A stretch of 64,000 bases of DNA from Bacteroidaceae bacterium (GCA_017651315.1 JAGCDE010000056.1:49474-113473); one strand, 5' to 3'. Positions 1 through 64,000 are shown, counted from the first letter of the stretch. Notes: generated from the sequence alone by a model not told the origin. Program-made: numbers and translations.

Positions 1-1495
1 TGGGTACATCTGACGGGAACTTGAAGAGCAGACTGTTCTCATCAGAGTCGTATTCTCCAGCCTCAAGCGTGAAGCCCTTGATGCCAGGACCGGTGAGCGA
101 TACGGTGACACCGTCATTACCCATATACGGCTTCTTGTTGAAGAACACCTTGACCTGACGATGCTCGTCCTTTGCAGGATCCAGGTTGAATGAACCGTCA
201 TCAGGTAAAGTGGCGGTAACCTGCGGCGCGGTCAGGTCCTTGGCCATAACCGATATGGTAGGATTGAAGAAAGCCTGCTCGTCTTCGAAATCAGGCACAA
301 TCTTGCCGGCATCCACCCATTCAGTCTTATTAGCCATGGGATAGAGGCTTCCGTTGTATTTCAGCTGATAAGCCGGATCGTCCGGATTGTGGAAACTGAC
401 CTTCAGACCATCAAAATTGTCACAACTTTCATCCAGCCAGATATAGAGGTATCCGTCATCATGGTACTCCACGAAGATAGGCTCAAGCTCTTCCTCCTCT
501 TCGCCGATCAATCCTTTCAGTGAAACAATATCCACAGGAACGGGAAGCAGGCCCTCCTCGTCGGCCTTGGCCAGTTCGCTGATGTTGGTCTGATAACCGA
601 AATCAACCCTCAGGACATCGTCATTGTACTCCACACCGCCTATCATAGACTTGACCAGTGAAAGGTCATCTATATAATAGGTGGAACCGGCACCACGGAA
701 TGACAGTCTGTAGAAGAATACATCAGGCTGCAAGATATACTGGTAAGTGTTGCCGTTTTCAGGATTCTTCCAAGTCCAGTCTGCAGCCCACCAATACTGG
801 GAGTGGAGGTATGCGTTGGCAATGGAATCGTTCAGATAGTAGGTCATGGAGGTCATGCGTACCCACTGGTCATCCGGGAAACCGGATTTGTCCTGTATGA
901 ATTCAGTCCCTGAAGCACTCATAGTGAACGGTTTCCATGACTGGAACCAGCCACGGATCATGTCACACTCTACGTCGGCATCAGCACCTGAAGTCTTGAC
1001 ATAATAGGTAAGTCTGTACGATGTATTGTCCTCAATGGGAATTCCGCGGACATAAAGGTTGGCCTCATAGCTGTTGGCCTTGCTGCCGGTACCGGAAACA
1101 TACTTGAGATAATGATTTCCGCCTTCTCCTCCCAGAGCCTCCAGTTCAGCGGCATGACCGCCGGTAAAGTCTGAAATGAACTCATAGGTGTCACCGCGGG
1201 AAGCCAACGGCCTCACTTCGTTGTAAACCAGGTAGGTGGTGTCTCTCAGAATGAGATCCTCCTTCTTCAGGGAAGCGTCATACTTGTTCTGGGGATAGTA
1301 ATAGACACCGGCAATAGTGTCCCAAGCTGAAAGCGAGGAGTCCATGAATGTGGCACCGCCATCCTCAAAACCGACGAAGAAAACCCTGTCACCTTCAGCG
1401 CCGGGCAGCTCTCGGATCGATTGTGCAGAAGCACCCACGCCGAATGACATCAGCAGAGTGAATGCTGAGGTCAAAAAAACATTCTTTCTTCTCAT
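1..1495 (-). CDS. secreted protein, N-terminal part only (signal peptide plus a jelly-roll / carbohydrate-binding-module-like domain); the C-terminus lies beyond the window start
   Basis: It is missing from the ORF track because it has no stop in the window. My minus-strand translation from the ATG at 1493-1495 gives MRRKNVFLTSAFTLLMSFGVGASAQSIRELPGAEGDRVFFVGFEDGGATF... and stays open to position 1. The signal peptide ends ASA-Q. A later FRGAGSTYYIDDLSLVKS segment resembles the terminal strand of lectin/CBM-like jelly rolls. The function is inference only. Confidence 0.6.
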   Translation of the reverse strand, partial: MRRKNVFLTSAFTLLMSFGVGASAQSIRELPGAEGDRVFFVGFEDGGATFMDSSLSAWDTIAGVYYYPQNKYDASLKKEDLILRDTTYLVYNEVRPLASRGDTYEFISDFTGGHAAELEALGGEGGNHYLKYVSGTGSKANSYEANLYVRGIPIEDNTSYRLTYYVKTSGADADVECDMIRGWFQSWKPFTMSASGTEFIQDKSGFPDDQWVRMTSMTYYLNDSIANAYLHSQYWWAADWTWKNPENGNTYQYILQPDVFFYRLSFRGAGSTYYIDDLSLVKSMIGGVEYNDDVLRVDFGYQTNISELAKADEEGLLPVPVDIVSLKGLIGEEEEELEPIFVEYHDDGYLYIWLDESCDNFDGLKVSFHNPDDPAYQLKYNGSLYPMANKTEWVDAGKIVPDFEDEQAFFNPTISVMAKDLTAPQVTATLPDDGSFNLDPAKDEHRQVKVFFNKKPYMGNDGVTVSLTGPGIKGFTLEAGEYDSDENSLLFKFPSDVP

Positions 1496-1907
1496 AATCA
1501 TTAATAAGTTAGTAATATAAGTGAGTTATTTGTAACTTCGGTCAGCATTGTTCTGCAAATAAAGTCAATCTTTTTTATATATCAATATTTATCCCTTTAA
1601 AAAAAATGTTAACGTCTGAAAAGACAACACCTGACTTTTGTTATTATATACAGAATCTTATGTTTATCTCTCAATAAATTTTTCAAAAAAGAAATTTACA
1701 TATTCCGGATTTCTACAGAATTTGCCATAAAGATGATTATGGACTGTCTTTTCTATGGCTTCATCAGGCCCGGAGGGATTAATGGAGATTAAGAATCTGT
1801 CTTGATCCGTTCAGTGAAGAAGAACAGAATCACGAATAAAGAAAGAGACCGGCTCCGGAATACGGAACCAGCCTCCATCATTATCGGATCAGCAGTAATG
1901 GCTGCAG

Positions 1908-3332
1908 TTATTTCTCAGCTGCGGCCTTTGCCTCGATTGCGTGGTTTATTTCATCCATCTTCTCATCGGTGAGCTCATATTTGCTTATGATCCACATGGC
2001 AAGGAAAAGGAGAATGGCAGGAATCAGACAAAGCAGCCACAGGATACCCTGCCACTGGAATGATGAGATAGCGTCATTGGTACGCTCCGCCATGAAGTAT
2101 GGACCACCGGCGTTACCTACAGACATCATGGCGAAAGCCGTGATGAAGAAGAAGGCCAGGATTCTGAGAGGACGGTTGTGAATGAACTCCATCCAGAGGT
2201 CGCTGACCTTGACGTTTGCTGTCTCCTTCTCATCCATGACGACACGCTCCTTGCACTGGGTGAAGCAGAAGATGAGCAGGGCCAAAGCCACAAGACCGTA
2301 GATAAGCATTGTAGTGAACCATGCCTTGGGATCGGTTGTTCCATCCTGTCCGGCAGATTCACCGGGCTTGTAGTCCGTAATCCAAAGCACAAACAGAGGA
2401 ACAAAGCCTCCAAGAGCCATACCGGCCTTGAAGAAAATACCGGTAAGGGCGTTCACTATACCGGAGATACGCTTGCCGCTTGTATATTCTGAGTATGAGA
2501 TAACCTCAGGAACCAGAGCCCACATGTAACCGGTAGCGACAATGACACCGGTTGACTTGATGAACTGGCACACATTGATGATCAGGTCATTCTTCTTAAG
2601 GTCAGTAAGACCCACAATGTAGAGCAGAACCATGCCTATTATGGCTACGGACAGGAAGATATTGAACATGCCACGCTTACCAACCTTTCTCTTGATGGCG
2701 GGGACAAGGGGCATGAAAATGAATGCCGGCAGAGAACCCAGACCCATGAACAGGGCTGTACTCAATGCATTGTGAATATCACCGTAACCGGTCATCAGAC
2801 ATACGAAGATAGGTATGCCGGCACTGACCAGCAGACCACCCAGATTTGCCATGAACATACGGGTGGAGGTAAGGATTGTTATCTCGTTCGTGTCACGGGT
2901 AAGCGATGCATTCAGCGCACCATAGGGGACATTCACGAGGGTGTAGCACATTGACATACCCACGTATGTGACGTATGCATAGATTAGCTTGGCTGTCTCT
3001 GAAGCATCGGACATGCCGTTCCAGAAACAGAGAATAGCGAATCCAACCAATGGAATACCACCGAACACCAGATATGCACGGTATTTGCCAAGCTTGGGGC
3101 TGTGCTTGTCAATGTATGCGCCCACAATAGGATCCCATATCACATCAATGATACGGACCACCAGGAACATTACACTCGCATAACCTGCGGGAAGTCCGAA
3201 CACATTGGTGTAGAAAAATGCCAGCCAAATGCTTATGGTCTGGTAGATAAGGTTCTGGGCCAGGTCACCGGAACCGAATCCGATGCGCTGCATCCAGTTG
3301 AGTTTGTAGAAACCCTTGTTCTCGTTTGCCAT
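1908..3332 (-). CDS. MFS glycoside-pentoside-hexuronide (GPH):cation symporter family transporter
   Basis: 474 aa and highly hydrophobic, with about 12 TM segments. The N-terminus MANENKGFYKLNWMQRIGFGSGDLAQNLIYQ and the segment RIIDVIWDPIVGAYIDK are typical of MelB/YicJ/XynP-type GPH symporters. Confidence 0.85.
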   Translation of the reverse strand: MANENKGFYKLNWMQRIGFGSGDLAQNLIYQTISIWLAFFYTNVFGLPAGYASVMFLVVRIIDVIWDPIVGAYIDKHSPKLGKYRAYLVFGGIPLVGFAILCFWNGMSDASETAKLIYAYVTYVGMSMCYTLVNVPYGALNASLTRDTNEITILTSTRMFMANLGGLLVSAGIPIFVCLMTGYGDIHNALSTALFMGLGSLPAFIFMPLVPAIKRKVGKRGMFNIFLSVAIIGMVLLYIVGLTDLKKNDLIINVCQFIKSTGVIVATGYMWALVPEVISYSEYTSGKRISGIVNALTGIFFKAGMALGGFVPLFVLWITDYKPGESAGQDGTTDPKAWFTTMLIYGLVALALLIFCFTQCKERVVMDEKETANVKVSDLWMEFIHNRPLRILAFFFITAFAMMSVGNAGGPYFMAERTNDAISSFQWQGILWLLCLIPAILLFLAMWIISKYELTDEKMDEINHAIEAKAAAEK

Positions 3333-3389
3333 AAAATAAATCAGTTTTTATAGATTAATAATTATCGTTCGCCGAATCCAATGTGACCA

Positions 3390-3397
3390 CAAACTTA
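3390..3397 (-). promoter_or_regulatory. candidate Bacteroides -7 promoter element (TAAGTTTG) for the GPH transporter gene
   Basis: The minus strand reads TAAGTTTG, matching TAnnTTTG, 57 nt upstream of the ATG at 3332. There is no clean -33 TTTG, only a T-run. Confidence 0.35.
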
Positions 3398-3451
3398 CAA
3401 AAAAAACGTTTCAGAGATAAAAAAGTGACACATTATGTAGCGGTCTTAGCA

Positions 3452-5050
3452 CTATTGCCCCGTTTTCAGCAGTTCGACCGCCCGCTGGACGGTCTCGTCC
3501 AGAGACTGGATGACCTGGTAATATTCGTTCATTCCCCAAAGATTCCTGGCTATCATAGCTTTCAGCTGCGTCCTGTAAATGGGAAGACATGCCTCATACT
3601 CCTCCCGGTTGAATTCCACCTTGGAATCCGATGCCTTGGAAAGCATCATGGCAAGCACATCCGGCCCGACCTCATAACCGCTGTTGAAACTCCCGAAATC
3701 CTTGTAACGGCGTTCCAGCATACGCCGGTTACGCTCGGTATATTGCATGGCTGTCTGGAGCACCACGTTCTTTGCGGTCAGATTGCGGTAGTACTTGTTT
3801 GTCCGGGTGGTGTCAAGCGGGACGAACACATCAGGCATAATCCCGCCACCTCCATATACTACCCGCTTCTGAACCATAGTATTGTATTTCAGGGAATCGG
3901 GAAAGTGGATACTGTCCCTGTTGGTCAGTTCACCGTGATGCAGGCGTTCCAGGATGTCATCACCGTAATCCACGTCCTTGCCGTAAGGTTTCTGAATGCA
4001 ACGGCCCACAGGAGTATAGTATTTGGCTACAGTCAGCCTTATCAGGGAACCGTCATGAAGTTCCACAGGGCGCTGCACCAGTCCCTTGCCGAACGAACGC
4101 CGGCCCACTATGGTGGCGCGGTCCCAGTCCTGTACTGCCCCTGACACTATCTCGCTGGCCGATGCTGAATATTCGTCAATCAGTACCGCCAGCCTGCCTG
4201 TCCTGAAACGTCCGTTTCCGTCGGCCACAAACCCACTGCGTGGAGAACGTCTTCCTTCGGTATAGACCACAAGCTGGTCACGGTTCAGGAACTCATTGGC
4301 AATTCCCACTGCTGCCATGAGGAATCCCCCGCCATTGCCCTGCAGGTCCAGAATCAGTGACTCAAGTCCGTTTCCCTGCAGTTCACGGAGCTTGGTCTCG
4401 AACTCCTCTACAGTGGTGGCACCGAAATTGGACACCTTTATATACCCTATTCCCGGAGATATCATATACGCGGCATCGACCGAATTGACAGGTATCTTGT
4501 CACGTGTGATGGTGAAATGCGTCAGGCCATCCACGCCACGGCGCACGATTCCAAGGTCAACCTTGGTGCCGCGCGGGCCGCGCAAACGCTTCATGATGTT
4601 CTCCTGTGACATACTGACACCGGCAATCGCCGTATCATTCACGGTCACGATCCGGTCACCCGCCAGTATTCCGGCCCGCTCGGACGGACCGTCAGGAATA
4701 GGCTGGACTATGAACAGCGTGTCCTCGACCATATTGAACTGGACACCTATCCCGTCAAACGAACCCATCAGGGTCTCGTTGGACTTGTCGTTCTCCTCGG
4801 GGGTCAGGTAGGTGGAATGCGGATCCAGTTCCTCAAGCATGCCTTTGATCGCGCTTTCAATCAGCTTGGCCTGGTCAACATCCTCCACATAAAGGCTCGT
4901 TATGGCTGTCTCGGCCACGAGCAGTTTCTGAAGCTGCTCGTCAATCATGCTCTGCCGGCGCTGGGGCTGGGGCTGCATCATCATGCCTGGCTGAGCCACC
5001 AATGCCATCGGCAACAAAAGTGCAGCGAACAGTATCTCTCTTCTTTTCAT
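3452..5050 (-). CDS. S41 family carboxyl-terminal processing peptidase (tail-specific protease)
   Basis: 532 aa with signal peptide MKRREILFAALLLPMALVAQ. It has a PDZ-like GILAGDRIVTVND segment, LDLQGNGGGFL, and the catalytic-region motif IDEYSASASEIVSGAVQDWDRATIVGRRSFGKGLVQ. Confidence 0.9.
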   Translation of the reverse strand: MKRREILFAALLLPMALVAQPGMMMQPQPQRRQSMIDEQLQKLLVAETAITSLYVEDVDQAKLIESAIKGMLEELDPHSTYLTPEENDKSNETLMGSFDGIGVQFNMVEDTLFIVQPIPDGPSERAGILAGDRIVTVNDTAIAGVSMSQENIMKRLRGPRGTKVDLGIVRRGVDGLTHFTITRDKIPVNSVDAAYMISPGIGYIKVSNFGATTVEEFETKLRELQGNGLESLILDLQGNGGGFLMAAVGIANEFLNRDQLVVYTEGRRSPRSGFVADGNGRFRTGRLAVLIDEYSASASEIVSGAVQDWDRATIVGRRSFGKGLVQRPVELHDGSLIRLTVAKYYTPVGRCIQKPYGKDVDYGDDILERLHHGELTNRDSIHFPDSLKYNTMVQKRVVYGGGGIMPDVFVPLDTTRTNKYYRNLTAKNVVLQTAMQYTERNRRMLERRYKDFGSFNSGYEVGPDVLAMMLSKASDSKVEFNREEYEACLPIYRTQLKAMIARNLWGMNEYYQVIQSLDETVQRAVELLKTGQ

Positions 5051-5053
5051 AAA

Positions 5054-5515
5054 TCAGGATTTTGGTTTGAATGTATCAATCATCAGGCCATCTGCTTTCC
5101 TGCCAAATGAAAGCAGTTCGCGGACCAGACTGCTGCTTACATGCTGGACAGCCGGACTGGAAACCAGCAGTATGGTCTCAACTCCGTTTATCGAACGGTT
5201 TATGTCGGCCAGGTTACGTTCCCTGTCATAGTCCGTGACGGAACGGATACCGCGGAGAATGGCGTTGCACCCGTTTGCACGGACAGCATCAACGGTAAGA
5301 CCGTCGTATTCAACCACTTTGACATGGGTGTCCGACCCGTAATAGGCCCGGATGGCTTCAAGGCGCTGCAATGTGGTGTACATAGGCTTCTTGCCTTCGT
5401 TTATCCCTACGGCTATCACGACTTCGAATCCCATACCCAAGACACGTTCCACAAGATCGGCATGGCCTATTGTGAATGGATCGAATGATCCGGGAAACAA
5501 CAGTTTCATAAGCAC
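5054..5515 (-). CDS. coaD: phosphopantetheine adenylyltransferase
   Basis: 153 aa. FPGSFDPFTIGHADLVER carries the nucleotidyltransferase HxGH motif, and the ISSSLVRE-like motif VSSSLVRE is present. Confidence 0.95.
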   Translation of the reverse strand: MLMKLLFPGSFDPFTIGHADLVERVLGMGFEVVIAVGINEGKKPMYTTLQRLEAIRAYYGSDTHVKVVEYDGLTVDAVRANGCNAILRGIRSVTDYDRERNLADINRSINGVETILLVSSPAVQHVSSSLVRELLSFGRKADGLMIDTFKPKS

Positions 5516-5522
5516 ATTTTAT

Positions 5523-7481
5523 TTAGAATTTCTCACCTTCGTCCTCCTCGACCCGGTCCTCCTCGACCACGAGATTGTCAATTATGAAGTTCTGGCGCTC
5601 CATTGTGTTCTTCCCCATATAGAAAGACAGAAGGTCGTCCACGGCATCGGTCTTCTGGAGTGTGACAAGTTCCAGACGCATATCCGGACCGATGAAGTTC
5701 TTGAACTCGTCGGGGGAGATCTCTCCGAGTCCCTTGAACCGGGTTATCTCGGGATTGGGCGAAAGCTTCTCTATGGCCTGGCGGCGCTCCTCCTCGGTAT
5801 AGCAGTATATGGTCTCAAACTCACCTTTCTCCGTCACGACACCATCCACATGACCGGCAGCACCCTTTTTCCTCTTGCGTTTGTTGCGTACACGGAAGAG
5901 AGGAGTCTGGAGGATATAGACATGACCTTTCCTGACAAGCTCCGGGAAGAACTGCAGGAAGAATGTTATCATGAGCAGACGTATGTGCATACCATCGACA
6001 TCGGCATCGGTGGCCACAATGATCTTGTTGTAACGCAGGTCATCAAGCCCTTCCTCTATGTTCAGGGCCGCCTGAAGCAGGTTGAACTCCTCATTCTCAT
6101 ATACCACTTTCTTGGTCAGGCCATAGCAGTTGAGCGGCTTGCCCCTGAGACTGAACACAGCCTGGGTATTGACGTCACGGCTCTTGGTTATGGAACCGCT
6201 GGCCGAATCGCCCTCGGTTATGAAAATGCTGCTCTCCTCCTGGCGGTCGCCGCGGGAATCGTTCAGATGGATGCGGCAGTCTGCCAGCTTGCGGTTGTGC
6301 AGATTGGCTTTTTTGGCCCGCTCGCGCGCCTGCTTGGTTATACCGGCTATCTCCTTGCGCTCCTTCTCGGAATCAAGGATCTTCTTGAGTATGACATCGG
6401 CCACCTCCGGCTCCTTGTGCAACAGGTCATCGACCTCCTTCTTGATGAAATCGCCAACGAACTTGTTCAGGGACACCCCGCCGTTGGGACTCATCGTCAT
6501 GGAGCCAAGCTTGATCTTGGTCTGGCTCTCAAACACCGGCTCCTCCACATTCACGGCTATTGCCGCCACTATTCCGTTGCGGACATCGCCCGATTCGAAC
6601 GGCTTGCCGTAGAACTCCTTGATGGTGCGGGCGATATGTTCCTTGAAGGCACTCTGATGTGTACCGCCCTGGGATGTATATTGACCGTTCACGAACGAGT
6701 AGTACTCCTCGCCATACTGGTTGGTGTGGGTGAAAGCTATCTCTATGTCAGTACCCTGAAGGTGAATGATAGGATAGAGACTCTGGGCACTCATACGCTC
6801 ACCAAGCAAATCCTCAAGACCATTGCGCGACATGAGACGCTGGCCGTTGTAGATTATGGTAAGGCCGGTGTTCAGATAGGTATAATTGCGCAGCATGGTC
6901 TCTATTATGGCGGGACGGAACTGATATCCGGTAAACAGTTCGTTGTCAGGCTCGAATATCACCTGGGTGCCATGTTCGTCGGCACTGGCCGATGTGACAT
7001 CGGAGAGCAGTCTGCCACGTTCGAACCTGAGAGTACGCACCTGACCGTCACGCCAGCTGTTCACCTCAAAATGACTGCTCAACGCATTTACCGCTTTCAG
7101 GCCCACACCGTTCAGGCCAACGCTCTTCTTGAATGCCTTGCTGTCGAACTTGCCACCTGTATTCAACATGCTGACCGCCTCAACCAGCTTGCCAAGAGGT
7201 ATTCCCCTGCCATAGTCGCGGACTGAAACCCTGCCGGTATCGGCCAGCTCTATCTCGATGCGCTTGCCGGTGTTCATGCGGAACTCATCCACGCTGTTGT
7301 CAATTATCTCCTTCAGCAGCACATATATTCCGTCATCGGCCTGTGAGCCGTCCCCTAACTTGCCTATGTACATGCCAGGGCGGGTACGGATATGCTCCAT
7401 ATCGTCCATGTGGCGGATGTTGTCCTCATCATACTGCGCCTCAAGCGGTTTCCGATCAAATAGTCCGTCTGTCTCTGCCAT
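5523..7481 (-). CDS. parE: type IIA DNA topoisomerase subunit B, most likely topoisomerase IV subunit B
   Basis: 652 aa. GHKL ATPase motifs are [12 protein letters not shown] and [14 protein letters not shown]. Toprim motifs are [11 protein letters not shown] and [15 protein letters not shown]. The short length, without the long GyrB insertion, favours ParE over GyrB. That distinction is inference. Confidence 0.8.
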
Positions 7482-7515
7482 ATATAGTCATAACAAAATC
7501 AATTACCAACACATA

Positions 7516-8667
7516 TCATATAGGTCTGTAGAACACAGCCCTGCGTCTCACGATCTCCACCCCTTTGAAATAAGACCACTGTGACTGTATCTTGACGTTA
7601 TCGTCAAGTTCCGGATTGGTTTCGCCTAACGTAAATCCCATATCTGTTGCCGACTTGGTCAGCACTGAAAAGGGAATGGCACTCACCCCCTTGTTCTGAT
7701 ATTCCGGCTTTACCGCGACAAAGAGCATCTCCAGGGTTTGTGTATGCTTCCATTTCAGAGCCTTGACGATATGCCACCAACCAAAGGGAAACAACCTGCC
7801 CTTAGCTTTCTGGAGGGCAAGTGCAACCGATGACATGGACAATGCTCCGGCAACAAGTTCATCACCGGAATCCAGAACGAATACCGCCAGCCTTTTGTCT
7901 AAAAGGGGTAGATAACGTCTGACAAAACCGTCAATCTGTTTCTCCGAGAAAGCGGAATAACCGTATAGCGGAGCATACGACTCGTTTATCAGATGAAACA
8001 GCTTGTGCGCGTATATCCTGGCTTCGGCATTCTTGCTACGCCCTAACCTGGCCACATGCAGATTGTACCTTTCCATTACCGCCTTGCTCAGACGGGCCAT
8101 CTTTTCAGGCACTTCATTGTATGGTATATGACGCTCAGACCACTCAGCCGATGTGGTAAGCCCCAATTTCAGCATGTGTTCAGGATAATAGGGATAATTA
8201 TAGATGGTGGCCATGGTGCCTATGCGGTCGAACCCAAAGGTGAGCATCCCCTCCGGATCGAAATCCGTGAAACCGAAAGGTCCCTCCAGACGGTCCATGC
8301 CACGCTCCTTACCCCATGCGGCCACAGCGTCAAGCAAAGCCCCACTAACCCTGATATCATCGATGAAGTCTATCCAACCGAACCTTACCGTCCTGACATT
8401 CCAGACCTGATTTGCCTTGTGGTTGATGATGGCAGCCACACGACCGGCAATCACACCGTCCCTGAGTGCAATGAACGGCTGCACCTCACAGAACTCTAAA
8501 GCAGCGTTTCTTGACGGCTTGAAGGAATTCCTGGTATCCCTTATCAGATCAGGGACCGCATAAGGATGGTTTCTGTAAAGCTGTACATTGAACCTTGCGA
8601 AACGCCTCAACTGTCTGGCGGTCACAACCGGCACAACGGCTATCTTCTCATCTGACATTATCTCCAC
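7516..8667 (-). CDS. conserved hypothetical protein, GNAT-like acyltransferase fold suspected
   Basis: The 383-aa ORF is tightly upstream of parE. I recall this family (ARQLRRFARFNVQLYRNHPYAVPDLI..., FGWIDFIDD) being annotated as a GNAT-family N-acetyltransferase in Bacteroidota. I saw no catalytic motif that confirms it. Confidence 0.45.
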   Translation of the reverse strand: MEIMSDEKIAVVPVVTARQLRRFARFNVQLYRNHPYAVPDLIRDTRNSFKPSRNAALEFCEVQPFIALRDGVIAGRVAAIINHKANQVWNVRTVRFGWIDFIDDIRVSGALLDAVAAWGKERGMDRLEGPFGFTDFDPEGMLTFGFDRIGTMATIYNYPYYPEHMLKLGLTTSAEWSERHIPYNEVPEKMARLSKAVMERYNLHVARLGRSKNAEARIYAHKLFHLINESYAPLYGYSAFSEKQIDGFVRRYLPLLDKRLAVFVLDSGDELVAGALSMSSVALALQKAKGRLFPFGWWHIVKALKWKHTQTLEMLFVAVKPEYQNKGVSAIPFSVLTKSATDMGFTLGETNPELDDNVKIQSQWSYFKGVEIVRRRAVFYRPI

Positions 8668-8838
8668 TGAAATTCAATTCAGCGAAGATACGAATTAAAC
8701 CGCACTCGTCCCAATCCCCAAAACATTTTTTATTAACCGCCCTTCAGGACAAGACCGTGAAGCTGAAGACGGAACCGGTAAATATCGGCTGAGCCCTGAG
8801 CCGCTCCCTGCAGTCCGGAAAAAGGCGAAAGTCCTGAC

Positions 8839-8871
8839 AAAAAAAACAAACCATTCTTGCCGAATGGTTTG
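8839..8871 (-). terminator. rho-independent terminator immediately after the tRNA
   Basis: The minus strand reads CAAACCATTC-GGCAA-GAATGGTTTG, a perfect 10-bp stem with a 5-nt loop, followed by TTTTTTTT. It starts one nt after the tRNA discriminator base. Confidence 0.8.
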
Positions 8872-8945
8872 TGGGCCATCTAGGGCTTGAACCTAGGACC
8901 TCCAGATTATGAGTCTGTTGCTCTAACCAACTGAGCTAAAAGCCC
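8872..8945 (-). tRNA. tRNA with CAT anticodon (elongator Met, or Ile2 if lysidine-modified; not initiator-like)
   Basis: The minus strand reads GGGCTTTTAGCTCAGTTGGTTAGAGCAACAGACTCATAATCTGGAGGTCCTAGGTTCAAGCCCTAGATGGCCCA. The D arm is GCTC/GAGC, the anticodon loop is CTCATAA, and the T arm is CTAGG-TTCAAGC-CCTAG. The acceptor pairing GGGCTTT/ATGGCCC contains one U-U and one G-U pair. No CCA is encoded. It lacks the three G-C pairs of an initiator anticodon stem. Confidence 0.85.
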
Positions 8946-8990
8946 GGAGAAGGATTCGACTGTCCCTGAAGACAGCTCATCATTCAGCGG

Positions 8991-9021
8991 CAAAGGTACT
9001 CGTTTATACCGAATCCACAAA
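8991..9021 (-). promoter_or_regulatory. candidate Bacteroides sigma-A type promoter for the tRNA gene
   Basis: The minus strand reads TTTG (9021-9018), a 19-nt spacer, then TACCTTTG (8998-8991). This matches the -33 TTTG / -7 TAnnTTTG consensus and ends 45 nt upstream of the mature tRNA 5-prime end. Confidence 0.45.
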
Positions 9022-9036
9022 GATTTCACGTAAAAA

Positions 9037-9990
9037 ATGACTAATTTTGCCGGAACTTTTGAAAAGGTGCTGATGAAACAAGACAACAAAGAGTCTGTAA
9101 GAACAGGATATTCCGCAACAATCGGGTTCTTTGACGGAGTCCATCTGGGACATCGGCATTTACTGGAGCATCTCAGAGTGACTGCCGCGGAACACGGCCT
9201 CAAGAGTATGGCCGTAACATTCATAGAGCATCCGCGGCAGATCCTTCAGACAGATTACCGTCCCAAACTGCTTCTTGCACCGGAAACAAAGATCATAATG
9301 ATCGAAAATACAGGTATCGACCTGTGCCTGCCCCTGCATTTCACTACGGAACTGTCACTTATGGATGCCCGCAGCTTCATGGAATCATTCCTTCAGAAAA
9401 GACTTGGTGTAAGCCTGCTCATGGTGGGGCACGACCATCATTTCGGTCATGACATCAACAGTACCGCCGATGACTACCGCAGGATAGGCCGGGAAATAGG
9501 AATGGAGGTGACCGTATCGGACGCCCTTGAATACAAGGGATTTCCAATAAGCAGCTCCAGGATCCGCCACGAACTTGCAAACGGCAGCATCAGGGATGTG
9601 AACGCTATGCTCGGATACCGCTATGCAATCTCAGGAAGAGTAATCCATGGACTTCAGAACGGACGCAGGATGGGATTCCCCACTGCCAACCTTGGTCCGT
9701 ACTGCGAATATATGCAGGTTCCTGCCGACGGTGTCTATTCGGCTCTGGCCACGGTCGATGGCGAGACCCGCCCGGCTATGGTCAACATCGGCTACAGGCC
9801 CACCTTCCAGGGTAAGGCCCGTACCATTGAGGCGCATCTGCTTGATTTTGACAGGGACATCTATTTCCATGAGCTGACGCTCCAGTTCGTGGATTTCCTG
9901 CGCCCGGAGAAACGTTTTGATTCGCCCGGGAATCTTGCAAGACAGCTCGAATCGGACCGGAAGAACGTCAGGGAGACCATCGGGAGATAA
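9037..9990 (+). CDS. ribF: bifunctional riboflavin kinase / FMN adenylyltransferase
   Basis: 317 aa. IGFFDGVHLGHRHLL is the FAD synthetase motif. The C-terminal kinase region has GRRMGFPTANL and IEAHLLDFDRDIY. The true start may be the Met at 9073. Confidence 0.9.
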   Translation: MTNFAGTFEKVLMKQDNKESVRTGYSATIGFFDGVHLGHRHLLEHLRVTAAEHGLKSMAVTFIEHPRQILQTDYRPKLLLAPETKIIMIENTGIDLCLPLHFTTELSLMDARSFMESFLQKRLGVSLLMVGHDHHFGHDINSTADDYRRIGREIGMEVTVSDALEYKGFPISSSRIRHELANGSIRDVNAMLGYRYAISGRVIHGLQNGRRMGFPTANLGPYCEYMQVPADGVYSALATVDGETRPAMVNIGYRPTFQGKARTIEAHLLDFDRDIYFHELTLQFVDFLRPEKRFDSPGNLARQLESDRKNVRETIGR

Positions 9991-10006
9991 AATATAACAG
10001 ATTCTT

Positions 10007-10828
10007 ATGTTCAAGAACAAGAAAACCCTTTCCACGATTCTTATCTGGGTTGCAATGCAATTCATTTGCATGCTGCCAGCTTCACTCATCATGCTGCCTG
10101 TCGGAATCCTGACCGGCATGGACCAGGATGACATCAGGAACCTCACTGTCATGATGGTGCTTCTGTTAAGTCAGGCAGGTGAACTGATCGTGTTCAGGAT
10201 ACTCGGATATTTCAAATTCAAGGAAATAGTCCTTCCCGTCCCCCGGTTGTTCACGGCCATCGCCTCTGTTATAGCCGGAATAAGCCTGTTCTATGCAATC
10301 GATATCATACAAGCCCAGTTTGAGATACCGGACCTGCTGGAGCAGGACATGGGAAAGTTTACCGAAACGGTCTGGGGATTCTTCGCTATCTGTATCATAG
10401 GACCGATTGCAGAGGAAGTCATGATGCGCCGTATCATACTCCGTGACCTGTGGCGGAGAAGCGGAAGGATGTGGACGGGAATACTGCTATCAGCACTTAT
10501 TTTCGCAGTCATCCACTTAAACCCCGCACAGGTGGTGTTCGCCTTCCCGGCCGGAATTATCCTGGGATGGTTATACTGCGCTACCGGGAGCCTGATTGTC
10601 CCGGTCATCATCCATATCCTCAACAACACTATATCATTCATTTCCATAAGGACTGGCGGCGCCCAGCCTGACCTGGGCGACCCGCAAGGCGAGGCGATAC
10701 TTGCAGCCTGTCTTGTGGCAGGTATTCTGCTGGTCTGGACGGTTGCTTCAGTAAGCCGGAAAAACAGAGAGTTTTTACGGATAGACGAGACACCCGAAAC
10801 GGAGCCGGAACCCGTCAAAGGGCAATAG
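10007..10828 (+). CDS. CPBP family (CAAX/Abi-like) intramembrane glutamic endopeptidase
   Basis: This is a 273-aa polytopic membrane protein. It carries PIAEEVMMRRI (the EExxxR motif), FAVIHL and IIHILNN, which are the conserved CPBP motifs. Confidence 0.8.
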   Translation: MFKNKKTLSTILIWVAMQFICMLPASLIMLPVGILTGMDQDDIRNLTVMMVLLLSQAGELIVFRILGYFKFKEIVLPVPRLFTAIASVIAGISLFYAIDIIQAQFEIPDLLEQDMGKFTETVWGFFAICIIGPIAEEVMMRRIILRDLWRRSGRMWTGILLSALIFAVIHLNPAQVVFAFPAGIILGWLYCATGSLIVPVIIHILNNTISFISIRTGGAQPDLGDPQGEAILAACLVAGILLVWTVASVSRKNREFLRIDETPETEPEPVKGQ

Positions 10829-11588
10829 TGGTTCCGGTAAGTCTGTCCAGGTTACCGGCCTTGGTGATAAGGACAGATGAAACACCTGCCTGCAGGGCCT
10901 CGAATGCATTCTGGATCTTGGGTATCATTCCACCGCTTATGGTGCCGTCCTGGACAAGTCTCGGAAAATCATAATAGGAGAGATATGGGATGACGCTGTT
11001 GTCATCGTTCTCATCCATAAGTACCCCCGGTTTCTCAAAACAGTATATCAGCGTGACCCTGAATGCCGATGCGAGGGCTTTTGCCGCCTCACCTGCTATA
11101 GTGTCGGCATTGGTGTTGAGAAGCTGCCCTCTCCCGTCATGGGTAAGCGGGGCAAGGACAGGTATTATACCCTGTTCTATCAGCGAGGCAAGGAATCCTG
11201 CATTGACACTCCTGACATCGCCCACAAAACCATAGTCAATATCCTTGACGGGGCGTTTGTCCGACAGCATCACGTTGCAGTCCGTACCGGACAGACCTAT
11301 CGCGTTCATACCGCGTGCCTGCATTCCGGCCACGATATTCTTGTTCACAAGACCGCCATAAACCATAGTCACTACATCAAGCATGGCCGAATCGGTTATC
11401 CTGCGACCATTGACCATACGGCTCTCTATACCAAGTTTCTCCGCCAGTGCGGTTGCCGAACGTCCGCCGCCATGGACAAGCAGCTTGTTTCCGGGAATGG
11501 AATTGAAATCGTCCAGGAGCTTTCCGAGGGTTTCAGGCTCTTCAACTATCTTGCCTCCGACTTTTACTATGACCAGCGACTGCTTCAT
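10815..11588 (-). CDS. argB: acetylglutamate kinase
   Basis: 257 aa. It has LVIVKVGGK, LLVHGGG, NGRRITD and NTNADTIAGE, typical of the amino-acid kinase family and ArgB. Its 3-prime end overlaps the convergent CPBP gene by 14 nt. Confidence 0.9.
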   Translation of the reverse strand: MKQSLVIVKVGGKIVEEPETLGKLLDDFNSIPGNKLLVHGGGRSATALAEKLGIESRMVNGRRITDSAMLDVVTMVYGGLVNKNIVAGMQARGMNAIGLSGTDCNVMLSDKRPVKDIDYGFVGDVRSVNAGFLASLIEQGIIPVLAPLTHDGRGQLLNTNADTIAGEAAKALASAFRVTLIYCFEKPGVLMDENDDNSVIPYLSYYDFPRLVQDGTISGGMIPKIQNAFEALQAGVSSVLITKAGNLDRLTGTTIAL

Positions 11589-11594
11589 ATTATT

Positions 11595-12131
11595 TCAGGT
11601 TTTCTTCAGGTTAAGGAGATTCTCAATATATTCTACCGTTTCGGATATCTGGTCTCGGGTTTCAAGACGGTCTCCGGGACAGATGTATTCGGCCTTCAGA
11701 TACCCTGGCTCACGCCTTGCGGTCTCCGATTCGATATAGAGACGCAACTGTTCATCATCCATGGAGGCTATTAGCGGCCTCTTGGCACGGGCCACCTTCA
11801 GCCGCCGGACAAGAGTCTCAAGATTGCATTTGAGATATACCGTCTGCCCCTGTCGGAGCATATACGCCATGTTGTCACCGATAAGGGGAGTTGACCCCCC
11901 ACATGAAACAACCACATCCTCGAACTCACCTACCTCATGCAACAGACGGCTCTCGATACTGCGGAAACCCTGTTCCCCGTACTTGGCGAACAGAGCGCTC
12001 ACACTCATCATGTACCTGCACTCTATATACTGGTCCAAATCATGGAAAGTAACTCCAAGATGCCTTGCCAGAGCCTTTCCAAGGGTAGTCTTGCCGGCTC
12101 CCATGAATCCGGTCAGGAATATCCTTATCAT
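11595..12131 (-). CDS. aroK: shikimate kinase
   Basis: The P-loop is FLTGFMGAGKTTLGKALA. I trimmed the ORF-track start (12206) to Met-26 (MIRIFLTG) at 12131, which directly abuts the topA stop codon. Confidence 0.85.
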   Translation of the reverse strand: MIRIFLTGFMGAGKTTLGKALARHLGVTFHDLDQYIECRYMMSVSALFAKYGEQGFRSIESRLLHEVGEFEDVVVSCGGSTPLIGDNMAYMLRQGQTVYLKCNLETLVRRLKVARAKRPLIASMDDEQLRLYIESETARREPGYLKAEYICPGDRLETRDQISETVEYIENLLNLKKT

Positions 12132-14470
12132 TTCCTGGTCTTGAAGATCCGACGTTTGGGTGCCGACCCTGTCTTGGCAATCTGCTTCTTTATCAGTTCC
12201 CTGCATTCCCCGGCCGTCAGCTCTGACGGCTCCGTATTCTTGGGTATCTTGTAATTACTGCCCTGGAATGAGATATACGCTCCATAACGACCGTTCATTA
12301 TCTCAACCTCAGGATCTTCAGGGAATGACTTCAGAACCTTCTTCAACTCAGACTCATGCTTGTTTTTTATAAGCTCTATGGCATCCTCAAGAGTTATGCC
12401 CAGGGGGTCGATGGAATCATCAAGTGACACGTAGAATTTCCCTTGACGGACATAAGGACCGAACCTGCCGGTACTCACGACAACCTCCAAGCCTTCATAC
12501 TCGCCTAAAGTACGTGGCAGACGGAACAGGTTGAGAGCCTGCTCAAGAGTGATGGACTCAAGAGTCTGGTCCTTGTTGAGCTGTGCGAACCTGGGTTTTT
12601 CCTCATCCTCGGCACTGCCGATCTGAACTACAGGGCCGTACCGGCCTATCTTGGCTGAAACCGGCTTGCCTGATACGGGGTCCTTTCCCAAGACACGCTC
12701 TCCGACCTTATGTTCGTTCTTCATCGATATGGCATTATCGACTGAAGGGCTGAACTTGTCATAAAAGTCACTGATGACACTCTTCCACTGCTTGTCGCCA
12801 TCGGCTATCTCGTCAAACTCCTTCTCGACCTGGGCGGTAAAGTTATAGTTCAATATGTCAGGGAAATACTGCATAAGGAAATCATTCACCACAATACCTA
12901 TGTCTGTTGGTCTGAGTTTGGCTTTTTCAGAACCCCAGTTCTCCACGACGGTCTGTTCCGCAATCCTGCCATTCTCCAGGCGGATCATATTGCTGGTCCT
13001 GGTTTGGCCCTGGATATCTTCGCGAAGCACGTATTCGCGCTGCTGGATGGTACCTATGGTCGGGGCGTAAGTGGAAGGACGGCCTATCCCGAGCTCCTCA
13101 AGCTTGTGTACGAGCGCGGCCTCGTTGTAACGCTGAGGATGCTGGGTGAACCTCTCAACTGCGACAATCTGTTCAAAATCAAGATGCTCCCCTCTGCTGA
13201 ACTCAGGAAGTGTGCGGGAATCGGCATTATCGGGCACATCATCATCGTGCGTTTCACGATATACCTTGAGAAAACCGTCAAACTTGATCACCTCACCCGT
13301 TATGACAAAACAGCCGTCTATGTCAGGCGAAGTGATGGACACCGTAGTCTTCTCTGTTTCTGCATCGGACATCTGGGAGGCGATGGTACGCTTCCAAATC
13401 AGTTCATACAGTTTTTTCTCGGGGGCGGAGCCCTCAATTGTCTGGTCATGCATATAGGTGGGACGGATGGCCTCATGAGCCTCCTGGGCCCCTTTTGCCT
13501 TCTGCGTAAACTGACGGCTCTTTACATACTCCTCTCCCATGGTCTCCGTGATCTCCTTACGGCAGGAATTTATGCAGAGGGACGAAAGGTTGAAAGAATC
13601 GGTACGCATATAGGTAATCTTTCCGGATTCATAGAGACGCTGTGCAAGCATCATCGTCTGGATGACCGTGAAACCGTATTTGCGCATGGCCTCCTGCTGC
13701 ATGGTCGATGTCGTGAAAGGCGGTGCTGGCTGTTTGTGAAGAGGCTTCTTGGTGATGTCGCTCACGCTGAAACCGGTATTCCTGCACTTTTCAAGGAAAC
13801 GCTCCGCCTCCTCCTTGCTCCGGAAACGTTCACTGTAATCAGCGCGGATATCCTGGAAGGAGCCTTCGCTGTCCTGCACCTTAAAGACTGCAACAACCTT
13901 ATAGAATGCCTCAGGAACAAAATCCCGGATCTCCCTCTCTCTCTCCACGATAAGCCTTACAGCCACTGACTGCACACGACCGGCCGAAAGCGATGGCTTT
14001 ACCTTGCGCCACAGCACCGGGGAGAGCTTGAAGCCCACGATACGGTCGAGCACTCTTCGTGCCTGCTGTGCATATACAAGATTAATGTCGATGTCACGGG
14101 GATTCTCTATCGCATGAAGTATGGCGCTCTTGGTAATCTCATGGAAAACTATCCTCTTGGTTTTCTCCGGTTTAAGTCCGAGAGTGTCGAACAGATGCCA
14201 ACTGATGGCCTCTCCTTCGCGGTCCTCATCGGAAGCAAGCCAGACCATCGAAGCCTTTCCTGCAGCTTCCTTGAGTTCGCTCACTATCCTTTTCTTGTCC
14301 GCAGGAATCTCGTAAATCGGTTCGAACGTTTCAATATCAATACTCAAATCCTTTTTCTTAAGGTCACAGATATGACCGTAACTGGACATAACCTTATAAT
14401 CCGGGCCTAAGAACTTCTCAATGGTTTTCGCTTTTGCCGGCGATTCGACAATAACAAGATTTTTCTGCAT
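12128..14470 (-). CDS. topA: DNA topoisomerase I
   Basis: The Toprim motifs are LVIVESPAKAKTIEKFLG and ASDEDREGEAISWHL, and the active-site Tyr region is GIGRPSTYAPTI. I trimmed the start from 14614 to MQKNLVIVESPAK (ATG 14468-14470). The extension overlaps the upstream gene and a terminator/promoter pair. Confidence 0.95.
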   Translation of the reverse strand: MQKNLVIVESPAKAKTIEKFLGPDYKVMSSYGHICDLKKKDLSIDIETFEPIYEIPADKKRIVSELKEAAGKASMVWLASDEDREGEAISWHLFDTLGLKPEKTKRIVFHEITKSAILHAIENPRDIDINLVYAQQARRVLDRIVGFKLSPVLWRKVKPSLSAGRVQSVAVRLIVEREREIRDFVPEAFYKVVAVFKVQDSEGSFQDIRADYSERFRSKEEAERFLEKCRNTGFSVSDITKKPLHKQPAPPFTTSTMQQEAMRKYGFTVIQTMMLAQRLYESGKITYMRTDSFNLSSLCINSCRKEITETMGEEYVKSRQFTQKAKGAQEAHEAIRPTYMHDQTIEGSAPEKKLYELIWKRTIASQMSDAETEKTTVSITSPDIDGCFVITGEVIKFDGFLKVYRETHDDDVPDNADSRTLPEFSRGEHLDFEQIVAVERFTQHPQRYNEAALVHKLEELGIGRPSTYAPTIGTIQQREYVLREDIQGQTRTSNMIRLENGRIAEQTVVENWGSEKAKLRPTDIGIVVNDFLMQYFPDILNYNFTAQVEKEFDEIADGDKQWKSVISDFYDKFSPSVDNAISMKNEHKVGERVLGKDPVSGKPVSAKIGRYGPVVQIGSAEDEEKPRFAQLNKDQTLESITLEQALNLFRLPRTLGEYEGLEVVVSTGRFGPYVRQGKFYVSLDDSIDPLGITLEDAIELIKNKHESELKKVLKSFPEDPEVEIMNGRYGAYISFQGSNYKIPKNTEPSELTAGECRELIKKQIAKTGSAPKRRIFKTRK

Positions 14471-14511
14471 TTTATCAATCAACTGAATAATCATCCTGCC
14501 TTTCGGCGCGG

Positions 14512-14519
14512 CAAAAGTA
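14512..14519 (-). promoter_or_regulatory. candidate -7 promoter element (TACTTTTG) for topA
   Basis: The minus strand reads TACTTTTG, matching TAnnTTTG, 41 nt upstream of the trimmed topA ATG. TTTC lies 19 nt further upstream as a 3-of-4 match to the -33 element. Confidence 0.4.
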
Positions 14520-14546
14520 GAATAAAAAATGTAATACTGAAACACC

Positions 14547-14574
14547 GGACGGACAGAAAAAGTTCTGCCCGTCC
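14547..14574 (-). terminator. candidate intrinsic terminator after the TPR/beta-barrel gene pair
   Basis: The minus strand reads GGACGGGCAG-AACTTTTT-CTGTCCGTCC, a 10-bp stem with 9 of 10 pairs, 27 nt after the stop at 14602. A moderately T-rich tail (GGTGTTTCAGTATT) follows. Confidence 0.5.
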
Positions 14575-14601
14575 ACCTTATTAATATTATTAATAAAATT
14601 T

Positions 14602-16257
14602 TCAGAATCTCCACGTCGCTCCCACCAGGATGGAAGGCTTCAGTGTCCGGTATCCGGCATAATAGTAGAAGTCGCCTCCGAGCATGTGCTTGATTGTCGC
14701 GTAGAACGACAGGTTTCCGCCCATGTCGTAATCAGCCGTCACAGAGAGGTCATTGACAATCGGCATAGCCTCACCGGAGACTCTATGGAATCCCATAAGC
14801 CTGTAGGTGAGCATGGCATCAAGCCCCTTCATTATGTTGTACTTACCGAACAGAGTGGCATCAATTGCAGGCTTCAGCTGCATCTTGTACCCCATATATG
14901 AGCCGATATAGTTGTTATATATGAAATCCAGCTTGAACTGAGCCCTGTCCTGGATCATCCAGTCCACAGCGCCTTTCACATAAAAGACCTTGGCATCCTG
15001 CTGCTTGAGGACCGATGTCACAAGCAGCGAATCGTCGGCCACCTGGAATATCTCATCGACAGTATATCTGTAGCCTGCACCGAGGAATGAGGAGATTCGG
15101 GAAGGTTCGGAATAGCTCAGCCCCGCCAATGCGTCAAAGGTTGTATATCCGTCACGGATACGTTCCTGCTCGGACCAATAGGGCGAAATCACAGCTAACC
15201 TGCGCATGTCATGCTCGACAAGACCGCCGCTCATGCTGCCTGTTATCTTCAGGTTGTCAAGGATGCCGTATGAAACCCTCGCTACAGGCGATGCATGGAA
15301 CAGGTCACCTGCATCTGTCCTCAGATCGATATTGGCTCCAAGGTCAACTTCCCAGTCACCTTTGAAATAGTGCCATACCGGAGATAACGTAAAGGTGGTG
15401 AAGCCGCTGTACCTTGAATCATCCATTCCGGTCCAACTATACACTGCGGTTTTCTGGCGATAGTCAAGGGTAAGGCTACCCTTTTCCAGTCTCTTGTTGA
15501 ATCCGGCACCCAGCCTTACCAGTCCCTCCTTGTTGCTCCTTACTTTCCCGTTCACATTAAGGCCGTCCCTTATCATCCATTCCCCGGATCCGCTCAGATA
15601 GAAACTCACGTCATTCTCGGTATTGGTGCTGATATATCCGGACAGTTCACCCTGCCTGACATTCTGGAACAGATTGCTCGCCGCCAGCTTGACAGAGTCC
15701 ATCTTGCTGCCAGGCATATAGTTGTAACGGGAATAGCCGTAACCTGCCCTGAGTGAGGCCTCGAATAGCCTGAAACGGTGCGTGAACCCGGCCGAGATGC
15801 TGCTGTTGAACATTTCGGATTTCCAGTTCCTGTCAAGTTTGGATTTCCATCCGTCCATATTGCCGGACACTCTTAAATAGTCCTTGTCCGTTATCTTCCA
15901 TCCCAAATCCAGAAGACCGTCGCTTATGTTGCGCACTCCGTATCCGAGACGTACAAGACTTGAGAATCTCTTTGCATGGACATCGTCAGTCTCAAGACCG
16001 AAGACATTCATCTGCTGACGTATCCTCTGATTATAGGGGTTCGCAAAAGTCAGATAGCTTACCGGCACGCCCTGCCTGGTCTCTTTCTCCTTCTCGGGAG
16101 CCGGCATGATCTTTCCGGCCTCGGTAAAGACAGGATTGTAGTCACCCTCCACTGTCAGGGACCTGGAAGGAAGCTCGTCATTCTTCTGGGCCTGTACATT
16201 GATTGCACAGGCTATAGCGATAAGTGCTGTTACAGTAAATCTCTTCATATTGCTCAT
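14602..16257 (-). CDS. outer-membrane beta-barrel protein (putative porin-like), function unknown
   Basis: 551 aa with signal peptide MSNMKRFTVTALIAIACAINVQAQ. The sequence shows alternating amphipathic, aromatic-rich strands throughout, and the C-terminus GATWRF ends in Phe like OMP beta-signals. Its start overlaps the stop of the upstream TPR gene by 4 nt. Confidence 0.55.
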   Translation of the reverse strand: MSNMKRFTVTALIAIACAINVQAQKNDELPSRSLTVEGDYNPVFTEAGKIMPAPEKEKETRQGVPVSYLTFANPYNQRIRQQMNVFGLETDDVHAKRFSSLVRLGYGVRNISDGLLDLGWKITDKDYLRVSGNMDGWKSKLDRNWKSEMFNSSISAGFTHRFRLFEASLRAGYGYSRYNYMPGSKMDSVKLAASNLFQNVRQGELSGYISTNTENDVSFYLSGSGEWMIRDGLNVNGKVRSNKEGLVRLGAGFNKRLEKGSLTLDYRQKTAVYSWTGMDDSRYSGFTTFTLSPVWHYFKGDWEVDLGANIDLRTDAGDLFHASPVARVSYGILDNLKITGSMSGGLVEHDMRRLAVISPYWSEQERIRDGYTTFDALAGLSYSEPSRISSFLGAGYRYTVDEIFQVADDSLLVTSVLKQQDAKVFYVKGAVDWMIQDRAQFKLDFIYNNYIGSYMGYKMQLKPAIDATLFGKYNIMKGLDAMLTYRLMGFHRVSGEAMPIVNDLSVTADYDMGGNLSFYATIKHMLGGDFYYYAGYRTLKPSILVGATWRF

Positions 16258-19200
16258 TCTCCTAAGCGTTCTTTAATCATGTCGGCTATATCGTCATCCC
16301 CGGTATAGTTGCTCTTGAGTGAAAGCAGGTACTGACGGGCCTCTATCTCCTTGCCCTGAGCCTTGTAGATGTCGCTCAAAAGGATGAAGCTCCGGGCTAT
16401 CCAGTACATGTGGGGAGTTCCCTCCTGTATCAGGGACATAATGTTTTCCTGGGCGGCGTTATTGTCACCCCTGTCATACAGATACTGGCTCAACAGATAG
16501 CTGGCCTCGGCTCCGTACTGCGAACGGGTGTCCCTGGAGAGCTGTTCGAGCTGCTCCCTTGTATCCGGCCGGTTCTCCGCAAGAGAGGCCTTGGCTTTCC
16601 AGTAGCTGACCTCGGTCTTCTGCTCCGGGTTAAGTTTTGTCTGCAAAGCCTTGTCCGCATATTTAAGTACGGTTGACATGTTGTCCGACCTTCCCGCACT
16701 GCTCACAATCCCATAGAGGCATTTGAGCTGACGGTCAGCGTTTGCACTCTTCTCGTACAGGCGGATATAGGTGTTCATTGCCCTGGTCCATTCACCGTTG
16801 TTCCAGTCGATTGACGCGGCACGGTCAAGAGCCTCTTCACTGTAACGGCTGTTGCTGAAATCAGCAGCACGCAGATAGCTGTCAACAGACTTCCTGTACT
16901 CCCGGAGAACCTGGTATATCTCACCCTGATAGAACCATGCATCGGCAGCATACGCTCCATTGGGGAACTGCGACAGGTATTCACCGAACAATGTCAGAGC
17001 CTGGGACTTGTCACCGCGTCCGAACAGACTCTCGGCAGCGGCGTATGTGAGGGAGTCACGCTCGCTCACAGCTATCGGAACCGCTCCCTGAATATGTGAG
17101 GCATACTCTAAATAGCTGTTAATATCACCCTTCTCCACGTAGATAGACCTCAGGTCCGACATGGCCGTACGGGATTCGTCACTGCCGGGATACTTGTTGA
17201 TCACATCTTTGTACGCTGATATAGCCTCCTCATAATTGTCCTGCTGATAGTAAATCAAGGCTATCTCAGCCGAAGCCTTGCGAGCCAGGTCACTTGTCGG
17301 ATATTCGGACACGATACGCCTGAAAAGCCTGATTGCCTGCGAAGGTTTGTCGGTCTGCTGGTATGCCCGTCCCTCCTCATAGAGAGCCGACGGCACGTAG
17401 GCCGATTCCGGATAATCCCTCACCATGCGGTCAAGGTTATCGATTTTCTCCACGTAATTGCGCTGAAGCCCGCTCACGATGGCAGACTGGTAAAGCACAT
17501 AGTCACCGACCGAACGGTTCGATGACAACGCTTTCCTGTAGTACTCCTTTGCCTCGGAATAGCGTCGCTGGTAGAACATGCAGTCTCCGGCACGGAGAGC
17601 GGCATCGGCTACAATCTCCTTGGAGACTCCGGTTCCGGTCCTTTCAATCACATTCCTGAAGAACTGCTCCGCCTTGCCATAGTCACCCCTGCGATAGTTT
17701 ATGTATCCGAGTCCGTAATTGGCCAGACCGCCTGAAGCGCTTCTTCCATTGCCGACAAGCGACAGGTAACGGCTGTAATCTGTCTCCGCCTGTCTCGGGC
17801 TGTCAAGCCTGTAATAGGTCTCGCCACGCCAGAAGAAGGATTCGGTAGCCACCCTGTGATTATAACGGTCAAGCGCTATCACGTCGGTGAGGAGTGATGG
17901 CACGTTGGTCAGGTTACCATCGGAGAACAGGTCCATCGCCTTCCGGTAAAGCAGTTTCTGCTTAGCCTCGAGAATGGATGCGCCGGGGTTGTTGATCTTG
18001 GCAATCGAAGCGAGGGCGATATCATAGTTAGGGGTGTTCAGATAGGCATCGGCCAGATAGCTGTTCACCCTGTCGGCGTAATCCGAATTCGGAAACTCGT
18101 TGAGGAAACGCTCGAACGAGGTAACCGACTCGGCGAAAGGAGAATATGAAGTCTCCTGCACGAGCATGGCATAGTTATAGAGAGCCTGTTCCCTGATACT
18201 GGGCTGTCCGGGAAGGTTCGATGCCCGCTCGAATGCCATACGGGCCATATTCTTCTCACCCGATGCCAACGCGGCGAGTCCCACATGGAGGGAGGCGTTC
18301 TGGGCAATGTCACTCTCCCCCTCCGATACAGGAGAGAGGAACTCTATCGCAAGGTCCGTCTTGCCGGTGTTGAAATATGACATTCCAAGCAGATATGAGT
18401 CATAAACGGCATCGGACCTGCTGTCAGAGTTCATGTAGCTGGTCAGGAATTCAATAGCCTTGTCATAGTTGCCCATCTTATAGTAATACTCTCCGAGAAT
18501 ACGCTCGGCCTCCATCTCCACATAGTCATCGGTGGGATTCTCCACAATATCAGTCGCGGTCTGGAGAGCATAGTCAATGTTACCGTAACCGTTCAGGGCC
18601 ATCTCCGCGAGATACAGCCGCGCCTCATCGTTATGGGGTCCGCCCAGACAGTTCCTGAAACCCTCATCAGCCTTGTCGAAACTGCCCTCAAAGTAATCTG
18701 CGTAGGCCCTGTAGAAAACGACATCCGCATCGGGTGCACCCTGCAGCATATAATCCAGTATGTTCAGCTGCAACAGGCCATCCTCAACCCTCCCGCTCCG
18801 GAACAGTGAAATGGCGTAATGGCGGGACATACGTATGCACTCGTCAGGTTCAAGCACTGCCGGATCACACTCCTCGAAACAGAGGATGGCATGGTCATAT
18901 TCATGAACCGAAAAGTAGGAACTTCCTGCCAGAGCCATCATCCTGTTGTCATAGATGGAGTATGGATACTTTATCTGAAAACCCAGGATGTAAGGCATGG
19001 CCTGCGTCAGGTCCTGCTCCGCATTTATCACGGCACGCATATAGTCTATCTCTTCAGCGCGGGTAGGATTGACCTTCTCATGTTCCTTCTCCCACTCTTC
19101 AAGCAATGCTCCTGCGGCGGGGTAATCCCCCTGGACAAAAAGTGTCCTGCACTCGTCAAGAAGACGGGAGCCCTTCACGGTCATCCTGCTCTGACCGGCG

Positions 19201-19286
19201 ACATCAGTCACCCCCAGGGAGAGCAGCAGTATTGCCGCAGGAATGAATACTCTTTTCTTCATTATCTGATTGTTTTGTTTTTCCAC
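16254..19286 (-). CDS. large secreted tetratricopeptide-repeat (TPR) protein
   Basis: 1010 aa with signal peptide ...IPAAILLLSLGVTDVAGQ. Many 34-residue TPR-like units are present, for example GDYGKAEQFFRNVIE, YSEAKEYYRKAL and NYEEAISAYKDVINKYP. An alternative start is MKKRVF at 19262. Confidence 0.7.
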   Translation of the reverse strand: MEKQNNQIMKKRVFIPAAILLLSLGVTDVAGQSRMTVKGSRLLDECRTLFVQGDYPAAGALLEEWEKEHEKVNPTRAEEIDYMRAVINAEQDLTQAMPYILGFQIKYPYSIYDNRMMALAGSSYFSVHEYDHAILCFEECDPAVLEPDECIRMSRHYAISLFRSGRVEDGLLQLNILDYMLQGAPDADVVFYRAYADYFEGSFDKADEGFRNCLGGPHNDEARLYLAEMALNGYGNIDYALQTATDIVENPTDDYVEMEAERILGEYYYKMGNYDKAIEFLTSYMNSDSRSDAVYDSYLLGMSYFNTGKTDLAIEFLSPVSEGESDIAQNASLHVGLAALASGEKNMARMAFERASNLPGQPSIREQALYNYAMLVQETSYSPFAESVTSFERFLNEFPNSDYADRVNSYLADAYLNTPNYDIALASIAKINNPGASILEAKQKLLYRKAMDLFSDGNLTNVPSLLTDVIALDRYNHRVATESFFWRGETYYRLDSPRQAETDYSRYLSLVGNGRSASGGLANYGLGYINYRRGDYGKAEQFFRNVIERTGTGVSKEIVADAALRAGDCMFYQRRYSEAKEYYRKALSSNRSVGDYVLYQSAIVSGLQRNYVEKIDNLDRMVRDYPESAYVPSALYEEGRAYQQTDKPSQAIRLFRRIVSEYPTSDLARKASAEIALIYYQQDNYEEAISAYKDVINKYPGSDESRTAMSDLRSIYVEKGDINSYLEYASHIQGAVPIAVSERDSLTYAAAESLFGRGDKSQALTLFGEYLSQFPNGAYAADAWFYQGEIYQVLREYRKSVDSYLRAADFSNSRYSEEALDRAASIDWNNGEWTRAMNTYIRLYEKSANADRQLKCLYGIVSSAGRSDNMSTVLKYADKALQTKLNPEQKTEVSYWKAKASLAENRPDTREQLEQLSRDTRSQYGAEASYLLSQYLYDRGDNNAAQENIMSLIQEGTPHMYWIARSFILLSDIYKAQGKEIEARQYLLSLKSNYTGDDDIADMIKERLGE

Positions 19287-19693
19287 ATTTCCAAGGCGCA
19301 GTTCTCGGCAGCCTCCATCAAGGCTCTTTCTCCGCGCCCCTTGTCATTGATGCCGCACAGGTGCAGCACCCCATGTATGATCACTCTCATAAGTTCACTG
19401 TCGTATGACGTGCGGAACTTCACGCTGTTACTCCGGACCGTATCCAGACTGATGAACATGTCACCGCTCACCACCCCCGGCTCACTGTAGTCAAAGGTGA
19501 TTATGTCAGTATAGTAGTCATGTCCAAGGAACTCCCTGTTCACCTCCAGGATACGTTCATCGTTACAGAAGATATAATTCAGATTCCCCACCTTGCGGCC
19601 ATCATAGGTGGCTGCCACGGCAGTTATCCAGGTCCTGACCCTTTTACGGTCCAGCTCAGGCATCTTTATGTTCTCTGTCAGGAATGAAATCAT
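19262..19693 (-). CDS. ybeY: rRNA maturation RNase YbeY
   Basis: The zinc-binding motif is IIHGVLHLCGINDKG. I trimmed the start from 19783 to MISFLTEN (ATG 19691-19693), downstream of the preceding gene's stop at 19704. Confidence 0.85.
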   Translation of the reverse strand: MISFLTENIKMPELDRKRVRTWITAVAATYDGRKVGNLNYIFCNDERILEVNREFLGHDYYTDIITFDYSEPGVVSGDMFISLDTVRSNSVKFRTSYDSELMRVIIHGVLHLCGINDKGRGERALMEAAENCALEMWKNKTIR

Positions 19694-19703
19694 AGTCTTA
19701 AAT

Positions 19704-20930
19704 TCACGCAAAGAAAAGATACGCCAGGAATATTGCAGCCAATATCCCTGCCAGATCAGCAAGCAGTCCGCATCCCACCGCATAACGGGTATTCCTGATG
19801 TTCACGCTACCGAAATATACAGCCAAGATATAGAACGTGGTATCTGTCGAGCCCTGGAACAGGCAGGCCAGACGTCCGGTGAAAGAATCGGGCCCGTAGG
19901 CGGTCATGGCATCTATCATCAGACCACGTGCCCCACCGCCTGAGAGCGGTTTCATGAGAGCAGTGGGCAACGCCCCCACAAACTGGCTGTCCAGACCGCA
20001 TTTCCCGGCACACCATCCTATCCCGTTCACCAAGGCATCCATCGCTCCAGATGCACGGAACACACCTATGCCCACAAGAATTGCAATCAGGTAAGGAATG
20101 ATCTTGATGGCCGTGGTGAATCCGTCCTTGGCTCCCTCCACAAAAGCCTCATACACATTTATCTTTCCTTTTATGCCGGATATGATAAATCCTATTATCA
20201 CCACAAACAGTATGATGTTGGCTGCCGATGTGGAAACCGGTCCTATCTTTACTGCAGGAAGCTGCGAGAAACCCCAGATAATCAGCGCCACTATCGCACT
20301 CAGTCCGCCCACAAACAGTATCAGCACCTTGTCGAAGCGTATCTTCTGCATGAAACAGGTGACCAGCAGGCCAACCAGCGTCGAGAAGAATGTGGCAAGA
20401 AGAATGGGGATGAACACATCAGCCGGCTGTGCGGCACCCATCTGCGCGCGATACACCAGCACGCTTACCGGAATCAGCGTAAGACCTGATGTATTCAGCA
20501 CCAGGAACATTATCATGGGATTTGAAGCCACATCCTTTGTCTTGTTCAGCTCCTGCATGCGTTCCATTGCCTTCAGGCCCATTGGAGTGGCAGCGTTGTC
20601 AAGGCCAAGCATATTGGCGGCAATGTTCATGAAGATATGGCCGTATGCGGGGTCATTCTTTGGCAGGTCAGGGAACAGGCGTGAGAACACGGGGCTCAGC
20701 CAGCGGGCAAAGGTACTCACCAGTCCGCCTTTCTCGCCAATCTTCATTATTCCCAGCCACAGCGAAAGCACACCGGTAAGTCCCAGCGAAATCTCAAAGC
20801 CCGTCTTGGCCGATGAGAACGTGGAGTCCATGATGTCCTGAAACACGCTTGCATCGCCCATGCAGAGCTTTACCACAGCCACCGCAAAGGCAATCAGAAA
20901 GAATGCGACCCATATCCAGTTCAGTACCAT
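19704..20930 (-). CDS. nucleoside-recognition-domain membrane protein (fused SpmA/SpmB-like)
   Basis: This is a 408-aa polytopic membrane protein. MVLNWIWVAFFLIAFAVA... and GLTGVLSLWLGIMKIGEKGG are typical of the SpmA/SpmB Gate-domain family. Confidence 0.7.
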   Translation of the reverse strand: MVLNWIWVAFFLIAFAVAVVKLCMGDASVFQDIMDSTFSSAKTGFEISLGLTGVLSLWLGIMKIGEKGGLVSTFARWLSPVFSRLFPDLPKNDPAYGHIFMNIAANMLGLDNAATPMGLKAMERMQELNKTKDVASNPMIMFLVLNTSGLTLIPVSVLVYRAQMGAAQPADVFIPILLATFFSTLVGLLVTCFMQKIRFDKVLILFVGGLSAIVALIIWGFSQLPAVKIGPVSTSAANIILFVVIIGFIISGIKGKINVYEAFVEGAKDGFTTAIKIIPYLIAILVGIGVFRASGAMDALVNGIGWCAGKCGLDSQFVGALPTALMKPLSGGGARGLMIDAMTAYGPDSFTGRLACLFQGSTDTTFYILAVYFGSVNIRNTRYAVGCGLLADLAGILAAIFLAYLFFA

Positions 20931-21145
20931 ACGTGCACGTACGATTATTACCCGCGAAGATACTATTTTTCACGGGACTCTCTCTACACTAAAGCCTCAT
21001 TTTATGCTTTTTTGTTAAATGAGGTTTTTCAGGGGGGACAGAAGGGGATAGTGGAATGGGAAGTCCTCTTCCACTATTTCCGGTATCTTTCATGATGACT
21101 GTCTTTCCCTCGAAAATTCGCTGATTCCGGTTGTCAGTCTCGTCG

Positions 21146-22720
21146 TTACTTTGCCCAGGCGCGTCCTTCAGGCGTGCGGCGCCACTCGAAATATTTGTCA
21201 AGCACCTTTAGGGAACTTTCACTGGGTACGGGACCGACGTGAGGAACGGGGCCGGTAAGAACCATCACCTGCGGATTGGCATTGTCAAACTCAGGCCAGA
21301 CAGGGAGGTTGGAGTCAGGTCCATTGGGTGTGCCGTACTTGGCAAAGTTGAGCCAGTAGGTCCCCATTGCATCGGAGAGGGCGGCATCGGAGGCTGGCTG
21401 TTCTGAGCGCGGGCCTATGTGCTGGAACACGAAGGACACCTCCTGGCCGTGAGGAGAACCGTTACCGTAACGGGGGCTGCCTTCGGGATAGTCCGGATGC
21501 TGGTCAAAATAGTAGAGGAACACCTTGGATTTGCCTGTCTGTTTCTGCAAGCGGGCCCAGCTCCAGGTGTGCCAGCCGAAAGCGGCATCACGCATCAGGT
21601 CACGGGCAGTCTTGCCTATGCGCCCGTTCTCCATGGGGTATGCCTCAAGCAGGGCATCGGCGAACTTGCCGTAACGTGCCTCCACGTCACGGCGGTGTGA
21701 TTCGGGAGTGGCCGGACCGCCGAACGAGAAACTGGCACCCTCATCGGAGTTGTACCCTATGAGCACATCCACATCATTGTACTTGCCTTGAGTGTATAGT
21801 TCGAACTGGTCACCGGGTATTACATAACCATCCACTATGGGCCATGCACCGCCTCCGCTCATACCTATGGGCAGGAATGTCTTTGCATCGAGCTTGCGCA
21901 GCTCCTCAAGATTTCTGGCTCCGAGCCTTTCGGCAACTGCCATACAACCCTTCTCGGCCTGCTCAAGTGTCTGCATGTTCTCACCGGGATAAGTAGTGGG
22001 GCGTGCGGGACCGAATGAACCGCCGCTCTCCGATATAGCACCGCGGAACAACCCCTTGGCTAACGGTGAAGCGCAGAGCATGCTCACAGAGATACCGCCG
22101 GCACTCTCACCGAATATGGTCACCTTGGCAGGGTCACCGCCGAACTTGGCTATATTGCGCTGTATCCACTGGAGGCCGGCAATCTGGTCCAGCAGGCCAT
22201 AGTTACCCGATGTGTGGCTGGGACTTTCGGCATCCAGTTCAGGATGCGAGAAGAATCCCATCTGTCCAACGCGATAGTTGATGCTGGCCATAATGATGCC
22301 ACCCTTGCGTGCCAATGCCTCACAGTCATAGCTGGGATCAGCGGTATTGCCCATTGAGAATCCGCCACCGTATATCCATACAAGTACAGGCAGTTTCTCA
22401 CCTGCGCTCTCAGCAGGACTCCAGATATTCAGATAGAGGCAGTCCTCGCTGTAGTCATTAGGGTTACCGTTCTGCATGGGGCCGGGACCGAATTTGGTGG
22501 CATCCTTCACGCCCTCCCATTTCTGTACGGGCTGCGGTGCTTTCCAACGCAAATCACCGACCGGCGGTGCTGCGAACGGAATACCTTTATATACTGCAAG
22601 GCCGTCAGTGACAGTCCCCTGTATCCAACCGCCTTCAACCTTGACCTTACCCGGCTCACTCTTGGAGCAAGCACAGAATACGCACAAGACAAGTGCCAAA
22701 ACAACAACTCTGTTCTTCAT
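21146..22720 (-). CDS. carboxylesterase type B family lipoprotein
   Basis: The nucleophile elbow is TIFGESAGGISV, and LPVLVWIYGGGF and EDCLYLNIW are also present. I trimmed the start from 22891 to MKNRVVVLALVLCVFCACSK (ATG 22718-22720), which is a lipoprotein-type signal. Confidence 0.85.
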   Translation of the reverse strand: MKNRVVVLALVLCVFCACSKSEPGKVKVEGGWIQGTVTDGLAVYKGIPFAAPPVGDLRWKAPQPVQKWEGVKDATKFGPGPMQNGNPNDYSEDCLYLNIWSPAESAGEKLPVLVWIYGGGFSMGNTADPSYDCEALARKGGIIMASINYRVGQMGFFSHPELDAESPSHTSGNYGLLDQIAGLQWIQRNIAKFGGDPAKVTIFGESAGGISVSMLCASPLAKGLFRGAISESGGSFGPARPTTYPGENMQTLEQAEKGCMAVAERLGARNLEELRKLDAKTFLPIGMSGGGAWPIVDGYVIPGDQFELYTQGKYNDVDVLIGYNSDEGASFSFGGPATPESHRRDVEARYGKFADALLEAYPMENGRIGKTARDLMRDAAFGWHTWSWARLQKQTGKSKVFLYYFDQHPDYPEGSPRYGNGSPHGQEVSFVFQHIGPRSEQPASDAALSDAMGTYWLNFAKYGTPNGPDSNLPVWPEFDNANPQVMVLTGPVPHVGPVPSESSLKVLDKYFEWRRTPEGRAWAK

Positions 22721-22745
22721 ATCCTTCCTTATTTTATACAATATG

Positions 22746-22753
22746 CAAATGTA
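22746..22753 (-). promoter_or_regulatory. candidate -7 promoter element (TACATTTG) for the esterase gene
   Basis: The minus strand reads TACATTTG 25 nt upstream of the trimmed ATG at 22720. There is no clean -33 element. Confidence 0.35.
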
Positions 22754-22787
22754 ATAACTAATTTCGCAATAGAAAACAGCGGAACGG

Positions 22788-23333
22788 ATGGAAGAAATCA
22801 AAATCAGGAAAGCTACGAAAGCCGATGCACGATTCATTGCCGAAAACGTGCTGCGGGCACTCCATATAGAAGAGGCCGGGGATGAGCACATTGAGCATCT
22901 GGCCGGAATATGCGGCCGTGAGGATACACTCTACAGTTGGAAGAATGCCGTAATAGCTCTTTATGACGGAGTTCCTGCCGGACTGATGATAGCTTACGAC
23001 GGAGCCCGGTACCGAAGGATGCGAGACTTGACATTCCCCATGATAGGAAGGTATGTGGGTGACGACTATCCCTTGATGGACGATGAAGCCTGCGCCGGAG
23101 AGTTCTATCTCGATTCACTCGCCGTGCTCCCGGAATTCCGCAACAAAGGGATAGCATCGGCTTTAATCCGGGAGATGTTCCGCCTGCGTGATGAGGCAGG
23201 TATCCCGCTGGCCACCATAGCCGTAGATCCCGCAAACGACACAGCCTACCGCCTCTACACCGGCAAAGGTTTCCGTCACGACGGCCAAATCACAGTATTC
23301 GGAACCACATACGACCGTCTTGTTTGCCGTTAA
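22788..23333 (+). CDS. GNAT family N-acetyltransferase
   Basis: 181 aa. LAVLPEFRNKGIASALIRE is the acetyl-CoA-binding R/Q-x-x-G-x-G/A-type motif A, and NDTAYRLYTGKGF is motif B-like. Confidence 0.75.
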   Translation: MEEIKIRKATKADARFIAENVLRALHIEEAGDEHIEHLAGICGREDTLYSWKNAVIALYDGVPAGLMIAYDGARYRRMRDLTFPMIGRYVGDDYPLMDDEACAGEFYLDSLAVLPEFRNKGIASALIREMFRLRDEAGIPLATIAVDPANDTAYRLYTGKGFRHDGQITVFGTTYDRLVCR

Positions 23334-23369
23334 ATAGCTTCCTTATTTCCCTACAGTGCTCTCAGACAA

Positions 23370-26300
23370 CTATTCAACTGTCAGTGTAGCCGAAGACGTA
23401 GTTGCGCGGAATGCGGGAGCATAGAGGCACTGCATCACGGCGATACCTTCCTGGAAACGTCCCGGTTTCTGCACGTTCACTTCATATTCGATACGGTAGC
23501 TCCCCTTGCTCAGACGGTCTATGTAGAACACGTTACGGGTATTGCCGGGAGCGGCATAATAGCCTATGTCATCACGCCAGTTGTAACTGTAACCGGCTGC
23601 CGTGCTTACAGGCTCCATAGTGGCGGCACGCATATCGGACAGCTGCAGATACTCCAGGTTGCGGTCTGTCGTAAGATCGAACTGAATGCGCAACAGATCA
23701 CCTACACGCAGCTTAGTGCCGGCACGTACCTCCTCAAGACGGTCGCCGTCCGCATCCTTCACCACACGCCATACAGTGCGCTTGAGCGTCATTCCGTTTT
23801 CCGAATGCTCCACCTTGTCCATCTCCTCAGTGAACGACCTATAGACGGCACCCCAGCTGATACCCGGAGTCCTGCTCTCTACAGTGACATCGGCCTTGTC
23901 CCTGCCAATGGGACCCTCCCAGATATGTGTGGTATATCCGGCTGTAGCCTTGGAATCCGATGCCTTCACCGCATCCTTTCCCACATATATGGTAATGTCC
24001 GGATCCGATTCCAGCTGGACATTGCCGCCGGTAGCCATGAGGGCAGTTACGGCAGCTGCGGTGGCAGGTGATGAACACCAGCCTGTAGTCTGTTTCTGTT
24101 TGAGCAGCCAGCGGGCAGCCTCCACCGCCTCAGTCCTGTTTCCTGTGGCAAGCAGGGTTCGGATAATCAGTGCCTGTGTCTCTATGGGAGCCTCATGCCA
24201 GAGCAGTCCGCCTTCGTTGTCGCGCCAGTAACGTCCCATTTCATCGTCATACAGAGAGCGTTCAAGCAATGTGGCGGCTATGTGCTTAGCCTCATCGTCC
24301 TTACCCTGACGGGCCATCAGAAGAGCCAGCTCAGCCCTGAAATAGAGGCTCAGGTTATGGGTGTCCTCTATCTCGGCAAGACGCAGGAAATATGTATAGC
24401 TTGAGCGCGTTGTGCCACTGAACGGATACGAAGTGAAATACGAGCGCGTCATAAGATAACTCAACTCATTGTACCCCAGCGATTCCGGCTTATGCTCCAC
24501 ATTATACACCTTATAGAAATATGCGTCCATGTAGTCCAGACCCTTCCGGATCATCTCCCTTATTTCAGGAGTGACATCCACTACACCGTTCTCTATAAGC
24601 AGCCCGAGCCCCTGAAGGATCTCATCGGTGATGTGCAGGCTGGAGGGACATCCGTCAATCCATGGCCAGCCGCCGTCAGACTGCTGTGCACCACGCAGTC
24701 TGTCAAGAGCCTCCTGCATGGCGCGGGCCGTCTCCTCCGTTCCGAGAGCTTTGGCTAATGAATGAAGGCGGTCCCTCTCGCTGTTTGAACTGCGCAGCCA
24801 GGGAGTCTCCTCAAGCAGTGTGGAGGTTAATTTCTGGTTACGCTCCAGCTGGGTCTGCCACTCCGATGCAGGCAGCGCGGCCCACTCGTCAAGCATCTGA
24901 CGTATGGTGGGGTATCGGCTGTTCAGGTCATTGGATATGGCTGCACCCATATAGCTGTGGAACAGACGCAGGTTACTGGGATCATCCACCCGTATCATCG
25001 AGGGCAGAGCCTGGATTGCATACCAGATTGGGCTTGCGCTGTATTCAAGGGTGAGCTGCTCGTCGGCAATTGTGGATGAACGTGTCTTGTCCAGATCACC
25101 GAAACGGAACGTCCGTTTCTCATTGCCGTTATTGAACAATGACAACGCCTGCACCACCTGAGTACGGTTCGAGAGCACAGGGATGGTCTCCTGCATCCCG
25201 TCGCTGTGGTCAGTAGTCTGAGCTGTGATACGATAGGTAACTGCTGTAAGTCCGGCAGGCACATTAATTGTAAACCCGGTGCCGGCATTGCCTCCGGCAG
25301 TAACAGAAATGGTCTTGGACCGGGCACCCTCGATAATACCGAGAGCCTTGCCTGTCACGGCATCGGTAAACGTGAGGGTCACCTTCGCCTTGACGGCTTC
25401 ATCGGTCAGGTTACTCACCTTGACTGTAAACTCCATGCGGTCGCCCTGACGGAGGAAACGCGGAGCAGCCGGCTCAACCATAATCTGCCTGCGGGTTATC
25501 AGAGTCCGTTGCAGACTGCCAGTCTGCAGCGAATCCGTGAACGCGAATCCCTGGAGTTTCCAGCGTGTGAGCAGCTGCGGGGCAGTGAACCTGAGACAGG
25601 CCACACCTGCGGAATCAGTAGTGAGATACTCGAACAGCCCCGTGGGGTTCATGTCAGTACGCAGGGCGACTGGCGCCAGCTCCCCTGTATCATCATTGAC
25701 GGCAGGGGCTTCAGCCGAACCCAGGGTGCTCTCAGGAACATAAGAATCATCCATCACCATGAATACGGCTTCTTCAAACACCTCTTCAGATTCTTCAGAC
25801 ACAGCCATCTGATTCACAGCAGCACTCTTCATCATGGCTGACCCTCTCAGATTGACCGCACCACGTGACAACCGCCTTGGCATGTAGTACTCGAACGGAT
25901 CTATCAGAATACCTGTGATTGCCTTCTTGCCTGTATATTCCTTTTCCTTGCCCAAGCTGTGGTTCCAAGGGAGGTAATACCCGAAATAGCGGTTTTCCGC
26001 TCTCATTATGTCATCCGGCGACACAAAAACCGGATTCCATGGCGAGAAAAGGAAGTTGTGTAATCCGTAACGGTCCAAAGCAGTGTCATACATGTCCATA
26101 AGGACAGCTGCTGTCACCGGATTGCCCTTCTTGTCGGTAACACGGACTGTCCACTCTTCCTTACTGTCAGGTTCAAGCATATCCCGGAAGGTCTCCAGTT
26201 CCATGTCAAGCTGCTTTTCCCTGTTTTCCACCATATATGAAAGACTCATGCTCCTGCTGACTCCCTCATACGCCAGGCCAAGTTCCACGGCGAACATTCC

Positions 26301-29300
26301 TGTCATCTCACTGGTCACCGGAATCCGCAGGGTCTGCTGTTTTCCCTCCGTAGCGACCGACCCCCGGCCGCACATACCGAACCTGTCCTCAACGAAATAG
26401 TGTATTACTGCACCCGGCAGACAGCTCGCCACCCTCAAGGTTACAGTGTCACCCACTTCGGCCGTAAGGTCGTAACTATTGGCTTCCGAACACCACAGAT
26501 ACTCCGTACCAGGAATATAAATGTTGTCATTTTTCTTAACAATAGTCCGGTAATCCTCAAAATCGTAAGCACCGTCCGAAGTGGCACGTATCAGATAGGT
26601 TCCGGACTCCAGTCCGTTGACCATGATGACAGTGCCCTTCTCTCCGCCGTCAATGTCAACCGTCTCGTCAAAGACCGTCTCCGCAATCTGAGGCTCCTCC
26701 CCGAATCCGAAATCATACTTCGGGAAACGTTCTCTCAGGTTCTGGTTCTCCACACACTCTGACAGCTCTTTTACAGCCTTGCTCACTGTCTTGTTACCGG
26801 AGGTTCTCACCGGAACCGGCAAATTCCGGTTCATTCCGGGAACGTTGAAAGGAAGCGGCAGCCCCTTCAATGAAGGTACAATCCTGGAAACCGAGACATG
26901 AACCTTTCCCTTGACGGGATTATTATGGAAAAGTTTCACCGTCATTTCGCATCCAGTATCGGGACCGCTATGGACGGTTTTCGAGACAATGTCAATAACT
27001 TTCTTAACACCTACACTGACACGGATATTCCTGTCATGAGTCTCCCCGTTAAGGTCCGTTACGGTAACTGACACATTAAGGCTGCAATTGTCGTTCATAA
27101 GGATATCGCCCGGAACAGTGACAGGTATGGAGAACGAGCCGTCGGGGCCTGTCTTCAACTCACCTGCATCTATCCTGACCCTGCCGTTGTCATCCCGGAT
27201 ACGGAACGGGTGAAGCAGATAAGGCTCCACTCCCGCATTCCAGAGCACAGTCGCTCCCTCAACCGGAACACCTGTGAAGGTGACAGCCCTGCCTGAAACC
27301 GTGAAAGGACGGTCCAGCTCGGCAGCTTCCGTCATATTGTCCATCATTATCTCGAATTTGGGCTGGCGGAACGATTCAACGTTTATTGCACTGCTCGTCT
27401 GGAAATCCCACCCATCATCATTGCACCTGAGAACCAGAGTGGCTCTGCCCGGCACAATGTTCTCAGGTATCCTGAAACTTCCTTTCACCACACCCATGCT
27501 GTCCGTTGTCAGAGAGATGCGCTCAAACACCTTATAGTTGATGTCCCTGATCTGAATCTCAGTTTCCAGGTTCTTCAGAACAAGTCCTTTGTCATATCCG
27601 TCCGATGAATATGCTATACCCGTGAAACGGACTGAATCACCCGGAAGATATGTGAAACGGTCGGTATATAGTCGGGCTATGCCACGGACAGGCATATCGC
27701 TCACCCAGGGAATGCTGAAAGAGCAGTTGCCCTTGCTGCCGCTGTTGTCCAGCTCCATCAGGTAACGGCCGTTGCGCAGTCCCTCAAGGGAGATGAATCC
27801 GTCATCGGCAGAGAAGCCCTCTGCGGCCACCCTCACCTGTTCGTCCTGGTTGTTCAGCTGCCACACCGTATATCGGCACGAGGGTATGGCAGTACCGGAT
27901 TTGATATTGACGGTAACCCCCGAAAGCGCACCGCTGCCCGAGATCATGCGTGCCAGTCCTATGCTGTTGCACTCCACATACTCGTATGCTATGCAGTCTC
28001 CACTGTTGAAATACTGACCGGTCGATGCCAGCAGATAGTATTTACCCTGCATTACAGGAGGAATCTCCACTATGGTATAATGCTCCAGCCAGTCACCGGG
28101 ATTGTTCACCCTTACGCTCCACTCCGCCACCGGTGTCAGATAACCGAGTTCCGAAAGCATTGTCGTCTCGTCCTGCCGGTTGTCATATCTGCCTGTCACC
28201 TCGACCATCCTGAAATAGACAGTATTGACATTGGTATAAGTCAGCATGGCCATATTGCGTTCTCCGGGTACAAGGTCCCTGTCCTGCGAAATGGTAATCT
28301 GCCTTCTCTCTATCTGAGACAAAATCCTGAGGCATTCGAACGCCCCTTCACTCTTCGGCCATTTCTTCTGGGCATGGGCACAGATATCGTGCGCCGTCTT
28401 CTGAAGAGTCACCTGACGTGCAGGGTCGTCGGCGAATCCGGCTATCTGGTCCTCTATCATCTGTGCCGCCAAGGCATAGAACATGGAACTGAACTTGACC
28501 TTCTTCTCATAGCCTTGGCCCAGTGCCACCGCCCCATTTATCCATACATCAAGATTTTTCTTAAGTATTTCATCACCGTTCGATGTCAGATAATCGGAAA
28601 GCAGGCTCATCCTTCTCAAATCTACAGTCGATCTGATGGAGGGCTTAGAGCCCATGTTATGGAGAGTCAGACACTTCACCACATACAGTTCCCAAAGATC
28701 AGCGTCATCCGGTCCGAGGCTCTCCACTGCCTTGAGGAAATCATCGGCACTACCATAGAGACGGCTGTCATTCAGGAACGAACGTTTGCCTTTCACGAGA
28801 TTCCTGCCGGTCATGGGTGTTATGGCATTATCCATCAGCAGGTCCATCAGCAGGGGACGCAACTTGAGTCCATCCTTGTTTCCTCCGGGGAAGAATTCCT
28901 CGTAATAACTTGACCCCACATCACCGGCAAGCTTTATGGACTGGTCAAGATGATGGCAGATGGTATCGGTAATCATTTTGAAAGTCCACATCTCCAAAGG
29001 CGGATCAGCCAGGTCGGACGGGGACTGCCTCTGAAGGTTATAGGCGTTGTACTGCTTGTACTGCATATAACCTTTTGCAAGGAACGCATGACAAAGTGCC
29101 TGATGTTCCCTGACTTGAAGTTTGGGAAGCAGGGTCTTGAACAATTCTATACCATCTGTAGTACTGTTCTCACCGAATGACTGCTGCACACGGGTCAGAT
29201 AGACGGCACTCTTGAGCATCTGGCGGGAATCATTGTCCTTTGCCGCCATGTCCCAAATAAGGTTAATCTCCTCTGCAGCACTCTCGGGAAGATCCTTTTC

Positions 29301-29411
29301 GATAAGTTTGTCCACCTCTTTCCAGGCGCGGGAATACTTGTCCGCGCTGGCCGTAACAGTAGTCAGTGTCATAACGATAATCAAAAACGATAATCTGAAC
29401 AGGTATCTCAT
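23370..29411 (-). CDS. alpha-2-macroglobulin family protein (bacterial MG-domain giant protein), thioester motif absent
   Basis: 2013 aa with signal peptide ...TVTASADKY. The helical N-terminus (YSRAWKEVDKLIEKDLPESAAEEINLIWDMAAK) matches Bacteroidota A2M-like proteins as I remember them. The centre is long and beta-rich. The C-terminal alpha/alpha-toroid-like part includes QQSDGGWPW, RYWRDNEGGLLWHEAPIETQALIIRTL and QKQTTGWCSSPATAAAV. None of the Cys residues lies in a CxEQ context. Confidence 0.7.
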   Translation of the reverse strand: MRYLFRLSFLIIVMTLTTVTASADKYSRAWKEVDKLIEKDLPESAAEEINLIWDMAAKDNDSRQMLKSAVYLTRVQQSFGENSTTDGIELFKTLLPKLQVREHQALCHAFLAKGYMQYKQYNAYNLQRQSPSDLADPPLEMWTFKMITDTICHHLDQSIKLAGDVGSSYYEEFFPGGNKDGLKLRPLLMDLLMDNAITPMTGRNLVKGKRSFLNDSRLYGSADDFLKAVESLGPDDADLWELYVVKCLTLHNMGSKPSIRSTVDLRRMSLLSDYLTSNGDEILKKNLDVWINGAVALGQGYEKKVKFSSMFYALAAQMIEDQIAGFADDPARQVTLQKTAHDICAHAQKKWPKSEGAFECLRILSQIERRQITISQDRDLVPGERNMAMLTYTNVNTVYFRMVEVTGRYDNRQDETTMLSELGYLTPVAEWSVRVNNPGDWLEHYTIVEIPPVMQGKYYLLASTGQYFNSGDCIAYEYVECNSIGLARMISGSGALSGVTVNIKSGTAIPSCRYTVWQLNNQDEQVRVAAEGFSADDGFISLEGLRNGRYLMELDNSGSKGNCSFSIPWVSDMPVRGIARLYTDRFTYLPGDSVRFTGIAYSSDGYDKGLVLKNLETEIQIRDINYKVFERISLTTDSMGVVKGSFRIPENIVPGRATLVLRCNDDGWDFQTSSAINVESFRQPKFEIMMDNMTEAAELDRPFTVSGRAVTFTGVPVEGATVLWNAGVEPYLLHPFRIRDDNGRVRIDAGELKTGPDGSFSIPVTVPGDILMNDNCSLNVSVTVTDLNGETHDRNIRVSVGVKKVIDIVSKTVHSGPDTGCEMTVKLFHNNPVKGKVHVSVSRIVPSLKGLPLPFNVPGMNRNLPVPVRTSGNKTVSKAVKELSECVENQNLRERFPKYDFGFGEEPQIAETVFDETVDIDGGEKGTVIMVNGLESGTYLIRATSDGAYDFEDYRTIVKKNDNIYIPGTEYLWCSEANSYDLTAEVGDTVTLRVASCLPGAVIHYFVEDRFGMCGRGSVATEGKQQTLRIPVTSEMTGMFAVELGLAYEGVSRSMSLSYMVENREKQLDMELETFRDMLEPDSKEEWTVRVTDKKGNPVTAAVLMDMYDTALDRYGLHNFLFSPWNPVFVSPDDIMRAENRYFGYYLPWNHSLGKEKEYTGKKAITGILIDPFEYYMPRRLSRGAVNLRGSAMMKSAAVNQMAVSEESEEVFEEAVFMVMDDSYVPESTLGSAEAPAVNDDTGELAPVALRTDMNPTGLFEYLTTDSAGVACLRFTAPQLLTRWKLQGFAFTDSLQTGSLQRTLITRRQIMVEPAAPRFLRQGDRMEFTVKVSNLTDEAVKAKVTLTFTDAVTGKALGIIEGARSKTISVTAGGNAGTGFTINVPAGLTAVTYRITAQTTDHSDGMQETIPVLSNRTQVVQALSLFNNGNEKRTFRFGDLDKTRSSTIADEQLTLEYSASPIWYAIQALPSMIRVDDPSNLRLFHSYMGAAISNDLNSRYPTIRQMLDEWAALPASEWQTQLERNQKLTSTLLEETPWLRSSNSERDRLHSLAKALGTEETARAMQEALDRLRGAQQSDGGWPWIDGCPSSLHITDEILQGLGLLIENGVVDVTPEIREMIRKGLDYMDAYFYKVYNVEHKPESLGYNELSYLMTRSYFTSYPFSGTTRSSYTYFLRLAEIEDTHNLSLYFRAELALLMARQGKDDEAKHIAATLLERSLYDDEMGRYWRDNEGGLLWHEAPIETQALIIRTLLATGNRTEAVEAARWLLKQKQTTGWCSSPATAAAVTALMATGGNVQLESDPDITIYVGKDAVKASDSKATAGYTTHIWEGPIGRDKADVTVESRTPGISWGAVYRSFTEEMDKVEHSENGMTLKRTVWRVVKDADGDRLEEVRAGTKLRVGDLLRIQFDLTTDRNLEYLQLSDMRAATMEPVSTAAGYSYNWRDDIGYYAAPGNTRNVFYIDRLSKGSYRIEYEVNVQKPGRFQEGIAVMQCLYAPAFRATTSSATLTVE

Positions 29412-29506
29412 AAGCTCGCGATTTATTTGTTATTCCGGTTTATATATTCCGGAAAACCGCCCATGTTAATCTGCAAAGCGTTGCAAAAACGTTGCAAGTT
29501 TAAGAA

Positions 29507-30532
29507 TCAGTCAAACAGGTCGCCCGGCATCGGAGCATAACGCGAGCGTCCCAAATGCCTGTAAGCCAAGTCAGTCACCTCACGGCCACGCGGAGTACGC
29601 TTAAGGAACCCCTCCTGAATGAGGAACGGCTCATATACATCCTCAATTGTGCCGGCATCCTCACTCAAAGCCGTGGCGATGGTACCCAACCCCACGGGGC
29701 CGCCCTTGAACTTGTCAATGATGGTGGTCAGTATGCGGTTGTCTATCTCATCCAGGCCATACTTGTCAATATTTAACGCCTCAAGGGCGATATTCGCGAT
29801 GGAAAGGGTGATTCTCCCGGACCCCTTGACCTGTGCGAAGTCACGCACGCGGCGCAAAAGCGCGTTGGCTATACGTGGCGTGCCGCGGCTGCGTCCTGCA
29901 ATTTCGGCGGCTGCGTCAATGTCGCACGGTATTCCCAGAATCGAAGCTGAACGGAGTATTATCTTCTGCAATGTCCCGGCATCATAATACTCCAGATGCA
30001 TATTGATGCCGAATCTTGCGCGTAACGGGGCTGTGAGAAGGCCGCTACGGGTGGTGGCACCTATAAGCGTGAACGGATTAAGGTCTATCTGTATGCTGCG
30101 GGCCGAAGGGCCCTTGTCTATCATGATGTCAATCCGGTAGTCCTCCATAGCAGAGTAGAGATACTCCTCAACCACAGGCGAGAGACGGTGTATTTCATCG
30201 ATGAAAAGGACATCTTTCGGTTCAAGCGAGGTAAGTATGCCTGCCAGATCACCCGGTTTGTCCAAGACAGGACCCGATGTTATCTTGAACCCCACACCAA
30301 GTTCATTGGCGATAATGTTACTGAGAGTTGTCTTTCCCAGTCCCGGAGGGCCATGCAGCAGGGTATGGTCAAGAGACTCACCACGTTGGCGCGCCGCCTG
30401 AACGAATACACGCAGGTTCTCCACAATCTTGGTCTGTCCCGCAAAATCGCTGAACTGCAACGGACGGAGCGCGTTATCCAACTCCTTGTCCGATGCAGTC
30501 TGCTGCCGTCTGATATCAAAATCACCGTTCAT
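29507..30532 (-). CDS. ruvB: Holliday junction branch migration DNA helicase RuvB
   Basis: 341 aa. Walker A is [13 protein letters not shown] and Walker B is [10 protein letters not shown]. The sensor region [18 protein letters not shown] is present. Confidence 0.95.
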
Positions 30533-30558
30533 TCAAACTGAAAATTGAGAATTGGGAA

Positions 30559-31917
30559 TCAGAAAACCGCCTCTGTCAGGGCGGATGTGGCTATCAGAGT
30601 CTGTTCTCCTGTTTCCATATTCTTGAGAGTCACCTTGCCCTCTGCCAGTTCATTGCTGCCCACGATTGCCACGAATGGTACCTGCAGGGCATTGGCATAA
30701 GACATCTGCTTTTTCATCTTGGCCGCATCGGGATATATCTCCGATGGTATGCCCGCCCTACGCAGTTCAGAGAGCAGTTTCATGCAGAACTGTGCCTCCT
30801 GTTCCCCCAAATTCAGGAACAGCACCCTGACGCCGCCCTGCGCCTCCCTGGGATAAAGGTCCAGTTGTGTAAGCACATCATAAATCCGGTCAGCACCGAA
30901 CGATATACCGACACCGCTTACACCGGGAAGCCCGAATATGCCTGTAAGGTTGTCATAACGTCCGCCGCCGCTGATGGAACCTATCTCAACATCAAGTGCC
31001 TTCACCTCAAAGATGGCACCGGTATAGTAGTTAAGGCCGCGAGCCAGGGTAAGGTCAAGCTCCAGCCGGTTGTTGAGCCCCAAAGAGGTTGCACCTTCCA
31101 GAATAGAACGGCATTCCTCCACACCCTTGAGACCGGTCTCGCTGCCTGCCAGTACTGTGGCAATGGTATCAAGTTTTTCACTGTTGGAGCCGGTCAGCCT
31201 GATTATGGGCTGCAGCCTGTCAATTGCATCCTGCGGCAAACCTTTATCCGCCAGTTCGGCATTGACACCGTCGAGACCTATCTTGTCCAACTTGTCTATG
31301 GCTACGGTTATATCGACAATCTTATCCGATTGACCGATGGATTCGGCTATACCGGCCAGTATCTTGCGGTTATTCAGTTTTATGGCCACGCGCACGCCGA
31401 AACGGCTGAACACCATGTCAATCATCTGGATGAGCTCAATCTCGTAGAGGAGCGAATCGCTGCCCACCACATCGGCATCGCACTGGTAGAACTCGCGGTA
31501 ACGACCCTTCTGGGGACGGTCGGCACGCCAAACCGGCTGTATCTGGAAACGCTTGAAGGGGAACTGCAGCTCCTCGCGGTGCATCACCACAAAGCGGGCG
31601 AAAGGAACAGTCAGGTCATAACGAAGACCTTTTTCGCAGAACCTTGAGGCAAGCCTGAGGCTGTTGCGTGAGAGCAGCTCCTCATCCGTCAGCCCGCTCA
31701 TATAGTCACCTGAGTTCTGAATCTTGAACAGGAGTTTGTCACCCTCCTCCCCGTACTTGCCCATAAGGGTGGAGAGATTCTCCATGGACGGGGTCTCTAT
31801 CTGACTGTAGCCGAACAGGCGGAACACTCCGCGTATAGTATCGAATATGTAGTTGCGGCGCGCCATCTCCACCGGAGTGAAGTCACGCGTACCTTTTGGA
31901 ATTGACGGTTTCATCAA
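30559..31917 (-). CDS. hisS: histidine--tRNA ligase
   Basis: 452 aa. It has PKGTRDF, the class II motif 2 region [24 protein letters not shown], and the motif 3 region GGGRYDNL. Confidence 0.95.
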
Positions 31918-32585
31918 CGTCTGGAATTGAAAATCATTAAGTAATAGATTAATGTGCCAATCGAGCTGACAGCGGCCACCACGTAAGTATATGCGGCCGC
32001 CTTCAATGCGTCGCGGGCAGGCTCAGCCGTACCTTTCACAGCAAGACCTGAATGGTCAAGCCATGCCAGGGCACGGCGGCTGGCATCTATCTCCACGGGA
32101 AGAGTCACTATACTAAACAGGGTAGTCAGCGCGAAAAGCACAATTCCGGCGAGCATGACGCCGGGAAAGACCTGTATCAGTAAGATACCGACGAGCAGCA
32201 CCCAGGAGACTATCCTGGAGGAGAACTGCACGGCAGGAACCAGTGCCGAACGCATCTTGACCGGAGCGTAAGCCTGGGCATGCTGGACGGCATGACCGCA
32301 CTCATGGGCAGCCACGGCAGCTGCGGTTATGTTGCTTCCGTTATACACATCCCTGCTAAGGTTCACCGTATTGTTCTCAGGGTTGTAATGGTCTGTCAGC
32401 TGCCCCTCGATGCAGGTAATCCTGACGCCACGCACTCCGTAGTCTTCAAGCATCTTCCTGGCCACATCGCAGCCTCTCACTCCGCCTGGAGTCGCTATCT
32501 TGGCGAACTTGTCGAACTTGGACTGGAGGTTTGCCTGAACCAGGTAACTGGCAATTGCTATGCCTATGAAAATAATCCAATACAT
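31914..32585 (-). CDS. membrane zinc metallopeptidase (YugP-like, Zn_peptidase_2 type)
   Basis: 223 aa with an N-terminal TM segment, the HExxH motif [11 protein letters not shown], and two C-terminal TM segments. Confidence 0.75.
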
Positions 32586-32604
32586 GATGCGCTAAAAAAC
32601 TATT

Positions 32605-33882
32605 CTATTTTTTGCGTAGGACGGTCTGGTTACGGTCCGGTCCGACCGAAACAATCGAGACCGGAGTCTCCAGATAGTCCTCTATGAAACTTATGTAACA
32701 GTTGAACTCCTCGGGGAATTCATCCTCGTCAGCCACTTTGGAGAGGTCTGTCAGCCAGCCCTGGAACTCTTCATAGACCGGTTCCACACCCTCACAGTCG
32801 AAAGGGAACTCGTCTGTTTCAGTGCCGTCCGGCAATCTGTATGCCACACATGCCTTGATTGTCTTGAAGGTGTCAAGCACATCGCTCTTCATGAGGATCA
32901 GGTCAGTCACCCCATTCAGACGGACTGCATAGCGCAGAGCCACCAGATCCACCCATCCGCAGCGGCGGCGGCGTCCGGTCACTGCCCCGAACTCACAGCC
33001 ACGGTCGGAGAGAGACTCTCCGTCCGCATCGAAAAGCTCGGTCGGGAAAGGACCGCTTCCTACACGGGTGCAGTATGCCTTCATTATCCCGAACACCTTA
33101 CCTATATTGCGGGGCGCCACCCCCAAGCCTGTGCATGCACCGGCACAGATGGTATTGGAGGATGTCACGAACGGATAGGAGCCGAAATCGATATCCAGCA
33201 TGGTTCCCTGGGCCCCTTCGCACAGGATACTCTTCCCCTCGCGCATAAGGCCGGCCACAAGATGCTCACTATCGACGAACCTGAACTGCCTCATATAATC
33301 GATGCCCTCACGCCAGGCCTTCTCAAGAGGAGCCGGATCATACTCGTATGACAGGCTTCTGAGAGTACGCTCATGAGCCTCCTTAGCGGCCTTGAACCTC
33401 TCCTCAAAATCCGGCCGGAGCAGATCGCCCACCCTAAGGCCGGTACGGGCCACCTTGTCAGTATATGCAGGTCCTATCCCGCGACCGGTAGTACCTACCT
33501 TGCCGCTTCCCTTCGAAGCCTCAAGGGCACTGTCCAACAGACGGTGTGTGGGCAATATCAGATGAGCCTTCTTTGATATGACCAGCCTCTCCCTGAGGTT
33601 GATTCCGGCAGCTTCGAGAGCTTCGGCTTCAGCCTTGAAGAGAGCGGCGTCAAGCACCATCCCATTACCTATGATGTTAAGTTTGTCCCCCTGGAAAATG
33701 CCCGAAGGAATGGATTTCAGGACGAACTTCCTACCATCGAATATGAGTGTGTGCCCTGCATTAGGACCACCCTGGAACCGGGCTACCACATCATAACGCG
33801 GAGTAAGCACGTCAACCACCTTTCCTTTACCTTCATCGCCCCACTGCAGGCCCAGAAGAACATCAATTCTTTCCTTTTCCAT
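32605..33882 (-). CDS. purA: adenylosuccinate synthase
   Basis: 425 aa. The P-loop is GLQWGDEGKGKVVD, and GTTGRGIGPAYTDK and FGAVTGRRRRCGW are also present. Confidence 0.95.
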   Translation of the reverse strand: MEKERIDVLLGLQWGDEGKGKVVDVLTPRYDVVARFQGGPNAGHTLIFDGRKFVLKSIPSGIFQGDKLNIIGNGMVLDAALFKAEAEALEAAGINLRERLVISKKAHLILPTHRLLDSALEASKGSGKVGTTGRGIGPAYTDKVARTGLRVGDLLRPDFEERFKAAKEAHERTLRSLSYEYDPAPLEKAWREGIDYMRQFRFVDSEHLVAGLMREGKSILCEGAQGTMLDIDFGSYPFVTSSNTICAGACTGLGVAPRNIGKVFGIMKAYCTRVGSGPFPTELFDADGESLSDRGCEFGAVTGRRRRCGWVDLVALRYAVRLNGVTDLILMKSDVLDTFKTIKACVAYRLPDGTETDEFPFDCEGVEPVYEEFQGWLTDLSKVADEDEFPEEFNCYISFIEDYLETPVSIVSVGPDRNQTVLRKK

Positions 33883-34372
33883 TTTTCTCCGAATATAATT
33901 TTTCCATCTTTTTACGTTTTCTCTTCAATGCCGCCGAACACTTGCCGCACAGGCCATGGATGGAGAGTGAATAACCCGTCATGACAAACCTTTTCTTGCG
34001 CATATTCTCTATCTGTGCCCTGACCTTGTCGTCACTGCATTCCACGACCGAACCGCATCCGGTACAGATCATCTGTATTGAATACCTGTTGCTCCAGGAC
34101 CTCCTGTAGCCTGTTTCGCCGTTCAGCCATACCCTTTGTACAAGCCCCGCCTCCTCAAAGAGACCGAGATTGTTGTAAACGGTCGCGCGGCACACGCGGA
34201 AGCCGTGTTTTTCAAGCATGTCGTACGACAGCGTTTCAGGATTGAAGTATCCGTCATACGTATAGATAGCCTTGAGAAGCGCACTCCTTTCAGGTGTGCT
34301 TCTAAGGCCATGAACACGCAGATAGTCAGTCAATGCCATCATTGCCTGTCTCAACTCTTCATTCCTGTCCAT
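33863..34372 (-). CDS. Fur family transcriptional regulator
   Basis: 169 aa. The winged-helix part is LRSTPERSALLKAIY...CRATVYNNL. Two CxxC pairs are present (CTGCGSVVEC and HGLCGKC). A basic tail overlaps the purA start by 20 nt. Confidence 0.8.
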   Translation of the reverse strand: MDRNEELRQAMMALTDYLRVHGLRSTPERSALLKAIYTYDGYFNPETLSYDMLEKHGFRVCRATVYNNLGLFEEAGLVQRVWLNGETGYRRSWSNRYSIQMICTGCGSVVECSDDKVRAQIENMRKKRFVMTGYSLSIHGLCGKCSAALKRKRKKMEKLYSEKNGKGKN

Positions 34373-34940
34373 CCTCTCTTTCCAAAAGGGCCAATGCCGC
34401 CCTTGCCGCCTGTGACGGCAACAGCTTCCCGCCTGAAACAGCAGCCTCAGCCTGGTCTTTCAGTTCCGAAACGAAACGCCTGTTCATCTGTCCACCCCGT
34501 CTGAGAAGGTTCGCTATGACAAGGTAACCGCAATACTGCAGCATCTCCTCATCGGTAGCTATCCAGCGGAAAGCGGTGACAGAAGCATCCTCCATCCTGC
34601 TGAAAAGGTACATGGAGCATACCTCGGCAAGATCGGGATATTCTATTTCACTGACCCAGAGGTCAGCCATGTCGGCCTTGAACTCAGCGGCCGGATAGAC
34701 GAAAGCCGCCAGCATCCTGCATTCACGGATATTCTCCTTCCATAAAGCAACAGCAAGACGGCTGTCTTTCTCAATACCTGACGCTATCTCTTTGATACGG
34801 GGAAGGTCAACACCGAAATTAACGCTGTAGCCTATCCCTCTCTCTCTCATGATTTGCGATGCGGTGCCGTTCATTGACAGCCTCAGCATCTTCTTTATCT
34901 CCGATAACTGTTCTTCTACCGACATCTTGTCAATTGGCAC
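34359..34940 (-). CDS. DNA alkylation repair protein-like (AlkD/HEAT-like repeat family), tentative
   Basis: 193 aa and all-helical. The pattern NFGVDLPRIKEIASGI...LAVALWKENIRECRMLAAFVYP resembles the AlkC/AlkD-type family as I remember it. I have not verified this. Confidence 0.45.
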   Translation of the reverse strand: MPIDKMSVEEQLSEIKKMLRLSMNGTASQIMRERGIGYSVNFGVDLPRIKEIASGIEKDSRLAVALWKENIRECRMLAAFVYPAAEFKADMADLWVSEIEYPDLAEVCSMYLFSRMEDASVTAFRWIATDEEMLQYCGYLVIANLLRRGGQMNRRFVSELKDQAEAAVSGGKLLPSQAARAALALLEREDGQE

Positions 34941-34941
34941 T

Positions 34942-35370
34942 TCACATGGAAAGGTGCCGTTTCTTATACTGGTGAGGAGCCTCCCCTTTCTCCCTGAAGA
35001 AAGCGGCGTAGAAAGACTGACGGTTGGCGAAACCGCACATCTTCCCTATCTCCTCCATAGTCTTGTCCAGATAACGTCTGTCCACAAGCATGTGGACTGC
35101 ATCACGTATTCTGCATCCGTTCACCAGATTGGAATAGTTCATTCCGAATCTTGAATTAATCACTGCTGACAGGTAACGTGGATTAGTGTCCAGATCCTTA
35201 GCCAACTGCTTGGCTGAATAATCGGGATCACGGTACTTTTTTTGCGCCACGACGATGGTCAGAATCCGGTCATACAGTTCATCTGCAAGTTCTGCACGAA
35301 TAAGGTTCCTGTAGTCAGCGTTCTTCTCGGCTTTCGCTTTGATCTTGTAAGGTTTAGTTTGTTCTTTCAT
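34942..35370 (-). CDS. AraC-type helix-turn-helix DNA-binding protein (HTH domain only)
   Basis: I trimmed the start from 35604 to MKEQTKPYKI (ATG 35368-35370), because the extension overlaps dnaG. Its 142 aa contain YSAKQLAKDLDTNPRYLSAVINSRFGMNYSNLVNGCRIRDAVHML...EIGKMCGFANRQSFYAAFFREKGEAPHQY, which is a typical double-HTH AraC/XylS C-terminal domain. Confidence 0.65.
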   Translation of the reverse strand: MKEQTKPYKIKAKAEKNADYRNLIRAELADELYDRILTIVVAQKKYRDPDYSAKQLAKDLDTNPRYLSAVINSRFGMNYSNLVNGCRIRDAVHMLVDRRYLDKTMEEIGKMCGFANRQSFYAAFFREKGEAPHQYKKRHLSM

Positions 35371-35484
35371 TGGACTAATAATGTGTTCACAAAGTAAATA
35401 CTTTTTCAAAAAACAAAATGAAAAAGACTCCATTTTTTTTCGAAAAAAGCATAAAACGGCCTGTTTTTTCGTATTTTTGTGTGA

Positions 35485-37530
35485 ATGATTGACCAACTGA
35501 CAGTTGAACGCATACTTGATGCGGCTGACATAGTGGATGTCGTGTCCGGATTTGTCACCCTGCGAAGGCGGGGTGTCAATTATGTCGGACTGTGTCCTTT
35601 CCATAATGAGAAGACCCCTTCATTCTACGTTTCGCCCTCCAAGGGGATATGCAAGTGCTTCAGCTGCGGAAAAGGCGGCAACGCCATACATTTCCTCATG
35701 GAACACGAGCAGATGTCATTCCAGGACGCTGCCGAATGGCTTGCTGACAAGTACGGCATACCATTCCGCAAACGGGAACTGACAGACAACGAGAAAGCCC
35801 TCCAGAGCGAGCGCGAGTCCATGTTCATAACCAACAGGTTCGCCTGCGACTATTTCAGGGATATTCTCCTCAACAACGTGAAAGGCCGCGCGGTCGGACT
35901 GGCCTACTTCCGTCAGCGCGGGTTCCGTGATGACATCATAGAGAAGTTCCAGCTTGGCTATTGTCCCGACGAGCCTGATGCTCTGGCACGTCATGCCCTG
36001 TCAAAAGGCTACACCAGGGAGAACCTCATCAAGACCGGCCTATGCTACGAGAGGGATGACGGCACACTCAGGGACCGTTTCAGGGGACGCGTGATATTCC
36101 CCGTCCACTCCCTGGCCGGCAAGATAGTGGCTTTCGGCGGAAGGGTCATGAAGGCCGATGCCAAGACAGCCAAGTACGTGAACTCCCCCGAGTCCTCCAT
36201 CTACTCCAAGAGCAAGGAGCTCTATGGCCTCTACTTCGCCAAGCAGGCCATAGTACGCAAGGACCGCTGTTTCCTGGTGGAGGGGTATGCCGACGTCATT
36301 TCCATGTTCCAGTCAGGAGTGGAGAATGTCGTTGCCTCCAGCGGAACCTCGCTCACCCCCGGACAGATACGCCTTATCCACCGGTTCACCAACAACATAA
36401 CCGTACTCTATGATGGTGACAAAGCCGGAATCAAAGCCTCCATACGCGGAATTGACATGCTTCTCGCCGAGGGGATGAACGTCAAGGTGCTTCTGTTGCC
36501 CGACGGTGAAGACCCGGACAGCTTCGCCCAAAGCCACAACGCCACTGCCTTCCAGCAGTACATTGACACCCATCAGGTGGATTTCATCCGGTTCAAGGTG
36601 AACCTGCTCATGGCCGACGCATCCGATGACCCGATAAGCCGTTCCTCACTGATAAAGGATATAACAAAAAGCATATCCGTCATTCAGGACCAGATAGTAA
36701 GGTCGGTCTATATCAAGGAGTGCAGCCAGCTTCTGAAAGTTGACGAGAGACTTCTCATAGCCGATGTCAACCGGCAGCAGCGAGAACGTTACAGCAATCC
36801 GTACGATGAGCAGTTGCAGACACCTGCACAGCAACAGCCTGTCAGACAGACATCCCCTGAAGAGGAGAAAGACGGAGAACCTGCCGGTGCTGCCGAGACT
36901 CCTGTCCAGACTGTGGAAGAGCTCTCCGAAGAGGATAAACTACGCCATGAAATCCGAAGGCTCAAGAATCTGGGACTAGGCCCGATTATGGACAAGGAGA
37001 GGCTCCTGGCACAGATGATAGTCCGCTACGGCAACAGGGCAATCTGCGTTATTGAGACAGACGAAGGTCCGAAGGCCATCACCGTAGGCAATTTCATAGT
37101 GCAGTCTCTTGCCAATGACGGGATAGAGTTCCGTCACCCCGTATATAAAAGGTTCGTCCAGCTCTTCGGAGAGCATTCGGAGGAGCCTGGGTTCGACCCT
37201 GAGCGTTTCTTCATGTCGCATCCTGAGAATTTCGTCAGTCTCACTACCGCCAGTCTGATGGAGGAGAGGTATCAGCTCAGCGAAAAATTCAGGTCACCCA
37301 AGTCCGAGGATGACGACTCTCACCTTTTTGACCTGGCGACTCACCTGATGGCCGACTATCAGATGGAGGTGATACGCCTCGACATCAAGGAACTGGAAAA
37401 ACAGATGGCCGATCCTGCCGCAACCGGATCCGCCGACGGAATGAAGGAGATGCAGCTCCGCTACCAGTCACTGCTCAAAGCAAGAAACGCGCTCGCCAGG
37501 AAACTTGGCGAACGCGTAGTCAACCTGTAA
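35485..37530 (+). CDS. dnaG: DNA primase
   Basis: 681 aa. The zinc ribbon is CPFHNEKTPSFYVSPSKGICKCFSCGKGG. The Toprim motifs are FLVEGYADVIS and LYDGDKAG. Confidence 0.95.
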   Translation: MIDQLTVERILDAADIVDVVSGFVTLRRRGVNYVGLCPFHNEKTPSFYVSPSKGICKCFSCGKGGNAIHFLMEHEQMSFQDAAEWLADKYGIPFRKRELTDNEKALQSERESMFITNRFACDYFRDILLNNVKGRAVGLAYFRQRGFRDDIIEKFQLGYCPDEPDALARHALSKGYTRENLIKTGLCYERDDGTLRDRFRGRVIFPVHSLAGKIVAFGGRVMKADAKTAKYVNSPESSIYSKSKELYGLYFAKQAIVRKDRCFLVEGYADVISMFQSGVENVVASSGTSLTPGQIRLIHRFTNNITVLYDGDKAGIKASIRGIDMLLAEGMNVKVLLLPDGEDPDSFAQSHNATAFQQYIDTHQVDFIRFKVNLLMADASDDPISRSSLIKDITKSISVIQDQIVRSVYIKECSQLLKVDERLLIADVNRQQRERYSNPYDEQLQTPAQQQPVRQTSPEEEKDGEPAGAAETPVQTVEELSEEDKLRHEIRRLKNLGLGPIMDKERLLAQMIVRYGNRAICVIETDEGPKAITVGNFIVQSLANDGIEFRHPVYKRFVQLFGEHSEEPGFDPERFFMSHPENFVSLTTASLMEERYQLSEKFRSPKSEDDDSHLFDLATHLMADYQMEVIRLDIKELEKQMADPAATGSADGMKEMQLRYQSLLKARNALARKLGERVVNL

Positions 37531-37547
37531 GGTACCGGTAACAGGTG

Positions 37548-38147
37548 TCAGGTTCTGTTTCCTGCAATAAGATTCATAAACTCCTCCCGGGTCTTGGCGC
37601 GGTTGAAAGCGCCTGTGAAATCCGATGTCGTGGTCACGGAGTTCTGTTTCTCCACCCCGCGCATCTGCATGCACATGTGACTGGCCTCTATGACCACCAT
37701 CACACCCAAGGGCTGCAGTGTCTCCTGTATGCAATCCTTGATCTGCATGGTCATGCGCTCCTGAACCTGAAGCCTGCGCGCGAAGGCATCGACCACACGG
37801 GCTATCTTACTCAATCCGGTGATATAGCCGTTCGGGATATATGCCACATGCGCCTTACCGTAAAAGGGCAGCATGTGGTGCTCGCAAAGCGAATAGAAAT
37901 CAATATCCTTCACTATCACCATCTGCCTGTAGTCCTCCTTGAACATGGCCGATTTGAGGATGGCCGACGGATCGACGGTATATCCGCTTGTGAAGTCAAG
38001 GAGAGTCTTGGCCACCCTCAGAGGAGTCCTGACAAGCCCTTCACGGGCATAGTCAGGCTCAATGATCTTCAGAATTTCCTCATAGTGATGTTTCAACTCA
38101 AGGAAACGGGGTGACTCCTCGTCGTCAAAGGGAATGAGACTGCTCAT
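37548..38147 (-). CDS. folE: GTP cyclohydrolase I
   Basis: [20 protein letters not shown] and RLQVQERMT are FolE signatures. I trimmed the start from 38273 to [11 protein letters not shown] (ATG 38145-38147), which overlaps the upstream stop as ATGA. Confidence 0.9.
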
Positions 38148-38596
38148 AACGGAACCCTGATCTCCTGGTTGGGCAAGATGTATATCTCCTTGTAGGTGGT
38201 CTCCTTCTTGAGCCGGCGCATGGTTTCGTACGCCTCCTCCACGGACAGGAAATCCCCTACCGTGCAGAGCCATCGTGGTGACTTGAAGAATGTATATACC
38301 GGAAGATCAGGATAACTGGCTTTAAGGGTGTTGGCTATACTGGTGGCCTTCTCCTTGGACGCACGCGTGTTGTTACCGGAATAGACCTGGATCCTGAACC
38401 CCTTGGCCTTAATCAGGGTGCCGGAGCCTGCATCGGACATATAACCGATGAGACTGTCTATGCGGACATCCCTTTCTATCCGGACATTACCCCTTCCAGG
38501 AACCTCCCTCTCAAGCTCCTGGAGCAGTGTCCTGTTCTGGGCACCGGCCAGTGTCGTGAAGAGAAGCATCACAAGTATTAACAGGTTCTTATCCAT
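38144..38596 (-). CDS. SPOR domain-containing protein
   Basis: 150 aa with a signal peptide. The C-terminal [57 protein letters not shown] fits the SPOR peptidoglycan-binding repeat pattern. Confidence 0.75.
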
Positions 38597-38608
38597 AGGA
38601 GCGTAATC

Positions 38609-39370
38609 CTATTTTTTCCAGGCGTCGATGATGCCCTTGAAGTCAGCTGCCTTAAGAGAGGCTCCGCCTATCAGGCCACCGTCAATGTCGGGCTTGGAAA
38701 AGAGCTCACCCGCATTCGAAGGTTTGCATGAACCACCATAAAGGATGGTAGTGTCCTCGGCAATCTGCTTGCCGTACTTTTCGGCTATGACCGAACGTAT
38801 ATAGGCATGTATCTCCTCAGCCTGTCCGGAAGTGGCGGTCTTGCCGGTACCGATTGCCCAGATGGGCTCGTAGGCGATGATTATGTTCTTGAACTCCTCG
38901 GCTGACAGATTGAACACCGAACCCTCAAGCTCGGCCTTTACCACCTGGTTCTGGATAGATTTGTCACGCTCCTCCTCCGACTCACCGATGCAGAAGATTA
39001 CCTTGAGGCCGTTGGCTATTGCCAGAAGGACCTTCTCCTTGAGAATTTCGTAAGTCTCATGATAATACATCCTGCGTTCGGAATGGCCCAGAATCACATA
39101 CTCGGCACCCGTTGACTTGACCATCTCGGCCGAAACCTCACCGGTGAATGCACCAGAGGCCTTGTCGGCACAGTTCTGGGCGGAGAGACCTATAAGCTTG
39201 TGGTCTATCACCTCCGACACCTTGGCAAGATGGATGAACGGAGTTCCTATCACCACGTCACAGGCAGGCTTTTCAGCAGCCAGCATTACATTAAGTTCCT
39301 CAGCGAGAGCCAAACCTTCCTGGAGATTCTTGTTCATCTTCCAGTTTCCGGCAACAATTTTCTTTCTCAT
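38609..39370 (-). CDS. tpiA: triose-phosphate isomerase
   Basis: 253 aa. It has [32 protein letters not shown] and GGASLK. Confidence 0.95.
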
Positions 39371-39389
39371 GTCTCTTTATATTTAAGTG

Positions 39390-40529
39390 TTACAGAATCT
39401 TTGATTTTACAAGTGAAATAAGACCGATGATCAGCATGGGCAGCAGGAAGAGCAGGGCAATGCCCAATGGTGTGCGCATCGGGTCCGGAGCAGGAACCTT
39501 TCCCGCCTCTATGACATCCAACGGACCGGAGAGCCGTGTCTCATCCGGAATGTTGAGATAACTCCACTTATTCACCAGCACACCGTCATGCAGGAGCACC
39601 AGACCCGGATTGGAACGCACCATGGTCTCGAGAGGTATCTCGTCACAATGCAGGAAACCATACTCCGCGCCCGTGTTCTCCGTCCACTCGTGGACCGCTC
39701 CGCTGCCGGATGAGGTAAGTCCGTACATTCCGTAGCCCCAACGGCGGCAATAGTCGTAAATGTCATCAATGAGGTCTATATTCCTTTCGTTCGCACTCTC
39801 TAAATGGGGTGAAACCACAAGGAACGTGTAGCCTGGCTCGTTCAGGATATCAGGGGTCACGTCATCCAGGTTACTGTCCATGATGAAGAAATCGGCCATC
39901 CCGGGATTCTCCCCCTGCAGGACACCCCGGCGAAGGTCAGTTCCGGTCTTGTACGGGCGGAAATCAATTGCCGGAAGATACTTTATGTTGCTCACCATGA
40001 ACTTTATGATGAGAATCATGGAAACGAGCGTGAGCACCCACTGTATCTTCTCATGGGCAAAAGGCACTGAGAGCCTCCTGCGGATGAACACATACAGGGT
40101 CAGTGCAAGCAGGAACACGTTCTTCCAGAATGTCTGCCAGTTGGAGAGTTTCACCGCATCCCCGAAACAGCCACAGTCCTCAACAGGGTTGGCAAGCGCC
40201 AGATAAAGCGTGAACGGGGTCATCACCAAAAGGAACAGTGACAGGAGCAGCGATGTCCCGCGTATATACGCACCCATAGTCATGTATATCCCGAGCAGAA
40301 GCTCCATGCCGGCCAGTATGCAGGCCATGATGAGCAGGGTGGAATCAGGCAGGGTTATATTCATTCCGAGCGCACCCATGTAATCGGTCAGCTTTATCTG
40401 GGTTCCCACAGGATCCACAGCCTTCACTGTCCCGGAGAACATGAACACCACACCTACAAGGACACGGCAGAAACTGACCGAAATCCTGGCAGGCAGACTG
40501 CGCTTTATGTTCCCCTTGTCCCTCATCAC
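39390..40529 (-). CDS. DoxX-like membrane protein with a C-terminal soluble (thioredoxin-like?) domain
   Basis: 379 aa. The N-terminal half has about 4-5 TM helices (FCRVLVGVVFMFSGTVKAVDP... is DoxX-like), followed by a roughly 170-aa soluble part and a final TM segment. The family assignment is from memory of the Bacteroides neighbourhood tpiA-DoxX-DUF1599. Confidence 0.5.
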   Translation of the reverse strand: MMRDKGNIKRSLPARISVSFCRVLVGVVFMFSGTVKAVDPVGTQIKLTDYMGALGMNITLPDSTLLIMACILAGMELLLGIYMTMGAYIRGTSLLLSLFLLVMTPFTLYLALANPVEDCGCFGDAVKLSNWQTFWKNVFLLALTLYVFIRRRLSVPFAHEKIQWVLTLVSMILIIKFMVSNIKYLPAIDFRPYKTGTDLRRGVLQGENPGMADFFIMDSNLDDVTPDILNEPGYTFLVVSPHLESANERNIDLIDDIYDYCRRWGYGMYGLTSSGSGAVHEWTENTGAEYGFLHCDEIPLETMVRSNPGLVLLHDGVLVNKWSYLNIPDETRLSGPLDVIEAGKVPAPDPMRTPLGIALLFLLPMLIIGLISLVKSKIL

Positions 40530-41101
40530 TCCCCGTATTTCATTTTAATCAGCCCGAAAACGGCATAGTTTATCATGTCCATGTAGTTGGCATCGACACC
40601 TTCCGACACTAAAGTCCTGCCATTATGGCTCTCAATCTGCTTGGTCCGGTTTATCTTGGTGAGAATCAAGTCAGTATATGATGTCGTACGCATCCCGCGC
40701 CATGCCTCGTCATAGTCATGGTTCTTTCTCTTCATCAGTTCCAGGGCGGCATTCGAGTATTTGTCATACTCCCTGAGCGCCCACTCTGAATCCACATCCA
40801 CACAGTCCGAATAGCCGTGCTCAAGCTGTATCAGGGCTATGATGCCGTAATTCACTATGCCAATCAGTTCTGACCTTATCCCCTCGTCGATAAGGGAGAC
40901 TCCCTTGGTCTCTATGCTGCGGATTCTCTTGGCCTTTATGAAGATCTGGTCCGTGAGGGACTCGGGGCGCATGATTCTCCACGAGGCTCCATAGTCCTGC
41001 AGTTTCCTGACATAGAGAGCCCGGCATATTCCGATCATCTCCTCGAACTGCCTGTCCGTATCGGGTTTCTCACCCTTCCTGCTGTCACACAACTCACACA
41101 T
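40526..41101 (-). CDS. DUF1599-like protein (internally duplicated helical domain)
   Basis: 191 aa. Two homologous halves are visible: DYGASWRIMRPESLTDQIFIKAKRIRSIE and DYDEAWRGMRTTSYTDLILTKINRTKQIE. The family name is recalled, not verified. Confidence 0.5.
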   Translation of the reverse strand: MCELCDSRKGEKPDTDRQFEEMIGICRALYVRKLQDYGASWRIMRPESLTDQIFIKAKRIRSIETKGVSLIDEGIRSELIGIVNYGIIALIQLEHGYSDCVDVDSEWALREYDKYSNAALELMKRKNHDYDEAWRGMRTTSYTDLILTKINRTKQIESHNGRTLVSEGVDANYMDMINYAVFGLIKMKYGE

Positions 41102-41109
41102 ATCCCTAT

Positions 41110-41976
41110 TCAGTTTACTCTAAGCGTCTGGCCCACTCTCAGAACCGTGTTTTTCGAAATGCCGTTCAGACGGCAGATATTCGTGACCGAGGTGGAGTTC
41201 CTGCTTGCTATCCCGCTCAGGGTATCACCGCTGCGAACCTTGTAATACACCTCACGTTTGTTCTTTGTAAAAACATAACTATCAGTGACAATACAGTGAT
41301 TCGGGAAATCGAATAGGCTCTCCGGGTTGATGGCATTGCCCAGGATCCTCGTCTCGAAATGCAGATGCGAGCCTGTCGAACGGCCGGAATTGCCCCCGAG
41401 TCCGATGGGATCGCCTGCATGTACTATATCGTTCTCATCCACAAGCCTCCTGGAAAGATGACCATAGACCGTTTCAAGCCCATTGGGATGCCTGATTATG
41501 AGATAATGGCCGTATCCTCGCCTCTCGTACTTGGAAATACGGACCTTGCCGTCAAAAGCGGCGCGAATGGTGTCGCCTATCTTCACCTTCACGTCAAGTC
41601 CCATGTGCGAACGGCCGCGGCGGGGTCTGTAGCCGAACTTGTCGGTTATATAAGTACTGTCAGTAGGCAGGCAGTATCCATTCATGGAGACCACTACAGT
41701 ATCAGGAAGCACGGCACCCTCAAAGGTATGCAGATATACGTTGTTCCAGTCGGGATAGAGGTAAGCCGCAGGATTGTCCAGGTCAACGGCGGTACCAACT
41801 GAAAGATACTCAGGCACAAATACGGGGTCCATTGTCTGGACCGGTGCGGACCTGACAGGCATCTGGTCCTGTGCCGTCATAGCCGAGAGAGGCAACATGA
41901 CAGCCAGCAGCGACATTATTCCGTATTTCAGCGTTTTTGACATTCCGATATTGTTACAATCTGCAAAGTTACTCAA
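41110..41976 (-). CDS. M23 family metallopeptidase with a C-terminal LysM domain
   Basis: The M23 motifs are HMGLDVKV, GHYLIIRHPNGLETVYGHLS and GRSTGSHLHFE. The LysM domain is YYKVRSGDTLSGIASRNSTSVTNICRLNGISKNTVLRVGQTLRV. The start may be MSKTLKYG at 41943. Confidence 0.85.
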   Translation of the reverse strand: MSNFADCNNIGMSKTLKYGIMSLLAVMLPLSAMTAQDQMPVRSAPVQTMDPVFVPEYLSVGTAVDLDNPAAYLYPDWNNVYLHTFEGAVLPDTVVVSMNGYCLPTDSTYITDKFGYRPRRGRSHMGLDVKVKIGDTIRAAFDGKVRISKYERRGYGHYLIIRHPNGLETVYGHLSRRLVDENDIVHAGDPIGLGGNSGRSTGSHLHFETRILGNAINPESLFDFPNHCIVTDSYVFTKNKREVYYKVRSGDTLSGIASRNSTSVTNICRLNGISKNTVLRVGQTLRVN

Positions 41977-41979
41977 ATA

Positions 41980-44076
41980 TCATGATATGGATGACCAGTC
42001 ATACGGACTTTTCTTGAGACGTCTCAATACTTTGGCCATAAGGACGTTCTCGGGCGAAGACAGTTCCGGATCTGTGGCGACAATCTCCCTGGCAGTCTCC
42101 CTGCAATGTTCTATCAGCGCACCGTCCCTTGAAAGGTTGGCAAGCCTGAGGTCAAACGCTATGCCGCTCTGCTGCGTTCCTTCAAGGTCCCCCGGTCCCC
42201 GGAGCTTGAGGTCGGCCTCGGCTATCTCAAAGCCGTCATTCGTGGCGGTCATGATTTCAATCCGCTTACGGGTATCCTCCGAAAGCTGGTACGGTGTAAC
42301 CAGCAGGCAGTACGACTGGTCAGCGCCACGCCCCACCCTGCCCCGGAGCTGATGAAGCTGGGAGAGCCCGAAACGGTTGGCGTTCTCTATCACCATAATA
42401 CTTGCGTTAGGCACATCGACACCCACCTCTATCACCGTTGTGGCCACCATGATTTGGGTCTCGTTCCGCTTGAAACGCTGCATCTCGGCATCCTTCTCCG
42501 CCGGTTTCATACGGCCGTGCACCTTGCTCACGCTGTAAGCCGCGAACCTCTCGCAGACAGTCAGGAAGCCCTCTTCCAGATTCTTCAGGTCAATCTTCTC
42601 GCTCTCTTCAATGAGCGGATAGACTATGTACGCCTGACGGCCCTTCTTCAGCTCCCTGTCAAGGAAAGCATATATCGATGTATGATTCCCGTCATAGTAG
42701 TGTTCCGTCTGTATGGGTTTGCGGCCGGGAGGCAGCTCATCAATGACTGACACGTCCAGGTCACCGTACAGAGTCATGGCTAAGGTCCGGGGTATCGGTG
42801 TGGCCGTCATCACCAGGACATGAGGCGGCATGACGCTCTTGTTCCACAGCCTTGCCCTCTGTGCCACACCGAAACGGTGCTGCTCGTCTATCACCACAAA
42901 GCCAAGACGGTTGAACTCCACCGGATCCTCCAGGACGGCGTGTGTGCTCACCAGGATGTTCACGCTGCCGTCGGCCAGGCCTTTCAGTATGGAGGCCCGG
43001 CGCTTACCCTTGATGCTGCCAGTGAGCAGTTCCACTCTCAGTCCGAGTCCCTCCACATAACGGGATATGTTGGCGGAGTGCTGCTCGGACAGGATTTCAG
43101 TAGGCGCCATTATACAGGCCTGATAGCCGTTGTCTATGGCTATGAGCATGGTCATCAGCGCCACCATAGTCTTGCCGCTGCCCACATCGCCCTGAAGCAG
43201 ACGGTTCATCTGTCGGCCGCTTCCCATGTCGTTCCTTATCTCACGGATGACACGTTTCTGGGCTCCGGTCAGCTCAAACGGCAGTTTTTCCTTATAGAAC
43301 GTGTTGAACTTCTCCCCTATGCGTCCGAACACGAACCCCTTGAAACGGCGTTGGCGGTCACTCGCGAACCGCGCCAGGTTGAGCTGCACATAGAACAGCT
43401 CGTCAAACTTGAGCCTGAGCTGCGCCAACCTGAGTTCAAGAGGTGTCTGCGGGTTGTGTATCACCCTCAGGGCATCGGTCAACGGCATCAGCCGTTCCTT
43501 TTCACGAAGCCATTCGGGGAGGGTTTCCGGCAGGGGCTCCACAATCAGAGCCATAAGGTTCCTAACCAGCTTGCGGACGGCAGCCGAGTTCAGGCCAGCC
43601 TTCTTCATCCGTTCCGTAGTGTTGTAATAGGGTTGCATACCCATCTCCTGCAGGTTCAGGTTCGCCTCCACATCAATCTCAGGATGGGCCACGTTCACCC
43701 TTCCCCCGAAGATGGTAGGCTTGCCGAACACCACATACTCCACCCCCGGCCTGTAACGGTCAAGAGTATATTTGATACCGCTGAACCAGACTAAATCAGC
43801 AACGCCGGTTCCATCGGTGAAATGGGCCACGAGCCTCTGCCTGCGTCCCTCGCCTATCTGCTCAAAGCTCAGGATCCTGCCCTTGAGCTGAATGTAGGGC
43901 ATAGCGCCATCCACCTCATTTATCCTGAAAATGCGGCTGCGGTCTATGTATTTGTATGGAAAAAAATAAAGAAGGTCCTGAAGCGAACTGATTCCAAGCT
44001 CCCCCGACAGCAGGGCGGCCCTTGCAGGTCCCACGCCGGGAAGATACTTGACATCACGCTGGGCAAGGTCCAACAT
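41980..44076 (-). CDS. recG: ATP-dependent DNA helicase RecG
   Basis: 698 aa. It has an N-terminal wedge/OB region, Walker A LLQGDVGSGKT, the DEQH box VVIDEQHRFG, and QLHQLRGRVGRG. Confidence 0.95.
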   Translation of the reverse strand: MLDLAQRDVKYLPGVGPARAALLSGELGISSLQDLLYFFPYKYIDRSRIFRINEVDGAMPYIQLKGRILSFEQIGEGRRQRLVAHFTDGTGVADLVWFSGIKYTLDRYRPGVEYVVFGKPTIFGGRVNVAHPEIDVEANLNLQEMGMQPYYNTTERMKKAGLNSAAVRKLVRNLMALIVEPLPETLPEWLREKERLMPLTDALRVIHNPQTPLELRLAQLRLKFDELFYVQLNLARFASDRQRRFKGFVFGRIGEKFNTFYKEKLPFELTGAQKRVIREIRNDMGSGRQMNRLLQGDVGSGKTMVALMTMLIAIDNGYQACIMAPTEILSEQHSANISRYVEGLGLRVELLTGSIKGKRRASILKGLADGSVNILVSTHAVLEDPVEFNRLGFVVIDEQHRFGVAQRARLWNKSVMPPHVLVMTATPIPRTLAMTLYGDLDVSVIDELPPGRKPIQTEHYYDGNHTSIYAFLDRELKKGRQAYIVYPLIEESEKIDLKNLEEGFLTVCERFAAYSVSKVHGRMKPAEKDAEMQRFKRNETQIMVATTVIEVGVDVPNASIMVIENANRFGLSQLHQLRGRVGRGADQSYCLLVTPYQLSEDTRKRIEIMTATNDGFEIAEADLKLRGPGDLEGTQQSGIAFDLRLANLSRDGALIEHCRETAREIVATDPELSSPENVLMAKVLRRLKKSPYDWSSIS

Positions 44077-44624
44077 CAGGCACGGCCGAACATCATCTTG
44101 TCACAAACCTCCCGTACAGCCTCCTCACCACGCAACAGGCGTATTATGGCCTTGGCGAACTCCACGGCGGCGGCAGGACCGCAGGCCGTGATAAGATTCC
44201 CGTCCTTCTCCACGAACGACTCCCTGCACTCGGCACCTTTCAGCATCCCTTCGCATCCGGGATAGCAGGTAGCCCTGCGGCCTTTCAGCAGTCCGTGCTT
44301 CCCCAACACGGTAGGGGCCGCACAGATTGCCGCAACGGGAAGGTCCTTCTCCATGGCATCACGCAGCAGGGCCTCCAGCTCCTTGTGCTTGCCCAGATTC
44401 GTGGCCCCAGGCTGTCCACCGGGGAGTATCAGCATCTCGGCATCGCTGAAATCGGTGTTCTCGAACAGGTCATCGGCCTGCAATGGAATGCCCTGGGAAC
44501 TCCTGACGAGAAAATCGTCATCTATGGCTATTGTATTCACCTCGATACCTGCGCGGATAAGCATATCAAGCGGTGTTATTGTCTCTATGGCTTCGAAGCC
44601 TTCAGCGAGAAAGATATATACCAT
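44076..44624 (-). CDS. DJ-1/PfpI family protein
   Basis: 182 aa. It has MVYIFLAEGFEAIETITPLD, LILPGG, and the nucleophile-elbow Cys in PVAAICAAPTVLG. Confidence 0.85.
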   Translation of the reverse strand: MVYIFLAEGFEAIETITPLDMLIRAGIEVNTIAIDDDFLVRSSQGIPLQADDLFENTDFSDAEMLILPGGQPGATNLGKHKELEALLRDAMEKDLPVAAICAAPTVLGKHGLLKGRRATCYPGCEGMLKGAECRESFVEKDGNLITACGPAAAVEFAKAIIRLLRGEEAVREVCDKMMFGRA

Positions 44625-44660
44625 GTCTTTGAATTGATAGTTGAAAATACGATACGTCGC

Positions 44661-45419
44661 TTATTTCAGTTTGAAATAGTAGGTTATGGTACCTGTCTGG
44701 TTGTTGACACCGTTCACGGCATTGAATCTGGTCTTCAGAGCGGCCTCCTCCGCACTCTTCCTCAGCTGCAGGTTGGCGGTGTTTGTGCGGTTGTTTATCT
44801 GGGTCTTGATGACGTTGCCCTCAGGGTCAACCGTTATCGTCAGCACGACACGTCCCTCCTCCTGGATTCCATCGTATGCAGGACGGGGCAGTTCGCCCAG
44901 CATGTCACGTCCGCCAAGATCCCATGTCCCGTAGCTTCCTGTCCCCACGGTTGCCCCCTGTGTGGAGTTGCCCTTAGGAGAGCCTGGAGTTCCGGGAACA
45001 TCGTCCGGCTTGGGTTCCTCGCCGCTTGACTGCATGTTGCGGCTGTTACCGAACACATTGGCCATCAGGTTCTGGGCCTCCTCCTGCACCCTGCGCTCCT
45101 GGTCGGCCACCGATTCCTCCTCCACCTTGTCAAGCGTCACGGTCTCCTCCAGATCCTGGGTGATGGTGACATCGGCATCGGGAACTGTGGGCTGGGGCAC
45201 GCTCACGGAGGCCGGGGCGGGAAGCTCCGTTATATCCGTGAACTCATAGTCTGTGTCCAGATTGCCCATGTCGCCGAGCTCCACGGGGATGCCGCTCTCC
45301 GCCTGCAGCACAGGCTTGTTCAGATGCAGTAAGAGCAGCAGCAACACCACTCCGCCATGCAGCAGCAGCGTCCACAGCAGCGACCAGAAACTGAACTCCC
45401 TCTCCTTCTTCTTCATCAC
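44661..45419 (-). CDS. tonB: energy transducer TonB family protein
   Basis: 252 aa. It has an N-terminal TM anchor (LLWTLLLHGGVVLLLLLLHL), an acidic/Pro-containing linker, and a C-terminal TonB fold (EGRVVLTITVDPEGNVIKTQI...AEEAALKTRFN). It lies directly downstream of exbB-exbD. Confidence 0.75.
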   Translation of the reverse strand: MMKKKEREFSFWSLLWTLLLHGGVVLLLLLLHLNKPVLQAESGIPVELGDMGNLDTDYEFTDITELPAPASVSVPQPTVPDADVTITQDLEETVTLDKVEEESVADQERRVQEEAQNLMANVFGNSRNMQSSGEEPKPDDVPGTPGSPKGNSTQGATVGTGSYGTWDLGGRDMLGELPRPAYDGIQEEGRVVLTITVDPEGNVIKTQINNRTNTANLQLRKSAEEAALKTRFNAVNGVNNQTGTITYYFKLK

Positions 45420-45425
45420 TAAACT

Positions 45426-45839
45426 TTATTTGCGGTCCGGACGGCGTGTGGCAAGCACCATCCGGAACTGATTCTCATTGGCTATATTCAGCACCTTCAC
45501 AATCTCCTTGTAAGGAACGGACTCGTCGGCATAGAGGGCCACATACATGTCCGGTTCCTTGCCGGAACACTCGATAAGGAAATCCGCAAGCTCATCAAAC
45601 ATGATGGGCATCTCGTCATCATTCCCGAAAGCCGTGTAGTAGTTCAGGTCCCGGTCGATGATCACGCGTGTCAGCGGTTTGGCCGATGTCTGCTGCGAAC
45701 TCTGGGGCAGCAGCACCTTGATGGCGTTGGGGCTGACCATTGTCGATGTTATCATAAAGAATATCAGCAGCAGGAATATGATGTCGGTCATGGACGACAT
45801 GCTGAACTGCGGCGATATCCTGTTCTTGCGCTTGAGCAT
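45426..45839 (-). CDS. exbD: biopolymer transporter ExbD/TolR family
   Basis: I trimmed the start from 45908 to MLKRKNRISPQFSMSSMTDIIFLLLIFFMITS (ATG 45837-45839). The single TM segment plus periplasmic domain is typical of ExbD. Confidence 0.85.
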   Translation of the reverse strand: MLKRKNRISPQFSMSSMTDIIFLLLIFFMITSTMVSPNAIKVLLPQSSQQTSAKPLTRVIIDRDLNYYTAFGNDDEMPIMFDELADFLIECSGKEPDMYVALYADESVPYKEIVKVLNIANENQFRMVLATRRPDRK

Positions 45840-45840
45840 A

Positions 45841-46563
45841 TCACTTGCCTGAATTAACGGTAAACTCCTGAATGAAATACTCCATCTCATTGGCAATCCT
45901 GTCAACACGGGTCACCAGATAGTTGTAGGCGAAAAGGGCAATGATACCTACAATCAGACCGCCCACAGTGGTGATCATGGCCTCATATATTCCGCCCGAC
46001 AGCAGCGACACATCAATGTTGTTGCCCGCATTGGACATCTCCCAGAAGGCGCGGACCATACCTATCACCGTCCCGAGGAAACCAATCATTGGGGCGGCGC
46101 TCGCTATGGTCGCCATCCCTGACAGGCCCTTCTCAAGCCTTGAAATCTCAATGTTGGCGGCATTCTCCATACCTGCATGGATATCCTTGCTGTCCAGGCC
46201 ATAGAGGCCGATACCCTTCTCCACTATGCGGCTCAGCGGTGAATTAGTGGCCTTGCACAGTATCTGGGCCGACTTAATCTCACCGTTCTTCATGTAATCC
46301 TTGATACGGTCCAGGAACGACGGATCCTTGACAGTAACTTTCCTATAGACTGCAATCCTGTTGAAAAAGATATAGAAACAGATGAGCGACAGTATCAGGA
46401 GGACTATCATGATCCATCCTCCCTTGGTAGCCATCTCAAACAGATTCATACGGTTTGCACTCTCTTCGGCCATCTGGATCGCCATCTGGCCATCAGCGGC
46501 AACATTGTCTCCAAGAGCCTGTGCCAGCGATGTGGTTTGTAAAAACATATTCATATAATGCAT
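45841..46563 (-). CDS. exbB: MotA/TolQ/ExbB proton channel family protein
   Basis: 240 aa with three TM segments. [20 protein letters not shown] and [18 protein letters not shown] are conserved ExbB/TolQ motifs. Confidence 0.85.
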
Positions 46564-47267
46564 TTCTTGTATTCAGTTATTGTCTTTTCAAGTCCGAGAT
46601 AGAGGGCGTCGCACACTAAGGCGTGACCGATGGAAACCTCATCGAGCCACGGGATGCACCTCTTGAGGTAAGCCAGGTTCACAAGGCTCAGGTCATGCCC
46701 TGCATTCAGTCCCATCCCAAGTGACTTCACCGCTGCCGCTGCCTCCACAAACGGCCTGACAGCCTTTTCGGGTCCCAAATTGACATAATCCGACGCGTAT
46801 GGCTCAGTGTAGAGCTCCACACGGTCGGCCCCTGCCTTAGCTGCCGCTTCGACCATACGGAGGTCGGCATTGGTGAAGACCGATGCACGTATGCCATTCT
46901 CCTTCAGTCCGGTTATTATCTCTGTGAGGAAACCTACATTGGACACAGTGTCCCAACCGTGGTTGGAAGTGACCTGCTCGGGAGCATCGGGAACCAGTGT
47001 CACCTGTGCCGGCCTGATTTCGGTGACAAGCTGCATGAAGTCGGCCGACGGAAACCCCTCGATATTGAATTCGGTGGTGAGGACCTGTTTCAGGTCATAC
47101 ACATCCTTACGCTTTATGTGGCGCTCGTCCGGCCTGGGATGCACAGTAATGCCGTCCGCGCCGAACCTTTCGCAGTCAAGAGCCACCTTGACCACATCCG
47201 GGTTATTGCCTCCGCGTGCGTTGCGCAGAGTGGCTATCTTGTTGATGTTTACACTTAATCTTGTCAT
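46551..47267 (-). CDS. pdxJ: pyridoxine 5-prime-phosphate synthase
   Basis: 238 aa. It has [37 protein letters not shown] and NAGHDL. Confidence 0.95.
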
Positions 47268-47294
47268 AAGTCCTTTTACTCAAATAAAATGAAC

Positions 47295-47302
47295 TATCTT
47301 TG
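47295..47302 (+). promoter_or_regulatory. candidate -7 promoter element (TATCTTTG) for nadK
   Basis: The plus strand reads TATCTTTG 86 nt upstream of the nadK ATG. It is the left arm of a perfect 9-bp inverted repeat, TATCTTTGC (47295-47303) / GCAAAGATA (47341-47349). Confidence 0.35.
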
Positions 47303-47341
47303 CCGGAAAGCGGAGATTTCAGTATTCCATGCTTCAATCAG

Positions 47342-47349
47342 CAAAGATA
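47342..47349 (-). promoter_or_regulatory. candidate -7 promoter element (TATCTTTG) for pdxJ
   Basis: The minus strand reads TATCTTTG 74 nt upstream of the pdxJ ATG (47267). It is the right arm of the same 9-bp inverted repeat. Confidence 0.35.
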
Positions 47350-47388
47350 GAAATAAATCCGCTCACCTTTGCTTAAAAGATTATAAAG

Positions 47389-48261
47389 ATGAAAATCGCG
47401 ATATTCGGCAACCCTTTGGCGGACAAGACCTGCGGTCACGAGCAGAAGCTCTTCAGCCTGCTGCGATCCTTAGGCGACGAGATAGCCGTTGAAAGCCGCT
47501 ACTACCGGTTCCTCACAAAGGACATGGGCTGGGATATACCATACGACAGCGTTATTGAAGGCGATGATTTCCAGGCCGATGCAGTGATAAGCATAGGCGG
47601 TGACGGCACTTTCCTGCGCACCGCCACCCGTGTGGGGAGCAAGGGCATCCCCATGGTGGGTGTCAACACCGGCCGCTTAGGTTTCCTCGCCGACATAACG
47701 ACCGACCGCATAACCGATGCCATAACGCGCATCCATAACGGCGACTACACACTCGAGGAACGCAATCTGCTCCAGATAAGCATGGAGGGTCTGCCGCAAG
47801 GCCACACCCCCTACGCCCTGAACGACATAGCCATCCTCAAGCATGACATCTCGTCCATGATACAGGTGGCCACCAGCGTGGGCGGCACCCCCATGATCAC
47901 CTACCAGGCCGACGGCTTGGTAGTGGCCACGCCCACAGGCTCCACCGCCTACTCGCTCAGCGTGGGCGGTCCGATCATCGCGCCGGGAACCAGTGTGATA
48001 TGCCTCACCCCCGTCGCCCCGCACAGCCTCACCATGCGCCCGCTGGTCCTTCCCGCCGGCGAGACCATCCATCTTGACGTAAGCAGCCGCAGCCACAGTT
48101 TCTTAGTATCCATCGACGGCAACAGCTTCAGCTGCCCGGAGCACACGGCCATTGAGATAAGCCGGGCCCCCTTCAGGATAAACGTGATAAAACCCGCAAA
48201 AGGCGATTTCTTCGCCACCCTCCGCGAGAAAATGTTCTGGGGAACCGACTCCCGGAAATAA
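47389..48261 (+). CDS. nadK: NAD(+) kinase
   Basis: 290 aa. It has VISIGGDGTFL, VNTGRLGFL, and ADGLVVATPTGSTAYSLSVGGPI. Confidence 0.9.
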   Translation: MKIAIFGNPLADKTCGHEQKLFSLLRSLGDEIAVESRYYRFLTKDMGWDIPYDSVIEGDDFQADAVISIGGDGTFLRTATRVGSKGIPMVGVNTGRLGFLADITTDRITDAITRIHNGDYTLEERNLLQISMEGLPQGHTPYALNDIAILKHDISSMIQVATSVGGTPMITYQADGLVVATPTGSTAYSLSVGGPIIAPGTSVICLTPVAPHSLTMRPLVLPAGETIHLDVSSRSHSFLVSIDGNSFSCPEHTAIEISRAPFRINVIKPAKGDFFATLREKMFWGTDSRK

Positions 48262-48310
48262 CCGACAGTCGTCAAACGCAACAACGAGACTGTCCTACTA
48301 TATTGAAGGG

Positions 48311-48386
48311 CAGCCGCAGAACTGTCTGATGCCGCAGGGTGGCTTTGGTATTGCCACCCCGCCTGCATCAGGCAGCCCTGCGGCTG
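48311..48386. repeat. 76-nt nested imperfect palindrome in the convergent nadK / BACON-gene spacer (possible bidirectional terminator or structured RNA)
   Basis: The outer 9-bp stem CAGCCGCAG (48311-48319) / CTGCGGCTG (48378-48386) is perfect. The middle stem is CTGATGC / GCATCAG. The inner stem is GGGTGGC-TTTGGTATT-GCCACCC. No U-tract follows on either strand. Confidence 0.45.
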
Positions 48387-48425
48387 AATGCTTGCTCTTG
48401 AGGCCAGTGGGCGGAAGGACAAATC

Positions 48426-51400
48426 CTACGGGCAAACGGGCCGGACTGAATTACCGCGGTTACGGTATACGATGCTCGTGCCGTGATAGCCGGAATCGAA
48501 GTAGAGCTCCACCGCGTAGTACGGACCGCCAGAGTGGAGCGAAGAAGACCAGTGGTAGCCGCCCTCTCCCGCGTCGTACAGGCTCGTACCGCCGCGCCAC
48601 CCGGCAGCAGGGAGGAAAATAAAGCGGTCTGTGTAACCGGACTTCTTGCTGGTTACCTTATAACCGGCCACACCATTAAACTCTGCGTTGCCACTGCTGT
48701 ACCAGGTCCAGGTGCAGTTACTGCGTAATTCTTCCTGTTCATCCATGGTGGACATGCGCCAATCACCGCCCCACTTTACATGGGCTACGTCATCCTCCGG
48801 GTCAAGGGTGGTCTTGTTATCTACTGTACCGTATGAACTGTCGGTGTTATATTTCGTAAGGGTTGAACTTGAACCGTTGCACCACTTGTAGGTGGACCAG
48901 GAGTAAGTGCTCTTGGTTTCTGTTTCACCCCAAGCATAGTAATCGCCATAGTTCTCTGGTTTTTCCGCACCAATATTGCAGGTGGCCCATTTCACACTCA
49001 GGCCAAGGTCAACGTACTCATGTGCAGCTTCCTTCTTTTTGGGGCAAACCGGACGGACAGGCAGACCAACATAACGGTAATTCACATAGTCCTGATAGCA
49101 GTAATATGAGTCAAAACTGAGTACACAGGAGTAATCCGTTATGTCCGGATACATTGTGTTGGACCAGTAGCAGCCGATAGCGTTGACTCCGGTCAGACTG
49201 GTGTCATCGAAATACCCGGCGGCAGGAATGAATATTGAGCGGTCGGTGTAACCGGGAACATTACTTGTGACTGAATATCCTATTACGCCGTTCCGTGTAG
49301 TCCAGGTCCATGTGCACATTTTACGGAGCTCATCCTGCTCTTCCTTCGACGGCATACGCCAGTCGCCGCCCCACATCAGCTGCACCACATCATCATCACT
49401 GTCAAGAACAGTCTTACTGTCGGTAAAACCGTTGTATCCGAAATTACTGTCAGAATTGTATTTGGTTAGTGTTTTATCCGACCCCTTGCAGTATCTGTAT
49501 GATGCCCATGAATATCCGGCCGATTTCCCGGATTTCCATACCAGAGATGCAGACTGGACAGAACCGTCCTCATAATAGGGTTCTGTCTCACCCCAGGCGA
49601 AATAGTCCCCGGATTCCTCAGGTTTGGCGGCACCCACATTGAAGGTGGCCCAATTGACACTCAGTCCCAAATCAACATACTCATAATCATTGGTAACAGG
49701 TTTGACGGAAAAATCCTGAGTGACATTTATCGCCACGGACAAGGAACCGCTTGTAAGATCGCTTAAACTGACATTCACCACACCTGAACGGTTTGAATCG
49801 CCATCATTCTCTGTTGCAGTGATTAAGAATCGTGTGTCAGTCTCCTTAGATACAGTCAGCCAGTCAGCATCAGTCGAGATTTCAGGTACTCCATCGGTGG
49901 AAATTGTTATCGGTTCCGATGTCCCGCCCTTTTGGAAGAACTCAAGCCTCTCTGTCGATACGGTCAGATAACGGGCAGCCTGACTCACGGTGACACGTAC
50001 CGGATTGAAGCCCTCGGGCGTAATCACTATGCTTCCCTCACGGGCTGCAGCCGACGGATTGTCCGCGGTGGTGACAATCAGGTCGCAGTCCCCGCTACCT
50101 TCCGGTTCAGAAAGCGTAATCCAGCTGTCGCTTGCCACAGCACTCCAGTTGTTGTTGCTCTTCAGGCTGACCTGGGAACTGCCTCCCTTGGAGGTGAATT
50201 CAAGGGCCTTGGACGAAACATTCAGGAACTTGCCGTTCTGATATACCGGAACCGTGAGCTGCCGACCTTCCGTCAAGGCAGTCACGGAACCCGTCCTTAC
50301 GGTGTCCGATCTGTTCTCAGTCACGCTTACCTGCACTTTGGCGCTGCCGGTGCCGGATTCAGGACTCAACGTTATCCACGGCGCTGATGACATGACCGTC
50401 CACTCTCCATCAGAAACGACAGAGAAATAAGAGCTTCCCGCCTTGTCCGAAAAATAGAGAGCCGTGGAATCAGTATTGAACACATGACCGCTCTGCCTGA
50501 TCTCAATAGTCTCGGGAGCATCGAGACTTACCGGAGAGACCTGTACCGAGGCACTCCTTTCATCCATGTGGGGATTGGCTGATACCCTGATCCCGACCTG
50601 ACTGTCCCCGTCACCGGATGCCGGCCCGATATTTATCCATGACGGCACTCCTCCGGCAAAACTCCACGGGACATTCGATTTGAGCGAGAGTGTCTCCTCC
50701 CCGCCCGACACAGGCAATTCAATCAGTGTCCTGTCAATGCTGAACCTTATGGAATCCTGGCTGACCGGAATCTCTATCTTGTTCTCGTCGGACAGGACGA
50801 GATAGACATATCCGTGACGGCCGGACTTGGAATTGTTGGCGGTAACCTCAACCGTCACCGTAAAATCCCCAGCCTGTCCCGAGGCCGGCTTGACATCTAT
50901 CCAGGCAGCGTTTGTCTCAGCTGTCCATGGAGCCTCGGAACTCACCGCAACGGGTTCCGACTCACCTTCCACAGCAAGGAACAGGCGTTCCGTGGTGCTG
51001 ATAATCCTCGCTGGCCGCTGTACCACTGTGAGGTATTCCACACCGTCGGCAGTGGAGACTTCCACTGTCCCTTCACGCGATGTTTTCCCTGTATTAGGCG
51101 TCACGGAGAGACTGATGCTGCCGTCGCCCTTAGTTACCGTACACCATGTCATGGAACTGCCGGCCTTCACTGTCCATTCATCGGTATTTGACTCCACTGA
51201 AATATTTCTTGTGCCGGCGGTACCGTCAAACTCAGCCCTGTCCGTCTCAAGTGTCACTATTGACTTAGCTTTAGGTTGTGACACCGTAAGAGTGGTGCTG
51301 TAGTTCCACTCTCCATCTGCGGATTTCAGGGTGAAAACTCCCGTACGCCCGATTGTCGATTCATTCTCTGACACCGTAACCGTCACCGTAGCATCGCCGC

Positions 51401-51662
51401 TACCTGACATGGGCTTGACAGTAATCCAGTCCGGCACACCGGTAATCTCCCAGTTTATGTTATTTGATTTCACGCTGAATGTCGAGCTTTGGGCATCGGA
51501 CGAATTGAACTGGACCGATCCGGACGACACGGAGAGGCTGATGGGCTTGAGACTGATGACCGCGTTGGTATAGTTCCTGGGGCCATCCTCCCTGCACGAC
51601 GAGAATGAAATCATTATGAATGCGGCAACCGCATATATGGCCGATATAAGAGTCCTTTTCAT
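48426..51662 (-). CDS. surface lipoprotein with about 7 BACON-like repeats and two tandem C-terminal ~205-aa lectin-like (FISUMP/DUF1566-like) domains; gene 5 of the operon
   Basis: 1078 aa. The lipobox is MKRTLISAIYAVAAFIMISFSSC. The repeated ~80-aa units follow the pattern ...F.V.SN..W......WI.....G.G......V..N....R.G.V.L, for example FSVKSNNINWEITGVPDWITVKPMSGSGDATVTVTVSENESTIGRTGVFTL. The two C-terminal repeats both contain YVDLGLSV.WAT.N.GA..PE..GDY.AWGETE, WGGDWRM....E..EL...CTW.W, IF.PAAG and VRPVCP. Confidence 0.7.
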   Translation of the reverse strand: MKRTLISAIYAVAAFIMISFSSCREDGPRNYTNAVISLKPISLSVSSGSVQFNSSDAQSSTFSVKSNNINWEITGVPDWITVKPMSGSGDATVTVTVSENESTIGRTGVFTLKSADGEWNYSTTLTVSQPKAKSIVTLETDRAEFDGTAGTRNISVESNTDEWTVKAGSSMTWCTVTKGDGSISLSVTPNTGKTSREGTVEVSTADGVEYLTVVQRPARIISTTERLFLAVEGESEPVAVSSEAPWTAETNAAWIDVKPASGQAGDFTVTVEVTANNSKSGRHGYVYLVLSDENKIEIPVSQDSIRFSIDRTLIELPVSGGEETLSLKSNVPWSFAGGVPSWINIGPASGDGDSQVGIRVSANPHMDERSASVQVSPVSLDAPETIEIRQSGHVFNTDSTALYFSDKAGSSYFSVVSDGEWTVMSSAPWITLSPESGTGSAKVQVSVTENRSDTVRTGSVTALTEGRQLTVPVYQNGKFLNVSSKALEFTSKGGSSQVSLKSNNNWSAVASDSWITLSEPEGSGDCDLIVTTADNPSAAAREGSIVITPEGFNPVRVTVSQAARYLTVSTERLEFFQKGGTSEPITISTDGVPEISTDADWLTVSKETDTRFLITATENDGDSNRSGVVNVSLSDLTSGSLSVAINVTQDFSVKPVTNDYEYVDLGLSVNWATFNVGAAKPEESGDYFAWGETEPYYEDGSVQSASLVWKSGKSAGYSWASYRYCKGSDKTLTKYNSDSNFGYNGFTDSKTVLDSDDDVVQLMWGGDWRMPSKEEQDELRKMCTWTWTTRNGVIGYSVTSNVPGYTDRSIFIPAAGYFDDTSLTGVNAIGCYWSNTMYPDITDYSCVLSFDSYYCYQDYVNYRYVGLPVRPVCPKKKEAAHEYVDLGLSVKWATCNIGAEKPENYGDYYAWGETETKSTYSWSTYKWCNGSSSTLTKYNTDSSYGTVDNKTTLDPEDDVAHVKWGGDWRMSTMDEQEELRSNCTWTWYSSGNAEFNGVAGYKVTSKKSGYTDRFIFLPAAGWRGGTSLYDAGEGGYHWSSSLHSGGPYYAVELYFDSGYHGTSIVYRNRGNSVRPVCP

Positions 51663-51668
51663 AATCTG

Positions 51669-53447
51669 TCAGAAGAATAGTTCCACACCTATGCTGAATG
51701 AAAAACCGCCGCACCAGTCCTTGACGAGACTCGACGTTTCGTCAATCCGGGTAGCAAGCTCACCCTTGCTCAAAGGGAAATCATACGCGGGAATGCACAC
51801 AATACCCACATGCGGGACAGGCGAATATCCGGCACGCACGCCAAACCTTCCGCTTACAACGAACGTCTTGTGGTCCATCCCCGTCTCCGTGCCGCAGTAT
51901 TTGCCGTCTATCCCGTTGAAGAGAAGCCCGAACCTCGGGGTGACCCGGAAACGGTTGCCAAGAAGTATCCCGTATCCGGCATGGACAGCAATTGCGTTTG
52001 CAAGACGGTATTCGTACTCCAGGCCATCCTGCCCGTTCCAGGATGACGGTTCAGCAATCCACCACACTCTCGTAGCCTTTGCGGAAGAAAGCAGGTATCC
52101 GCCTTCAATGTTGAAATTACCTATATAAGCTCCCGCAAAGGCATCCAGTCCCGACAAATGTCCAACCTCGTACCCGATACCGGCATAGAAATTGTTCTTT
52201 GAGAAAATCCTGCGCTCCAGGCTGAATGACAGTTCAGGATTGTCGGCATCAAGGTGAACCAGATTCCTGTAAGGGATATATCCCGGCTTTGTCAGGCTGA
52301 CCTCATAGTCACCCGATGAAACCTCGCCTGTGTAAGGAGTGAAGCCTAAGGGTTTGCCGTCAATGCCTAACGACGCTCCCTGAGGCTCGGATTTTACGGT
52401 TATGGTAAAGACATTGCTCATTTCGGCGTTGAAAGTGGCTATCTCACCCTCCTTCACCTCCACTTCCATCGTCAAGGGACGGTAATCCTGCTTCCGGAAC
52501 TCAACATTGCGTCTGCCAATGAGAATCTCTCCCTTGAGAAGCGGAGTGGTGCCCACCTCCACGCCATCCACAAAGACCGTAGCCCCGATGGGCTGGCTCG
52601 TCACCGAAATAGTCCCGTATATCGGTTGGGGCAACGGCAGGGTGACTCTCTTTTCATCCTGCGGCTGAAGGGTGAAGGATGTGGTGCGGGTGGTATGGCT
52701 TTCACGCCTCACCTCCACCTGGTACATGGCGGCGTCAAGCTCGCCTGTCCATGAGCCTTTACCCACTAAAGTGCCGTTGAGATAGATTTCGGCCTCCTGC
52801 ATGGCGCAGTCCAGTGTAACCTTTCCGCGCGATGATTTCAGGTTGACCTCGCGCATGATGCGTTCCCGGCCCACATCCACGATTCCGTTCTCGGACAAAT
52901 AGCCGGGAGCATCGACACGGTAGGAGTGCGTGCCGTAAGAGAGGAGCTGCGATACCGTACCGTCCGCCTGAAGCCCGTAGGGAGTGTTGTCAATGGTCAC
53001 AATGGCATTCTGAGGAGTGACACTGAAGGTGACATACTGTGCGGCCACCTCATCCTCGACAATGGTTCTGACACGGCCGGATATGAGCCTCATCTCGTAT
53101 GTACGCGCACGCTCAATCGGGATAGGGAAATAATACTCAACCTGTCCGAGCTGCTGGTGCATTATCTTTATCCTCTGGAGGCCGCGCGGCACATAGACCC
53201 ACACCTCCGAGACCTTCTGGACTGTCTTGACTATACCGAGCATTCCACCATCGAACGCGAAACCGGTCTCGGTGGTGATTATCTTGATGAGGGCTGCTAT
53301 CTCACCGTTCTGGTCACGCTCTATCGTGCCGTAAGTGTTGGCGGTCAGGTCATTCTCCAACAGGCGGAAGCTCTCTACCGACAGGCTCTGGGCATTAGCA
53401 CAGAGAGTAAGCAAAAACAACAGAATGGTGATAATATGCCGTTTCAT
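51669..53447 (-). CDS. PEGA-repeat protein fused to a C-terminal outer-membrane beta-barrel; gene 4 of the operon
   Basis: 592 aa with signal peptide MKRHIITILLFLLTLCANAQ. After a ~105-aa N-terminal domain come 4-5 PEGA-like units, for example ISVTSQPIGATVFVDGVEVGTTPLL...GRRNVEFRKQDY and ITVKSEPQGASLGIDGKPLGFTPYTGEVSSGDYEVSLTKPGY. The last ~170 aa are Gly/aromatic-rich amphipathic strands ending IGVELFF. Confidence 0.7.
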   Translation of the reverse strand: MKRHIITILLFLLTLCANAQSLSVESFRLLENDLTANTYGTIERDQNGEIAALIKIITTETGFAFDGGMLGIVKTVQKVSEVWVYVPRGLQRIKIMHQQLGQVEYYFPIPIERARTYEMRLISGRVRTIVEDEVAAQYVTFSVTPQNAIVTIDNTPYGLQADGTVSQLLSYGTHSYRVDAPGYLSENGIVDVGRERIMREVNLKSSRGKVTLDCAMQEAEIYLNGTLVGKGSWTGELDAAMYQVEVRRESHTTRTTSFTLQPQDEKRVTLPLPQPIYGTISVTSQPIGATVFVDGVEVGTTPLLKGEILIGRRNVEFRKQDYRPLTMEVEVKEGEIATFNAEMSNVFTITVKSEPQGASLGIDGKPLGFTPYTGEVSSGDYEVSLTKPGYIPYRNLVHLDADNPELSFSLERRIFSKNNFYAGIGYEVGHLSGLDAFAGAYIGNFNIEGGYLLSSAKATRVWWIAEPSSWNGQDGLEYEYRLANAIAVHAGYGILLGNRFRVTPRFGLLFNGIDGKYCGTETGMDHKTFVVSGRFGVRAGYSPVPHVGIVCIPAYDFPLSKGELATRIDETSSLVKDWCGGFSFSIGVELFF

Positions 53448-53466
53448 CAGTCTTTAAATGAAGTGG

Positions 53467-55320
53467 TTAATCAAAATCAGGCAATCCCGTGAAGTTCGGG
53501 TCACGCTCGGGCTGCCACACCCGCACCTTTATGACAGGCGCCTTGGGTTCGTTCAGGTCAACCATCAGGAACAGGTAACCGGTGTCGCCATAGTTGCTTG
53601 AATAATAGTCCTGCCTGATCTGTATGGCGTATGTCTCGTCGCCCTTGCCTGCCTTCACTATGTCATTTTCCGCAAAACGGATGTTTATGAACTCATTGCT
53701 CTCGAAACAACGCTCCAGATTACGCAGATACTGCTCCTTTGACTGGCGGTTCAGCACAACATATCGGTTGTTCATATACTGACGGCCGGCATCATCGGTC
53801 TCAGGCCGTGTCAGGACCTTGCCTGTTATGATTACGGCATTGTCGTCAAACACCTGACGCAGGTAGTCAAGACGCTTCAGCGAGTATGCGGTCTTGTAAT
53901 TCTCAAGGAACTCGGTCAGAATCTTGCGGGCGTATTCACCCCATGCCGCATGGTGCAGGATGTCATCGGCCGCACGCTCGTCAAGTCCGAATGCCAGACA
54001 GTCTATCATCTTGTCCGCATTGAAAGTGAAGGTGATGTTCTCCACAAACTGACGCACGTTGCCCTTGAATGAGAAGTTTATGGGAATGCTGCGGCATACC
54101 ACCTCGTCACCTATGGCTATATAGCTCGGCTCGGGATTACCCACAATCCGGCCCTTGCCGTATGACACGAGCCGGTTGAACATATCCCAGCCGTCGGCCG
54201 TGAACAGACCGGCCACGGAACCGTAGTCCGAAGTCCTTATGGCCGAAATGACGGCATCTATCTTTTTCCTGTAAGGTTCCGACTCTTTCACGTCAAGACA
54301 AGCAAGAGGGCTTCTTTCAGGTTCGAGGTCAACAAGCACTGCACCTTCCTGTTCCGTTACGGATTCTGTTGCCGAAGCGGTCAAGGGCACTGACAAAACA
54401 ACATCCGACGCTGTTTCCGGCAGTTCCCCCTCCACTCTACGCGTAGCGTTGCGGAACACCCCGCCGCGCATGACCTCAACCACCTGGGCTATCTCCTTGT
54501 CGATATGAGCCTCGCCGTAATACTCGTACTCGCACTTGACCTGTATGTTGTCGGTCGATGCACCCGGCCGCATCTCCAGTACGCCACGGCCATCCCGGGC
54601 ACTGTAAAGGTTACTCCAGTTCATCCCGTCAAAGTACGAATAGTCCAAGCTTGATACAGGACTCCCGTGATAGAGAACGCTTAGCTCAATGTAATTGCCC
54701 TTCTGGTTGCTCCTTACGAATTGCACCCCATCCAGTATTCCGTTAATCTGGTCCGGTATCCAATGGACAAGCACATTGCCCGCCTCATTGGTCACCGCGT
54801 TGGAGTTGGGAAGGCTCTGGAGCAGACAATAGCCCCAGTAATAGTAACGCAAAGCATCGTCAATCTTACCTTTCTCCTCAGCCCTGCCGGCACTTGCCAG
54901 CATGTCAAGGACCTTGGCCTTCCTCGATTCGAAAATCCTGAATACATCAGCACGCTTCACGAACCGGAACACCTCGGCATCCGGTTCCTGCCTGACAATG
55001 ATGCGCTCGGTATTCTGGAGCGTAGCCTGCGAATATGTAGATATAACTGACCTGACAGCTGAATTTGCATCAATGCCCTCGGATGATACCACCTCCTCCT
55101 CCACACTGCTGAAATCACTCTGAACCGACACCGAAATCTTGCTTATCAGACTCTTCAAGGCATCATTGTCGGCCTCGCGCAGAGTGCGCCCGAATCCCTC
55201 GCCGTATATATAGTCACTGCTCTCCCTGATCTCATCGATGCTTTGGGACCAGGCTACCGCCGGCAGGAACAGCAACAATCCGGTTATAAATCTTTTCAGG
55301 TACATGACTCTATTCTGCAA
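53467..55320 (-). CDS. secreted hypothetical protein with an N-terminal LPP20/FlgP-like module; gene 3 of the operon
   Basis: 617 aa with signal peptide ...LLLFLPAVAWSQ. The N-terminal YGEGFGRTLREADNDALKSLISKISVSVQSDFSSVEEEV fits the LPP20-type pattern. The rest has no motif I can name, and the C-terminal ~130 aa look like an alpha+beta cone (NTF2-like?) by eye only. Starting at Met-6 (55305) would remove the 11-nt overlap with the upstream gene. Confidence 0.55.
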   Translation of the reverse strand: MQNRVMYLKRFITGLLLFLPAVAWSQSIDEIRESSDYIYGEGFGRTLREADNDALKSLISKISVSVQSDFSSVEEEVVSSEGIDANSAVRSVISTYSQATLQNTERIIVRQEPDAEVFRFVKRADVFRIFESRKAKVLDMLASAGRAEEKGKIDDALRYYYWGYCLLQSLPNSNAVTNEAGNVLVHWIPDQINGILDGVQFVRSNQKGNYIELSVLYHGSPVSSLDYSYFDGMNWSNLYSARDGRGVLEMRPGASTDNIQVKCEYEYYGEAHIDKEIAQVVEVMRGGVFRNATRRVEGELPETASDVVLSVPLTASATESVTEQEGAVLVDLEPERSPLACLDVKESEPYRKKIDAVISAIRTSDYGSVAGLFTADGWDMFNRLVSYGKGRIVGNPEPSYIAIGDEVVCRSIPINFSFKGNVRQFVENITFTFNADKMIDCLAFGLDERAADDILHHAAWGEYARKILTEFLENYKTAYSLKRLDYLRQVFDDNAVIITGKVLTRPETDDAGRQYMNNRYVVLNRQSKEQYLRNLERCFESNEFINIRFAENDIVKAGKGDETYAIQIRQDYYSSNYGDTGYLFLMVDLNEPKAPVIKVRVWQPERDPNFTGLPDFD

Positions 55321-56824
55321 AATCTATCTTGTGGACAGTGGGAAGCGTCGTTCCGAACTGGCTCATACACTGTCCTACCGTTGATCTGAGATATGTAGGG
55401 TCAGCAATAGTGAAGATACGGCCCTCAACATCGTATCTGACTCCGTTCACCTCATAATCCAAAGCCACTGCAGTGGCCATGTGACCGGGATATTCAGTAC
55501 CTATGACATCATATCCCATGAGCTCATGGACAAGATAGGAGAAAAGCACTGCACGGTCCTCACAGTCGCAGTACGGATAATAGAACAGCTCATCGGCATA
55601 AAAATACTTCTCGGTCCCGAACTGCTCCTGGTCGGTCTCGTAGGCAAAAGCCAGCTGCACGAACTGCAGGAGGAAATTCAGGGCAGTCGGTTTGTCCATC
55701 TCCTCCACAATCGGTCTCAGGTTGGCCTCAATGGATTTCCTGAGCTGTGGCGAAGGAGAGGCTTCGAAGAAAATCTCATACTGTGCAAGAGGCAAGGAGT
55801 TGTAATAATCAATCAGTCCTGAATCAAAATTGAACTCAAAACTGTACTCCTTATCCTGGAAAGTGAAAGAAAGTGAGCGTATTGAATCCTCGCCGAACCT
55901 TAACGGCCTTCTTTGGCCGAATTCAAGCTGACGCCCGTCAGCGTAATTGCCACGATATGTATAAATACCGGTATTCGATTCATTCGCCACGATATAATAC
56001 TTCCGTTCGTCTATGTTCAGATAGTTCAACCCGTAAAGAGTGGTACCGGTAGGCAGGAGCAATACTACTCCGTCATTATTGTAGCCGGTCCTTACGTCCA
56101 AACCGGAACGAGTCATCATGAACCATGTAAGCAATAACGCACAGTTCCTGTCAGAATACATCTCACCGGAGAACCTGCTCACAAGGATATAATAGCCCCA
56201 GTCGTTCAATCCCATCTCCTCCTTCTTTTCCAGAAGAGCCTTCACTGTTGAAGTGTAATTGTATTCGGAAACTGTTTTCCAGAACTCGGCAATCTCCTTC
56301 TGTCCGTATTTGTTCTTTCTGAATGTTTTGATTCTCTGGTCTATGGGAATGGAACATCTGCGGCCAAAGAAATCGAAACGGACGCTGTTTATATCATCAA
56401 TCAGTTCAACTTCGACAGGCTTGCAAGGCAGGGAATCAATGTTCACCGGCAATTCCCCGACTTCCGATACTGACTTTATAGCCGTAACCTCATCAATCGC
56501 GACAGGTTCAGGCATGGGTTGGACAGGAATATCCACATCCACCTTGGGAACCACCACCGGTTTAGGCCGTTCAGGAATCTCATTTTTTAGGAAATCTGTG
56601 TAAAGAGTCCATTCGGAGCCACTCAGGAAGTCGGTCCATTCCAGGTCACGGTTGGCTATCACCCTGCCCCAGGCCTCCTTCCGGGCATCTAAGAACTCAT
56701 CCCAAATATTCTTCCTTTCCTGAAGTCTTGCCTCGGACCGGCGTTTGAGGGCATCGAAGTCAAGCTGGGCATGACTTACTATCGGTAATAAACAGAATAT
56801 GAGCAATCCTATTATCCGCTTCAT
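55310..56824 (-). CDS. secreted protein with a C-terminal transglutaminase-like (papain-fold Cys-His-Asp) core; gene 2 of the operon
   Basis: 504 aa with signal peptide MKRIIGLLIFCLLPIVSHAQ. The C-terminal YPYCDCEDRAVLFSYLVHELMGYDVIGTEYPGHMATAVAL...RIFTIADPTY reproduces the Cys...His...Asp spacing and context of transglutaminase-core domains. Confidence 0.6.
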   Translation of the reverse strand: MKRIIGLLIFCLLPIVSHAQLDFDALKRRSEARLQERKNIWDEFLDARKEAWGRVIANRDLEWTDFLSGSEWTLYTDFLKNEIPERPKPVVVPKVDVDIPVQPMPEPVAIDEVTAIKSVSEVGELPVNIDSLPCKPVEVELIDDINSVRFDFFGRRCSIPIDQRIKTFRKNKYGQKEIAEFWKTVSEYNYTSTVKALLEKKEEMGLNDWGYYILVSRFSGEMYSDRNCALLLTWFMMTRSGLDVRTGYNNDGVVLLLPTGTTLYGLNYLNIDERKYYIVANESNTGIYTYRGNYADGRQLEFGQRRPLRFGEDSIRSLSFTFQDKEYSFEFNFDSGLIDYYNSLPLAQYEIFFEASPSPQLRKSIEANLRPIVEEMDKPTALNFLLQFVQLAFAYETDQEQFGTEKYFYADELFYYPYCDCEDRAVLFSYLVHELMGYDVIGTEYPGHMATAVALDYEVNGVRYDVEGRIFTIADPTYLRSTVGQCMSQFGTTLPTVHKIDFAE

Positions 56825-56845
56825 AAACTTTCCGGATCTTGACGG

Positions 56846-57481
56846 TCACTTTACGCCAGCCTTGACAAATTCACTGATTCTCGACCCTAACTTCTGTGCA
56901 GCCTCACTCTCCTTCAAGGCCTGCTCGTATGCACGCACACGCGCTTTGGAGGCGGCATTCTCATCGACAATGAAATAGGTCTGCATTTCATAGACCGGGT
57001 CTCCCCCGTCCTTGTCAATCTGACGTATCAGGCTGAATTTCTCCTGCAGCTCACCCTGTATCTCCTTTTCCACAAGACGCTCGTAAGCGGCATAGAAATG
57101 GTCGAACTCATTGTTCAGGTTAAGCACATCCGATGCCATATCGCTTTCAATACGCCCTTTGACAAAACTGCCACACTGCTGGGCGTATGTCCGGCAAGCG
57201 TCATTTATCGCAGACTGATGACCTACCGTCTTGGATTTGAAACGGGAGGCGCTGCCCATTATTTCACGAACATTCCCATCAGCCTCGAGAGCCTCATAGA
57301 ACTTGGCGAGAGTGACATCAAGGGTTCGTGATGAACCGTACAGTTCCCATTTCCCTTTTTTGAGTTGCTTCATCTTGGCCTTGTACTCTTTCTTTAAGGC
57401 CTTGGAAAGATTCTGTGCCGAAACATTCATTACAGGAACCGCCAGAACAGCTGCGATGAGCAGAATCAGTATTCTCTTCAT
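56846..57481 (-). CDS. small secreted helical protein (possibly LPP20-like); gene 1 of the operon
   Basis: 211 aa with signal peptide MKRILILLIAAVLAVPVMNVSAQ. It is Lys/Glu-rich and helical. GSASRFKSKTVGHQSAINDACRTYAQQCGSFVKGRIESDM loosely resembles LPP20-type modules, but the assignment is weak. Confidence 0.45.
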   Translation of the reverse strand: MKRILILLIAAVLAVPVMNVSAQNLSKALKKEYKAKMKQLKKGKWELYGSSRTLDVTLAKFYEALEADGNVREIMGSASRFKSKTVGHQSAINDACRTYAQQCGSFVKGRIESDMASDVLNLNNEFDHFYAAYERLVEKEIQGELQEKFSLIRQIDKDGGDPVYEMQTYFIVDENAASKARVRAYEQALKESEAAQKLGSRISEFVKAGVK

Positions 57482-57519
57482 AAAACTCCTTATTATTAAA
57501 ATTGGTTAATTTTAAACTG

Positions 57520-57552
57520 CAAATATATCAACTTTTTCATCTTCTTTTCAAA
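57520..57552 (-). promoter_or_regulatory. candidate Bacteroides sigma-A type promoter of the five-gene operon
   Basis: The minus strand reads TTTG (57552-57549), a 21-nt spacer, then TATATTTG (57527-57520). This is a full match to -33 TTTG / -7 TAnnTTTG with canonical spacing, and it ends 38 nt upstream of the ATG at 57481. Confidence 0.5.
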
Positions 57553-57598
57553 AAGAGGACTATTTATGTTGCAGCAGATTATTAACAAGTGTTAACAG

Positions 57599-57640
57599 AA
57601 CCCGCGAAAGATGGCTTGAATACACCATTCTTCGCGGGTT
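57599..57640 (-). terminator. strong stem-loop between the small ORF and the operon promoter (terminator candidate)
   Basis: AACCCGCGAA (57599-57608) pairs perfectly with TTCGCGGGTT (57631-57640). An inner extension, GATGG / CCATT, includes one G-U pair. On the minus strand it is followed by CTGTTAAC..., so there is no clean U-tract. Confidence 0.4.
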
Positions 57641-57690
57641 TAACATTACCACGGAGCCGTCCTGAAGTTACGGACCTGCTCTTTTTTTAA

Positions 57691-57843
57691 TTATGCGAGC
57701 ATGTCGGCATCGGGAGAATCCAGACCGGGAACCTGGCCGAACTCTCCACCCCAACGCTTGGGGGCATCCTTACTGCCGCACAGAATCTGCGCCGTCCTGA
57801 TCTCAACAGCCTCGGAAGCAGGTTTCGAATAATTCTTCTTCAT
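57691..57843 (-). CDS. unannotated 50-aa ORF (hypothetical small protein)
   Basis: It is below the ORF-track size cutoff. My translation is MKKNYSKPASEAVEIRTAQILCGSKDAPKRWGGEFGQVPGLDSPDADMLA-stop. The 153 nt are 56 % GC (85/153 by hand count), whereas the flanking spacers are about 30 % GC. It lies 57 nt downstream of the 1246-aa T9SS cargo gene on the same strand. Confidence 0.4.
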   Translation of the reverse strand: MKKNYSKPASEAVEIRTAQILCGSKDAPKRWGGEFGQVPGLDSPDADMLA

Positions 57844-57900
57844 AACGTTATCTGTTTCTTATATTTTATAGTCTGTTTTTATTTGGTTCCGTGAGGATTC

Positions 57901-58602
57901 TTACCTTATAATCACCTTGCGGCCATTGTTTATGTACAGGCCCGGTCCGGTGGGTGCGCCATCAAGACGGCGGCCGTACATGTCGTACCACTCGCCGGTC
58001 ATCACGTTGCCGGTCCTCATGTCCATAGTGCCCACTGCGGTCTCGGTGCCGTCACTGCCCAACAGACGCACCTTTATGCGGTCAGGTATGGCAGGTGTTG
58101 ATGCCACTCCTCTGCCTGGTGCCTGAAGGGCCTCATCGCTTCCAGAGTAGGTGAGATATGCACGGAACGGCTTGACTGTAGCGCCGTTGGCAGCCCTCAC
58201 GAACTCACCTGCGGTAATAGAAACCTCTGTTTCAACGGCATCTTTACCATTTGTTCCCGCGAATCCGAACACTTTACCGTTAAGATCAGTTCCATAAACC
58301 AGATTGGTGTAGGTGCCGCTGAACGTCCAATCGACACCGCCGGAATACGTGGACGTGGTGGAACCGGCTGAAATTGTTGCGGGCACGCTGCCAATAAAGC
58401 CACTGAAGGTGACATCACCTGTAGCACCCGGCATGAACAGATAGGGTTGATCGGCTACGGTGGGTGATGCAGCCAGGTTAGCTGCCTCCATCGTGGCAAC
58501 CCATCCCTCTGTATCATCGTAGGTCACATCGACAAACTCATAGAGCGTGCCGCCGCTGACACCGGTCATCGGGAAAGGCAGGCAGACGGTCGAGGCCACG
58601 TT
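57901..58602 (-). repeat. copy A of a ~700-bp duplicated 3-prime gene module (pre-CTD domain plus T9SS CTD)
   Basis: It aligns collinearly with 61808-62515. The first ~205 nt from the stop codon differ at only about 8 positions by manual alignment. Blocks such as GTGAGATATGCACGGAACGGCTTGACTGTAGC are identical. Similarity stops upstream of the NVASTVCLPFP codons. Confidence 0.85.
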
Positions 58603-61600
58603 CTCACTGAACGAGCGCATAAATGAGGTCTTGACATCAGTAGCACCCTGATAGTTGCTTATGAGTTTGGCCACCCCGTCAGTCTCGGTCAGCCGGAAAC
58701 TACCTGCATCCTGATGCACATTCAAACCGCGCTGGGGCAGGAACGGATAATAAACTGTTCCCTGACTGGAAGCGGGACTGGCAGGAACCTCACTGGAGTA
58801 GATGATGGAACCTGAGTCCGTTACCTTAATGAAAGCACCCTCTCCCGGAGCCAGCACCACGGAACCCTCATAGACATCAAATCCTTTACCCGAAGAGTTG
58901 AGTTTATAGAAAGTAGCAGCACCACTCTTACTATACGAGATTTCACCGTCACAGGTGTAAGGATTACCCACTAACTTCCAGCCGTTCAGTTCATCTGTGC
59001 AATCCGGGTCATAAGTCATGTCTTCCCGCATCTCATTCTGGTAACTTGACCATGTGGGACCAATGTAAAAGAAGTTCAAGTTCTCATTATTTGCATAGTA
59101 ATATCCGTTACCCCAAAGCATTCCGCTCTTGAAGAGGTCACTTTTGCTATCAGAATCGTATTTCGTAATCTTACCGTTAATCCATTCCATACCTGATGTA
59201 GCACCTGGGATAGCGTTCAAAGTACATGTGGGATCAAAGGCATATAAGTCATATTTATCCGTTGAACCTATCAAATAATCAACCATATCACAGTCAAGAC
59301 CGTTTCTATTTATTTCAGTTCTACCGATAACAGGACTGGAAATGAGATTATCAGTGCCGCCGGTAACGCTCTTCTTCATGGTCATTTTCAACGAGGAGGC
59401 ACCTTGTTTAAGCTGGGCACCTTCCTCAATGGTTATGGAAGCGCCATTCAGAATGACTTTCATAGCCTGGGCTGTCACACCGGCAGGAATGGTAACAGCA
59501 GCATCTATGCGCACCTTATTATCATAGGTGGGAACGCCATTGGGCTCCCAGCTGCCATCTACATTCCAATCACCCGAGTTTCTGAACACCTTCAGATTTG
59601 AGGTCATGAATGAGCCAGTGGCCCAACTGCTTTTCCCATTTTCTTCTACACTTCTCACCTGCCAGTAATACGGGGAATCCGCATACAGACCAGTAGCCGA
59701 ATATGAATTATCGTTGACTGTTATTGGGTCAACATTATCTGGACATACAAATATACCAAAACTCTCATTGCTGTCACTGATATAGTTTCTTGCCTTGAAA
59801 GACAGGGTTCCACCAAGTTTTACACCGGATATGATCAACCAGTCATCAGGTGAAAGCCTAGTATCCCATACCATACTTTTTGAATCATAGCCCTTGTTTC
59901 CGTTGAAATAATAATTATTGTAAGAATCTTGTGACCTTCCATAAGTGCCAAGATCCCAACCAGAACCATCACCGTCCAGGTCTATTTTAGTAATCGCCTG
60001 AGAAATCTCGTCTGCTTCAAAATCCTCAGATAAGATGGTATTATTTTGATCATCAGTCAGCACAATGTCATCAATAAGCAAGCGCGACTGACCAATCACA
60101 TCATAGTGGCGGATAACGATTGAACCGTTGCCGCTGTAATTGCTCAAATCAAAGCTGTACGTGGTCAGTTTTCCAGTTACGACAACATCCTTGCCTATTT
60201 GTACCCACGGTTTCAATAGCAGTTCATAACCGTTGTTGTTACCTTCCCAACTAAGCGTAGCACTGTGTCCAGTCACCTCTGTTGCGGTCAGATTAGTAGG
60301 CACTGCTAAAGGCATTACATTTGAATTGCAGTCAACATCATAATAGGCAGGGGCAGTCATGGCGCCTTCTCCAGAGAATATTACTACTCCGTTATTGTTC
60401 TTCACTGTGTAAGAACACTCATCGTCATAATTATAGCCCCAATAAGTTGAGCCAGCACTAATCCACTCGAATTTGATTTCCTTACTGTCGGGAACATTGA
60501 GAGTAGTAGTCTTTGATGTTCCGCTTTCCAAGGTGACTGTTCCAAGAAGATAATTGCTTTCATTTTCCTCAACTACATATACTTTAATGGCAGCTCCATT
60601 CCATCCATTACTTTCTGTGTTATTAAGAAGTTCAAACGTAATTTGGCACATGTCCTCAGGAGCGCAATAGTCAGTGGTAAAGGTGACGGGGTCGGACCAT
60701 TCACTAACATTATCACCGTTTTTGGCACGAACCATCACTGTATATTCCGTCTTATATTGTAAACTCAATGTATAGGGATTTTCTGTGACTGTCGTGGGCT
60801 GAATAACATCATTAACACTTATCTCAAAACTCGTCTCACTACTGCTCCAACTCAACTCCACCTGTGAACCACCAGTATAGTTTGCTGCAAGAGACTTAGG
60901 TGTTGACACTTCGCCACTAAGAACAGAATTTATGCGAATCTGGTTCTTAACATCTATTAGAGTATGTTCATTCCAAATATCTTCACCAACAAAGCTTGTT
61001 GGATTGAACGGATCCAGAAAAACACTTTGCTTTTCATAGCCATCGTCTTGTATGTATAAAGACTGTTTTTCAGCTTCAAATACACTAAAATAAAGCAAAC
61101 CAAGGGTTTCTTTCGACTTATCATAAGTAACAATCACTATGTTGTTGCTTCCGTCATAAAAGAATGGATTGGTTAACGTAATCGTTGTCCAGGCCTCAAC
61201 ATCAAAAGTCACTTCACCACTGAAACAAAGGTCATTTTCAGTGATATTCACCCAGTCAAGATTATTTTCAAAAGAGGTTTTGTCGGTGCTGACTATGTAG
61301 ATATCCAAGTTACGAGTAAAATCTTCAACAGGATCATAGGCCCACCATTCGTCTTTTGCATAATAGAAATCAATACTTTGGATGATACCTGCTGAACTGC
61401 CCAACTCATCAGCAGTATAGATCTGCTGTGTCAGAGAATAGCCATAACTAATATTAGTAGGAATATTATAATCAATTTCTGACCCTGAGCCTATCGTAAC
61501 GGCAGGAATGGGGTTGGGATCCTGTGCCTTTGCTGTCCCAAGTAAGAACAGCAGTGCAATTATGGTCAGAATGACCTTGGAAGCTGCAAGGAAATGTAGT

Positions 61601-61641
61601 GATTTTCCTTGTTTTTGTACCATAGAAGAGTAAATATTCAT
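57901..61641 (-). CDS. large multidomain cell-surface protein with a T9SS C-terminal sorting domain (Fn3 repeats and lectin/adhesin-like beta-sandwich domains)
   Basis: 1246 aa with signal peptide ...IIALLFLLGTAKAQ. An Fn3-like segment is LAANYTGGSQVELSWSS...YTVMVRAKNGDNVSEWSDPVTFTT, and a second is PTNLTATEVTGHSATLSWEG. The C-terminus ...RIKVRLLGSDGTETAVGTMDMRTGNVMTGEWYDMYGRRLDGAPTGPGLYINNGRKVIIR fits type A Por/T9SS sorting domains. Confidence 0.8.
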   Translation of the reverse strand: MNIYSSMVQKQGKSLHFLAASKVILTIIALLFLLGTAKAQDPNPIPAVTIGSGSEIDYNIPTNISYGYSLTQQIYTADELGSSAGIIQSIDFYYAKDEWWAYDPVEDFTRNLDIYIVSTDKTSFENNLDWVNITENDLCFSGEVTFDVEAWTTITLTNPFFYDGSNNIVIVTYDKSKETLGLLYFSVFEAEKQSLYIQDDGYEKQSVFLDPFNPTSFVGEDIWNEHTLIDVKNQIRINSVLSGEVSTPKSLAANYTGGSQVELSWSSSETSFEISVNDVIQPTTVTENPYTLSLQYKTEYTVMVRAKNGDNVSEWSDPVTFTTDYCAPEDMCQITFELLNNTESNGWNGAAIKVYVVEENESNYLLGTVTLESGTSKTTTLNVPDSKEIKFEWISAGSTYWGYNYDDECSYTVKNNNGVVIFSGEGAMTAPAYYDVDCNSNVMPLAVPTNLTATEVTGHSATLSWEGNNNGYELLLKPWVQIGKDVVVTGKLTTYSFDLSNYSGNGSIVIRHYDVIGQSRLLIDDIVLTDDQNNTILSEDFEADEISQAITKIDLDGDGSGWDLGTYGRSQDSYNNYYFNGNKGYDSKSMVWDTRLSPDDWLIISGVKLGGTLSFKARNYISDSNESFGIFVCPDNVDPITVNDNSYSATGLYADSPYYWQVRSVEENGKSSWATGSFMTSNLKVFRNSGDWNVDGSWEPNGVPTYDNKVRIDAAVTIPAGVTAQAMKVILNGASITIEEGAQLKQGASSLKMTMKKSVTGGTDNLISSPVIGRTEINRNGLDCDMVDYLIGSTDKYDLYAFDPTCTLNAIPGATSGMEWINGKITKYDSDSKSDLFKSGMLWGNGYYYANNENLNFFYIGPTWSSYQNEMREDMTYDPDCTDELNGWKLVGNPYTCDGEISYSKSGAATFYKLNSSGKGFDVYEGSVVLAPGEGAFIKVTDSGSIIYSSEVPASPASSQGTVYYPFLPQRGLNVHQDAGSFRLTETDGVAKLISNYQGATDVKTSFMRSFSENVASTVCLPFPMTGVSGGTLYEFVDVTYDDTEGWVATMEAANLAASPTVADQPYLFMPGATGDVTFSGFIGSVPATISAGSTTSTYSGGVDWTFSGTYTNLVYGTDLNGKVFGFAGTNGKDAVETEVSITAGEFVRAANGATVKPFRAYLTYSGSDEALQAPGRGVASTPAIPDRIKVRLLGSDGTETAVGTMDMRTGNVMTGEWYDMYGRRLDGAPTGPGLYINNGRKVIIR

Positions 61642-61679
61642 AAAATATACATTGTTGGTTTATAAAACGTTATGTTCTG

Positions 61680-61687
61680 CAAACATA
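61680..61687 (-). promoter_or_regulatory. candidate -7 promoter element (TATGTTTG) for the 1246-aa surface protein gene
   Basis: The minus strand reads TATGTTTG 38 nt upstream of the ATG at 61641, the same spacing as the operon promoter. The -33 match is weak (TTTC). Confidence 0.4.
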
Positions 61688-61807
61688 AAAATTTTATTGC
61701 CAATGAAATGTAGGCATAGTAAATTATTTTGTTTTTTTAACCATCTTACTCAAAGCACTCAATATATCCTTAGAATCGGTGTACTTTATAGGATGCTTAC
61801 ATGCCTC

Positions 61808-62515
61808 TTACTTAATAATCACCTTGCGGCCATTGTTTATGTACAGGCCCGGTCCGATGGGTGCGCCATCAAGACGGCGGCCGTACATGTCGTACCACTC
61901 GCCGGTCATCACGTTGCCGGTCCTCATGTCCATAGTGCCCACTGCGGTCACAGTGCCGTCACTGCCCAACAGGCGCACCTTTATGCGGTCAGGTATGGCA
62001 GGCATACCGGAACCGTCTCTGCCGGGGGCCTGCAGGGCCGCCTCTTCGCCATCATAGGTGAGATATGCACGGAACGGCTTGACTGTAGCACCCACGGCAG
62101 CCCTTACGAATTCACCGGCGGTTATTGACACATCTTTGTCTTCTGCATCCTTTCCATCGCCGTCTGAAGCAGCGAATCCGAACACTTTACCATCAAGATC
62201 AGTTCCATAAACCAGGTTGGTGTAAGTGCCCTGGAATGTCCAGTCACCGCCACCGGAATAAGTGGACGTGGTCGAACCGGCTGTAACTGTGGCAGGAACA
62301 CTGGCAATCACACCGCTGAAGGTCACATCACCTGTAGCACCTGGCATGAACAGATAGGGTTGGTTCGCGACAGTGGGCGTTTCGGTCAGATTGGCAGCCT
62401 GCATCGTAGCCACCCATCCGTCGGCACTGTCATAGGTCACATCGACAAACTCATAGAGCGTGCCGCCGCTGACACCCGTCATCGGGAACGGCAGGCATAC
62501 GGTCGAGGCCACGTT
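61808..62515 (-). repeat. copy B of the duplicated 3-prime gene module
   Basis: See copy A. The duplicated DNA also produces the near-identical spurious plus-strand ORFs 57917-58126 and 61779-62057 in the ORF track. Confidence 0.85.
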
Positions 62516-64000
62516 CTGAGTGAACGGACGAGTGAACACAGCTTCAACAGCACGGCCTGAGTATGTCGCCAACTCCGTCACTCCGCCATCCTCGGTAAGT
62601 GTCACGGTTGGCAACGAACTTGGATCATAATAAAACAATGTAGTCTTGGGCAGGAAGCTCTGCTGAAATATTTGTGTACTGTATCCGCCCAAGGAAGCAC
62701 TATCGGCAGTCACGCCATACCAATTAAATCCCCTGAGACTGCCTGATACGGTTTGGTTGAAGCCTATTAACAGGTTGCCGCCCATGTATTGGTAAGGAAC
62801 ATCCAGAGTAACCTCCATCTTGTTTCCGATAACCGATAGAGTGCCTGCATTCATGACTTTCTCCATATCGGCCCAATCCTTTAAAGTGGTGGACGGGAAT
62901 GTAGTATTGTCCACTTCAGTCATATATACCTCAAACCTGGCAACTCCCCAACTGGCAGATGACGTTGAGGCATAAAATGTCAACTTAGTGATTATGTCAT
63001 CCTTTATGTCTGAAAGATCTGCTGCTGGAATAATGAACTGACTCTTTATTTTATCATCAACATAAAGGCCATATACAGGAACATGACTGTTGGTTGCAGT
63101 TCCATCATTCACGGTTATTGAATAAGCGTTAGTTGGCGTGAAACTGACAGGAGCGGTCCATTCACTCTTCTCCTCAACGCTATTGACGGCGCGCACCTTG
63201 ACGGTATAGGCAGTCTCAGGTGTGAGATTGGTAAGATTGTAAACAGGATTATCTGTTACGCTGATGAGGTTTGACTCGTCATCGTCAATACAAATCTCCC
63301 ATGCTGTTGCCGTGCCGTTCTCTGTCCAACCCAATGCGGCCACAGTGCCATTGCCCTGTGTGAGCGTAACTGCCAAATCCGTTGGAGCCGGACATGACAC
63401 GAGTGTGGTAAAGCTCACCTGGTTGCTCCATCGGCTTTGCTCTGTATCACTTTTCCAGGCACGCACCTTGGCTGTGTAGTCTGTCTCAGCAATTAAGTCA
63501 GTCAGCGTGTAGGTTGTCCCCCCCACATTAATAAGGGCACTTTCATCGTCGTTCAGGCAAATCTGCCAAGCGGTAGCCTGGCCGTTCTCTGTCCAGTCCA
63601 GAGTTGCAAGATGGTTCCTCACGTTACTCACGGTCAGTCCTGTGGGCCTGAGACAAGTATCATCAATAGTGATATCATCAATATAGACACCGTTGGTGGG
63701 CATGATGCTGTTGGCAGCTTCTATCATGATGGCCACATAGCTGCCTTCCGTCAGCGTGTATTCAAATTCCTGATAGGAAGTGGTCAACCCGTCCTGTTCG
63801 GCAATCTCCGTGAAGGTGCTCACATCGTCAGGGTCAGTCATCATGCCTATCTTGAAGATGCTGGATGTATTATATCCTCTGACATTCAGTGAGATTGTCT
63901 TGCCGTTCAGGTTTTTCATTCGGGGCAGAATTACGTACTGGTCCTGAGGGTCGTTATTACTGCTACTGGAATAAGAAGAATAGAGTCTGAGACAGTTGGG
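61808..64000 (-). CDS. second large T9SS-sorted cell-surface protein (two Fn3 repeats, beta-sandwich domain, shared C-terminal module); the N-terminus lies beyond the window end
   Basis: The ORF track starts it at Met 63919, but the frame stays open to 64000 (my translation is PNCLRLYSSYSSSSNNDPQDQYVILPR-MKNLNGK). The Fn3 repeats are PTGLTVSNVRNHLATLDWTENGQATAWQICLNDDES...YTAKVRAW and PTDLAVTLTQGNGTVAALGWTENGTATAWEICIDDDES...YTVKVRAV. The C-terminal ~235 aa are paralogous to the neighbouring gene and end GLYINNGRKVIIK. Confidence 0.8.
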   Translation of the reverse strand, partial: PNCLRLYSSYSSSSNNDPQDQYVILPRMKNLNGKTISLNVRGYNTSSIFKIGMMTDPDDVSTFTEIAEQDGLTTSYQEFEYTLTEGSYVAIMIEAANSIMPTNGVYIDDITIDDTCLRPTGLTVSNVRNHLATLDWTENGQATAWQICLNDDESALINVGGTTYTLTDLIAETDYTAKVRAWKSDTEQSRWSNQVSFTTLVSCPAPTDLAVTLTQGNGTVAALGWTENGTATAWEICIDDDESNLISVTDNPVYNLTNLTPETAYTVKVRAVNSVEEKSEWTAPVSFTPTNAYSITVNDGTATNSHVPVYGLYVDDKIKSQFIIPAADLSDIKDDIITKLTFYASTSSASWGVARFEVYMTEVDNTTFPSTTLKDWADMEKVMNAGTLSVIGNKMEVTLDVPYQYMGGNLLIGFNQTVSGSLRGFNWYGVTADSASLGGYSTQIFQQSFLPKTTLFYYDPSSLPTVTLTEDGGVTELATYSGRAVEAVFTRPFTQNVASTVCLPFPMTGVSGGTLYEFVDVTYDSADGWVATMQAANLTETPTVANQPYLFMPGATGDVTFSGVIASVPATVTAGSTTSTYSGGGDWTFQGTYTNLVYGTDLDGKVFGFAASDGDGKDAEDKDVSITAGEFVRAAVGATVKPFRAYLTYDGEEAALQAPGRDGSGMPAIPDRIKVRLLGSDGTVTAVGTMDMRTGNVMTGEWYDMYGRRLDGAPIGPGLYINNGRKVIIK

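Follow-up and report, generated by a model that had tools for sequence, protein, structure and literature searches.

Lpp20/HP1456 and the secreted, multi-domain HP1454 of Helicobacter pylori share their fold with the N-terminal part of one product of the locus described here, protein C, and the H. pylori lpp20 operon (including HP1457) resembles this locus in co-encoding several exported, outer membrane-associated fold-class proteins (PMC11756786). Proteins of the LPP20 fold self-associate beneath the outer membrane, FlgP for instance assembling into a disk, and both FlgP and FapH are interaction partners of HP1454 and Lpp20 (PMC11756786). FlgP/FlgT of Campylobacter, Vibrio and Helicobacter belong to the same LPP20 fold family as C; however, C has about four times the size of FlgP, appears non-lipidated and carries two extra NTF2-like domains, whereas Lpp20 and FlgP are lipidated via a lipobox Cys. 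Moreover, the lpp20 operon is devoid of a PEGA-barrel protein, a transglutaminase-fold enzyme and a BACON/lectin lipoprotein, all of which are present here (D, B and E, respectively). LapG of Pseudomonas and Legionella has in common with B a transglutaminase-type cysteine protease fold, the Cys-His-Asp residues and a predicted periplasmic location, although B has about 350 extra N-terminal residues. The BDI_1141-type putative proteases (3kd4) are, like B, secreted two-part proteins of Bacteroidales with a transglutaminase-like core. Finally, E recalls polysaccharide utilization loci (PULs), since BACON repeats are typical of PUL-encoded surface proteins such as SusE/F-like or GH lipoproteins, but the SusC/SusD pair, the glycoside hydrolase and the regulator are missing here and in related loci.

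The locus lies within a 64,000-nucleotide stretch from an uncultured gut Bacteroidaceae bacterium (hereafter the window) and comprises the following features:

48311 to 48386, no strand: nested inverted repeat of 76 nt, between the convergent E and NAD kinase genes
48426 to 51662, minus strand: E, ORF of 1078 aa
51669 to 53447, minus strand: D, ORF of 592 aa
53467 to 55305, minus strand: C, 612 aa, with an alternative TTG start at 55320
55310 to 56824, minus strand: B, ORF of 504 aa
56846 to 57481, minus strand: A, ORF of 211 aa
57520 to 57552, minus strand: predicted Bacteroides-type promoter, TTTG (-33), 21 nt, TATATTTG (-7)

The first-pass annotation had described five co-directional minus-strand ORFs spaced by 21, -11 (or +4), 19 and 6 nt, and we found each ORF, and each spacing, as described. 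C most likely begins with the ATG at 55305, 4 nt past B, because the Met is nearly invariant among C homologues and because NCBI annotates the 612-aa form. A signal sequence had been claimed for every product; by eye, we likewise assigned four SPI-like signals with an A-x-A/Q-type site and, for E, the lipobox FSSC/REDG, and all five products are thus predicted to exit the cytoplasm. The SPI-type signal of A has the site VSA/Q, while that of C ends in ...PAVAWS/QS and contains no Cys, a residue that is also missing from the family consensus. Among the B homologues listed, all but one (L030) have an SPI-type signal with (A)Q at its end. Most D homologues display an aromatic beta-signal at the C terminus, and a lipobox with acidic residues after it is present in nearly every E-type protein. 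In a lipoprotein, acidic residues after the Cys are compatible with surface export.

In order to follow the co-occurrence of homologues, a check named in the first-pass annotation, we compared 30 loci anchored on C from uncultured Bacteroidales. The only recurring families were C (29 loci), the D/E-type proteins (29), A (23) and B (20), any other family being found in at most 4 loci; they occur in at least four gene orders and between unrelated flanks. L017, L024, L025 and L029 carry C and D without B, and E is missing from several loci that retain C and D. Both D and E multiply and vary between genomes, with E-type genes differing in number and architecture from locus to locus. In five of seven distant environmental Bacteroidota loci C and D adjoin, at 31-37% identity, and in a sixth (L036) some 4 kb separates them; a long-form B lies within 4-7 kb in three of the seven. 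Judging from these comparisons, the homologues are syntenic, and the cluster represents a self-contained module, conserved in anaerobic Bacteroidota, whose ancient core is the C+D pair, often with B, and whose five-gene order is variable. The distribution of the module is patchy, and all carriers found come from fibre-degrading gut or digester communities. They are all metagenome-assembled genomes, which makes experimental testing hard.

Of the module's components C, its core, is the best conserved: it is 74-79% identical to relatives whose B is only about 50-57% identical, and its family counts 697 cluster representatives at E<=1e-30. The far lower conservation of B, D and E fits a hub role for C. 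It is predicted to be a soluble protein of the periplasm, in which an LPP20/HP1454-like domain at the N terminus is followed by a helical hairpin and beta-sandwich, then by a disordered linker, and finally by two NTF2-like domains. Pfam LPP20 matches residues 29-115 at 5e-7 (30.5 bits against a gathering score of 25.9), and there is a weak Cds6_C match; no PDB entry is similar at the sequence level. The AF2 model of C is only moderate (pLDDT 67, pTM 0.40), and Foldseek aligned it with Lpp20 (5ok8, probability 1.0), HP1454 (4kzs, 0.97) and NTF2/KSI folds (1.0). Profile and model together place C in the LPP20 (PF02169) domain family, which is membership of a domain family and not of a functional system. 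One or two LPP20/FlgP-like modules had been announced in the cluster; the one in C was confirmed, in Pfam and at the level of the fold, while a second in A is not supported. FlgT_N/LPP20 matches in the A family are weak and concern 4 of 24 members, and the A-C profile comparison is non-significant. A is a small secreted protein of 211 aa without a confident fold assignment, unmatched in Pfam, NCBIfam and PDB, whose homologues adjoin C in 23 of the 30 loci; it is, on this pattern, an accessory member of the module.

D, a predicted outer-membrane protein, starts with an SPI signal and a head (Dn, about 105 aa), which are followed by four PEGA repeats and, at the C terminus, by a beta-barrel (about 180 aa) that ends in ...GVELFF. 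The prediction of 4-5 PEGA repeats and a barrel with a terminal Phe was thus borne out, with four PEGA repeats at 1.6e-37 in Pfam, while OMP_b-brl on residues 418-546 (1e-5) falls slightly under the Pfam cut-off. The Dn head is family-specific, is not detectable as a PEGA repeat, and is kept in 31/31 D paralogues, some of which have Sel1/TPR in place of the barrel. A constant Dn joined to differing C-terminal parts is the pattern expected of a shared docking element, and Dn is possibly such an element.

As the first-pass annotation had proposed, no characterised system was found for any protein or set of proteins in Pfam, NCBIfam, PADLOC, PDB sequences, Foldseek, Rfam or the literature, and it was right that no SusC/SusD, glycoside hydrolase, ATPase, regulator or transporter is encoded inside the operon. 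Plug, TonB_dep_Rec and SusD domains are absent from A-E, nor does any family of this kind recur across the 30 loci, which sets the locus apart from PULs. Por_Secre_tail, FGE-sulfatase and GldM/N domains are likewise absent from A-E, and no PorK/L/M/N set was found, so that neither a type IX secretion system (T9SS) nor its cargo is indicated. A type V autotransporter was rejected, TIGR01414 matching with 12.3 bits (E=0.062), below its cut-off of 16, and the D barrel of about 180 aa matching OMP_b-brl, while a translocator needs 12 strands, or about 250-300 aa. Neither CsgG/CsgA/B nor PelB/PelC domains, indicative of curli/CsgG or Pel, were detected with Pfam and NCBIfam. PADLOC models of known anti-phage defence were unmatched, save that A matched a candidate model at 14.8 bits. 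A flagellar disk or H-ring (FlgP, FlgT, FlgO) was also discarded, with no flagellar genes in this region of the window or in related loci; Bacteroidales are not known to be flagellated. The locus encodes a real, conserved envelope module, and is a genuine candidate, of moderate interest, for a system not yet described.

We tentatively propose, as a plausible reading, that the module builds an outer membrane-anchored periplasmic scaffold with exchangeable surface lectin lipoproteins and with B as a processing enzyme, and that it has an envelope or adhesion role. The D barrel would sit in the outer membrane, with the PEGA stalk and head projecting into the periplasm, because an even-stranded barrel has both ends facing the periplasm; the strand number of the D barrel is here an estimate from length alone. 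C, possibly with A, would bind the conserved Dn heads and may oligomerise into a scaffold beneath the outer membrane, by analogy with FlgP. E, with its acidic residues after the Cys, would be exported to vesicles or the cell surface and there, in association with the D barrels, supply exchangeable modules for glycan binding or adhesion. In the periplasm B would cleave, or less likely cross-link, one of its partners. The resulting assembly would be an envelope or adhesion structure rather than a device for nutrient import or secretion. Against this reading, the cluster has no recognisable peptidoglycan-binding or inner-membrane component, no conserved cleavage motif follows Dn, and homologues of B also occur on their own. 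The combination of an anchor, a displayed lipoprotein, a periplasmic scaffold and a cross-linking or processing enzyme, already put forward in the first-pass annotation, is a picture that we infer.

The properties of B bear on a different reading, in which B would be a LapG-like periplasmic cysteine protease that cuts the periplasmic part of an outer membrane-held protein (the D stalk or an E partner) on signal, releasing or remodelling a surface adhesin, with A and C as regulators or inhibitors that sequester B. In B, a long helix at the N terminus is followed by a Pro-rich linker and an alpha/beta domain, and the transglutaminase/LapG-like domain with Cys-His-Asp is C-terminal; the AF2 model of B has a pLDDT of 84 and a pTM of 0.83. 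LapG structures (4u65_E/4fgp) are the best Foldseek matches of the catalytic domain, with probabilities of 0.97-1.0 and a TMt of about 0.5; PNGase, vasohibin and BDI_1141 were also retrieved. BDI_1141 (3kd4) has the best Foldseek E-value for full-length B, in an overall match that is poor (TM 0.14, rmsd 20 Å). The transglutaminase-like Cys-His-Asp core noted at first sight was therefore recovered, both as a LapG fold match at probability 1.0 and as an invariant triad (C421, H448 and D475 in an alignment of 40 sequences). The nucleophile lies within the local motif D-C-E-D, which we take to resemble the Ca-binding surroundings of the LapG cysteine. A conserved B accompanied by variable adhesin-like D and E genes would also suit a Lap-like switch. 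Against this, B matched no Pfam family at E<=0.1, BTLCP/LapG included, and no PDB sequence, so that it stands outside the BTLCP/LapG sequence family and only its fold is similar; a LapD c-di-GMP receptor, a T1SS and a giant RTX adhesin with a retention module are missing from the operon and from related loci; and among D paralogues neither the conserved di-Ala of LapG substrates nor another cleavage motif follows Dn. Given also the loci in which C and D persist without B, we regard this switch as unlikely. Distant B homologues carry an SBBP beta-propeller, and homologues about 35% identical to B also stand alone, without A, C or D; therefore, B may have a general role separate from the module. 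As far as homology and gene order tell, B is a secreted enzyme, predicted to be periplasmic and often linked to the C+D core even in distant lineages.

An equally improbable reading would have the BACON/DUF1566/FISUMP lipoproteins of E type as the functional part of a non-Sus glycan-binding or adhesion apparatus, with the D barrels as their partners and A-C as biogenesis or quality-control factors that form no structure. E is a lipoprotein in which FSSC is followed by R-E-D, then by seven BACON repeats and by two C-terminal DUF1566/Lcl_C-like repeats of about 215 aa. The reported lipoprotein with about seven BACON repeats and two lectin-like repeats is thus confirmed, with seven BACON matches at 7e-63 in Pfam; the Lcl_C/DUF1566 match (4e-5) is under the Pfam cut-off, and both C-terminal repeats match the same targets. 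The largest E-type protein, of 1840 aa, contains 12 matches to the lectin-type region of E. On this reading, the putative ligands of E would be host, plant or microbial glycans. The E-type genes are the most amplified and most variable parts of the module, distant loci repeatedly have Fib_succ_major and FGE-sulfatase-type neighbours (FGE-sulfatase in two), and the carriers inhabit fibre-degrading communities, all of which would agree with such an apparatus. However, the C+D loci without E, the lack of a TonB-dependent transporter or glycoside hydrolase, and a conservation of C that is unusually high for a mere biogenesis helper speak against it. E is, on its distribution, a variable accessory component of the module.

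The small C-terminal barrel and long periplasmic N-terminal extension of D, together with the transglutaminase fold of B, are also compatible with a tether between outer membrane and wall, whose OmpA-like D stalk reaches peptidoglycan and in which B links the stalk or C covalently to the wall or to proteins. If so, the module would serve to set how stiff the envelope is, or to control the formation of vesicles. In the distant locus L035 a long-form B adjoins an MltC/SLT lytic transglycosylase, but this neighbour was found once only. In addition, Pfam and NCBIfam revealed no OmpA_C, LysM, SPOR or other recognisable peptidoglycan-binding domain, the surface lectins of E type are left without a role, and a patchy distribution is unlike that of a basic envelope tether. 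We therefore consider the tether decidedly unlikely.

A mere juxtaposition of five envelope genes in this genome, with no system behind it, is very improbable and, on present gene-order comparisons, largely refuted by synteny, for although secreted hypothetical proteins abound in Bacteroidales genomes and B homologues can stand alone, the four families are found together in 20-29 of 30 loci in rearranged order between unrelated flanks, C-D adjacency persists in distant loci, and the genes are separated by tight gaps under a single promoter and a single terminator. Altogether, the five genes form one cluster resembling a single transcription unit. The 76-nt nested palindrome reported after the operon is made of 29-nt arms (48311-48339 and 48358-48386) with inner perfect stems of 9-10 nt, and the 136-nt intergenic RNA folds strongly at -70.3 kcal/mol (z = -6.5), as well as which 0/200 shuffles fold. 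It has no T-run typical of an intrinsic terminator and no entry in the terminator listing; the palindrome is likely a bidirectional terminator. The operon is flanked by housekeeping genes (NAD kinase, PdxJ, ExbBD-TonB) or adhesin-like genes. At the other end, the full-consensus promoter that had been called was read on the minus strand, 38 nt upstream of the A start, and named from what we take to be the Bacteroides consensus. The motif TTTGN19-21TANNTTTG occurs twice in the window against 0.25 occurrences expected, and a comparable motif is found 34-60 nt 5' of the first module gene in L003, L007, L009, L016, L018 and L025.

ORF calling placed five minus-strand genes, A to E, at exactly the coordinates that the first-pass annotation had proposed. 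They are listed together with the flanking elements:

57520-57552, upstream of A: putative promoter TTTG-21 nt-TATATTTG, read from the sequence
56846-57481, minus strand: A, small secreted protein, 211 aa
55310-56824, minus strand: B, transglutaminase/LapG-fold protein, 504 aa
53467-55320, minus strand: C, LPP20/NTF2-like protein, 617 aa from TTG
51669-53447, minus strand: D, PEGA-repeat barrel protein, 592 aa
48426-51662, minus strand: E, BACON/DUF1566-like lipoprotein, 1078 aa
48311-48386, downstream of E, ahead of the NAD kinase gene converging on it: nested inverted repeat, likely terminator

The intergenic gaps A-B, B-C, C-D and D-E measure 21, -11, 19 and 6 nt, respectively. For C, the ATG at 55305 (+4 nt after B, 612-aa product) appears to be the better start, since this Met is nearly invariant among the homologues and NCBI annotates the protein at 612 aa. 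The motif TTTGN19-21TANNTTTG occurs twice in the 64 kb against 0.25 occurrences expected, a count reached by none of the shuffles; its second exact copy is at 8991-9021 (minus strand). A similar motif lies 34-60 nt upstream of the first module gene in six related loci. RNA folding of the inverted-repeat region gave -70.3 kcal/mol (z = -6.5), while an Rfam search of 47000-58500 returned no RNA family.

The conservation of the five genes was followed by scanning one genome per GTDB species with conserved C motifs, which yielded 30 related loci (L numbers below). All 30 belong to uncultured gut Bacteroidales, with horse, ruminants and deer among the hosts, and include Candidatus Colenecus caballi and Bacteroidaceae, Cryptobacteroides, Rikenellaceae and Prevotella MAGs; every carrier found is a metagenome-assembled genome. 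When all ORFs were clustered, the recurring families were C and D/E-type (29 loci each), A (23) and B (20); no other family was present in more than four loci, and the flanks are therefore unrelated. The first-pass annotation had put the five genes forward as a candidate for one undescribed envelope system, and in agreement with this the A to D/E families recur across the 30 loci rather than lying scattered and out of synteny. The order A-B-C-D-E is that of the window, L003, L004, L020 and L032, while (E)-D-A-C-B is found in L005, L009-L014 and L028, A-C-B-E in L007, L016 and L018, and a minimal C-D(-E) in L017, L024, L025 and L029. The copy number of D varies, with six copies in L015. In this red-deer Bacteroidales MAG the expanded module forms one co-directional array (4244-21332), in which one of the six D paralogues has Sel1/TPR repeats for a barrel and two full C genes stand with a shortened one. 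A complete Bacteroidales-type module (D-E-x-A-C-B, x being an unassigned 551-aa ORF) was also seen in L023 (CAVKKI010000054.1); this contig bears the name Oribacterium sp. (Firmicutes) and is probably mis-binned.

Identity in the closest relatives is ~80% for A, ~75% for C, ~50% for B, 30-48% for D and ~30% for E. Among seven distant loci (C at 31-37% identity), a D homologue containing the N-terminal head domain of D (Dn) accompanies C in six; D adjoins C in five and is ~4 kb off in L036. Three of the seven also have a long form of B at a distance of 4-7 kb. Altogether, at the level of sequence, the exported proteins A to E make up a set that is conserved and self-contained, with C and D as its ancient core, to which B is often linked, the D and E parts being variable. 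Recurring neighbours in the distant C and D loci (L033 4697-9650; L038 2623-7974; L036-L038) are proteins with FGE-sulfatase and Fib_succ_major domains. Non-catalytic FGE-domain proteins of the OCTIN superfamily are reported to form high-order periplasmic oligomers, and some of these proteins have PEGA extensions (PMC5915273).

Protein C exceeds the gathering threshold for Pfam LPP20 and also gives a weak match to an NTF2-like family. By inspection of sequence, on which the signal-peptide calls for A to E rest, its N terminus is an SPI-type signal without a lipobox. In its AF2 model, which is moderate (pLDDT 67), an LPP20-type domain is followed by a helical hairpin plus beta-sandwich and then, after a disordered linker, by two domains of NTF2-like type; Foldseek matched the model to Lpp20 (probability 1.0), HP1454 (0.97) and many NTF2/ketosteroid-isomerase folds (1.0). 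At E<=1e-30 the C family comprises 697 representatives of 50%-identity clusters and reaches environmental Bacteroidales, Tenuifilaceae and Cloacimonadota; none of these ~700 clusters has a described function. The first-pass annotation had counted one or two LPP20/FlgP-like modules, and C is borne out as one. Protein A, which also has an SPI-type signal on inspection but could be assigned to no family with confidence, was dropped from that count as unsupported: a Pfam scan of its family gave marginal matches to FlgT_N in 3 of 24 members and to LPP20 in one, and hhalign of the A against the C family gave a probability of 2%.

Protein D has four PEGA repeats (Pfam, 1.6e-37), followed at 418-546 by an OMP_b-brl match slightly under the cut-off (1e-5), and ends in ...GVELFF; most D proteins across the homologues have an aromatic C-terminal residue. 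Dn, the first ~105 mature residues, is conserved in 31/31 D paralogues of the related loci, including some with Sel1/TPR repeats in place of the barrel. We rejected Dn as a divergent PEGA repeat (hhalign probability 2%). Protein E carries the lipobox FSSC followed by R-E-D, then seven BACON repeats (7e-63) and two C-terminal ~215-aa repeats with a weak Lcl_C/DUF1566 match; nearly all E-type homologues likewise carry a lipobox with acidic residues after it. Giant lipoproteins directly downstream of B in L005 (13641-19163, 1840 aa) and L009 (13716-19199, 1827 aa) contain 12 tandem matches each to the E-type DUF1566-like lectin region.

Protein B has no match in Pfam, NCBIfam or PDB sequences, and neither A, B, C, D nor the C-terminal region of E gave anything significant against all PDB chains by sequence. 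The AF2 model of B is good (pLDDT 84, pTM 0.83), and as modelled its C-terminal domain has a transglutaminase-like cysteine protease fold, with Foldseek matches to LapG (probability 0.97-1.0, TMt ~0.5), PNGase, vasohibin and Bacteroidales 'putative proteases'. Across 40 sequences, down to 29% identity, C421, H448 and D475 never vary, and the same holds for D420, E422 and R424; the D-C-E-D motif may resemble the Ca-binding motif of LapG. All B homologues listed except that of L030 have an SPI-type signal ending in (A)Q. Homologues at ~35% identity are also found alone, and 875-aa variants carry an extra SBBP beta-propeller; a B-family profile matched only CylK among PDB chains, through this propeller, which is absent from the B of the window. 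Long variants (~860-880 aa) with the C-terminal SBBP/CylK-like propeller were seen in L002 (10001-12649), L035 (13657-16275), L038 (14031-16616) and L039 (887-3517); in L035 the gene next to it encodes an MltC/SLT lytic transglycosylase.

The claim that the cluster matches no characterised system withstood each comparison. The operon has neither the SusC/SusD of a PUL nor the Por components or sorting tails of the T9SS; the D barrel is too short for an autotransporter and falls under the model cut-off; curli and Pel components and flagellar genes, the latter expected of a flagellar disk, are absent; A to E have no PADLOC match to defence systems and no real match in NCBIfam. The Lap system also fails, as the sequence of B does not place it among the BTLCPs and LapD, a T1SS and an RTX adhesin are missing. 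NCBI names the products hypothetical, hypothetical, LPP20 family lipoprotein, PEGA domain-containing protein and hypothetical. Closest by fold are Lpp20 and HP1454 of Helicobacter pylori, matched by C, which interact with the disk-forming FlgP (PMC11756786). Full-text literature searches turned up neither a cluster in which LPP20 proteins are combined with PEGA proteins nor an LPP20-type system of Bacteroides. The folds are all of known kinds, but combined and conserved in this way they correspond to no system tested, which would make the cluster new as a system.

How the parts might work together can be proposed tentatively. The D barrel (~180 aa) would be of OmpA-like, 8-10-strand size, so that the PEGA stalk at its N terminus, together with the Dn head, should point into the periplasm. 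C, being highly conserved, may be the hub that binds Dn, perhaps jointly with A, and FlgP offers an analogy for its possible oligomerisation beneath the outer membrane; E-type lipoproteins, exposed at the cell surface or on vesicles, would supply variable binding modules, and B would cleave one partner, cross-linking being less likely. This whole arrangement of hub, docking, display and processing is plausible and could well be wrong: the C model is only moderate, B homologues exist alone, and no conserved cleavage motif was found after Dn in the 31 D paralogues. Beyond it, C could form an LPP20/NTF2 ring or lattice that docks the conserved heads of a variable set of PEGA-stalk barrels. Non-flagellated Bacteroidota would then possess a supramolecular structure beneath the outer membrane that has not been described before, matured or remodelled by a dedicated transglutaminase-fold enzyme and organising, through the barrels, exchangeable surface or vesicle lectin lipoproteins. 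We consider this unlikely; if true, it would amount to an envelope organelle of a new kind, similar in principle to FlgP disks or PorK/N rings but with no relation to motility or secretion.

A Lap-like release switch would suit the fold of B, yet the partners of LapG are missing and a LapG-type di-Ala cleavage site after Dn was rejected (VAAQ in the window D, not kept across the 31 paralogues); we hold it to be distinctly unlikely. Similarly improbable is a glycan-binding surface apparatus with A to C as biogenesis helpers, which would draw on the lectin-like repeats of E, a variable part beside the C and D core. Slightly more doubtful still is a tether between outer membrane and cell wall, in which B would cross-link as a transglutaminase. 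Mere adjacency of five genes is very hard to credit beside their recurrence in the 30 loci.

The A to E cluster makes a solid candidate for an envelope assembly not yet described, in one of the major phyla of the gut. If it is a functional unit, a phylum dominant in animal guts and anaerobic digesters would possess an assembly in which a periplasmic LPP20/NTF2 hub is combined with PEGA-stalk barrels of the outer membrane, a LapG-fold enzyme and lectin lipoproteins that can be exchanged. This would give a first functional context to PEGA-barrel and non-flagellar LPP20-fold proteins, and also to a new branch of transglutaminase-fold periplasmic enzymes. The module, so far found only in uncultured organisms, is not linked to any long-standing open question. 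Since D and E genes are expanded in genomes from herbivore guts, the module may help cells to adhere to fibre, to mucus or to one another or other cells, which would make it relevant to colonisation and vesicle cargo.

Between the operon and two adhesin-like genes upstream of it lie a hairpin (~57599-57640) and a 50-aa ORF. The ORF, MKKNYSKPASEAVEIRTAQILCGSKDAPKRWGGEFGQVPGLDSPDADMLA (57691-57843, minus strand), stands between the nearer of these genes and the operon promoter, is followed by the GC-rich hairpin, matches nothing in Pfam and lacks homologues in the related loci. The two large paralogous surface-protein genes (57901-61641 and 61808-63919, minus strand) encode fn3 and Cleaved_Adhesin domains, have their C-terminal ~280 aa in common at 75% identity and lie in a lower-GC stretch (0.41-0.48). 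All three were rejected as module members, because none has homologues in the related loci and hairpin and promoter separate them from A. The operon itself was rejected as a genomic island, its GC (0.51-0.54) being that of the window overall and mobility genes being absent; no paralogues of A to E were found elsewhere in the window. Downstream of PdxJ and NAD kinase, an ExbB/ExbD/TonB-like trio (44661-46563, minus strand), identified from translations only, is ordinary housekeeping context.
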